Positions 1-38,906 of a DNA stretch of 38,906 nt are shown piece by piece. The number at the start of each line of letters is the position of its first letter. Within the stretch, counting starts at the first letter, position 1. The translations under genes were made by a program, and so were the position numbers. This stretch comes from Rhizaria sp. SCN 62-66 (lineage: Eukaryota), in the NCBI GenBank assembly GCA_001724265.1, contig MEDY01000352.1, positions 1 through 38,906 on the forward strand, read 5' to 3'. The notes under the pieces are model-generated. The model was not told where the DNA came from. It worked only from the letters and a program-made list of their open reading frames with translations, and ran no database searches.

Positions 1-531
1 CACCTTTATATACCCGCCCCGAAACGACCGTGGGTGGTGTTTGCCCCAGTGTGAGCCTGTGAGACTTGGTATTTTATGCTAAATGTCGGCGGTAACAACA
101 GATCCTTTAAACACAGAAAACACACACTTTAAAGACAGAATCCTTCTGTGTGTGTTAACAGAAAACACCACCCTTGTATCCGGAGCTTGGTAGGTCGTTG
201 GGTGCCGTTTCTATGTGGTTTTCCTGTGTGAGAGTCCCTTTATGTAAAATTTCGCGCGTAACATCTCGTTGTGTATTACACGGAGACTTGGATTAACAAG
301 ACATTTGGCGTACTCTCTGTTGTTACCGCCGACATTCCAGTCGACAGCATTTGCCGGCCGCGATATCACTCTCTTCTTCTATGAAAACAATAAGAACCAA
401 GTATATAATTCAAATTTTATACTGTGTCTATGATAATTTTCACAGAAAAGAGAAGTCTGTGTTCACAGGAAAACACCACCTTTATATACCCACCCCGAAA
501 CGACCGTGCAGTGTGAGCCTGTGAGACTTGG
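1..531. repeat. Degenerate direct/inverted repeat cluster (MITE or foldback-like remnant, probably continuing left of the window)
   Basis: CACCTTTATATACC-(G/C)-CCCCGAAACGACCGTG...CAGTGTGAGCCTGTGAGACTTGG occurs at 1-69 and 477-531. A perfect 21-bp inverted repeat AATGTCGGCGGTAACAACAGA lies at 82-102 and 316-336. ACAG(G)AAAACAC units recur in both orientations (~112, ~158, ~215 reverse, ~465). Confidence 0.6.
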
Positions 532-1014
532 GCGCGACAAAAATTGCCACATTCCCTCGTGTAAAGAAGGATTCCAATGATATAATTAAAACGATTTACT
601 GGTGTGGTGGAATTTAATTCAGTTCTACCCACCATTTGACTATTAACGATAATTTTCGCGCAGGCTAATCGGTGCACCTCTTCAGTCTACGTGACCTCTC
701 CGCAACGCTTGACATCACAATTGTTTCATTCCTCTCAACATAACAACTTGAAACCAGCGCGTAGTGTTCTGGGGACATGCGGCATACTCTTTTCCATGTA
801 TATCTTACCATTATTTTGTTATTGACTAATTCTGCTCGCTGCTTTGCCTTGCTCCAGTGCTCCTGGGTGGCTTCCTGTGTGCAGTCGCTTTCTGCCTCAA
901 ACTGACCTGACACACACCTTCGCAGCCAGCCGCACATCAGCTCGACGTTACTTGTTCTCCCAACACGCGACGCGTTACGAGGGGCGACCGCAGCACCCTC
1001 CCCCCGTCCCCACT

Positions 1015-4000
1015 ATGTCACGATGGAGGACGTCGTCCGCGGGTGCCTTGCCCACGCTGGTTTGGAAGAGCCTGCTGCTCAAAGCGCGCTCGCCGCTCTG
1101 GTTCGCGCTCGAGCTCCTGCTCCCCGTGCTCGCCATTGTGCTCCTGGGGCTCGCCAAGGACCAGATCTACGGCATGGCCGACATGGCGGCTGACGAGATC
1201 GAGCTCTACACCACGGGCCTCACCGCCAGCACAGCGCTGTCATACACGCTCACAAGGGGCGTCGTCAAACCCGGGACGTTCGCCGCGCCCTTCGCCTTTG
1301 TCGGCTCCGACGAGAGCTGGGAGGCATTTTCCTCTTTTTTGACATCCGAGCTGATCCCGGCCCCGCCCCAGCCGCTGACGGCGGCGAACCTCACCCGTTT
1401 CGCGTCATATGCGGAGCTGATGGCGGCGTTCACGGAGCCTGTGTGCGAGGGCTGCACGGAAGTGCGCGCGCGCATTCATCTCGCAGTTGTCGAACGTGTT
1501 GTTGAGGTCACGCGGAACAGGGTTGTTGAGACGACGAGAGGGAGCATGGGCAATCGAGCAGCAGCTGAGACCTTGGTTGAGCACACCGAAGATGCTGCAG
1601 CCTCTGCTGGAGCTGCGGCCACTGCCGACAACGCGGAAGATGAAGTCAAGTACGTGTGGGAGTTTTACCAGCACTACAGCACGTCCTACCGCCTTGTTGA
1701 CATGGAGCCCTTCAACATGATCAACCGCAACGCCCAATACTACGGCGTCAACTCCTTCACCTACGTCGGCCCGTTCGCACTCCTCGAGGGGCTGCGCGCG
1801 CGCGTGCTCCGCAAACACGGTGCCGTTGCACTGCCCGACCCCGACGGGCCTGTGACGTTGCAGGCCGTCTCGGACGCGTTTGTGTATGCGTTAGGCGGGG
1901 CGCCGGCGCCACAGGGCCGCGCCAACTCGCACCTGCGCCGCGGCGACTCGCTGCTCGCGATTGGCGCGTCGGTCGCGTTCGTCGTGCCCTTCCTGGCGCT
2001 GCTGTCGGCCGTGGTGGCGGAGCGCGAGACGCTTATGTGCGAGATGCTCCGCATTACCGGGATCGGGCTCTCGGCGGTCGTGCTGTCATGGGCCGCTGTG
2101 TACGGACTCCTGCTCGCCGGCACCGCGCTGTGCGTCACGCTCGTCGCCAAGGTCGCCGTCTTCCCAAACGTCGCATTCTCGGTGCTCTACGTTCCGCTGC
2201 TCGCCGCGTGCGCTAACATCATCGCGCTGGCGCTGCTTTTCTCGCTCTTCTTCTCCTCCGCGCGCCTCGCGCAGCTCACGGGCGCGCTCGTCTTCGCGCT
2301 GTCCTGGGCCTTCTACAGCGCCGTCAAGTCGTCCTTGCCCGCGCCCGCGGACGATTTATGCTCCTCTGGCATTACCGCCCTCGCAGGCTCCGCGTTTGGC
2401 CCCTCGGGGCTCACCAGCGCGCTCGCATGGGTCGCCTACCGCAGCCGAGTCGCCGGCGGCGGCGGCGCCGTGCCTTGGCGCAGCGTCGGCTCCTGCTCCG
2501 AGGGCTACTCGCTGCAGGCCGTGTGCGTTGCGCTGGTGGCCGGCGCGGTCGTGTGCTTTGCCGCCGCAGCCTATGCGTACGCCGTTGTCGGCGCGCTCCA
2601 GGGAGACGTGTTCCGCCTTGCCGCCTTGTGCGCCCCCTTCCGCAGCTGCTGCTGTTGCGGCGACGAGGGCGACCGCGACAGCGACGGTGGCGACGATGAC
2701 GGTGGCGGGCCCAGCGACCGTGCGCAGCGCACGCGGCGGCGGCGCGGCGCGCGCCATGGGGCCGCCAGCGCCAGTGCCAGCGCCTGCGCCGGATCCTGTG
2801 ACGCGGGCGTGACGCTTGACGCGAGCGTGATGACCACTGCTGCTGCGGCGGCGGTGTTGGCGGGCGACGACAGTGCGGGCGCCGGCGACAGCAACGCGAC
2901 TGCGGGCGCGGAGGACGTGGGCGTCGACGTGTACGCGTTGCCGGCGCGGTATCACCCGTGTGCGCGCATCGAAGCGAGTGAGACGAAACAACCACAGCAG
3001 ACTCAAGACACTGATGCCGAATATGGTAACGGTGACGGTGAAAAAGAAGATGAAGATGACGATGATGAGATTGTGCGTATTCGCAACCTACGCAAAGAGT
3101 ACCCCTCGAGTAACCTCGTTGCCGTGAAGCGGCTTAACTTAGACATCCACCGGGGCGAGCTGTTCGCCCTTTTGGGCCACAACGGTGCCGGCAAGAGCAC
3201 GGTGCTCAACATCCTCTCGGGCCTGTGCAAGCCCACGGCGGGCGGCGCGCGCATTGACGGCGTGGACCTCCGCGACTGCCACCGTACCGTCGCCCCCACA
3301 GCCTCTCTTAAACAGTACTTCCAGCACCAGCACCAGAACAGCAGCAGCGACGGCGGCGCCAGTGGGTTGCTCTTGCGCACCAACGGGCCGTCGATCGGCG
3401 TGTGCCCGCAGCACGATATCTTGTACCCGTCGTTGACGCCGCGCGACCACCTGGAGCTTTTCGCGCGCCTCCGCGGTGTCCCGCGCGCCGTGCGTATCGC
3501 TGAGGTGAACCGCTGGCTGCGCGCGCTGAACCTGCTTGACCGCGGCGACGCGTACGGGCGCCTGCGCGGCCGTGTGATTGCCGACGCGCCGGTGAGCACG
3601 CTGTCGGGCGGGCAGCGGCGGTGCGTGTCGCTGGGCATCGCGCTGATCGGCGACCCGAAGCTGGTGATCCTAGACGAGCCGACGGCGGGGCTGGATGTCG
3701 CGGCGCAGGCCTCGGTGCGCGCGCTGCTGCAGGAGCAGCGCAGGCACCGCGCGATTCTGCTTACGACGCACTCGATGGAGGAGGCCGAGATCTGTGACCG
3801 TATCGGCATCCTTGCCAACGGTTCGCTGCAGACCGTAGGCTCGAGTCTGTTCCTCAAGCGCACGTTCGGCGCCGGGTACACGCTGTCTGTGACCAAGGCG
3901 CCCGAGGAGTCGCTGCTCGAGACTGCGACGCGCGGCAAGCGCGCCGTCGCCGCCGCGGCCGCCGCGCTGGCCGCGCTGGAGCCGACTGCGGAGGAGCTAG

Positions 4001-7000
4001 CCGTGGAGGAAGCCACGCGCGTGCGGCTCTCGCCCGCTGGCCGCCGCATTGCGCGCGCGCTGGCGCGGGCGATTCCCGAGCTGGTGACGATGTCGGACTT
4101 GGGGCCCGAGATGTCGTTTGCGGTCCCCACCGCCGCCGTGCCACGCCTGCCCGATCTGCTCAACACCGTCGAGCGGGACAAGGCCGCGCTGGGCGTCGCG
4201 TCGTTTGCGGTGTCCGTGACTCCGCTGTCGGATGTGTTCTTCACTGTTGCCAACGCCGCCGTCGTCGACGACGACTCACCCGACGCCGTGGTCACGATCC
4301 CGTCGGTTCCCCTCGTGCATGCTGCGCCGGCTTCGCAACAGTGGGGTGAGGACGACACGGAGCGCGCGACGTCGGCTATGGGGACGAGCGCGAGTGCGGC
4401 GGCTTCACTCGATGGGACGGACTTTTTTGGTACGACTGAGCGCAACCTTAGTCACACTGCACACGTGCGCGACTGTGTCACTACTGACACAGAAGGCACT
4501 GAGTCTGCCCCGTGCGAGCAGTTGAGTGCTGCGCCGTCGTCGACCTCGGCTCATTCGTTTTCTTCTGTCACGCGACGCAGAGACTGGAATGCTCCGCACG
4601 CACTGCCGGGCGCCGCAGCGGACTCCGTTGTTGCTCGAAGTGTTAGAGTGAACACCGCCGGATCAGGCAAGATTGACAACGGCGCTGACATCAATGGTTT
4701 CTACGAGAAAGACGACGATTTGTGGCAGGACGACTTTGCGCAGCGGCGTCTGTACGGCCGCTCCGTGTTTTGCTCGATTCTCGGTGCGTTGTACTGCAAG
4801 CGCGCGATCGTCGCGCGCCGTGAGGGCGTCGCGATCCTGGTGCAGACGCTCGCGCCCGTGGTTGCGCTGGGCGCGTGCCTCATCGCGCTGTGGCTCGCCT
4901 CGGTCCCCATGACGCAGTCGGACCCGATGAAGCCGTACTCGCACAGCGTGTTCGACTCACTGCCGTACCCGCCATGGCTCGCCGTGCCGCAGCTCTTCGA
5001 CGCCCCCGCGTCCGTGGCGGACTTCCACAGCGACATGATGCGGTACAACGGCATTTCCGCGCAGGATGTCGGCGGGCCGGACATGCTGCCGATGGAGCGC
5101 TGTGCGGACCCGTTTCTGTACAAAGACCTCCTGGACGGGTACATACGTGTGCGGCCGGAGACGCAGTTCTTCTACGGGCTCGCCGAGGTCTGCGTCGCCG
5201 ACAACCTGTACCCTACCGCTGCGGGCAATCATCTGACGGCGCGCGACAATGGCCCTGTCTCTCGCACTGCGGAGGTCAACAATACCAATGACGACGACGA
5301 CGACGACAGTATTTTATCGCTCAAAGCCAGCAACACGACACGCTTTGAGTCGCTAATCCTCCTTAACGGGTCTACGGTTGACGCGCTGCCCATCATCATC
5401 GTCGGCACGACCAACGTACTGCTGGCTGCGGCCTACGAGCGCGCCGCCGCGCAGGAACCGCCACACGCGAACTTGCCGCCCAAGGCGAGCATCGAGGTAA
5501 GTTTCACGATTGTTGACGCGCCTCAGTCGTGGAACATCTTCTCGACCCGGTCCGCAGTCGCCCTGTTTGGGTCTGGTGTCGTCATTTTTATCGGAATCCT
5601 CACCTCGACTTTCGGCCACATTATCGTGCTTGAGCGCACGAACTTTAGTAAGCACTTGCAGCTCGTTTCAGGCGCGTCATCAGCTGTCTATTGGCTTGCG
5701 CACGCTCTTTGGGATGCCACATTGGCCGCACTGTTATTTGTGTTCCTGTTGATCATTGATGCTGTACTGAAGATGAAATTGTTTACAACTTTTGTTATTC
5801 TGGCGTATTGGCTTTTTTTCATGATGGTTATTCCATTTTCCTATTGTGTTGCAATGTTCTCCGGCACTCCTGCCCGTTGCCAAACTATTTTGGCTTCGTG
5901 TCATGTGTTTGGAATCTTTACTTCCCTGGTTGCGATTGCTACAAGCAGTATTCCATCTTCACCTAACTACGTGTCCTTCAACTATGTGTTTATCAACGCT
6001 GCGCTTATCCCGCTAGGTGGGCTCATTACGACGCTTGTCTCTTCTCTTGACTCTGAAAAGTGGCCCTACGACTACCGCCTTGCCCTTGTAAGCACGGCCG
6101 GCGGCGCACTGCTGTTCACCGCCCTGCTGGTCTTGCTCGAGTCGCACGCACGCCAGGGCCTGCGCGACTGGGTCACGTGCTCCGCCCCGCCCGCGAGTTT
6201 GCGCAACCCGGCGCGGAGCGAGTGGCCCGCGCGTGAGGATCCCGATGTCGCGGCCGAGCGCGAGGCAGTGCTCAACGGCGAGCGCGAGAACGCGATGTAC
6301 TACCCCGTGGTGTGCTACGGGCTGCGCAAGGTGTTTCCACCACGTCGCTTCCCGCCCGCGCCCGCGCACGTGGCCGTCAGCGACCTGCACTTTGCCGTCG
6401 CCAAGGGCGAGTGCTTTGGCCTCTTGGGCTCCAACGGCGCTGGCAAGACGAGCGTGCTGCAGATGCTCACGGGAGGAATGCTGCCCACGTCAGGTGCCGC
6501 CACTGTCAGCGGCTTTGACATCCAGGTACGTTATTATCGTCTGCTGTGGCTTTTAACTAAAGCTATCTTGGCCGGTGGATCAAAATTTACTGCACTCTGA
6601 CATAAGTAACTCCGTTTTATTGACTCAGACAAACTTGTTCTCACACCATCATGCTGTATTTTGCACTGTTTTCGCTCCTTATTCAAGGTTGACTCGGAGG
6701 CCGTGGCGACCGTTGTTGGTTACTGCCCGCAATTCGACGCCTTCGTGCCACAGCTGACGGGCCGTGAGAATCTCCGTCTGTTCGCGCGCCTCCGCGGCGT
6801 TTCTGGCGAACAGATCTCCCTGTACGTGACGGAGCTGCTGCGCCACCTGACCCTCGAAGGCTGCGTGGACCGGCCCGCTGAGACGTACTCTGGCGGCAAC
6901 AAGCGCAAGCTCTCGGTGGGGATCGCGCTCATTGGGAACCCGCCGATCGTGATCCTGGACGAGCCCTCGACCGGCGTGGACCCGCAGGCGCGGCGCTCGA

Positions 7001-7609
7001 TGTGGCGCCTCATCTCGTCCACGATGGCGCACCGCGACCACGCACTCGATGGAAGAAGCAGAGGCGCTGTGTGACCGCGTGAGCATCATGCACGCAGGCG
7101 TGCTGAAGTGCATCGGCCGCCCCACCGCGCTCAAGAGCTCGCACGGCGGTGGCTTCCTTGTTACGCTGTCTTCCGCGCGCGCCGCGCTTCTCGAAGTGGC
7201 GGCTGCGGCGGTACTGAGACGCTTTCCACACGCGCGCCGCAAGGACCGCCGCGGCGTCACACTCAAGATTTTCCTCCCGGCCGCCGCAGAGACGACGACG
7301 GTGCACGCCGTGGGCGCCGTCTCTGCAGAAGAGGACGGGACCGCGGGCGCTGATGCGGGTGTGAATGCTGCGAGTGTGGGTGTGGTGACAGCGGCGCGTG
7401 TGTTCCGCGCGTTGGAGGAGATCAAGGCGGCGACGGGCGTGGACACCTACTCCGTCGCCACGTCGACCCTCGAGGACGTCTTTCTCCGCATCGTCGCGCC
7501 AAGCCTTGCCGCTTCGGCCATCCCCGCCTCGCCCATAATGGCGACTGGGACAGCGACGGAGACGACTGCGGGCTCGGTGGACGGGCTTGATGCGCCGCTT
7601 TTGGCGTGA
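1015..7609 (+). CDS. ABC transporter subfamily A, full TMD-NBD-TMD-NBD; exons 1015-6525 and 6688-7609, with an apparent frameshift at ~7036
   Basis: ABCA-type N-terminus (LVWKSLLLKARSP..ELLLP). NBD1 has GHNGAGKS, CPQHD, LSGGQ, LVILDEPTAGLD and TTHSMEEA. NBD2 has GSNGAGKT, YCPQFD, YSGGNKRKLS and ILDEPSTGVDP. A phase-0 intron 6526-6687 (CAG|GTACGT...TTCAAG|GTT) removes the TGA at 6598. TTHSMEEAEALCDR...TLEDVFL continues in the +1 frame after 7036; the stop is TGA. Confidence 0.92.
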
Positions 7610-8668
7610 GAACGTATTTGTGTAGCTCGCATGCACAGCGTTTGCGGAATGTTGTACAAAGGGGAATTAATATGTTGTGATAGCTGTCATTCTTTCATTG
7701 TGTTTGTAGTCGTTACATAGCTTAACACTCTGGTAAAGTTAAACCGAAGTAAATATATAGTGTACAGCCATTTGTGTTTTCGGTGACGCTTGTACACTCA
7801 CGTGCAATAAAAACACGCAATGCTGTTTATGTTATGATTGTGGTGTAGCAGTACATTTGGTGTTACACGCGTGGAGAGATGTACGAGGTGTCAATTCTAA
7901 GAGATGTTAATCTCTTGTGAGAAGCCAACGCGAGTTATCTCAATATTCGAATTAAGCATGCTTAAAAGGCAAGAGGATGATCTCGCTTGACACTTGCTCA
8001 GTTGTTGTTGCTCCCCTTGGTGTTCTTTTTCGCAAAGGCGCCCTCCGGCCCGAGATCTGCTGTGTCGTTGTCAGCAGCAACGGATGTGGGAGACTGCATC
8101 TCGCAAGCCTCGAGAAAGATCTTCTTCCTCTCAGCCACAGCGGCTATTTCCACTAGAATCAGCGCGCATCCTATCGAAGCGAGCAATTGTTAAACCGGAT
8201 AAGTTTAAATAAGCACACCCTGAATGAAAATGTGCTTTTGTATTTCTCGTAAATAAGGCATGTTGGGGATCTCGGTGACGGTCTTACACACACGCAATTG
8301 CGAGGTGGCGTTTTCTGGAGATTTTCGTCATCCAGATATGGTGTTAGATGCAGTCTGAGCACGCGTTAGTTATATTCGCTCGAAGAGAGGTGACTATGTA
8401 ATAGATGAATAACAATGCGCTGCGTTTGTGGGCACAATCACACTGCGTGTCACATTGTTGCGTGTTATTTTGAACCTTTGCAGCATGTGATTTAAAGTGA
8501 CTCAGTTGGTGTTATTCCTAGCGGTGCCAAGCTGGGCCCGGCCCCCCGGTCTCATTTCCGCGCACAGCGGGCGCAACAAGATGACGCAAGTGGTGCACTC
8601 AGTGCACTCAATAATGCCCACACAGTATACGTCGTGACTGTCGATAGCTAAAGTCTGTGAAAGTGTGC

Positions 8669-9264
8669 TCAGTGAACAATGGGCTTGAGAGGCTCGCCAC
8701 GTGTGGTCTCGAAGTCGATTTCGAGGTCGCGCGCCTCGTCAATCGGGCCCAAGCACGCGCTGTGCAGAGTGGGGGCAGAGAAAAACATAGCGGCAAGTGA
8801 TAGGGGGTACGAATGTGTAAGCAGCGGATGAGAAAGAGCAAGAGAGTAACAGACGCAAATCAGCACGAGATAAGTAATTGTTCATATCATTTATAGGCTG
8901 ATGCAGTTAGATTGCGCGTAAAGTGCGACATACACGTTGTCGCCTCGGACGAGGAGGAGGCCGCGGGGAACTTGCTCGATGGGGGCGTCAAGTGAGTACA
9001 CACGCTCGTGCGAGCTCGCCAGAATCAGGTTCGTGCGCTGGTCGTAGCCGCGGAAGATGCCGACAAAGATGCGGCCGTCGCATGTAACAACGTTGACGAT
9101 CTCTGTTGGGGTTATGTGTTGTCGTGCAACCGAGCGAAAGGATAGCAGGGAGGAACGACTGAGTGATAAAGAGGAGAAGAAGACCAAAAGGCATTATGAC
9201 AAAGAGAGAAATAGATGAACGTGTGTGACGTACGGTCAACCCACTGACTAAGCTCGCCCGACAT
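8669..9264 (-). CDS. LSM8: U6 snRNA-associated Sm-like protein LSm8, 96 aa; exons 9264-9234, 9102-8934, 8759-8669
   Basis: The spliced product MSGELSQWVDQIVNVVTCDGRIFVGIFRGYDQRTNLILASSHERVYSLDAPIEQVPRGLLLVRGDNVACLGPIDEARDLEIDFETTRGEPLKPIVH has the LSm8 hallmarks (DGR, NLIL..SHERV, VRGDNV, IDE, EPL...H). Both introns are GTAYGT...CAG and the phases are consistent (31+169+91 nt). Confidence 0.95.
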
Positions 9265-10208
9265 GATGACACTGCCAGGAGACGGGAGTACGAGTCTGAA
9301 GAGAAGTCGGTGAAGACGCGGTGGGAGGAGCTTCAACAAAAGCATCGAAGGGAGAAGGAGATCGTAGTGAGAGAAAATGAAATTAAATGAGCAGAGTTGT
9401 GAGCACAAATTGAATATGCAGCAGATGTAAGGTCGTTAATAACGGTGGTATGACAGCACAGTTCTCCGACGAAGTTGAACCCAATCTTCAACGGACAACC
9501 ACACTACCGCCGTGTTCGGCTGGCCGGCTGGAGCGGGTTCGCAAAAAAGCGTTCCAATGACGACAAGCAAGCAAGCAAGCAAGACGAGCCACAACCGCGG
9601 AGAGACATCAAGCGACATCAATTGGTACCTTGAAAACATCGCGATAACGGCGAGAGAGCGAGATACGGCGTTATCATTAGTGAGAATAGCTTGCGGCATT
9701 GGATATATGTTTTGCTGTACGGCGATTTAATGACGCTATGCACTCTATTTCGGCTTCTTTTCGCCGCCTCGTGGCGAATCATGCTCTGGATGAATCTCCT
9801 TTCTGTTCCTGGCCTTTCTCGTTCACGTGCAGCCAATCAATCTGTGAAACATCCATTTTAGTTCTGCACGGATATTTTTATCTTGGTATATGTCATGTAT
9901 AGTCTCTAGACGCGTTTCCACTCACCACCTATGCTACTTTTCCTTCGCGTGCTTTTTCACTTTCGCGCCACCATCCCTTCTGTGGTGTGCCTTGCGCCTG
10001 CTTAGACTTTCTTTCCCCTGCTTCCACCAACGCCCTTGTTTCTGCCCGCTTGATTTTGTGCCGGGCAGTCGTCGTTTTCCTTGGTCGTCGCTTTCCGTAG
10101 CGCCCAGCTTCCCCCATTAGCCCGCCTCGCCGCCTCCCCTTTTCGACCGCTGCGAGGTTAAACTAAAACGAAACCAAACATCCACCCTGAACAACACAGA
10201 CTCAGCAA

Positions 10209-13001
10209 ATGGGTGCGACACAGTCCCTGAAGAAGGGCATCGACGATGGCAACTTGAGCCTCGTCATCGAGTCGATCAAGAACGGCGCTGACGTCAATGC
10301 GCGCGACACGAAATCGGGCGCCACCGCTAGCAAGTACGCCCGCGATAACGGACAGCACGGCATCGCAGCTTTCCTCGACGCGCACATGCTGCTGATGAAG
10401 AACGACAGCGGGGAATCCCCCGAGGGCCACCGCGCCGTGACCCTCGCCGCACGGTGGAACTACGGCGAACAGGTCGGCGCGTGCATCGGGAAACGCTTCG
10501 ACATCAACGCCGTCGACCGCGCGGGCGCCGCTGCATTGCATTACGCCGCCGAGGCAGGACACGTCAACATCGTGCGGCGGCTTATCGCCGCGGGCGCGGA
10601 CGTCAACGTGGTGAACCGCTGGGGGCAGACGCCGCTGTTCCTGTCTGTGACGCAGGAAGTCACGCCCGAGACGGCCGGCGACAGCATCATGGCCGCTCTC
10701 CTCGCGGGCGGCGCCGACGTCAACATCGCAGCCAAGTCCGGCGTTACACCGCTCATGCGCGCGGTCACGGCGTGCAAGGACGGTTCAGTGGACTCGGTGT
10801 CGACGCTGATCCACGCCCGCGCGAACCCGTCCGCGGCTGACAACTCCGGCTCTACAGCGCTCCATATGGCGGTGCAACTCGGCCAGTGTGACGCGACGGA
10901 GCTCCTGCTTAAGGCGTGCGCCAACGTCGACGCCGCGACGACCCAGGGCGTGACGCCGCTTATGGCCGCCGCGGGAAAGGGCCAGATCGACCTCGCCACG
11001 ACTCTGATCAACTTCGGGGCCCGCGTCAACGCCACGTCGCCGTCGGGCAACTCTGCACTGCTGTTAGCGTGCGAGTGCGCCGACCGCACCGCGACGCTCG
11101 CGCTGCTGCAGCAGCTGCTGCCCGCGGGCGCGGCGATCGCCCACGCCGACCGCGGCGGCGAGACGGCACTGTGGAAATGCGCCACACGCCATGACCTCGC
11201 CGCAGTGCAATGCTTGCTCGACCACGGCGCCCGCGTCGAGCCGGCTTCGGACGCGGAGCGCGACGTGCGGCCCATCCTCGACGACGCCGGAGTCAAGCTT
11301 GTCACCATCGACAAGCCCTCGCAGCGGCCCGGCGCGTCCTCGACCCCGTCGTCGTCCTCCGCAGCGGCGGGTGGCAGCGCGGTGAGTGAGCCTGTGCTGG
11401 CGCGGCGCATCGCTGAGTCGGCCGCGCCCGCTGGCGGCACGCTGTATCTCTCGCGCAACCCGTACACGTATCCTGTGCAGCCCTGCGACGGGCCCGCGCA
11501 GCTCGCGCCAGCCGCTGCAGCCGCCACCGCGGCCGCCGCCGCCAGCGGGTACGGCGGCGCTGCCAGCTACGGCGGCGGCGCAGGCATGCAACACTCCGGC
11601 TCCTTCGGCGGCGGCGTCGGCGGCCTGAGCGCTGGTGCGGCGGGGACTGCGACTGCGTCCAACACGCTGCGCCGACCCGTGCCGCCGCCGCGTCCCAGCG
11701 CGGGCCCCGGCGGCGCAGCCGCCGCGGCGACCCTCGGCGGCGGCGGCGGTGGCGGCTCCCCTGCCAACGGGCCCATGTCCCCTACCGCCGCGGGCGGTGG
11801 CGGCGGCGCGTTCCAGCAGCAGCAGCAGATGATGCTGCGCACGTCGTCTTTCTCCTCCACCACGAACTCGTACGCCAACGCGCCTGGCAATGGCGGCAAC
11901 GGCTCCCCCGCGAGCACGGTGTCGGCCAGCACTCTCAACCGGCCGAAGGTCGCGCTGCCGCTGCCAGTTCCCGGCGCGGTGTCCCAGCTGCCGCTGCCGC
12001 AGCCGCTGGACACCAACGCGCCTCCGTCGTTCTCGCGTGTCGAATCGATCATGTCGCCTAACGTCGGCGGCCGCGACTCGCCGCCCCCGCCGCCGCCGCC
12101 CTTCGAAGACAGCAACGACGACGCGCCTCCGCCCCCCGCCTCCTCACTATCGGCAACGGCCACCGCTGCGCCGCGTCTCGGTCCCTTGCCCATTCCACTC
12201 CCCGTGCCTCCGCAGCAGACCCAGACCCAGCCTCAACAGACGCACCAGTCGGTCGCGGTCGCGACCCGCCCGGGCCACGCGCTGCCCGGCATGGCTCTGC
12301 CCGGCATGACCGGCAGTCCCCGCGCGGCCGGCGGCGGCTTCGGCGGTGTCGGCGGTGTCGGCGGCGGCTTCGGCGGCGTCGGCGGCGGCGCGGCGACGCT
12401 CCCGGCCATGAACAGCCGCGGCAGCGTCGCCACCGAGCCCGCCGGCACGCCGCGCGCGGGTCCGCTCACGTTCGCGCCCGCCGTCACCTCGGGCTTTGTC
12501 GCCAGTGACGGCGGATCCGCCGGGCTGGCGGCGGACCGCCGCGCGTCGACGGGCTCGAACGGCTCCGGGTTCGTCGCCAGTGGCGGCGGCCCCGCGCTGC
12601 CAGCCCTGCCTCCGCAGCCCACGCCGCAGCAACAGATGCGGCCGGCGCCGGCGACTCTGCCTCAGCCCCCGCTGCCGCAGCCGCCTGCGGCTGCCGCCGT
12701 GCCCGCCGTCGTCGCCGCCCCCGCCGCCGCTGCAGCCGCCGCGCCCGCTGCCGCCGCCGTTGACCCTGAGAACGACTGCGTCAACTGGCGTGCAACCGCC
12801 GACGCTGACACTCAGCTCAACTACTACTACAATGTCGTGACCAAGACGACGCAGTGGACTCTGCCGGAGTGCGTTGTTCTCGATAACGCGCCCGCGTGCC
12901 GCTGTGGCTGCGCTAATTTCGCACCGCAAAAGGTCAAGATCGCCAAATGCGCGACGTGTTCGCACTACCACGTGCGCGGCAATATGCAGCAGCCCCAGTG
13001 A
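10209..13001 (+). CDS. Ankyrin-repeat protein with Pro/Gly/Ala-rich linker, WW domain and C-terminal Cys/His cluster; predicted N-myristoylation
   Basis: 930-aa ORF starting MGATQS (MGxxxS). About eight ankyrin repeats (ALHYAAEAGHVNIVRRLIAAGADVN, GQTPLF, GVTPLM, GSTALHMA). WW-like NWRATADADTQLNYYYNVVTKTTQWTLP, then CRCGCANF...CATCSHYH. Confidence 0.88.
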   Translation: MGATQSLKKGIDDGNLSLVIESIKNGADVNARDTKSGATASKYARDNGQHGIAAFLDAHMLLMKNDSGESPEGHRAVTLAARWNYGEQVGACIGKRFDINAVDRAGAAALHYAAEAGHVNIVRRLIAAGADVNVVNRWGQTPLFLSVTQEVTPETAGDSIMAALLAGGADVNIAAKSGVTPLMRAVTACKDGSVDSVSTLIHARANPSAADNSGSTALHMAVQLGQCDATELLLKACANVDAATTQGVTPLMAAAGKGQIDLATTLINFGARVNATSPSGNSALLLACECADRTATLALLQQLLPAGAAIAHADRGGETALWKCATRHDLAAVQCLLDHGARVEPASDAERDVRPILDDAGVKLVTIDKPSQRPGASSTPSSSSAAAGGSAVSEPVLARRIAESAAPAGGTLYLSRNPYTYPVQPCDGPAQLAPAAAAATAAAAASGYGGAASYGGGAGMQHSGSFGGGVGGLSAGAAGTATASNTLRRPVPPPRPSAGPGGAAAAATLGGGGGGGSPANGPMSPTAAGGGGGAFQQQQQMMLRTSSFSSTTNSYANAPGNGGNGSPASTVSASTLNRPKVALPLPVPGAVSQLPLPQPLDTNAPPSFSRVESIMSPNVGGRDSPPPPPPPFEDSNDDAPPPPASSLSATATAAPRLGPLPIPLPVPPQQTQTQPQQTHQSVAVATRPGHALPGMALPGMTGSPRAAGGGFGGVGGVGGGFGGVGGGAATLPAMNSRGSVATEPAGTPRAGPLTFAPAVTSGFVASDGGSAGLAADRRASTGSNGSGFVASGGGPALPALPPQPTPQQQMRPAPATLPQPPLPQPPAAAAVPAVVAAPAAAAAAAPAAAAVDPENDCVNWRATADADTQLNYYYNVVTKTTQWTLPECVVLDNAPACRCGCANFAPQKVKIAKCATCSHYHVRGNMQQPQ

Positions 13002-14466
13002 ACCATCGACGCGGTCGTGTAACAAGTAAGTGTGCGGCACAATGCCTGTGCGCGCACACAGTGTAATGAAGCAGGCCATGTGCTAATTGTCGTGAGTTGG
13101 CTCCTGCGTAAAATGTGCATGCATGAGCTTCGTGCAATGCAGTGCTAAGGTTATGCATGCCAGTGGCGTATTTTTGCAAAGCGTGCGCAATTTTGAGCTG
13201 GAAGAAAGACACAAACGCCATCGTTGCCTGTATTGCGCTGTTCTCATCGCTAGTGCTGCGCATCTTAGAGGCGTGACAACGAACGTGGGTTTCCGAGGTC
13301 GATGTTTAAAATCAATTGACTCTTCGTATAACTCACACACTCGGCAAATCACACCAACTACAATTGCACCGGTTGCATTGCATCGTTTAACCCTCCAGCT
13401 GTCGGGACTGATGACAACGCTCATCGATTGATTGTTCTGTTCATTTAAAACCTTGGCCCACGTGTGCCGAATTCCCGAATCATCCCCGCCGCACCGCACT
13501 GCACTGCCCCGCGCCGCACTGCGCCCGTTCATAGGGCTCCCACCCCTGTGCGCGCAATGCGCTGCCCGCGTGTCTCTGTTCTTGTGCGCGCTTTTCGCGT
13601 CGCTTCTCCGTGCACTCAGTGTGCCGCTCGCGACACAAGCGATAGCACCGTGTTCTCGGTGCTCTGTGTTGTGTGTTTGGTGCGCTCTCGGTGGCGATAA
13701 CTGCGACAACGATGACGATAACGCCTGGAGGTTGCCGACTGCACCTAGCGTGCGCGAACGAGCATCACTGCCGTCGCGTCGTGAGTGTGCAAGGCAAAAT
13801 GCTCGGTGTTTCGTCGTCGTTAATGTGTTGTAGTTGTCAGCTTTTAAGATTGTCATCTTGCGTTCCGCCTTTTATTGTTCCTTTCTACCTTCCTCCTTGT
13901 CTAGCATAATAATCAGATATGATGAATTAAGCTTAATTCACCCCTTTATACCGTATGAACATCGAAGTATAGCACACGTATCAGTTAAGTGTTCTTGTGC
14001 CGATACATTCTATCATATTATATTTCACCGCAGAATACACTTAGCTTACTAGTTAATAAACGTTCTCTTTTGTATTGTTCGCGTGCGTCTGTGCAAAAGC
14101 ACGATCACTCACGATAGCACAAAGCAAGACAAAGCCAATCGGCTCATACTATTACATATGCAAAAATCTCAACAGGAGATGTCTGATACGTATCTCCGTC
14201 ATAAAACGTATCTCCGTCATAATTACAATAGTAGCTCAAAGTAACATGATGTCTAAGTCAGCACTTACATTCGTCAGTAAAACAGAAGTGAAACCGCGCA
14301 CTCACTCGAAACGTTGGCTGGCCAGTGGCTCGACTAGCGCGTCTATGCCCTCACAATGCTCTCATAACTCTCAATGCCGGTTCTCAGGGCTCTGAGAGCT
14401 CTGAGTGGGTGCGTTTGAGGTTCGAGGCGTGCGATATCGGAGAGATAGAGAGCTTGGATTGCTTGT

Positions 14467-15363
14467 TCAGAGCGCAGAGTAAGTCACGAGGTGGTCGAGG
14501 CGTGCGATATCCGACACATTCTCAACAACAGCGTGCCCGCCCTTGGCCACGATGCCGACAGCGACCGCCCCCGCCGCGAGTGTGCAGCCGACGTCGTAGA
14601 CCGAGTCGCCGACGAGCAAACACTCGTGCGCAGGCACGCCGACGCGGCGCGAGGCCTCAAATACAACGCCCGGGTGCGGTTTGGGCGGCAGCTTCGCCAG
14701 AACAGCGGCCTCAGCCTTTGTCTCAGTCTCGGTCGCGGTCTTTGCGTCCTCCGTCGCCACAGCGGCCTTCACAGCGGCGGCCTTCACAGCGGCGGCATTT
14801 GCAGCGACGGCCTTCTCAGCGGCGAGCGCGGCGTCGATGGCGGCGTTGGCGGCGGGGTCGGCGGCGATTGTATGCGCCGGCACGAGGTCGTCGGCGGCGA
14901 CGATGCGGAGAGTCCCGTCGGGCGACCGGAGGAGCTCGCGGACGCGCGCGGCCTGAGGCGCCGAGAGGATCTGCGTCGTGATGGGCATGGGGCAGTTGGT
15001 GACGATGTACGTGCGGTCGCCCGTGGCCGCGGCGGCGAACTCAAGGGCCTCGACAGCGCCGTCGATGATCGAGACGTGGTGGAGGTGCTTGCCGAAGTTC
15101 TCGACGCAGTAGGCGTCAACGAGGTTCTGGTCCGTGCCGGGCATGAAGCGGATAACGTTCATAGCCATTGATTGGCCGAACGTACTCTTCCAGTCGTCGT
15201 ACTGAAGCTCGGGGAAGCCGAAGTGGGCGCAGGCGCCGTGCAGAAGCTTGAACCAGATCTCTGACGACTCGAGCAGGGTGCCGTCCATGTCAAAAAACAC
15301 CGCGCGCACCAGGCGCTTCGTAGCGGCGGAGTCCACGGAAGGGGAAGACGGAGAGTCGGACAT
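14467..15363 (-). CDS. HAD-superfamily hydrolase (subfamily IA, phosphoglycolate-phosphatase-like)
   Basis: Motif I VFFDMDGTLL, motif II IVTN, motif III PPKPHP, motif IV LVGDSVYDV. Start taken at the ATG at 15363. An Ala-rich insert lies between motifs II and III. Confidence 0.9.
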   Translation of the reverse strand: MSDSPSSPSVDSAATKRLVRAVFFDMDGTLLESSEIWFKLLHGACAHFGFPELQYDDWKSTFGQSMAMNVIRFMPGTDQNLVDAYCVENFGKHLHHVSIIDGAVEALEFAAAATGDRTYIVTNCPMPITTQILSAPQAARVRELLRSPDGTLRIVAADDLVPAHTIAADPAANAAIDAALAAEKAVAANAAAVKAAAVKAAVATEDAKTATETETKAEAAVLAKLPPKPHPGVVFEASRRVGVPAHECLLVGDSVYDVGCTLAAGAVAVGIVAKGGHAVVENVSDIARLDHLVTYSAL

Positions 15364-15990
15364 CGGATGTTGAGACAACGAGTCTGGGTGGGTGGGCGAC
15401 GAAAGAAACACGGAGACGAGATGCGCAAAGATGACCGGGTCGGAGGGGCGAGAAAAATATGCTACAGGGGATGAGAATAAGCGCCGCTATACAAACCATT
15501 TTAGAGGTATGTTGAAAAGCCTCTCTGTAAATGTGGGGGTCGCATTTTTAGTGGCACTGACGATACTGATAGGCAGCTGTAGCGATGCTGGTAAACCGGA
15601 TAGCGACGGGCTTTTGCTAGAGCGTCGACCTCGGAGAGGAGCGACTCGCACGTCTACTCGTTTCATGGTTGATTACAGTCAAAACACGTCAGGCGGCGTT
15701 GGGACTGATGTTGCCGTGATTATACGCAAGTGGTCAATATATTGTGTTTTTTATGTGCTCTCATAGCATTTTTGAATGCAACTATCAGGACTCGAAAAAT
15801 CTTCGTCATCGCGCACTCCGAAATCTCTCCACTCGCACACTATCGACTCCTAACTCCCCCTCTTTACAAGACGCTTAGCAAGCAATAGCTATCAAGTTCT
15901 GTCACAGTACTTTACAATGTATCTAACCGTTCATTGTTCTTTTCGTGAATCGTCTTTCATCCACGCCCCCCTACAGAGATCCCCCGTCCC

Positions 15991-17469
15991 ATGCTCGGCC
16001 GTGTGTCTGCCAAGCTCAGCAAGAGCGTCCTCTCCTCCAAGGCTGTCGCGACCGTTGCTAAGGCCGCGATGTCGTCCGCGACCGTGCCCGCGATGCTGAC
16101 CAAGCCGCTCGAGTCTGTCGACCCCGAGATTTTCAGCATCGTCAAGAACGAGGGCCAGCGCCAGAAGACCTCTCTGTGCCTTATCCCGAGTGAGAACTTC
16201 ACCTCCCAGGCCGTTCTCGACGCGCTGGGCTCTGTGATGCAGAACAAGTACTCCGAGGGCTACGTTGGCGCGCGCTACTACGGCGGCAACGAGTTCATTG
16301 ACCAGGCCGAGGCGCTGTGCCAGTCGCGCGCGCTCGCCGCGTTCGGCCTCGACGCCGCGCAGTGGGGTGTGAACGTCCAGCCTCTCTCCGGCTCCCCCGC
16401 CAACTTTGAGGTCTACACCGCGCTTCTGCCTGTGCACGGCCGCATCATGTCGCTCGACCTGCCCCACGGCGGTCACCTCTCGCACGGCTACTCGATCCCG
16501 TCCAAGCACATCTCGGCCGTGTCCAAGTACTTCGAGGTGCTTCCCTACCGCCTCAACGAGACCACCGGCCTCATTGACTACGACGCCCTCGAGGCCAACG
16601 CGAAGCTTTTCCGCCCCAAGCTTATTGTCATGGGCGCGTCGGCGTACTCGCGCCACATCGACTACGCGCGCATCCGCAAGATCGCCGACCAGCACAACGC
16701 CTACGTCATGATGGACATGGCCCACATCTCGGGCCTCATCGCGGGCGGCGTCATGCCGTCCCCGTTCCCCTTTGCCGACATCGTCACCACGACGACGCAC
16801 AAGTCGCTCCGCGGCCCGCGCGGCGCGATGATCTTCTTCCGCCGCGGCACGCGCTCCGTCGGCAAGGACGGCGTCGCCGTGCCGTGGACGCTCGAGGCCG
16901 ACATCAACGCCGCCGTCTTCCCCGGCCACCAGGGCGGGCCGCACAACCACACCATCACGGCGCTGGCCGTGGCGCTGAAGCAGGCCGCGTCGCCCGAGTT
17001 CAAGGCCTACGCTCAGCAGGTCATGCGCAACTGCGCCACGCTCGCCGACAGCCTCACCAAGCGCGGCTACACCCTCGTCTCCGGCGGCACCGACAATCAC
17101 CTGCTCCTGGCCGACGTGCGTCCGCAGGGCCTTAACGGCGCCAAGGTGGAGCGCATCCTCGAGCTCGCCAACGTCGCGATCAACAAGAACACCGTCCCCG
17201 GTGATGTGTCCGCTCTCACTCCGGGCGGCATCCGCATGGGCTCTCCCGCGATGACCTCCCGCGGGCTCGTCGAGAAGGACTTCGAGACCGTGGCCGAGCT
17301 CGTGCACCGCGGCGTCCAGATCGCGGCCAAGGTCGACAAGGACGCCGGCGCCAAGACCATGAAGGCGTTCCGTGACACGCTCGCCGGCAAGGACTACCCC
17401 GAGATCGCCGCACTTAAGAAGGACGTCGTCGACTTCGCGTCGTCGTTCCCCACTGTGCCCAACTTCTAA
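15991..17469 (+). CDS. SHMT: Serine hydroxymethyltransferase, likely mitochondrial
   Basis: [40 protein letters not shown]-lysine motif [24 protein letters not shown]. The N-terminal extension is basic, Ser/Ala-rich and free of acidic residues, like a mitochondrial presequence. Confidence 0.97.
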
Positions 17470-19285
17470 GTGAAGTGGGGCTTAACATATATTTTATTAT
17501 GATGGATGTGTTGTTCGCGAAACATTTGCGAACCAACAAGAGCGAGGACGAGGGACAACCACCAACAGGTGGTGGTTCAGTTGTTGTTGATGTTTGGCGG
17601 ACTATATGGTGTTGCTGGTCGTCTTTGCAGCGCCTATACTGAACATCAAAAGTCATTTTATGCACAACAACTCCTGCGAAGCAAAAGAAACTCTTAAATT
17701 AAAGCGAAGGAGCAACAGTCGTTACTCATACAACACAAACGATTTATTGTTCCGACTATTTGCACGTGTATATCTCTGAGAATGAAAATAATAATCATGA
17801 ATCCAAGAAATATAGCTTGTGATTTTTCCTAAACATATCTTATTTTTGTGCTCGTGAGATTAATGAGTGGCGTAAAGTGCCGGTAAAGAGGGGACAAGTC
17901 ATGGGTGCCATCCACGCTGGGCTGTTGGGCTTGATCGGCCAGCAGAGCGCGGCTTAACTTCCGCCTCGCTGGTCGGCTCAGAGCAAAAGTTTAGATTCGT
18001 CGCCGAGGTGGCTTGTGGGAAGCTTTGCTAGAAATAGTTTTTTGTGGAGTGTTATATTCACATTGGTGTTGGTGACATAGTGCTGCGGCTTTTTTTCCAG
18101 GCGCTTAGTACGGTGTGGAATCTCAACAATTTCCGCCGCTCCCAGACCCAACGCGAGTCGAACCAACGGTGGAGACAACCAGCCCGACGCTCGGGCGCGC
18201 CCGTCTCGGTTTGCTGACGCCGTGTGGAACACTTTTTAATCTTTTCAAAGAGACGGAGTACCGGTCTATCAAGCTGCGCGCGTCCCGAGCCTTGCTTAGA
18301 CGTCGTATGACCCGCTTGTATCTTTAGGCGGCACACAATCGGAGCCTGTTGCAAAGTCGGAATTAGGTGATCTGCCACCGGTCACCCTTGCACTCACACC
18401 CTTTATTTCACCCTTTACGCCACCCACGCAGCACTTCCTTTTCCTTTACATAGCAGGTTTGCGTTTAAAACGATTGTTACATACCTCTGGCGGCGTTTTC
18501 ACCCACTCCGTCATTCGCTCCCCACTTTCGCCCTCACCGTCCTTCCCCGTCAAAGCCACCGCTCGCCCGTGTGTGACTGACTGGGACACAGTTTTGACGT
18601 TGCCCGTGTACTCGGCGTGCTCAGCTTGCCAGTTTTTACCCTTTCCGTCTGCCAGAAGCGTGGATACCCGTCCCACCGTCTGCGTTCGTTCGGCGATCCT
18701 TCACGACTCCCGCTTTCCCCGCCGCACCGCTCCGCTGCTCTGTCAGTCGTTGCTGGTTGCGTCCCCTGCCCTGTCATCGGCCACAATAGCAGCTTCCACG
18801 ACTGCCGCGCGTGTCTTTGACGATCCCCACCCTTGCGCGTGCTGTTCTGTGCCTCTACAGTCTCAGCGCAGCTACTCTCGTCCTTTGAACTAACCAGAGT
18901 CCCCACCTCCTAGGAACTCCCGTGCGTTCTCCGCCTAACCCCTCGCGCGCACCCAGCTTTCCCCCGCATTCCTGCAGGAAGAGCCCGCATCGTGCCCGCC
19001 ACCGCGCCCGCCGCTCGCCGCTGCTTGTTTGGAACGCAGCCCGTGAGAGTTACCTCGCTGTTCGTTTCCCACACCACGCAGCCCAACTCACGCACCGTCT
19101 CCTCCCTGCGCCCGCGCCAGTCCTGTGCACTTAAACTGTTGTTGCTGTCGTCGTCGTACGTAGCCGCGCCGCGCTTAAGCCCCCCAACGCGCCCCCCACT
19201 TCGCCAGCAGCGCTAATCACATCACTAGCGTTTCCACCCGCACAGTAAACACACACACAGACAACACACTGACAGAGAGACACAG

Positions 19286-20872
19286 ATGTCATCCACGGCG
19301 TCCTCTTCGTCAGGCTCGTCGTCGGCGTCTTTGGCGGCGTCTGCCTCGACCGTTTCCAGCGCCTCCTCAGTGCTCTCGGCCGCGTCCACAGCGTCGACGG
19401 CGTCGTCCTCGTCCTCGGCGTCGTCGTCCGCGTCGTCGTCCGCGTCCACCATGCTCACCTCTGTCCCGGCGCCTCTCGCCACGGCCACGGCCGACGTCGT
19501 CGCCGTGCGGGGCGGCATCCCCATGTACGCGCCCCTCGGCCTCACCAAGGCCGACCTGCTCGCCTCTCTGCCGCCGCTGGCCGACGTCCCCCCCGCCCAG
19601 CGCGCCGACGCCTTCCTCCACAAGCTCCGGCTGGGCTCCCTGCTGTTTGAGTGGCCCGGCGAGGGCCAGGCCGACCCCGACGCCGCCGAGCGCGAGGCCA
19701 AGAACGCGCTCCTGCTCGACCTCGTCGACAGCATCGGTAAGTGCGATCTCCCTTTCACTGAGCCCATCCTCGCGGAGGTGATGCGTTTCGCGTCGACGAA
19801 CCTGTTCCGCGCGCTCGCGCCGCTGCCCGTCGAGTCCGCTGGCGGCGAGGGCGAGGAAGAGCCCATCCCGAAAGACCCTGCCTGGTCACACTTGCACATC
19901 GTGTACGAATTCTTCTTGCGTTTCATCGTCAACGCGCAGATCGATGCGCGCGTGCTCAAGAAGCACATCAACGGGCCATTTGTGCTGCGCCTGCTCGAGC
20001 TGTTTGACTCACAAGACGTGCGCGAGCGCGACTACCTCAAGACGCTGCTGCACCGCATCTACGCCAAGTTTATGTCGTTGCGTGCCTTTATCCGCAAGGC
20101 GATGAACCACGTCTTTTACCAGTTCATCTACGACTCGGAGCACTTCAACGGCGTCGGCGAGATGCTCGAGATCCTCGGCTCCATCATCAACGGCTTTGCG
20201 CTGCCGCTCAAGCAGGAGCACCGTAACTTCTTCACCCGTGTGCTGATGCCGATGCACAAGGTGCGGCCGCTCATGTCGTTCCACCAGCAGCTCACCTACT
20301 GCGTGACGCAGTTCGTCGAGAAGGATTCGACGCTCGCTGTGCCGCTCATCCACGGCATGCTGCGCTTTTGGCCCGCGCCGTGCTCGTCCAAGGAAGTCCT
20401 CTTTATCTCCGAGATCGAGGAGATCTTGGAGTTGACGCCCGTTGAGGAATTCCACAAGGTTGTGCACGTGCTGTTTCGTCAGATCGCTCGGTGTATCACG
20501 TCGGCACACTTTCAGGTCTCGGAGCGCGCGCTGTACATCTGGCAAAACAACTACGTGGGCACGCTTATCTCGGAGCACCGCGCAGTCATCCTGCCCCTCG
20601 TCTACTCGGCGCTGCGCGACAACGAAGAGCACTGGAACGAGACCGTGGCGTCCCTGTCGCGGTCAGTGCTGACGATTTTCTCCGAGCTCGACGCCGCGCT
20701 GCTCGCGCGGTGCGCGTCGGAGATGGAGGAGGAGCGCCGCCGCAAGGTCGTCAATGACGAGCGGCGCGGCAACGCCTGGCGCCAGATCGAGGCCGCGACT
20801 AAGGATATCGTGGCGAAATATCCCACAAAGCCCGCGCTCGAAGCGCCCTCGCTGCTCCCGCCCTGCATGTAA
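19286..20872 (+). CDS. PPP2R5: Protein phosphatase 2A regulatory subunit B' (B56)
   Basis: DPAWSHLHIVYEFFLRF, LLELFDSQDVRERDYLKTLLHRIYAKF, EMLEILGSIINGFALPLKQEH, HFQVSERAL, HWN. The N-terminal tail is Ser/Ala-rich, so the exact start codon is less certain. Confidence 0.96.
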   Translation: MSSTASSSSGSSSASLAASASTVSSASSVLSAASTASTASSSSSASSSASSSASTMLTSVPAPLATATADVVAVRGGIPMYAPLGLTKADLLASLPPLADVPPAQRADAFLHKLRLGSLLFEWPGEGQADPDAAEREAKNALLLDLVDSIGKCDLPFTEPILAEVMRFASTNLFRALAPLPVESAGGEGEEEPIPKDPAWSHLHIVYEFFLRFIVNAQIDARVLKKHINGPFVLRLLELFDSQDVRERDYLKTLLHRIYAKFMSLRAFIRKAMNHVFYQFIYDSEHFNGVGEMLEILGSIINGFALPLKQEHRNFFTRVLMPMHKVRPLMSFHQQLTYCVTQFVEKDSTLAVPLIHGMLRFWPAPCSSKEVLFISEIEEILELTPVEEFHKVVHVLFRQIARCITSAHFQVSERALYIWQNNYVGTLISEHRAVILPLVYSALRDNEEHWNETVASLSRSVLTIFSELDAALLARCASEMEEERRRKVVNDERRGNAWRQIEAATKDIVAKYPTKPALEAPSLLPPCM

Positions 20873-22045
20873 ACAGAACATGTGACATGTATCCCAATAA
20901 TGAGCACAACAATGTACTAACAACGCACTTGCTACTCCTGAATATACTGCGGATGCGAGTGCAGCATTCGTGCCAGTGTGATTGCCACTGCCTTGTCTGT
21001 GTTTGTGCTTGGGGTGGAGTTGAGAAAGACAACGCGTGTCGTGTGTTCCCGAGTGTGCTGCGAGCTGTGACCTGATTTAACTGCGATGGCGCACTTGGTA
21101 GCGGATCCGAGACGTGGACGTGGGAATTTACTTTATTACTACTACTGGAAAGTACCTCTGCGCTTCCCGCAGCAGAGGGAAATGTATTTTGACAAGAAAA
21201 GGAAATCATATGTTGTATTAGCTACACAAAGAAAAAGAAGTAACAATAACAAAATATATGTGTGTATGTGTTGTCCCCCGCCATGAAGGGAGGCTGCGAA
21301 AGATTCGTTTGTTGTAACGATATTTGTTTATTTTAGTATAATCTACCTGCTTAATGTTTTGTTTTTTGTTTTTTACTGTCCCGATATATTTTTAAAAAGT
21401 ACTCTTGCTCGTATTGTCGACGCATGTGAGCACCTCGACCGCTATGTCTGTCGAAAGTGATGTGAATTGATGAATCGAGATGGGGCAGAGAAGAACTTTT
21501 GTTGCGCCTTATCGGTCCTTAGGAGGACCACTGGTTGTTCTAATAACTAATAGAAATACAAAACTCTATACTTTTCAAGCACATCAACATACCCAAGTTT
21601 TTATTTCCTCGTCTTGAATCCTCTTATGCATATCCTCGTGCAAAGTGCCGAACGCAGTGTGGAGCAGCAGTCACTGCAGCAGACCCGACTGTGCGCACTT
21701 TTTGTGGTGCGGCCGGGGGACTGCTGGGCTGAGCCGAACTAGCGAGGCAGAGCTCGTCAGGATAAAACTTATCTGGAGCTTTGTAATTTAGTCACCTTTT
21801 ATAATTTGCGCTGTATTATTCTATATGTTGCTCGCACACGCGAGTCACTTTAGGAAGCCTGCCTAGCTGTTCCGAAAAGCGAACTCACCACACCCTTCGT
21901 CCAAGCCCTTCTTGTTCAGACGCTCTCGGTTTTGCGCGGCCCGCACTGTGGCGCTTTCTCACAAACCACACAACTCACATCTTCATTTCTTGCGCTCATT
22001 TGCTCCCCGACTTGCTTTTCAGAGTCTCGTTTACTCGCACTTCTC

Positions 22046-25000
22046 ATGCAGAACGAGGCGTCCGCGAGCGCTGCCCCGGCCCGGGGTCCTCGCACCGCAC
22101 AGATGCACCGCTGTGTCTACAAGCACTACGTGGACCAGCCCGTGGCGACTGCGGCTGCGACCCAGGCCACGCAGCTCCCGCAGCAGAGCGCCGCACAGGC
22201 CGTGCTGGCAAACTCGCGCATTGCGCGCATCCAGTTCGAGATGATGAAGGACACGGACATCACCAAGCTGTCGCACCTCGAGATCGTCCACCGGTCCTTT
22301 TACGAGGTCAACCGCCAGGAGCCTATGCCCTGGGGCGTGCTCGACCGCCGTCTTGGCACTTCCTCCAAGGAAGCCAACTGTCAGACGTGCCTCAAGCCTC
22401 TGGCCGACTGTATCGGTCACTTCGGCCACGTGACTCTTGACCTCCCAGTCTTCCACATCGGCTACGTCAAGGAGATCCAGCGCGTTCTCCAGGCCGTGTG
22501 CAAGCGCTGCTCGCGCATCCTGCTGCCCGAGTCGTTCCGCGAGTACTACCTCTCGCGCATGGCGACGGGCGACCGCCGCCACCGGTCCGCCGTGAACCGC
22601 GAGGAGATCACCGAGCTCACTAAGCGCGCCAAGCTCTGCTCGCACTGCGGCGCGCGCAACGGGCAGATCAAGAAGATGCCCGGCATGCTCAAGTTCATCC
22701 ATGACCTGCGCGAGAAGGAGACTAAGTCTGCGCGCGACGAGCGTGCGTCACGCGAGAACACGCTCAAGGAGGCCGCGCGGCTGCGGCGCAAGGCGCGTGC
22801 CCGTGGCGAGACGGTCGACGACGCGTGGTATGACGAGCAGCAGCATGTCGGCACGGTGCAGACGACGGAGCGCGTGACCAACTTCGGCTACGGCCCGCGC
22901 ACGGGCACGGTGGCGCCCGAGACGTGGCGCGACGCGTTCGTTGAGTCGTTTTCCACGGCCGTTAAGCACAACTCGGCCATCGGTGACTACATCGATAAGG
23001 CGCTGCTCGAGGTGTCGCCGCTGTACGCACTCAAGCTCTTTGCGCAGATTCCCGACGAGGACTGCTACCTGCTGAACCTGGACCCGCAGCTGGGCCGCCC
23101 GGAGGACATGATCGTCACGCACCTCATCGTGCCGCCCGTCTGCATCCGCCCTTCAGTCACCATGGGTCCCTCGGGCTCCAACGAGGACGACCTCACGGTC
23201 AAGCTGGGTGATATTATCTACATCAACTCGTTCATCCGCTCCTGCTTCCAGAAGGGCATGCCCACCTCGGTCATCGTCGAGAACTGGGACTTTCTGCAGC
23301 AGCAAGTCGCCATGCTGGTCAATTCCGATCTCCCGGGCTTCAACAAGGCCGCCATCGCGTCCAAGCCCATCCGCGCGCTCACACAGCGTCTCAAGGGCAA
23401 GCAGGGCCGTTTCCGCGGTAACCTCTCCGGCAAGCGCGTCGACTTCTCCTCGCGTACCGTCATTTCCCCCGATCCGAACCTGCGCATCGACGAAGTCGGC
23501 GTGCCCCAACGCATCGCCAAGATCCTCACGTTCCCCGAGCGCGTGTTCGCGCACAACATCGAGCAGCTGCGCCAGGCCATCATCAACGGGCCTGACGTGC
23601 ACCCCGGCGCCAACATCGTCGAGTTCCGCAACGGGATGAAGATCTTCCTTAAGTTCGCGGACCGGCACAAGATCGCCGCCATGGTTGGCGAGGGCGATAC
23701 GGTCGAGCGCCACTTGCGCAACGGCGATATCTGTCTCTTCAACCGCCAGCCGTCGCTGCACCGCATGTCGATCATGGCGCACCGTGCGCGCGTGCTGCGC
23801 TGGCGCACGTTCCGCTTTAACGAGTGCGTGTGCACGCCCTACAACGCCGATTTCGACGGTGATGAGATGAACCTGCACTTGCCGCAGACGATGGAGGCGC
23901 GCGCCGAGGCCGAGTCTCTGATGGGCGTGCTGCACAACCTCGTTACACCGCGTAACGGCGAGCCGCTGGTCGCTGCCACGCAAGATTTCATCACGTCTGC
24001 GTTTCTCATCACCAGCAAGGACCGGTTCTTTTCGCGCGCGAAGCTCTGCCACGTTGTGGCCGGCATGGGCGACGCCAACGAGACGGTGCTGCTGCCCGTG
24101 CCCGCGATCCTCAAGCCGCAGCAGCTGTGGACGGGCAAGCAGGCCTTTTCGCTCCTGCTCAAGCCCAACAACGACCCCGCGCTGCACTGGCCGCTGGTGA
24201 CTGTGGAGCTCAAGGCGCGCAACAACAAGAAGGCACACCCGCTGGACCCCGGAGACGGCTACGTTGTGCTGCGCAACTCGGAGCTCATTTGCGGCTCGAT
24301 CGACAAGGACGCGCTCGGCGGGTCTAAGAAGGGTATGTTCTACCAGCTCATCCGCGGGCCGCGCGGGCCGGAGACTGCGGCACGCTTTCTCAACAGGCTC
24401 GCGAAGTGCTCCTCGCGCTTCATCGGCTCACAGGGCTTCTCGATCGGCATCGACGATGTGACACCGTCGCTCAAGCTGCAGGGTCACAAGCGCGCGCTGG
24501 TCGAGACGGGCTACGAGAACTGCCAGGCCAACATCGCAAAGTACCACGCCGGCCAGCTCGCGCTGCGCCCCGGTTGCGATGAGCTCCAGACGCTCGAGTC
24601 GATGCTGCTGGGTGAGCTCTCGGCCATCCGTGAAGACGCAGGCTCGGCGTGCTTTAAGGAGCTCAACCTGCTGTACAACTCGCCCCTCATCATGGCCATC
24701 TCCGGCTCGAAGGGCTCCAAGATCAACATCTCACAGATGACTGCGTGCGTCGGCCAACAGGCCGTCAGCGGCTCGCGCATCCCAGAGGGCTTCCACCAGC
24801 GCACGCTGCCGCATTTCCCCAAGTTCTCGCGCGATCCCGAGGCCAAGGGCTTCGTGGAGAACTCGTTCTTCACGGGCCTCACCGCCACCGAGTTCTTCTT
24901 CCACACCATGGGTGGCCGCGAAGGTCTCGTCGATACCGCCGTCAAGACGGCCGAGACGGGCTACATGCAGCGCCGTCTCGTCAAGGCCATGGAGGACCTG

Positions 25001-27598
25001 TGCGTGCAGTACAACGGCTCGGTGCAGACGTCGGAACGCAATATCGTGCAGTTCCGCTACGGTGACGACGGCCTCGACCCCGTACTCATGGCTTACGGCG
25101 CCATGCCGGTCAACTTTCCGCTCTACTGGGAGCAGATCCGTGCCGCTGTCAACGCGCACACGCGCAACGTCGCCGACGGCACTGCCTTTAGCGCTGCGGC
25201 GGCCGCCGCCGCTGCCGCACCTGTCGCCCGCGCCGCCGCCGCTGCCGCGCCCGCCGCGTCGAACGCCAAGGGCAACCGCCGCGACAACAAGAAGGACAAG
25301 GCCTCCGCCGCCGCCGCCGCCTCTGCCGCCGCTGCCGCTGCCGCGGCCTCTGCTGCCTCTGCCGGCAGCGCTGACGGGTCCGACCCCAAGACGTTCGTGT
25401 CTGACCTGCTCAAGTCGCTGCTGACGACCGCAGGCGGGTACAAGCAACTCGGCGAGCTGACCGACTATGTCGACATCGCGGCGCAGCTGGCCGCCGCGCA
25501 GGCCGCCGAGCACGCGGCCGCCGCCAAGCCCGTGCTCGCCGCCGCCGCTGCGGTGTCTTCCGCGGGCGGCGTCACCGTCAAGCTCGAGCCCGGCTCCGCG
25601 GCGGCCGCCGTCGCCGCTGCCGCCGCCGCCGCGCCCGTGGCCGCGGGAGGCAGCACGGGCTGCGTGAGCGAGGCTGAGGTGGCCTCCGCGGCCGACACCG
25701 CGCGCGCCGTGACCGCGGACGACTTCGAGCCGCTGTCGCCCGCGCAGATCGCCAGCGCCGTGCGCGTGTTCCTCGAGTCGCCCTGGGTCGTGGGCAACTG
25801 CACCGGCAAGTTCCTCGAAGGTCTGGTCGAGTTCATGGACAGAGAAGTGCTGTCGATGTGCCAGCTGTACGACCACGTGGGACTATGGTACGCGCCGCCG
25901 CTCAAGCGCGACGGCACGCCTCTGGTCAAGGCCGAGACGCTGTCCCCCGACGACGCCGCCTCTGCGCATACCGGTGGCGCGGTGAGCAAGACGGCGCTGC
26001 CGCACGACTCGGCGCTCAGACTGGTGCGGCAGACGATGCCGGTACTCAAGTCGCACCTCAACATCTTCCTCAACGGCTGCCAGTTCAAGTACGCGCGGTC
26101 GTGCATTGAGCCCGGATCCACGGTCGGCGCTGTCGGTGCGCAGTCGATTGGTGAGCCGGCGACGCAGATGACCCTCAAGACGTTCCACTTCGCTGGTGTC
26201 GCGTCGATGAACATCACGCTTGGTGTGCCGCGTATTAAGGAGATTATCAACGCCAGCAAGAAGATCAACACGCCCATCATCACGGCGCCGCTCGAATGCA
26301 GCACCGACGTCAAGACGGGCCGCATCGTCAAGGGCCGCATCGAGACGACGCGACTGGGGCAGATCGCGGAGAAGATCGAGGCCGTGTTCCAGTCTGGCCA
26401 GGCCTTTATCCGCGTCGTGCTGGACCCTCGTGTGATCGAGAGTCTGCAGCTCAACATCACCATCAGCAAGGTTGTAACGGCAATTTCAACGGCCAAGAAG
26501 CTCAAGCTCAAGGAGTGCGTCAAGCCGGCGGGCCCCATGACACTTCACGTGACCGCGCCCCCTTCGACGCGCGGGTCGAACCCGATGCATGTGCTGCAGA
26601 ACCTCAAGCACGCCGTGGCCGAGATCGTCGTCGAGGGCATCCCGACCGTGTCGCGCGCCGTCATTAACGACGACGGCAGCGGCAAGTACCATCTCCTCGT
26701 CGAAGGCTACGACATGCGCTCCGTCATGGGCACGCTCGGCGTGCGCGGCCGCGAAGTGACGTCGAACCACATCATGGAAGTGTGGAAAGTGCTCGGTATC
26801 GAAGCCGCGCGCACGACCATTATGCGCGAGATTAACACGACGATGGAGTCGCACGGCCTTAACGTCGACCCGCGTCACGTGGCGCTGCTCGCCGACACCA
26901 TGACGTGCCGCGGTGAAGTGCTGGGTATCACGCGCTTCGGCATCGCGAAGATGAAGGAGTCGGTGCTCATGCTCGCTTCGTTCGAGAAGACCGCCGACCA
27001 CCTGTTCGAGGCTGCGCTGCGCGGCGCATGCGACGACATCAGCGGCGTCTCTGACTGCATCATCATGGGCGTGCCTATGCCCGTCGGCACCGGTCTCTTT
27101 AACCTCATCTCTAAGTCCCAGCCTTCATCGCTGCCGAACATCGAGGAGCACAACGCGGCCGCCAAGCGCCAGAGCAAGGCCGCTAAGGCCGGCAAGGGTG
27201 CCGCGTCCTCCTCGGCCGCTTCTGGTGTCGCCGCCGCCGCTGCCGCCGCGCGCGCGGGCGCCGGCGCCGCGATGAGCGACGGCGAGGACGAGGAGCGCAT
27301 CGACCTCAGCGCGCTCGAGGCCCTCTCTGCCTCGGCCTCTGCGCCGAGCGGCTCTCGTCCCGCCGCGCGTGCCAGCGCTGGCGCGGGCGCGGGTGCGGGT
27401 GCGTCTGACAAGCGGCAGTCGCTCGCGGGCGCGAAGCCGCTGACGGGCCCGCTGGCGCAGCTGCTGCCCGCACAAGCCTCGCCCGGCAACTCGGGCATCG
27501 TCGGCCGCGTCGTGGAGCGCATCAAGCCCGCGCGCAACGACCCGCTGGCGTCGCGCGCGCCGTTACTGAGCCACTTCTCGGCCGCCGCAACCGCTTGA
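22046..27598 (+). CDS. POLR3A: DNA-directed RNA polymerase III largest subunit (RPC1)
   Basis: Zn site CQTC...CIGHFGH, RLKGKQGRFRGNLSGKRVDFSSRTVISPDP, catalytic YNADFDGDEMN (NADFDGD at 23843-23863), trigger-loop TQMTLKTFHFAG, and the Pol III-type GEVLGITRFGIAKMKESVLMLASFEKT. There is no heptad CTD. The first in-frame ATG is at 22046. Confidence 0.96.
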   Translation: MQNEASASAAPARGPRTAQMHRCVYKHYVDQPVATAAATQATQLPQQSAAQAVLANSRIARIQFEMMKDTDITKLSHLEIVHRSFYEVNRQEPMPWGVLDRRLGTSSKEANCQTCLKPLADCIGHFGHVTLDLPVFHIGYVKEIQRVLQAVCKRCSRILLPESFREYYLSRMATGDRRHRSAVNREEITELTKRAKLCSHCGARNGQIKKMPGMLKFIHDLREKETKSARDERASRENTLKEAARLRRKARARGETVDDAWYDEQQHVGTVQTTERVTNFGYGPRTGTVAPETWRDAFVESFSTAVKHNSAIGDYIDKALLEVSPLYALKLFAQIPDEDCYLLNLDPQLGRPEDMIVTHLIVPPVCIRPSVTMGPSGSNEDDLTVKLGDIIYINSFIRSCFQKGMPTSVIVENWDFLQQQVAMLVNSDLPGFNKAAIASKPIRALTQRLKGKQGRFRGNLSGKRVDFSSRTVISPDPNLRIDEVGVPQRIAKILTFPERVFAHNIEQLRQAIINGPDVHPGANIVEFRNGMKIFLKFADRHKIAAMVGEGDTVERHLRNGDICLFNRQPSLHRMSIMAHRARVLRWRTFRFNECVCTPYNADFDGDEMNLHLPQTMEARAEAESLMGVLHNLVTPRNGEPLVAATQDFITSAFLITSKDRFFSRAKLCHVVAGMGDANETVLLPVPAILKPQQLWTGKQAFSLLLKPNNDPALHWPLVTVELKARNNKKAHPLDPGDGYVVLRNSELICGSIDKDALGGSKKGMFYQLIRGPRGPETAARFLNRLAKCSSRFIGSQGFSIGIDDVTPSLKLQGHKRALVETGYENCQANIAKYHAGQLALRPGCDELQTLESMLLGELSAIREDAGSACFKELNLLYNSPLIMAISGSKGSKINISQMTACVGQQAVSGSRIPEGFHQRTLPHFPKFSRDPEAKGFVENSFFTGLTATEFFFHTMGGREGLVDTAVKTAETGYMQRRLVKAMEDLCVQYNGSVQTSERNIVQFRYGDDGLDPVLMAYGAMPVNFPLYWEQIRAAVNAHTRNVADGTAFSAAAAAAAAAPVARAAAAAAPAASNAKGNRRDNKKDKASAAAAASAAAAAAAASAASAGSADGSDPKTFVSDLLKSLLTTAGGYKQLGELTDYVDIAAQLAAAQAAEHAAAAKPVLAAAAAVSSAGGVTVKLEPGSAAAAVAAAAAAAPVAAGGSTGCVSEAEVASAADTARAVTADDFEPLSPAQIASAVRVFLESPWVVGNCTGKFLEGLVEFMDREVLSMCQLYDHVGLWYAPPLKRDGTPLVKAETLSPDDAASAHTGGAVSKTALPHDSALRLVRQTMPVLKSHLNIFLNGCQFKYARSCIEPGSTVGAVGAQSIGEPATQMTLKTFHFAGVASMNITLGVPRIKEIINASKKINTPIITAPLECSTDVKTGRIVKGRIETTRLGQIAEKIEAVFQSGQAFIRVVLDPRVIESLQLNITISKVVTAISTAKKLKLKECVKPAGPMTLHVTAPPSTRGSNPMHVLQNLKHAVAEIVVEGIPTVSRAVINDDGSGKYHLLVEGYDMRSVMGTLGVRGREVTSNHIMEVWKVLGIEAARTTIMREINTTMESHGLNVDPRHVALLADTMTCRGEVLGITRFGIAKMKESVLMLASFEKTADHLFEAALRGACDDISGVSDCIIMGVPMPVGTGLFNLISKSQPSSLPNIEEHNAAAKRQSKAAKAGKGAASSSAASGVAAAAAAARAGAGAAMSDGEDEERIDLSALEALSASASAPSGSRPAARASAGAGAGAGASDKRQSLAGAKPLTGPLAQLLPAQASPGNSGIVGRVVERIKPARNDPLASRAPLLSHFSAAATA

Positions 27599-28805
27599 GC
27601 ACGAAGTGGCTGTGTTGAAACGTGCTGAGGATGTCCTAACAAACGAAACGAGAAAACAACATGCAAAAAAGTAACCACTTTTTTTAGGAAACACGTTTGA
27701 AAACTCAAGCAATAACAAACGACAAAACTCGAATAATCAATTAAAATGTACATGTACTGTACATACAATGTCAACCATCTGATACTAGTATGTGTGATAG
27801 CTTTGAACAATCGAAGAACATTTATTTTATCGACTAAGCTGGCCATTAGATGTTGTTTTAATACAATTTCGTAATTATTATTAATCTATGGAACATTTGC
27901 TGCAATTGATTACGTCATCATATTTTATGTGTACCGTTTTCTCTGTCAGTTGCTTATTCCACTTTGTGGCTGGCCCGCGCAATGATACATGTACGTTGCT
28001 CGTGATGAGTGTTTGACCCAGTGCTATCGTATTTATCAGTGTTTGGATTGTATTTATTTTTTGAATGATAAGCTTCTGATACCTCGAAATAATTAATAGC
28101 TTACCAATATTAGTAGGAATAAAACAAACATCAATGTTCAAGTGCATTTGCTGGTTGGTCCCCAATCACGTACAACACCATTTATTGTTTTATGTTGTAT
28201 TTTTGCAATTTCGAAGGTAGCGTACAATTTAAATAAGTATCACAATTCTTGTTTCATTAATGTTGTTATTCTTATCTGCAATTTATACCAGCAGGTTCTC
28301 ATCCGCTGTAGAGAGTCATTTTCGGTGCTCATTATTCTGACTAACTCGCTGCCTCGCGCGATGCCGCCATCTTCAACCGTCCCATGCCTCGAGAGGCGCT
28401 GTCGCTGGTCTGGTACCTGCTCTGGACACGACTGAAGACGCCCCAAACTCAAACAATAGCGGCAGGTCCGGACACAACAAACGCACAAACGTAAAAGAGG
28501 TTCGCATCCCATGGCATCAGTGCGGGCACCGATCTGCTCTCCGCGCTCGCCACACTGGCGCCGCTGTACACGCGCGCTCCGCTGCTCTTGGCCGCGCCGA
28601 CAATGTCGGTCGCCAACACGGCGACGGCGACGTCTGCGCTGCCCGCCGCCGCCGCAGTCTCTGCCGCGGCCGCCGCGACGTGACCACGCGTGCCGCCGCA
28701 CTGCCTGTCGCGCAAAAAGAAAGCACTGTGTCGCCAGTCTGCGGCAATCGTCGGGTGCACGTAGTGCAACTCGAAAAAAACACAACGCACCGAGAAAGTC
28801 GTGTT

Positions 28806-31800
28806 TTAATCACGAAGCTGGATGTGGAACACCGGCCTTTGCGAGCTAAACTTATTTGATTTGGAAGGCGTCATCTTAACCGTTAAATGAGGGGACGGAA
28901 AAATAACAACAACCTCAGGACGAACTTGCACATGAAAACCCGATCCATTGTTGTACACGGTCTTCCACCCTTGCTGAGTCACCTGTTCATTCAGCGCCGT
29001 GATCACCGCTGCTTCAATCGCATTAATAAGGCTCCACACGCCGGGAAGATCAAATTTGTGCGATTTACTGATTGTGGCTTGAATAAGAGAAATGCGAGGA
29101 CTGTTAAAAGGGCCGTTAGGAAACTCCACCAAGATCGTATCGAAGTTTGGAAAGTTGGGGGCGTCAGGATCGAAGCGCCAGGCCAAGGCATTAAACCTAG
29201 GGGCCGTAGCGACGTCCCGCTTCTGCGCTGCGTCGGAACGAATCTTAACAATCTGAACTGCAATACGATTCGCAAGAGCTTCGAGCGTGATACCAGCCGC
29301 AAAAGAAGTAACACATTGAGAAATCTCGCCCTCCGCCAAAGCGACGCGCACATGCGTCATGTCGAGTTTTAAGCCAGTGGGTTTGCCTCGGTAATCTAAA
29401 AGATCATACACCTTCTTGTCCTGGCGGGTAAGAAAACTATTCTCATACAGAAATCCGTAAGCAGATGAGGCTAGCTTAACCAGTGCAGAGTGCTGCATGC
29501 CGATTGTTCCCTTTGCGGCGGCGTGGCGAAGAAGCAAATCAAATGCCCCAGGGCTGGCCTCTTGAAAACCACATAAAATATGATTAAGTGTAGCAATTGG
29601 CGTAGTGAGAGTAGTCCTTAAACGTTTCCGAATGTCGTTGGAGTCGTGATTTTTCGGGTACTGCTTATACTTAGTGAGCCACTCATCAAGAGTCCAGACA
29701 CATGGAGGTTCGGTGTGAGCCCGCAGCACATTTGTGACAATAGCGTGGGAGAGATTCATCAAACCAGGCCCATTGTACAGCAAATTTGTCAACTCATCTG
29801 TGGTCTTCGCATCGTTTAACTGATCTAGAGCGTTTTTGTCCAGAGATCGAATCGCAGTCGAGAGGTATTTACGGGCGTCGAATTGACTTGCCTGGCCGTA
29901 CGCAGCTTGTAAAGCGGCACGAAAATTACCCTTAACCAACGTGACTACTTCATCAACCTTAGGCGAGTAAAACTCGTTCAGCAGTTTAAACCCCTGTTTA
30001 ATCTCTGCGTCTTCCCAGGCGTAAGACCACAAAGAAACAACACCAGGGTTCTTTCGGGCGGAAGTAAGCTTCGGAGAAATAGCGCTATAATGCTTGACAT
30101 TAGGAGATGTTGCAATAAGACTGGTTGCCTTAAAGCCATCATTAAACAAAGGCTCCGCGTCAGCCTCGTCAGGGTCAAACAGGTAGACGACGTACTTGTC
30201 ACGGAATAGCGCACCTTCGACGTCACTGATACTCATCGCCCGAACAGGGTTCTCGTGTTTCGCAGAGTAGCATAAGATTTGATGATTAGCTCGCCCAGAA
30301 TGACAAATTACATCCATGCCAAGCTCAAAACGTGCGATGTACCAGATCAGATTCAGCATAACAGACTTGCCTGTGCCAGGCGGGCCGCGCAGTAAAAACG
30401 TGGTTCCAATCCCCGGATCGCCTACGTTGAGCGCTTGCAGATGAGTTGTCAGGATATTGTAAATGCCATTGTGTGACTTGCGCAGCAGTAAGCGTTGCAT
30501 AGGCGCCTCGGTTTTAAGACCTTTGCCGGAAAAGGGAAAATATGCACCTTTAGGGGCGTCCAGAACGTGAAAGTATTCAAATGATGAGTCATACGACGCC
30601 TTAGATTGGAACAATTCAGAGTTAGCATCATCATCCCACAGGTTTAATGCATGATCAACATCTGTCTGACACTCTGTCACCACTCGTTCAAATTTCTTGC
30701 GATGCAGGTAGGCATCCGCAAACGCTAGCCGCCTGGTTAACTCCTCTGTCCCGGCCCCGATGTCAGTGTCAGTGCCACCTGAGCCGGGGGCTGAGGCCTC
30801 GGCGGCTGTGGCGACGGCCTGCGACGGCAACAGCGCGGTGCTCTTCGACCCAAGCTGCACCGGCAGAGCCAGTGAACTCGCCTGAGTCTGACGTGCAAGG
30901 ATTGTTCTGTAGGTTTGCTCCGTGATCGCGGCAAAGTACTTTGCTTCGTTGTAAGCTTGGGTGAGTTTTGCGATTTTGGCGGCAGCTCGTGAAGCCCGGG
31001 CTCCTGCACGTCAGGGTGCGAGAAAGAATAAAAGAGAACAATGTGAGGAAAAAGGACAGTAAAATTGATGAAAACGAGTATAACAAGTCAAGGACGAAGC
31101 AAAAAAGTGAAAATAAGCAGTGAGACGTGGATTTTGCGGTGACGTACGCCGAAGAACAGTCAATGACGCCGTGAGCTTTTCATTGGCCTTTGTCACTTGA
31201 GCGTCAGCATCTGCCTACACTTTTGAGGCTACTGCAAACTTAGTCTCGAGAAGCCTCAAGCTTTGTTCAACCTAGCTTTCATTTTCAGACAATTCAGGGC
31301 GTTTTGAGTCAACTTTCTGCACATCGATAACCGACTAGTAGAATCGCGCAACCGTATCATCGTGATAGAGTTGCTCAACCGTATCCGCCATGATTTCAAC
31401 TTGATCACCTTCAGTTGCAACGCACACAACAGCATCGTGATCAACCGCGTGATCTTTATCAACTTTTGTCACAGCTTCCTTCACCTTTTCCAGTTGATAT
31501 GCCTTCCAAGAAACATGGTTCGGTGTCAGCTTCAAAAAAGCTGCGTGAAGCTCCCTTCCGACTTGGTACTCGGCAAAGTTCGCATTAGCGAGACGAACCT
31601 TGGCGAGCTTAACAACAGCCTCGTGGTTGATAATATCAGTCACCATAAGTTGTTCCTCGGCATTCTTAAGGCGGAATGTCACGTTTGCGCAATTCTCATT
31701 GTTAGCCGGAAGAGTCATCGTGAGATCGTGATCATCCTGAGCACACTTTAACTCAGTTTTTGCCTTCTTCACACCGCGGTCAGCCTTAACGAGATCACAA

Positions 31801-32387
31801 CACATTTTGAGATTGAAAATAGCTACCCGCAACTTGGTATCGGCGTCGCCACGCAAAACGAGAAGTTGCTCGAGGTTAGCTTCAGCAGCTGCCACCTCTT
31901 CGTACCTTTTGTATAATTGAGCTTCAGCCTCGATCTGACCATCACTCTTCGTTGGCGGTGTATACTCGGCGAGGAACTGCTCCAGAGGCGGTTGACTAAG
32001 ATCAAACTCTGCTCGAATCCACTGCTCGTAACAATCCTTCGCAGCCCTGACTTGGTCCAATGTAGTCTGAGCAGTTATCACGTTAGCGTGAGTCCGGAAT
32101 CGTTCGTCGCCGGAAGAAATCGCATCGCCAGAAGCAGCATTTAAGAGATCTAGAACATCCTTATTCTCAAGTTCATCCGGATCAATAAGCAGCGCGCTGA
32201 TGTTGCTGCCGTCTAGAGAGAGAAAGAGCGAGAACGGGAGAAGATGGAGAGAAAGAGAGGGGGAGGGAGAGAGAGGGCGAGGGAGAGAGAGAGGGAGAGA
32301 GCGGCAATAAGAAGGTTATATGACAAAGACGAACGCTCAATTGAAGGCAAGCTTACCTGTAAATTGGAACATGAACTGTAACAACAT
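28806..32387 (-). CDS. Crinkler/RHS-type effector-like protein: helical N-terminal region + P-loop NTPase + restriction-endonuclease-fold domain; exons ~32387-32357 (tentative), 32212-31148, 31003-28806; three in-frame TAG
   Basis: Walker A GPPGTGKS (30386-30363), Walker B-like VVYLFDP, the CR/RHS-type IATSP....Y motif, and C-terminal P..PNFPNFD...LIQATISKSH typical of CR-REase domains. Introns 32356-32213 (CAG|GTAAG...TAG) and 31147-31004 (C|GTACGT...CTGAC..CAG|GA) keep the frame. The 5' end is uncertain. Confidence 0.75.
32215..32300. repeat. GA/CT-rich microsatellite-like tract (polypyrimidine tract of a minus-strand intron)
   Basis: AGAGAGAGAAAGAGCGAG...GGGAGAGAGAGAGGGAGAGA abuts the acceptor at 32213-32214. 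Confidence 0.7.
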
Positions 32388-33466
32388 GTAGTGACATTGT
32401 GAAGGTGCGTACCGTTGGCGCTGCGGGATTGTACGTTCAGTTTGGTGAACAGAGCAGAGAGATCCGCATATGACTGATGTAAGTTTTGAAGCTGCTGCGC
32501 GGAGCCGCTCTGAGGAGTGGAGTAGCGCAAAGCGCGATGGGTCTAATCTTGAAGTTGCTCATTGAGGGCATGTGAGGACGATGGCGACACTCTAACAAGT
32601 TCAGTAGAAGCTGCGGATGTAGTGTTCGCAGCGTGAGCGTTATTGTTAATGCCCTTATTTGCGTTGCGGGCTTCGAGGCTTTGGCGCATGGTGGCGCTGG
32701 AAGCAGATTGGTCGTCCATGCAAGACAAAGAGAAGACTGATGGGTCGATGCAGGAGAGTGTTGAATGTACAAATCGAGATGTGAATCAAATTTCTCTTCT
32801 GTAGCGCGACAAATCAAACATTATAAGGCCAGTAACAAGAGGAATTGTGAAAATGTGAGGATGCCCGAGAAGAACGAGGGGACTCATTGCATTGCCAGTT
32901 GTGAATAGAGGAGGCTCAAGCGGAGAAGCTCTAAATGACTTTACGTAGAAAACAATAAGTCAGTCATGTACCATTACATAACGCAGCAGAGGAAGATGAT
33001 GTCAACATCGGTGTCCTATCACAGCGGTAGGTCTTATGGATCAGATTGACTGAATGCTTCTCGAAAGTCTGCGATGTTCGAAGTTAAGCCGTCAAGTCAG
33101 GACAGGCGGATTTTTCGGAACCAAAATGGCTAGAGTCTTTATTGAGCTTAAGAACAGCCGAGTGTAATAAATAACGAGTTATACTGGTCTCTGATGACTT
33201 TGTAACGGGAGCAAACCACGCATGTACATTAGCCGTTCGATTGGACGGATCGCGCGACACTGTAGGGCTGCGAAGGGACATTGTGGCCTGGCCTGGGTTC
33301 TTTACACTGGACAACAAGTCAGGGACACGGAGAGACACAACAAGAGAGAGCCGTGGTAAGATACGTGCTACGTGAAGACATTACGATGTGAAGCGCGAGA
33401 GTATAGAGATGCCACAAGCCACCACGAGACGACGTGGCGTTGAGGAAATGAAAAGCTCAGTTAAGA

Positions 33467-33554
33467 GTGTTCAGTCGCGTCAGGAAAGTTTTTAATCATT
33501 CATCCGTGTTTAACAGACACGGATCAGGAACTTGGATGTTGGATCATCATTATA
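33467..33554 (-). ncRNA. Box C/D snoRNA family A, copy 2 (snR48/U60-like guide)
   Basis: Box C ATGATGA at 33550-33544, D' CTGA, internal TCCGTGT/ACACGGA hairpin, box D CTGA at 33474-33471. It differs from copy 1 at one position, whereas the flanks are unrelated. It lies in intron 33621-~33268. Confidence 0.8.
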
Positions 33555-33813
33555 AGATATTTCGTCGAGTCATCTTCGCAGCAAAAGGTATGGTTGCGGG
33601 TGCGTGAAACATGAAACATACCTGAAACAAAGCACGCTGCTACAGTCATGAGAGACACAACATGCGAACGCCAGGTGCCGCCATGCAAAGAGAGATAGCG
33701 GGCGTAGTGACTGTGCCAATTAACAAAATGAGAACGAGCCAGTCAAGAAGTGAGTGGATAACCGACAGTAGAAGGAGATGCAACGAGCACAACAGAGAGC
33801 TTGTTTTGTTTGC

Positions 33814-33919
33814 GATGTTGAATCAGAAAATCGGTTAGAAAAAAAGTGTAATCAAGCACGCTTTTGAATTCACGCACATATCAGCAACACGGACCAATAA
33901 TTTTCATCATTTAAACATC
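33814..33919 (-). ncRNA. Box C/D snoRNA family B, copy 2 (U18/snR18-like)
   Basis: Box C at 33910-33904. The guide TTGGTCCGTGTT sits just before D' CTGA (33884-33881) and is complementary to the conserved LSU rRNA AACACGGACCAA. Box D at 33826-33823; terminal stem GATGTT/AACATC. Confidence 0.85.
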
Positions 33920-34126
33920 ACAACTAAAGAGCGAAGGAAAACAGTAGTCGTAGACATACCTTATGAACACGGAACTACGCGTCGACACCACACATCGAGA
34001 GAAGAGCACAAGAGCTAAACAAGCGCAAATATGACGCGACAGAAAAGAAAGCAATCGCAGAGACAATGATGTGAGCGCAGGCTTGTGTTAACGTTGGTGC
34101 GAGAGAAGCAAGTGACTAAAAGTACC

Positions 34127-34214
34127 ATGTTCAGTCGCGTCAGGAAAGTTTATAATCATTCATCCGTGTTTAACAGACACGGATCAGGAACTTGGATGTT
34201 GGATCATCATTATA
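34127..34214 (-). ncRNA. Box C/D snoRNA family A, copy 1 (snR48/U60-like guide)
   Basis: Box C at 34210-34204, D' CTGA at 34187-34184, box D at 34134-34131. The D guide AACTTTCCTGACGC is near-complementary to the conserved LSU GUGUCAGAAAAGUU. It lies in intron 34270-33975. Confidence 0.8.
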
Positions 34215-34285
34215 GTGTAAATGTGGTAGAAAGGACGGAAACGCATGATGTGTGCGTGTGTGTTACATACCCAGCAGCTGGATTC

Positions 34286-34859
34286 TCACTTCTTCTTGAC
34301 AACAACAACCTTGGTGTTGCTGGCAGACTCGTAGACGGAGTTGGGAGCCTTGCGGGTGAAGGAGAACTCACCAAACTGCGAGGCCAGCCAACACGGTGGA
34401 AAGCGACAAAAGAATAAAGCGATTGAGATGGTGAGTGACATGTAGTGAATCCGAAGTTGCCAGCAAACAAGCGGGTTTAGGTTTTGGGTGGTGGGTTGTT
34501 AAGGTAGTCAGAAGGTAGGTTTAAAATAAGTGTAATCAAGCACGCTTTTGAATTCACGCACATATCATCAACACGGACCAATAATTATCATCATGTGTAA
34601 CATTCGAAAAAGATCGTAGTTTCATAGGAGGCGATATACATACCTTAAAGCCGACGTGCTGCTCGGTAACTTCGAGCGGCTCGTACTTCTTTCCGTTGTG
34701 GACGGCGAAGCGGATGCCGATGAACTCGGGGAGGATCATTGACGCGCGATTGGTGATGTTGATGGGCGCCTTCTGGGGCTCATTCTTGCGAACCATGGCG
34801 CGCACGACACGCACAATCGATGGGTGGCAGAAGGGGCCCTTCCAAATCGAGCGAACCAT
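34286..34859 (-). CDS. rps19: Nuclear-encoded mitochondrial ribosomal protein uS19m, 101 aa; exons 34859-34644 and 34375-34286
   Basis: MVRSIWKGPF...RASMILPEFIGIRFAVHNGK...HVGFK|FGEFSFTRK is the bacterial/mitochondrial S19 signature. Phase-0 intron AAG|GTATGT...CGCAG|TTT; stop TGA. There is also a 5'-UTR acceptor (CTAAC..CAG at 34865-34864). Confidence 0.92.
34504..34598 (-). ncRNA. Box C/D snoRNA family B, copy 1 (U18/snR18-like)
   Basis: Box C at 34594-34588, the same TTGGTCCGTGTT guide followed by a degenerate D' (ATGA), and box D CTGA at 34511-34508. It lies inside the coding intron of rps19. Confidence 0.8.
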
Positions 34860-35396
34860 CTTTCTGTAGGGTTAGAATCAAATCGGGGCGAACAAAAAGG
34901 GTTCCAGTGAGCACGATATACGGCACAGTCAGACATATAATAAGCAGGTACAATAGATTACAAAGTCAAGTATCTCTGCAAGAGACGAAACACGCTATAC
35001 AATGTACTCCACACCCTGTGTGCAGGGCGCAAGATAGGCCCTCGATGTCGTCTCTCAGCCCACTGCTCGCGGTCCAACTCTAGACTCGGCCGCCTAAGGG
35101 CACTTACGACCCACAGTCACCAGTCTGGTCGTCTGCCAGAGACAAACTGACCGACCGACCGACCAACTCAACGAGAGGCAGTGGAGCAGAGGACTAAGGA
35201 GGCAGCCTTGGAATTCCGTTATGATACTTGCTGTCGGCGTGTTGATATATAATTTCGTTGTATTTTTTAATGATCATGCATTAATCAAGTAGTGGCTCTG
35301 CTTGGTGGTTTATCGGAGTCTTGCGCTGTTCTGAGTCGATTTTGTGCTCCTTGCTCACCCTTGCTCTCGTCTCTTCCTTTTCGCTCTTTGCAGACC

Positions 35397-36557
35397 ATGT
35401 CCAAGGGTGTGTTTGCTCTCTTGCTCGTCGCCATCGCCTGCGCGTCTGGTGCTACGTTCGAGGTACGTGCTAATCTTGTCCTGCTTCCTCTTCCCGTCAT
35501 CTTCCGTCCCATGTCTTGCTTTTCATCCCTCCACCCCATCACCTCACCCCTGCTCTTTGCTTCTCTACTCTCTGCTTCCTTTGCTCCTTGCTTTGTTGTT
35601 GCGTAGAATGAGGTGAACATTCGCAACGACCCCTACCTTCAGCGCGTGGTAGAGGAGGCCGTTGAGATGGGCGAGAATTCGATTCTCGACCTCGCGATGC
35701 GCGACACGGCCACCGCCCACCTCGAGGCTCCCCACGAGATCGCTTCGTCTTTGCTCGCCGTCTCGAGCGAGATTCTCGGCTCCCCCGTCCCGCGCGCCCT
35801 CCGCGGCGTGCCCCGCCCTTCTGCAGCCAAGGCCGCCGCCCCCGCGACGCAGGGCGTGTCGTTCGTGTCTGTCGACGAGTACGCCGAGTTCGAGGCCCTG
35901 CTGGGCTCGAGCGAGGAGGAGCGCCTCATCGCGCGCAAGAAGGCCGAGCTGGCCGCCGACGCCGCCGAGAACGCCGACCTGCTGAACCAGTTCGAGGACC
36001 TTTCGGCCACGGTCGACCGCTTCCAGGGTGAGCTGGCCCGCGAGGAGTCGATGTCGTTCGCCGACGCCTCCGTCTCCGCCGAGGAGGCCCTCGAGGCCGA
36101 GTCCGAGGCCGAGGCCGAGTCCGAGGCCGACGCCGAGGTGCAGCAGGAGTTTGAGGCCGACATCGAGGCCGAGCTGGACGCCGACGCCGAGTTCGACCTC
36201 ACGGCCGACGTCGATGACCGCATTGTGGCCCGCGCCGCGCGCGACGCCGCGCGCAAGACGGCCGCCGCCGTGCAGGCCGAGATCGAGGCCGAGTACGACC
36301 TCACCGCGTTCCTCGAGCTCGATGCCTCCGTCTCCGCGGGCGCCGACTCTGGCGCCGCCGCACTGACCGCCGCGCTGGCGGACCTGGCCGCGCCCGCGAT
36401 GTAGAGTGAGGCGCTGGAGCCCACACTGTCGGAGGAGGCCGCCGCCGAGGCCGAGGGGCACGACCTGCCCACGTTGTCGTTCCTGCTGACCGAGGAGGAG
36501 CTCACGTCGCAGCTCCACGCGCTGCAGAAGGACTTTGCCAACACCAACGCCAACTAA
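35397..36557 (+). CDS. Secreted acidic Glu/Asp/Ala-rich protein; exons 35397-35462 and 35607-36557; in-frame TAG at 36402-36404
   Basis: Signal peptide MSKGVFALLLVAIACASGA on exon 1 and a phase-0 intron GTACGT...TAG (35463-35606). GC3-rich coding pattern and amino-acid composition persist for 50 codons past the TAG up to TAA 36555-36557. It ends at 36404 if TAG is a stop. Confidence 0.8.
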
Positions 36558-36984
36558 GTGTCTGAGTCAGGAAAAACCCATCACTCGATGAAGCGAGATA
36601 TGGGAGTGGAGTGGATTGGTAAAAGGTTTCTGTTTGGTAGTTGTGAAGTGAGTTGTTGTTTGGAGGAGGTTCAATGCACGTTCTTTATAATGCAACGTAT
36701 AAAACTAGTACAATACAATAGCTAAAGCTAATAGTTTTCTCTTGATCGAAGTTGATAGAGGCTTGTTTTGATTTGAGTCTTTGTATTCTATCCAGTCAAT
36801 GACATGGATGATATATTTGTTCCTCCGGCGGAGTCTCTTTCTTTCGTTCAGTCAAACACCACCTGCTACCACTGCAACGAAGAAGAAAAAAAAAAGACGT
36901 CCGTTTCAGCAAACACACACAGATTCATGCGCGTGTGCGTGTCTCTCGTACTTTAACAGCAACAAAGCGTCGTCCTGACACTAG

Positions 36985-38268
36985 TTACATGTCAGCACCG
37001 GCGGCACGGAGCTCGCTGAGACCGCTCTGGAGCGTGCGGACGCGGCGGGCGAGGTCCTCAGCACCGGGGATGACCTGGTTCTTGGCCTTGATCATCTGCG
37101 TCTCGAACTGCATGAGGTCGTCCATCTCCTTCTGCGCCATCTTGAGGTCGTTCTGGAGACGGAACTCCTTGAGCTTGTGGACAGAGTGGCGGCGCTGGTG
37201 GCGCAGCTGGTGCAGCGCGTTCTTCATGATCTTCTCGTTCTTGCGAGTCTGCGCGAGCTGGTTCTTGATGCGGCGCACGGCGAGGACGGCGTTCTTGTTC
37301 CAGACCTTGTAGGTCTCGATCTTGGCCGTGGCGTCCTTGATCTTGGCGCTGATCTCGTCCCAGAGCAGGATGTCGTGCTCGTAGTTGGGGTCGTTGGTCG
37401 CCTCGTCCTCACCGAGCAACAGGCCGTCGGGGATGGTGCTCTCGTCAGCGCCGGGGACGGCGCCGGGGGCGTGCTTGAGGTTGACGAGCGAGCCGGGGAG
37501 GGCCTTGTCGGTGGGAAGCTCGCCGAGACCGAGGGCGTACTCCTCGTGAATGTCGCGCTTCTTCTTCTTCTTGGCGGCCGCAGAGTCGGCCTCGGCGGTG
37601 GAAGCGAAGAGGGCGTCAACGTCGACCTCAGCAAACGCCTCGGAGGACGCGTCGACCGCGGTCTCAGCCTCGAGACCGGCGAGGGCCTCCTGCTCAACGT
37701 CGACCTCGGCATCAGCGTCGGCGTCGACGTCAGCAAGAGCCTCGAGGGTGATCTCGGACGAAGCCTCAGCCTCAGCCTCAGCGTCGGCGTCAACGCCGGC
37801 AGCGTTGGCCAGCTCGATGTCGACCTCGCTGTCCATCTCTGCGTCGATCTCCACCAGCATGGGCGACGGAATCTCCGCGTTCACATCAAATGCCACCTGA
37901 GAGGCGCACCGACAGTCAAGGAAACGCCCGGGGGGCAAGGGGCAAGGGGACGAAGGGAAGGGGCGAGAGCAGGGTTACAAGGTGGTGTGGGGAGCAACAA
38001 AAGGTGAGCTACAGAAGAAGAAGGCAACGCTATCCAAACACAAGATGACATTTGATCGATAGAATATGTGTCAGGGACTACATTAAATTTGATCACAGAC
38101 GCGAGCAACGGTGTGGGCGACCGCTGTAGACGTCGGGAAGGAACCTCCAACTGGACTCTTCGATGTGGGGAGTGAGGGGAACAAAAGGGGGGCAAATGTG
38201 AGGAAAAGACGTACCGAGGTGGCGGCAAATGCGACCACTGCCACGAGAATGGCAAGGATAGTCCGCAT
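36985..38268 (-). CDS. Secreted protein with acidic DADAEAE-rich N-region and basic coiled-coil C-region; exons 38268-38215 and 37896-36985
   Basis: Signal peptide MRTILAILVAVVAFAATS on exon 1 and a phase-0 intron GTACGT...TCAG (38214-37897). GC3-rich ORF with a KKKKKR tract and a heptad-like C-terminal half; stop TAA. Confidence 0.8.
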
Positions 38269-38906
38269 CTTACAATACCAGATGTCCTGGGATTTGTCCA
38301 GGGCTCTCAAAACGATCTCTCGATGATCACCCAAAGGAGGCCCAGCCAAGCCAGCCCCACTTAGGGAGTGACTGTGAGCAAGGACTAAAATTACATTTCT
38401 TTTTTCGACCGGCGATCACTCTCTAAACTTCGTTAGTGGTGGGCCCATTGATTTCATCTGTTATCCAACGAATTCATTGTTTATTACATATTATTTGAGT
38501 TTGAAACTCTGATAAATTACTTAATCTATGCAGCTGGCTGAAGGCTCCCATGAGCAGGTTAATCTTTCCTTGCTCTATTATGAGGGTATAGAGAGCCTTA
38601 GTGAGCACCCACGATGGAGGCACTTATTCACTACAACTGATAAACACGATAACATTTGGCAATGCTATTAATATGCACTTATATCTTATTCTTCATTGCT
38701 TTTGGCTGCTCTGTCACGAGCTCTCGCTGACAACTTGCACAGCAAGACAAATGTTGAGCGCGCATAAGACGGTGCAATCAAGAGACAATAGACTTAGGCC
38801 AAGATATGATAACCCCTATGTAGCGTCAACTAAAAAACGCGATTTCGCGCTTTTTTTGCGACTTTGGCGCACTTTCGTAGAAGTTATCAAACTACGTGGT
38901 TTATTT

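What the first reader, a model, noticed from the sequence alone, without database searches (positions are those of the whole stretch)
31215..36404. UAG appears to be a sense codon: candidate variant nuclear genetic code with UAA/UGA still stops
Seen: four in-frame TAGs (31337-31335, 31274-31272, 31217-31215 on minus; 36402-36404 on plus) interrupt two unrelated genes whose frames are otherwise intact. No in-frame TAA or TGA occurs in them. The ten other gene models end in TGA (6) or TAA (4), none in TAG. Established: nuclear codes that split UAG from UAA are very rare (UAG=Leu in a rhizarian, UAG=Gln in Iotanema, further cases in ciliates). Inference: this organism decodes UAG, with Gln or Leu fitting the contexts, although the residue cannot be fixed here. 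Caveat: the long conserved genes (RPC1, SHMT, B56, ABCA) contain no TAG, so usage would be low, as in a young reassignment, leaky readthrough or UAG-to-UIG editing.
Basis: partly seen in the sequence, partly recalled or inferred. Interest (0 to 1): 0.85.

Follow-up and report, generated by a model that had tools for sequence, protein, structure and literature searches.

The report
UAG probably read as glutamate
An uncultured wastewater eukaryote carries in-frame TAG codons inside otherwise intact genes and transposons, each alignable one sitting where relatives have GAG (glutamate), so it probably reads UAG as an amino acid while still stopping at UAA and UGA.

Summary
All four TAGs are real: independent DNA contigs of two other studies, and RNA contigs for gene 2, show them unchanged. 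I found a fifth at 32543-32545 in an upstream exon of gene 1. Gene 2's 61%-identical orthologue reads straight through: Glu aligns with the TAG, and the 50 residues after it are the best-conserved part. A 25-mer from the transposon end at the window's edge pulled 21 more contigs of the same organism. They hold about 14 more in-frame TAGs with the same coding frame on both sides. In 4 of 4 homology-anchored cases TAG aligns with GAG. One sits in the transposase of a young multi-copy transposon, in all 4 copies sampled. None of 11 window genes ends in TAG. Against: 0 TAG in 9,650 codons of GC3-rich genes, no tRNA found, no eRF1 or peptide data, and every carrier is fast-evolving, multi-copy or mobile. 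Verdict: UAG is probably decoded, most likely as Glu rather than Gln or Leu, at low usage (about 0.6). The main rival is premature stops in decaying genes (about 0.2).

The parts
32413..32719 (-). Gene 1 exon 0: ATG at 32719, ends in phase 1 before a GTACGC donor
   Evidence: Sequence and ORFs. The cDNA contig X5 record 21 aligns to 32413-32751 and breaks exactly at 32413. The X5 depth of 1.69 in bin 31747-32123 equals 6.7 x 95/377, which places the contig's other 184 letters at 32029-32212, so it is spliced. Codon score is best in frame 0.
32543..32545 (-).
   Evidence: Unchanged in the spliced cDNA contig X5 record 21, whose only difference is at 32707.
32213..32412 (-). Gene 1 intron 1, 200 nt, GTACGC...CTCTAG, CT-rich
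   Evidence: skipped by X5 record 21, inferred from depth arithmetic.
31148..32212 (-). Gene 1 exon 1: orphan, helix-rich N-terminal region
   Evidence: frame 0 score 75.2 over 291 codons before the first TAG. The only database match is the window's own ORF, P0012.
31335..31337 (-). In-frame TAG (FY#SV)
31272..31274 (-). In-frame TAG (ES#VE)
31215..31217 (-). In-frame TAG (KV#AD)
31004..31147 (-). Gene 1 intron 2, 144 nt, GTACGT...GTGCAG, phase 1, keeps the frame
   Evidence: Read. The donor matches the three RNA-supported introns. Predicted proteins P0002 and P0003 start inside the homologous intron ('GARAP'). No RNA contig spans it.
28806..31003 (-). Gene 1 exon 2: FHVLDAP motif, P-loop NTPase (GPPGTGKS) and C-terminal domain; stop TAA 28806-28808
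   Evidence: 9 homologues, 32-48% identity; invariant columns; Atlas feature search: Crinkler/RHS-like clusters, a lead only.
35397..35462 (+). Gene 2 exon 1: signal-peptide-like MSKGVFALLLVAIACASGATFE
   Evidence: Orthologue P0011 begins MSKGVFALFIVAVAAASAAM and has no intron here.
35463..35606 (+). Gene 2 intron, 144 nt, GTACGT..GTAG
   Evidence: Joint 35460>35605 (cut +2) in X5 and in polyA RNA X8.
35607..36557 (+). Gene 2 exon 2: acidic secreted protein; stop TAA 36555-36557
   Evidence: GC3 is 0.91 before the TAG and 0.94 after it, then about 0.5. The orthologue covers 98% of it.
36402..36404 (+). In-frame TAG aligned with Glu of the orthologue
38809..38906 (.). End of a roughly 3.3-kb DDE_1 DNA transposon, used as a tag to fetch other contigs of the organism
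   Evidence: 100% identical over 97-98 nt to element ends in L004, L006, L007 and L012. Depth 222-297 against about 6-7 for the flanks.

Best explanation
This uncultured, GC-rich, intron-poor eukaryote translates UAG as an amino acid, most likely glutamate, and terminates at UAA and UGA. The simplest mechanism is inferred, not shown. A tRNA-Glu whose anticodon changed from CUC to CUA (one base) would read UAG, probably still competing with eRF1. GAG>TAG changes would then be near-synonymous. They would drift into weakly expressed, fast-evolving or mobile genes and be purged from highly expressed, GC3-rich genes. Shown: the TAGs are real in DNA and RNA, coding continues in frame after them, TAG aligns with GAG, and no anchored gene ends in TAG. 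Inferred: decoding itself, the residue, and the tRNA and eRF1 basis.
For: 1) The sites are real and unedited. DNA contigs of X2 and X4 and RNA contigs (X8 polyA; X5 spliced cDNA) carry TAG at the sites they cover.
2) Gene 2. Orthologue P0011 (61% identity over 98% of the query) and its cluster mates P0165 and P0166 read through. Glu aligns with the TAG. The 47 aligned residues after the TAG are about 79% identical, against 61% overall. GC3 stays at 0.94 up to the TAA and then falls.
3) Same organism, other contigs. The window's transposon end is 100% identical to ends in the loci.
 - Transposon TE-b: TCA TAG CAA lies in transposase exon 1 in 4 of 4 copies (L006, L007, L008, L011b; 99.7-100% nt). 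Paralogue TE-a has TCT GAG CAG there. Both have a GTACG donor at offset 318 and an acceptor that joins in frame to the DDE exon.
 - TE-a DDE exon: GAG TAG GCC against GAT GAG GCC in TE-b, with 522 open codons after it.
 - L018, a gene 1 paralogue: one unit of a 21-nt tandem repeat (GCG GAG CTC AAA GAT GCT AAG) reads GCG TAG CTC. Four more TAGs lie upstream, and the NTPase domain follows in frame.
 - So 4 of 4 alignable TAGs pair with GAG. The chance under random one-step nonsense mutation is about 0.004-0.007.
4) Further in-frame TAGs with frame 0 scoring best on both sides: L012 (2), L020 (2), L015 (2), L006 plus strand (1). The total is 19 TAGs in 9 genes, with no in-frame TAA, TGA or frameshift in the 5 homology-anchored genes.
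5) Terminal stops: 11 of 11 window genes, plus 10 of 10 further loci genes that I could end, finish in TAA or TGA.
6) A symmetric scan for stops with more than 10 bits of coding score on both sides found TAG 5, TAA 0, TGA 0.
Against: 1) There is no TAG in 9,650 codons (455 GAG) of 14 GC3-rich genes, including ABCA, RPC1, SHMT, B56 and CD36. The carriers have 18 TAG against 201 GAG in 5,061 codons. Known UAG reassignments show widespread usage (PMC11687900 abstract).
2) Every carrier is of a class prone to decay: transposases, a multi-copy Crinkler/RHS-like NTPase family, orphan or low-complexity proteins.
3) In gene 1 and L018 all TAGs lie upstream of the conserved domain. In gene 1 three fall within 41 codons. 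Neither hypothesis explains this well.
4) In L015 the Saf4/Yju2 Pfam match lies wholly before the first TAG, so that TAG could be a real stop. The hhalign match after it is weak (E 0.089).
5) At looser thresholds the symmetric scan also returns TAA and TGA: W40/8 bits gave TAG 5, TAA 3, TGA 1; W60/12 bits gave TAG 4, TGA 3, TAA 2.
6) No tRNA gene was found in the window or in 20 loci. eRF1 was not seen. There is no peptide evidence.
7) Loci genes with TAGs were partly found by listing TAA/TGA-bounded frames, which cannot show genes broken by TAA or TGA.
8) The expected share of TAG terminators (20-30%) is recalled, not computed.
Confidence: 0.62

Rival explanations
1. The code is standard. The TAGs are true premature stops in young pseudogenes, non-autonomous transposon copies and tolerated truncations. 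Gene 2 would lose its last 50 residues. The NTPases would be dead or would start internally.
For: All carriers are transposons, multi-copy or orphan genes. 0 of 9,650 codons in GC3-rich genes is TAG. GAG>TAG is a one-step change, and GAG is the commonest precursor in gene 2 (P(TAG) 0.95, P(E|TAG) 0.60). L015's domain ends before its first TAG. No tRNA(CUA) was found.
Against: All 12 breaks in the 5 homology-anchored genes are TAG. There is no TAA, TGA or frameshift, and 734, 522 and 273 codons stay open downstream. Gene 1 has no in-frame ATG between its last TAG and the conserved FHVLDAP motif, and the first Met after it aligns with V, I or H in homologues. TE-b carried its TAG through a burst to many near-identical copies. 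Gene 2's tail is its best-conserved part. No anchored gene ends in TAG. 4 of 4 sites align with GAG (about 0.005 by chance).
Confidence: 0.22
2. UAG is still formally a stop but terminates weakly in this organism. Near-cognate tRNAs or an altered eRF1 give substantial readthrough without a dedicated tRNA, so UAG is tolerated in-frame in weakly expressed genes.
For: It gives the same pattern of TAG-only breaks, avoidance in GC3-rich genes and absence of TAG terminators.
Against: Four or five UAGs in one mRNA (gene 1, L018) would multiply modest readthrough down to almost nothing. No readthrough context is seen: the +4 base is C6, A5, G5, T3 and the -1 base is T6, G6, C4, A3. Near-cognate readthrough of UAG usually inserts Gln, Tyr, Lys or Trp (recalled), not Glu, yet the sites align with Glu.
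Confidence: 0.1
3. RNA editing restores a sense codon, either UAG>UGG by A-to-I editing as in sexual-stage filamentous fungi, or U>C giving CAG.
For: The breaks are TAG-specific.
Against: TAG is unchanged in polyA RNA contig X8 record 30, in cDNA contig X5 record 23 and in the spliced cDNA contig X5 record 21. Contigs can hide minority variants. Homologues have Glu at the sites, not Trp or Gln. No gene ends in TAG, and editing would not explain that.
Confidence: 0.03

Closest known systems
UAG-only reassignment with UAA and UGA kept as stops: rhizarian exLh (UAG=Leu) and Iotanema spirale (UAG=Gln), PMC5304391 (abstract read)
   Same: UAG would be decoded while UAA and UGA terminate, in a non-ciliate eukaryote known only from sequence data.
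   Different: The residue here appears to be Glu, not Leu or Gln. Usage is very low and absent from conserved genes. No tRNA or eRF1 evidence is available.
Phyllopharyngean ciliates with UAG=Leu or UAG=Gln and UAA as preferred stop, PMC11687900 (abstract and passages of introduction and discussion read)
   Same: UAG is decoupled from UAA, and the cases were found by mining metagenome assemblies.
   Different: Those lineages show widespread UAG usage and have suppressor tRNAs. This organism has a GC-rich 39-kb multi-gene contig with spliceosomal introns, which does not look like a ciliate macronucleus (my judgement). Its lineage could not be placed.
Uncultured ciliate with UAA=Lys and UAG=Glu, PMC10553269 (search listing and start of abstract; also described in the discussion of PMC11687900)
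   Same: UAG is read as glutamate.
   Different: There UAA is also reassigned and UGA is the only stop. Here UAA ends 5 of 11 window genes.
UAR=Glu codes: peritrich ciliates (PMC11687900 introduction) and Blastocrithidia nonstop (PMC12153298, start of abstract in the search listing)
   Same: A stop codon is captured by glutamate.
   Different: In those codes both UAA and UAG are Glu, and in Blastocrithidia UGA is also Trp. Here only UAG is affected.
Premature-stop-correcting A-to-I mRNA editing in filamentous ascomycetes (recalled; no paper read)
   Same: Otherwise intact genes are interrupted only by UAG.
   Different: No edited base is seen in the RNA contigs. The aligned residue is Glu, not Trp. 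TAG terminators are missing.

Membership tests
Nuclear code variant: UAG sense, UAA/UGA stop | In-frame UAG inside coding regions, aligned to one amino acid in homologues | tested here: met
   4 of 4 alignable sites pair with GAG/Glu. The other 15 TAGs have no alignable homologue.
Nuclear code variant: UAG sense, UAA/UGA stop | UAG not used as a terminator | tested here: inconclusive
   11 of 11 window genes and 10 of 10 further loci genes end in TAA or TGA. L015's first TAG and the L016 ORF 447-731 could be terminators. Only about 100 kb was examined.
Nuclear code variant: UAG sense, UAA/UGA stop | UAG used widely, including in conserved genes | tested here: not met
   0 TAG in 9,650 codons of 14 GC3-rich genes.
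Nuclear code variant: UAG sense, UAA/UGA stop | Cognate tRNA with CUA anticodon | not testable with these tools
   ARAGORN found 0 tRNA genes in the window and in 20 loci. No genome is held.
Nuclear code variant: UAG sense, UAA/UGA stop | eRF1 altered in its stop-recognition motifs, or peptides spanning UAG | not testable with these tools
   No eRF1 gene lies in the sequence held, and there are no proteomic data.
Restorative A-to-I editing of UAG | G in RNA where DNA has A; Trp in orthologues | tested here: not met
   RNA contigs carry TAG (contigs only, so a minority variant could be hidden). Homologues have Glu.
Programmed stop-codon readthrough | A single leaky stop with a defined 3' context | tested here: not met
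   Up to 5 TAGs lie in one gene, with no shared +4 or -1 context.
Crinkler/RHS-type NTPase (gene 1) | Match to Pfam Crinkler (PF20147) or RHSP (PF07999) | tested here: not met
   Pfam gives only a sub-threshold AAA_16 match. The Atlas feature search lists Crinkler/RHS clusters at 0.91-0.97, which is a lead only. The resemblance of the FHVLDAP motif to HVLVxxP is recalled.
DDE_1 (pogo-like) DNA transposon (element at the window's ends) | DDE_1 transposase between inverted ends, in multiple copies | tested here: met
   PF03184 above cut-off: 31.0 and 23.7 bits against a cut-off of 22. The 25-mer lies inverted about 3.3 kb apart in L007 and L011. Copies are 98-99% identical.

The most novel reading that the evidence does not exclude
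This may be a eukaryote caught midway through a stop-codon capture. A Glu-tRNA(CUA) would decode UAG in competition with eRF1. UAG has already vanished as a terminator, but it is still too costly for highly expressed genes. It therefore accumulates only, as a GAG synonym, in transposons, a Crinkler/RHS-like NTPase family and fast-evolving secreted proteins. That would be a UAG=Glu, UAA/UGA=stop code not among the variants listed in PMC11687900. It would also be a living example of the ambiguous-intermediate stage.
Probability: 0.4. Interest if true: 0.9.

Novelty: new variant of a known kind. Interest (0 to 1): 0.78.

Why it matters
Nuclear codes that separate UAG from UAA are few. The discussion of PMC11687900 lists Leu, Gln, Ser, and Glu only together with UAA=Lys. 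A UAG=Glu code with both UAA and UGA kept as stops, outside the ciliates, would be a new variant.

The very uneven usage matters more. UAG is absent from conserved genes, present in transposons and young genes, and missing as a terminator. If confirmed, this would give direct access to how a reassignment starts, a stage usually only modelled.

There is also a practical point. Gene callers using the standard code split or truncate this organism's genes. The protein databases already hold its pieces as separate entries (P0012, P0013, P0014).

Tried and rejected
- No whole genome is held, so no census, tRNA or eRF1 search was possible.
- Earlier-findings look-ups returned nothing.
- Rfam found 0 matches.
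- Pfam found nothing for gene 1 exons 0 and 1, gene 2, L012, L020 or the TE exon 1.
- Gene 1 exon 1 has no homologue other than the window's own ORF, P0012, so its three TAGs could not be aligned to anything.
- Gene 2 and its acidic neighbour are not detectably paralogous.
- An alternative intron that would remove the gene 1 TAG cluster was rejected. There is no GTAYG-type donor upstream, the stretch is purine-rich and coding-like, and the GT at 31335 would leave a new TAG (read).
- My first count of 'X' in loci ORFs wrongly counted N-containing codons of L003 and L007 as TAG. It was corrected, and the '10 TAG' and '8 TAG' figures for L007 and L003 are void.
- A naive symmetric control on all frames is dominated by off-frame TGA and says nothing.
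- The Comamonas-labelled MAG holding L021 has no further contig of this eukaryote by three searches. The viral-contig scan was empty.
- Taxonomy was not resolved. The Atlas search on SHMT and the names of the best Yju2 hits (sponge, zoopagomycetes, Plasmodiophora, bivalve) give no placement.
- RNA cover: X8 and X5 contigs do not cover the gene 1 TAG cluster or intron 2. Nothing can be said about their splicing or expression there. An X8 contig has a loose end at 31121 inside intron 2, which I could not explain.

Full report
**What the window is**

The window is a 38.9-kb piece of an uncultured eukaryote. It is held by bioreactor and wastewater runs of several studies. No genome, tRNA or Rfam match is available.

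Pfam identifies six genes:
- ABCA transporter (826-6600, with further exons to 7609)
- ankyrin/WW protein (10191-13001)
- HAD hydrolase (15486-14467, minus strand)
- SHMT (15949-17469)
- PP2A B56 (19229-20872)
- RPC1 (21854-27598)

By eye I also read an LSm-like gene (about 9193-8669, minus strand) and a uS19-like gene (34871-34286, minus strand). The uS19-like gene has an intron confirmed by an RNA joint. These genes have GC3 of 0.75-0.91.

Introns are few. Three are supported by RNA joints, of 144, 268 and 318 nt. All begin GTACGT or GTATGT.

**Check of the observation**

They are not consensus errors:
- DNA contigs from two other studies cover the gene 1 cluster with no difference at the TAGs: X4 record 11 and X2 record 3.
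- Four runs cover 36402-36404 with no difference. One is a polyA metatranscriptome (X8 record 30).

**Gene 2**

- The ATG is at 35397 and the first 22 codons look like a signal peptide.
- A 144-nt intron (35463-35606) is spliced in X5 and X8.
- Exon 2 runs to TAA at 36555.
- The one database relative, P0011 (61% identity, 98% cover), has the same N-terminus without the intron.
- P0011 reads straight through the TAG position with Glu and ends two residues before our TAA.
- The 47 aligned residues after the TAG are about 79% identical, which makes them the best-conserved part.
- GC3 is 0.91 before the TAG and 0.94 after it. It drops after the TAA.

The TAG therefore interrupts a conserved, expressed coding sequence.

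**Gene 1**

- Exon 0 (32719-32413) starts at an ATG and holds a further in-frame TAG at 32545-32543.
- A cDNA contig (X5 record 21) ends exactly at 32413.
- Its other 184 letters account for the depth of the next bin only if they lie at 32029-32212.
- The 200-nt intron is therefore spliced, and the UAG is unchanged in spliced RNA.
- Exon 1 (32212-31148) holds the three reported TAGs within 41 codons.
- A 144-nt GTACGT..CAG intron in phase 1 (31147-31004) leads in frame into exon 2. This intron is not covered by any RNA contig.

Exon 2 carries a conserved FHVLDAP..FPFSGKG motif, a P-loop NTPase and a C-terminal domain. It has nine relatives at 32-48% identity. Two of them (P0002, P0003) are predicted proteins that start inside the homologous intron.

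There is no in-frame ATG between the last TAG and the conserved motif. The first Met after the motif is not conserved. Under the standard code the gene therefore cannot make a protein that includes that motif.

In all, about 1,187 codons hold 4 TAG and no TAA or TGA. An Atlas feature search points to Crinkler/RHS-type proteins, but Pfam does not confirm this. Gene 1 and its surroundings have GC3 of only about 0.5.

**More sequence of the same organism**

The window ends inside a high-copy repeat, with depth 222-297 against about 6-7 for the flanks. I used a 25-mer of this repeat as a tag:
- 20 metagenome contigs matched (L001-L020, 54.9 kb; L002 is the same sequence as L001 and was dropped).
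- One contig matched that is binned into a MAG titled Comamonas sp. SCN 65-56 (L021).

The 25-mer lies in the inverted ends of a roughly 3.3-kb DDE_1 transposon. The window's last 97-98 nt are 100% identical to element ends in L004, L006, L007 and L012. The GC3-rich genes on these contigs share the window's codon usage.

**TAG in the loci**

Transposon TE-b (four copies):
- The transposase has a 106-codon exon 1, a 155-nt GTACGC intron and a DDE exon of about 686 codons.
- Codon 98 of exon 1 is TAG in 4 of 4 copies (99.7-100% identical at nucleotide level).

Transposon TE-a (48% identical, also on L011):
- It has the same intron position.
- It has GAG where TE-b has TAG in exon 1: RTLTSEQRHWLADL against RCLTS#QSAWFANL.
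- It has one TAG of its own in the DDE exon, where TE-b has GAG. 522 open codons follow it.

L018, a paralogue of gene 1:
- It has five in-frame TAGs upstream of its NTPase domain.
- One replaces the GAG of a perfect 21-nt tandem repeat.

Further TAA/TGA-bounded frames with TAGs, and with frame 0 scoring best on both sides:
- L012 (2)
- L020 (2)
- L015, a Saf4/Yju2 homologue (2)
- L006 plus strand (1)

The total is 19 TAGs in 9 genes. They share no -1 or +4 context.

**How strong is this?**

I modelled random one-step nonsense mutation from each gene's own codons.
- The chance that all 12 breaks in the five homology-anchored genes (gene 1, gene 2, L018, TE-a, TE-b) are TAG is about 8e-4.
- The chance that the four alignable TAGs all descend from GAG is 0.004-0.007.

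Terminal stops:
- All 11 window genes end in TGA (6) or TAA (5).
- So do 10 further loci genes that I could end: L001, L003, L005, L009, TE-a, TE-b, L012, L014, L017, L021.
- With a usual TAG share of 20-25% (recalled), 13 homology-anchored ends without TAG has a probability of 0.02-0.06.

A symmetric scan for stops flanked by more than 10 bits of coding score on both sides gave TAG 5, TAA 0, TGA 0. Two of those five are artefacts: an intron acceptor and an antisense frame.

**What speaks against**

- The scan is not clean at looser settings. W40/8 bits gave TAG 5, TAA 3, TGA 1. W30/6 bits gave 10, 4, 2. W60/12 bits gave 4, 2 (TAA), 3 (TGA).
- Fourteen GC3-rich genes with 9,650 codons and 455 GAG hold no TAG. 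The carriers hold 18 TAG to 201 GAG.
- All carriers are transposons, multi-copy genes, orphans or low-complexity proteins, which are the classes where pseudogenes are expected.
- TAGs cluster in the N-terminal parts of the two NTPase genes.
- L015's Pfam match lies wholly before its first TAG. Its family members are mostly longer (257-490 aa against 233). The match of the post-TAG segment to the family profile is weak (E 0.089). That TAG could be a true stop.
- The L016 ORF 447-731 also ends in TAG and is unresolved.
- Several loci genes were found by listing TAA/TGA-bounded frames. That method cannot reveal genes broken by TAA or TGA.
- No tRNA was found.

**Reading**

Decaying genes should collect TAA, TGA and frameshifts as well as TAG. 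They should not keep 270-730 open codons behind four or five stops. They would not favour GAG sites. They would not explain a transposon family that multiplied while carrying the TAG in its transposase, or the lack of TAG terminators.

Editing is not seen in the RNA contigs, and the homologous residue is Glu rather than Trp.

I therefore judge that UAG is translated in this organism, most likely as Glu (0.62). Usage is low, which suggests costly or incomplete decoding. The standard-code and pseudogene reading keeps about 0.22, and leaky termination without a dedicated tRNA about 0.10.

**Comparison with what is known**

UAG-only reassignments are known to:
- Leu (rhizarian exLh; a phyllopharyngean ciliate clade)
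- Gln (Iotanema, Protocruzia, Hartmannula, Trochilia)
- Ser (Scotinosphaera)
- Glu, but only together with UAA=Lys, in one ciliate

UAR=Glu is known in peritrichs and in Blastocrithidia. For these I read the abstract of PMC5304391, the abstract and passages of PMC11687900, and the search listings for PMC10553269 and PMC12153298. Two full-text searches listed no paper on UAG=Glu with UAA and UGA both kept as stops. That is no proof that none exists. Supplementary files were not consulted.

The organism's lineage could not be placed.

Noticed in passing
window 38809-38906 and 97-263; L006, L007, L011: Both ends of the window lie in copies of a roughly 3.3-kb DDE_1 (pogo-like) DNA transposon with inverted ends. 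Depth is 222-297 against about 6-7 for the flanks. Copies are 98-99% identical, so the family looks recently active. A second family only 48% identical (TE-a) sits beside one copy on L011.
   Followed up: yes
L021 (NZ_MEDS01000044.1): A 6.5-kb contig of this eukaryote, with Q/N-rich coiled-coil genes and the transposon end, is binned into a bacterial MAG titled Comamonas sp. SCN 65-56. Three searches found no further eukaryote-like contig in that MAG.
   Followed up: partly
window 28000-34000: A block of about 47-49% GC lies between genes of 60-69% GC. It holds gene 1 (GC3 about 0.5). The transposons and L012 share this composition, which may mark young or mobile DNA.
   Followed up: partly
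window 33468-33554 / 34128-34214 and 33839-33910 / 34523-34594: Two pairs of 96-99% identical direct repeats lie 660-684 nt apart. This is a local duplication that overlaps the intron of the uS19-like gene.
   Followed up: no
window 31121: A polyA-RNA contig (X8) fits gene 1's intron 2 up to 31121 and then continues with 255 unrelated letters. It could be a paralogue's transcript, an unspliced form or a chimera.
   Followed up: no
L006 2-660 (+): An ORF with YTK..D-type repeats is cut by the transposon insertion. To my eye, with no test made, the repeats recall tail-fibre-like proteins. It carries one in-frame TAG.
   Followed up: no
window 35397-36557 (+) and 38220-36985 (-): Two convergent genes encode very acidic proteins rich in D, E and A, with N-termini that look like signal peptides. 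BLASTP shows no significant similarity between them. Their repeats attract many unrelated contigs in all runs.
   Followed up: partly
L003 1583-1915 (-) and L020: GC3-rich ORFs run straight into transposon ends. These look like insertions into coding sequence or insertion polymorphisms.
   Followed up: no

Follow-up and report, generated by a model that had tools for sequence, protein, structure and literature searches.

The NTPase gene and its in-frame TAG codons

On the minus strand of the window (the whole stretch of DNA that was analysed, 38,906 nt) lies a gene whose 1189-codon frame runs from a coiled-coil N-terminal half through a P-loop NTPase to a C-terminal domain, with four TAG codons on the way. 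A stretch of the window that includes this gene was compared with contigs of two DNA runs, X2 and X4, each from a different other study, and of two cDNA-labelled runs from one sample, X5 and X6, whose kind is a guess ('probably DNA'); no run listed for this DNA is recorded as RNA. The features of the gene are listed below, with slashes at exon borders.

join(32719..32413, 32212..31148, 31003..28806), minus strand: whole gene; CDS of 3570 nt, 1189 codons plus TAA
32413..32719, minus strand: exon 1; start ATG at 32719, covered by the X5 (to 32751) and X6 (to 32683) contigs
32543..32545, minus strand: TAG codon 59 (the fourth TAG); unchanged in X5 record 23, X6 record 31 and the X2 and X4 contigs
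32213..32412, minus strand: intron 1, 200 nt; donor CG/GTACGC, pyrimidine-rich, acceptor CTCTAG/AC
31148..32212, minus strand: exon 2, 355 codons; helical/coiled-coil, bears the three flagged TAGs
31335..31337, minus strand: TAG codon 395, ARFY*SVID; same letters in the X2 and X4 contigs
31272..31274, minus strand: TAG codon 416, SENES*VEQS; same letters in the X2 and X4 contigs
31215..31217, minus strand: TAG codon 435, ASKV*ADAD; same letters in the X2 and X4 contigs
31004..31147, minus strand: proposed intron 2, 144 nt; donor C/GTACGT, T-rich, CTGAC near the 3' end, acceptor CAG/GA
28806..31003, minus strand: exon 3; end of the coil, P-loop NTPase and C-terminal domain; TAA stop at 28808-28806
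30363..30386, minus strand: Walker A GPPGTGKS, codons 664-671; invariant or near-invariant in alignment A1
30188-30168, minus strand: Walker-B-like VYLFDPD; invariant or near-invariant in alignment A1

The original prediction had described three in-frame TAGs followed by a splice that joins two separate ORFs into one gene. The three TAGs are real (31337-31335, 31274-31272 and 31217-31215), and the helical frame ARFY*SVIDVQKVDSKRPELSENES*VEQSLRLLETKFAVASKV*ADADAQVTKANEKLTASLTVLR, in which every asterisk is a TAG, continues across them. The donor at 31147 and the acceptor at 31004 are also present; their join rebuilds a CGA codon and keeps the NTPase frame, and the joined CDS is divisible by 3 with in-frame stops just at codons 59, 395, 416 and 435, all TAG. 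The TAG at codon 59 had escaped the original prediction. The two ORFs do form one gene, as judged from the joined CDS and from eight homologues that are 32-37% identical over alignment A1 and have the same layout of coil and NTPase.

The intron-1 joint 32212^32413 (skipping 200 nt; CT..AC on the plus strand, that is GT..AG on the minus strand) was found in the X5 (side 184) and X6 (side 40) contigs, and the X2 and X4 DNA contigs run unspliced through it. Intron 2 is a putative one: it keeps the frame, and no contig of any run has its joint. The X6 contig ends at 31002 and the X5 contig at 31363, both without the joint and from one sample; the contigs of these two runs have no coverage of 31003-31362 and hence none over the three flagged TAGs. 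In its proposed form, intron 2 fits the organism's other introns: the one with RNA support begins with GTACGC as donor, and an intron elsewhere in the window that is supported by homology (35463-35606) shares both the donor word (GTACGT) and the length of intron 2. The genomic frame 31011..32315 (minus strand) contains 435 codons without TAA or TGA, and its sole TGA (31013-31011) falls inside the proposed intron 2. A larger intron from approximately 31362 to 31004 was rejected on account of a donor position without GT and a wrong phase.

In the joined frame there are 4 TAG, 0 TAA and 0 TGA, against 15 TAG versus 135 TAA plus TGA in the two off-frames. TAG is thus at background frequency in the frame of the NTPase gene and TAA and TGA are excluded from it, which is beyond chance. 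The stop counts of exon 1 alone (one in frame 0, one in frame 1 and six in frame 2) are not decisive by themselves; past the TAG at codon 59 the next in-frame ATG is at approximately codon 236. The gene has its four TAGs beside 57 CAG plus CAA codons. It had been called odd that three TAGs cluster within 41 codons, and this does deviate from a uniform placement of 4 TAGs over 1189 codons (P = 0.013) or from one within the N-terminal 590 codons (P = 0.047); the deviation is only a mild one. The bases that follow the four TAGs (ACC, TCG, GTT and GCA) have no common readthrough context. The UAG at codon 59 is unchanged in the X5 and X6 contigs that bear the spliced intron-1 joint (cDNA-labelled, kind guessed). 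Between 27600 and 33600 the only listed differences of contigs from the window are at 28229, 28823, 29688, 29878, 31566, 32375 and 32707.

The conserved GPPGTGKS and VYLFDPD motifs in alignment A1 identify a P-loop NTPase domain. Model residues ~130-420 resemble STAND/AAA+ NTPases at low TM in the predicted structure: Foldseek matched NAIP5, AVAST5, NOD2, Cdc6 and CED-4 at probabilities of 0.96-1.0 with TM of just 0.15-0.36. The hmmscan search gave weak AAA_16 and nSTAND P-loop matches alone (E 0.005-0.26), with no match at E<=5 to the RHSP (PF07999), RHS_N (PF20445) or Crinkler (PF20147) profiles. The C-terminal domain (model residues 511-731) has pLDDT mostly below 50 and no Pfam match, and neither lends support to the nuclease of the original prediction. 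Among the protein-language-model neighbours (scores 0.90-0.98) are clusters that bear the names Crinkler and retrotransposon hot spot protein.

TAG in the protein family and in an unrelated gene

We examined relatives of the window protein from other metagenomes (L001-L009), which are 32-46% identical to it and may belong to other organisms. L004 duplicates L003 and L007 duplicates L006, and each pair was counted once; the seven distinct ORFs (L001, L002, L003, L005, L006, L008 and L009) contain 27 in-frame TAGs. Five of the 27 were set aside as splice-site or upstream sequence: those at L006:572, L008:913 and L009:605 each come after a pyrimidine run and probably belong to 3' splice sites, and those at L009:365 and L009:458 lie upstream of a probable 3' splice site. 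L010 is chimeric, joining a family fragment to bacterial-like genes, and just its first TAG was considered; L011 was left out for its weak match (E 3e-5). The L003 and L006 translations also contain two 'X' that match no TAG codon; these presumably reflect ambiguous bases and were left out of the counts.

The paralogue alignments cross TAGs and never TAA or TGA. TAG columns are common to diverged paralogues (L001 and L002; L001 and L005; L001 and L003; L006, L008 and L009), and the blocks around some TAGs are conserved in the family, for example HY*NVLPRINAIPKF, WANDHA*ELLF and KLDKTS*..IAYAAAKA. In the relatives the TAGs lie within well-aligned NTPase and C-terminal blocks that leave no room for an intron. 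The base after the 27 family TAGs is of all four kinds, and no context for programmed readthrough was found. In a GC-rich neighbour gene of L001, in-frame TAGs at 4497 and 4554 stand in an unbroken coding signature, and that gene ends in TGA.

The stops expected under neutral change were estimated by simulation. For L003 versus L001 (945 aligned codons, 433 substitutions) the expectation was 5.6 TAG, 4.3 TAA and 2.3 TGA, and the observed counts were 7 TAG and 0 TAA or TGA; with 6.6 TAA plus TGA expected, the probability of finding none was 0.0015. Six other paralogue pairs gave P from 0.03 down to 0/2000 replicates. Close paralogues have dN/dS of 0.66-1.07, which would fit dead genes were TAA, TGA and frameshifts not so cleanly absent.

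A secreted-type GC-rich gene of the window, unrelated to the NTPase family, also has an internal TAG.

35397..36557, plus strand: secreted-type GC-rich gene; exon 1 35397-35462, exon 2 35607-36557, ends in TAA
35463-35606, plus strand: intron of this gene, GTACGT..GCGTAG, 144 nt, homology-supported
36402..36404, plus strand: internal TAG, followed by 50 further codons of coding signature; Glu in the homologue P0009

The homologue P0009 is identical at 193/315 positions (61%) and aligns without a gap across the TAG at 36402, with Glu opposite. Beyond this TAG, 35/46 aligned residues are identical with P0009; this segment is the best conserved part of the protein. By codon position, the GC content is 0.73/0.33/1.0 across 36444-36533 but 0.43/0.40/0.57 beyond the TAA at 36555. 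As read from the sequence, in-frame UAG in this gene and in the family blocks is flanked by conserved sequence on both sides. TAG 36402 lies outside the stretch that was compared with the X2 and X4 contigs.

Of the 10 accepted genes of the window, a small sample, five terminate with TGA, five with TAA and 0/10 with TAG. The coding GC signature collapses past the TAA at 36555 and also past the TAA at 36987. Eight GC-rich host genes have 1 TAG in 6709 codons, versus 4 in 1190 in the NTPase gene, and in-frame TAA or TGA is absent from all 1189 plus 6709 codons. Automatic GC-signature scans for internal stops were not used, since the antisense frames of GC3-rich genes give a similar signal and make such scans too noisy; defined genes were inspected manually instead. 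Two TAG-ended ORFs on the minus strand were rejected as genes: 13083-13856, judged non-coding (no family and odd composition), and 35565-36518, antisense to a real gene. ARAGORN found 0 tRNA genes in the window, and there were 0 Rfam matches at gathering score. An Atlas search with the SHMT returned nothing narrower than broad eukaryote clusters.

The meaning of UAG and alternative explanations

The evidence favours TAG as an ordinary sense codon in this organism, a reading that was absent from the original prediction. Most likely nothing is broken in the NTPase gene, and its TAGs point to a genetic code altered in a rare way; we consider it probable that UAG is a sense codon, presumably for Gln or Glu, and that UAA and UGA are the stops. 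When 16 TAG columns were scored by BLOSUM62 against close relatives, Gln (20.5) is ahead of Glu (14.0) and Lys (7.0), and Leu, which stands opposite TAG in 1/16 columns, scores -31.2. The scored columns mostly have one-step mutational neighbours opposite, come from fast-evolving proteins and include no hyperconserved column. Gln would be the most likely amino acid at UAG and Glu the second, and the decoding machinery would presumably comprise a tRNA with anticodon CUA and an eRF1 blind to UAG.

We propose the following scheme. The host would be an uncultured, GC-rich, intron-poor microbial eukaryote of bioreactor and wastewater metagenomes, with a nuclear code in which UAG is decoded as an amino acid and UAA and UGA still terminate. 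The flagged region would be the middle of an intact three-exon, 1189-codon gene, whose product is predicted to be a long coiled coil with a P-loop NTPase from a fast-evolving, multi-copy family. One mutation in CAG, GAG, AAG, TGG or a similar codon would be enough to create a new TAG, and most TAGs may sit in the coiled-coil part since constraint is weak there and would let them be tolerated. In housekeeping genes, with GC3 near 0.9, the TAG codon would almost never be used. In this scheme nothing specific to the gene is called for: no evidence was found for the suggested 'switch' that limits a toxic NTPase-nuclease, and such a switch is not needed; in-frame TAGs are found across the family, in the unrelated window gene and in the neighbour gene of a relative.

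A bolder form of this proposal is possible, although we think it rather unlikely: UAG may have been captured very recently or only partially by an unrecognised eukaryotic lineage that is common in wastewater reactors, a living intermediate of reassignment. The lineage would be one that recurs in several studies across ~10 years. In this form, decoded UAG would be near-absent from GC-rich housekeeping genes and build up at the neutral rate in the NTPase family. If it were true, UAG density might set the dose of possibly toxic NTPase-family proteins.

The skewed use of TAG could also mean inefficient or ambiguous decoding. UAG might be weakly suppressed, kept from housekeeping genes and tolerated or exploited in the NTPase family, where it would lower the full-length dose; this corresponds to the 'switch' of the original prediction. 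The skew itself (1/6709 host codons versus 4/1190, and up to 8/602 in L009), the concentration of TAGs in the weakly constrained coil and their mild clustering agree with such decoding. It is improbable in our view, since none of the 10 window genes uses TAG as terminator, TAG is also found in a conserved gene outside the family directly ahead of its best conserved segment, the family gains new TAGs at the neutral rate, and no common readthrough context follows the TAGs. A stretch that is never translated, with codons 395-435 removed by a larger or alternative intron or bypassed by a downstream start, would dispose of the three flagged TAGs, and it draws on the absence of intron 2 and the TAG cluster from the cDNA-labelled contigs, where the exon structure was inferred. 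We hold it to be very improbable: the TAG-bearing frame has no TAA or TGA for 435 codons; upstream of the first TAG there is no in-phase canonical donor compatible with the contig covering 31363-31700; the relatives carry their TAGs inside well-aligned NTPase and C-terminal blocks; and the cDNA-labelled contigs still have TAG as codon 59.

Random pseudogene decay had been argued against from the start, and rightly so: the gene has 4 TAGs and 0 TAA or TGA, the family likewise has TAG only, and the mixed stops and frameshifts at neutral rate of a decaying pseudogene were not found, the frames being intact. A more elaborate version would have the copies be pseudogenes of a repeat family in which TAG-biased mutation (CAG to TAG, TGG to TAG, for example by repeat-induced point mutation) produced the stops, with the shared TAGs passed on when copies already dead were duplicated. 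The family is indeed multi-copy and has a GC content of 0.49 against 0.64-0.72 in host genes, dN/dS is near 1 among close paralogues, and TAG is at times aligned with Q or W. However, up to 945 aligned codons at 15-19% nucleotide divergence hold 0 TAA, TGA or frameshift (~6.6 TAA plus TGA expected), E, K, L and S are also found opposite TAG and would require transversions, and the transition/transversion ratio is just 0.8-1.2. Transitions would equally turn CAA into TAA and TGG into TGA, the TAG of the conserved GC-rich gene would be left unexplained, and the NTPase gene is found in cDNA-labelled contigs with a spliced intron. Dead copies are the least probable explanation that we considered.

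Relation to known protein families and UAG-only codes

If UAG is a sense codon here, standard gene callers cut or split the organism's genes at TAG; the database proteins P0001-P0008 (including P0003) are such fragments, and wastewater metagenomes would therefore list the family and any other TAG-bearing gene wrongly, as short ORFs or pseudogenes. The contrast in TAG between the NTPase family and the housekeeping genes offers a natural system for the spread of a new sense codon, and each added UAG-only case tests how UAG and UAA become uncoupled.

The trypanosome RHS pseudogene arrays are a large P-loop family with many copies that bear in-frame stops, as mixed stops and frameshifts. The window family is likewise P-loop, multi-copy and rich in in-frame stops, but its interruptions are TAG only and its frames intact. 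Crinkler/RHS-type (CR) proteins are reported to combine a P-loop NTPase with a C-terminal REase (PMC5289972). They resemble the window family as multi-copy, fast-evolving eukaryotic proteins with a P-loop NTPase, whereas the window protein has a coiled coil as N-terminus and matches no curated CR profile.

A small number of lineages are already known to have reassigned UAG alone. UAG-only codes are described for Scotinosphaera (Ser), for phyllopharyngean ciliates (Leu, Gln and others) and for Protocruzia tuzeti (Gln) (PMC11687900). They share with the window host the decoupling of UAG from UAA; unlike it, they belong to the green algae or the ciliates. We presume that a multi-gene contig of 38.9 kb whose genes have 65-75% GC is not ciliate-like. 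Outside the ciliates, these accounts name three lineages with UAG-only nuclear codes, a rhizarian, Iotanema and Scotinosphaera (PMC5304391, PMC11687900), and a literature search, supplements aside, found none beyond those named. In Iotanema spirale UAG is reported to encode Gln, to make up ~8% of Gln codons and to occur in 348/730 contigs, with UAA and UGA as stops (PMC5304391). The pattern (NCBI table 15) is like that proposed here, with UAG alone reassigned, a minority codon and Gln scoring best; the window host differs in being GC-rich (GC3 near 0.9), in having 1 TAG in 6709 host codons and in the choice between Gln and Glu. For the rhizarian exLh (Sainouroidea), 384 in-frame UAG in 71 genes are reported, read as Leu (PMC5304391). 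Like the window host, exLh is a non-ciliate protist known only from contaminating or metagenomic sequence, its in-frame stops are all UAG and its terminators UAA or UGA; the two part over the amino acid, as Leu scores -31.2 here against +20.5 for Gln.

Frame and exon structure of the flagged gene

The peptide on which the original prediction was built was reproduced exactly from the minus strand, including its three in-frame TAGs, and the proposed donor C/GTACGT (intron from 31147) and acceptor CAG/GA (intron to 31004) are both present in the sequence. The gene model comprises the following features.

CDS, join 32719..32413, 32212..31148, 31003..28806, minus strand: 3570 nt, 1189 codons, TAA end
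Fourth TAG (codon 59), 32545-43, minus strand: downstream of exon 1's sole in-frame ATGs and ahead of the long open frame in exon 2
Intron 1, 32213-32412, minus strand: 200 nt, GT..AG ends, donor GTACGC, skipped in X5/X6 contigs
Flagged TAGs, 31337-35, 31274-72, and 31217-15, minus strand: in-frame, read from the sequence
Intron 2, 31004-31147, minus strand: 144 nt, donor GTACGT, deduced from sequence, frame, and analogy

The joined frame is interrupted only by four TAGs (codons 59, 395, 416, and 435). Its two off-frames contain 15 TAG versus 135 TAA plus TGA; in-frame TAG therefore occurs at background frequency, with TAA and TGA excluded. All four TAGs are identical in the contigs of X2 and X4, DNA runs of two other studies, which cross the intron 1 region unbroken. 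In the contigs of X5 and X6 (cDNA-labelled runs of one sample, whose RNA nature is a guess), 32413 is joined to 32212 and the codon-59 TAG is unaltered. The skipped 200 nt were taken as spliced intron 1. The first ∼130 codons of exon 2 are devoid of ATG. At the CT-rich tract of intron 1 (32223-32423) X2 depth reached 717, compared to about 7 elsewhere; this peak is a mapping artefact from short unrelated low-complexity contigs and carries no copy-number signal.

Judged by sequence, intron 2 is likely real; no run showed a joint at its ends. Its removal preserves the frame and eliminates the sole TGA of the genomic frame (31013-31011); it is T-rich, differs from the flanking coil sequence, and agrees with the organism's other two introns in the donor word GTACG, which looks like the organism's donor consensus. 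The joining of two ORFs into one gene was rightly proposed, as a single 1189-codon frame with intron 2 inferred. Introns 31004-31147 and 35463-35606, located in unrelated genes, are each exactly 144 nt long (by coincidence), start with GTACGT, and are pyrimidine-rich.

We call the product a predicted CR-like coiled-coil P-loop NTPase; the nuclease part of the original label is at most putative. The coiled-coil N-terminus and the P-loop NTPase are common to eight database relatives, with invariant GPPGTGKS and VYLFD motifs and 32-37% identity to the window protein over the alignment (rising to 48% in the best-matching local stretches). Pfam gave weak P-loop matches and nothing stronger; in a language-model search, clusters bearing the names Crinkler or retrotransposon hot spot protein lay close to it. 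The AlphaFold model (mean pLDDT 56.7; NTPase core 70-88; C-terminal third <50) resembles STAND/AAA+ NTPases at low TM. The CR-type family context is taken from PMC5289972; compared with the curated CR families, the window protein fell outside them. In database proteins of the family (P0001-P0008), the start or the end coincides with an in-frame TAG of the contig; standard-code gene calling has therefore broken the family into fragments. One of them (P0003) ends in ...WANDHA at the exact TAG position in metagenome loci L003 and L004.

TAG-only interruptions in the NTPase family

A scan of JGI metagenome contigs for the family gave 11 loci. In nine of them (L001-L009) the region homologous to the NTPase frame is broken by TAG only, with 27 TAGs counted across seven distinct ORFs. 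Five were put aside: three following a pyrimidine run, which by their sequence context are probably 3' splice sites, and two upstream of such a site. Some TAGs lie within tightly aligned blocks, e.g., SPNVKHY*NVLPRINAIPKF and WANDHA*ELLF, and some positions are common to paralogues that differ by 15-19% in nucleotides. Neutral substitution was simulated with the substitution spectrum of each pair. For L003/L001 the expectation was 5.6 new TAG, 4.3 TAA, and 2.3 TGA, and 7 TAG with 0 TAA/TGA were observed (P=0.0015); the remaining six pairs behaved similarly. Close pairs gave dN/dS values of 0.66-1.07, and distant pairs gave about 0.35; the amino-acid sequence is therefore weakly constrained or diversifying. 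The frames are kept free of TAA, TGA, and frameshifts, whereas TAG builds up as it would under neutrality. Such TAG-tolerant, TAA/TGA-free frames are the signature of a sense codon and not of decay, and the original argument against random decay holds.

A further locus, L010 (1-3165), carries about 360 nt of the family at its start, including the shared HY*NV TAG; the remainder is 69% GC with bacterial-looking ORFs (by eye, membrane transporter-like, RidA-like, and amidohydrolase-like), and L010 is probably a chimeric assembly.

In-frame TAG in unrelated genes and its uneven use

The window, a contig of eukaryotic origin, has its close matches in metagenomes from bioreactors and wastewater. 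The flagged gene (GC 0.49, GC3 0.51) lies among long, intron-poor, very GC-rich genes (GC3 0.78-0.92).

Host genes in the window: ABCA-type transporter; ankyrin/WW protein; SHMT; PP2A-B56; RNA polymerase III largest-subunit type protein; HAD hydrolase; two orphan genes
Unrelated gene, 35397-36557, plus strand: signal-peptide exon, 144-nt GTACGT..TAG intron, TAA end
Internal TAG of that gene, 36402, plus strand: homologue P0009 aligned without gap
Ribosomal protein S19 gene, mitochondrial-type, 34554-34859, minus strand: Pfam S19 E=2.4e-20

Three lines of evidence point to in-frame TAG use as a property of the organism and not only of the NTPase family. In gene 35397-36557, whose 144-nt intron is supported by the N-terminus of P0009, the GC-by-codon-position signature (0.73/0.33/1.0) continues unchanged over the 50 codons beyond TAG 36402 and is lost only past the TAA at 36555. 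P0009 (330 aa) spans this TAG ungapped with Glu at the site, and its identity is 76% over the 46 aligned residues past the TAG versus 61% overall. A GC-rich coiled-coil gene beside a family member (L001 4260-5015) keeps an unbroken coding signature across two in-frame TAGs with Q/E-rich surroundings (REQEAQL*EKDARLQEQEARHQTQMQ*QEARL) and ends in TGA. The 10 accepted window genes terminate in TGA (5/10) or TAA (5/10), and none in TAG (0/10). The minus-strand ORF 13083-13856 (257 codons, GC3 0.54, Cys/Arg/His-rich, no family match) ends in TAG and was judged non-coding; were it a genuine gene, its terminator would be TAG.

The best explanation, which we consider quite likely, is a variant nuclear code in which UAG is a sense codon. 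Inefficient or ambiguous UAG decoding is an improbable alternative, in favor of which stands the strongly uneven TAG use between host genes and the NTPase family: 1 in 6709 codons in eight host genes, versus 4 in 1190 in the flagged gene and as many as 8 in 602 in L009. Codon bias can explain part of this contrast (CAG:CAA is 186:25 in host genes versus 26:31 in the flagged gene). The three flagged TAGs are mildly clustered (P=0.013), and the TAG excess in the coil is also present in relatives; weaker constraint there is the more likely cause, because the density of one-step precursor codons is equal in the two gene halves (0.154 versus 0.155). With TAG as a sense codon, the expression switch once suggested for this cluster becomes superfluous.

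The RNA polymerase largest-subunit gene (21932-27598) consists of one ORF of 1888 codons, which contains long alanine-rich insertions; its GCC/GCG-rich low-complexity repeats (family D1, 31 copies) are found in further host genes too. Two pairs of repeats within 33468-34594 (87 nt with 99% identity and 72 nt with 96%), spaced by 660-684 nt, indicate a tandem duplication of about 680 bp, the second copy of which overlaps the 3' end of the S19 gene.

Amino acid at UAG and known UAG-only codes

At 16 usable TAG columns the close relatives carry Q 5, E 4, K 3, R 3, W 2, H 2, and single others. The BLOSUM62 scores (Q 20.5, E 14.0, K 7.0, Leu -31.2) constitute a weak test, because most residues are one mutation from TAG in these fast-evolving proteins. 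Our best guess from these columns is Gln, with Glu second.

According to PMC5304391, UAG alone is reassigned, with UAA and UGA remaining stops, in rhizarian exLh (to Leu) and in Iotanema spirale (to Gln, UAG making up about 8% of Gln codons). PMC11687900 describes UAG-only reassignment also in Scotinosphaera (Ser), in several phyllopharyngean ciliates, and in Protocruzia; our literature search returned no non-ciliate UAG-only case beyond those named. As in the exLh and Iotanema spirale codes, UAG alone would be changed here, with UAA and UGA as stops. Unlike in exLh, Leu is an unlikely meaning, given its negative column score. The present case fits the UAG-only kind of reassignment, defining no new kind, and adds to it a new GC-rich lineage.
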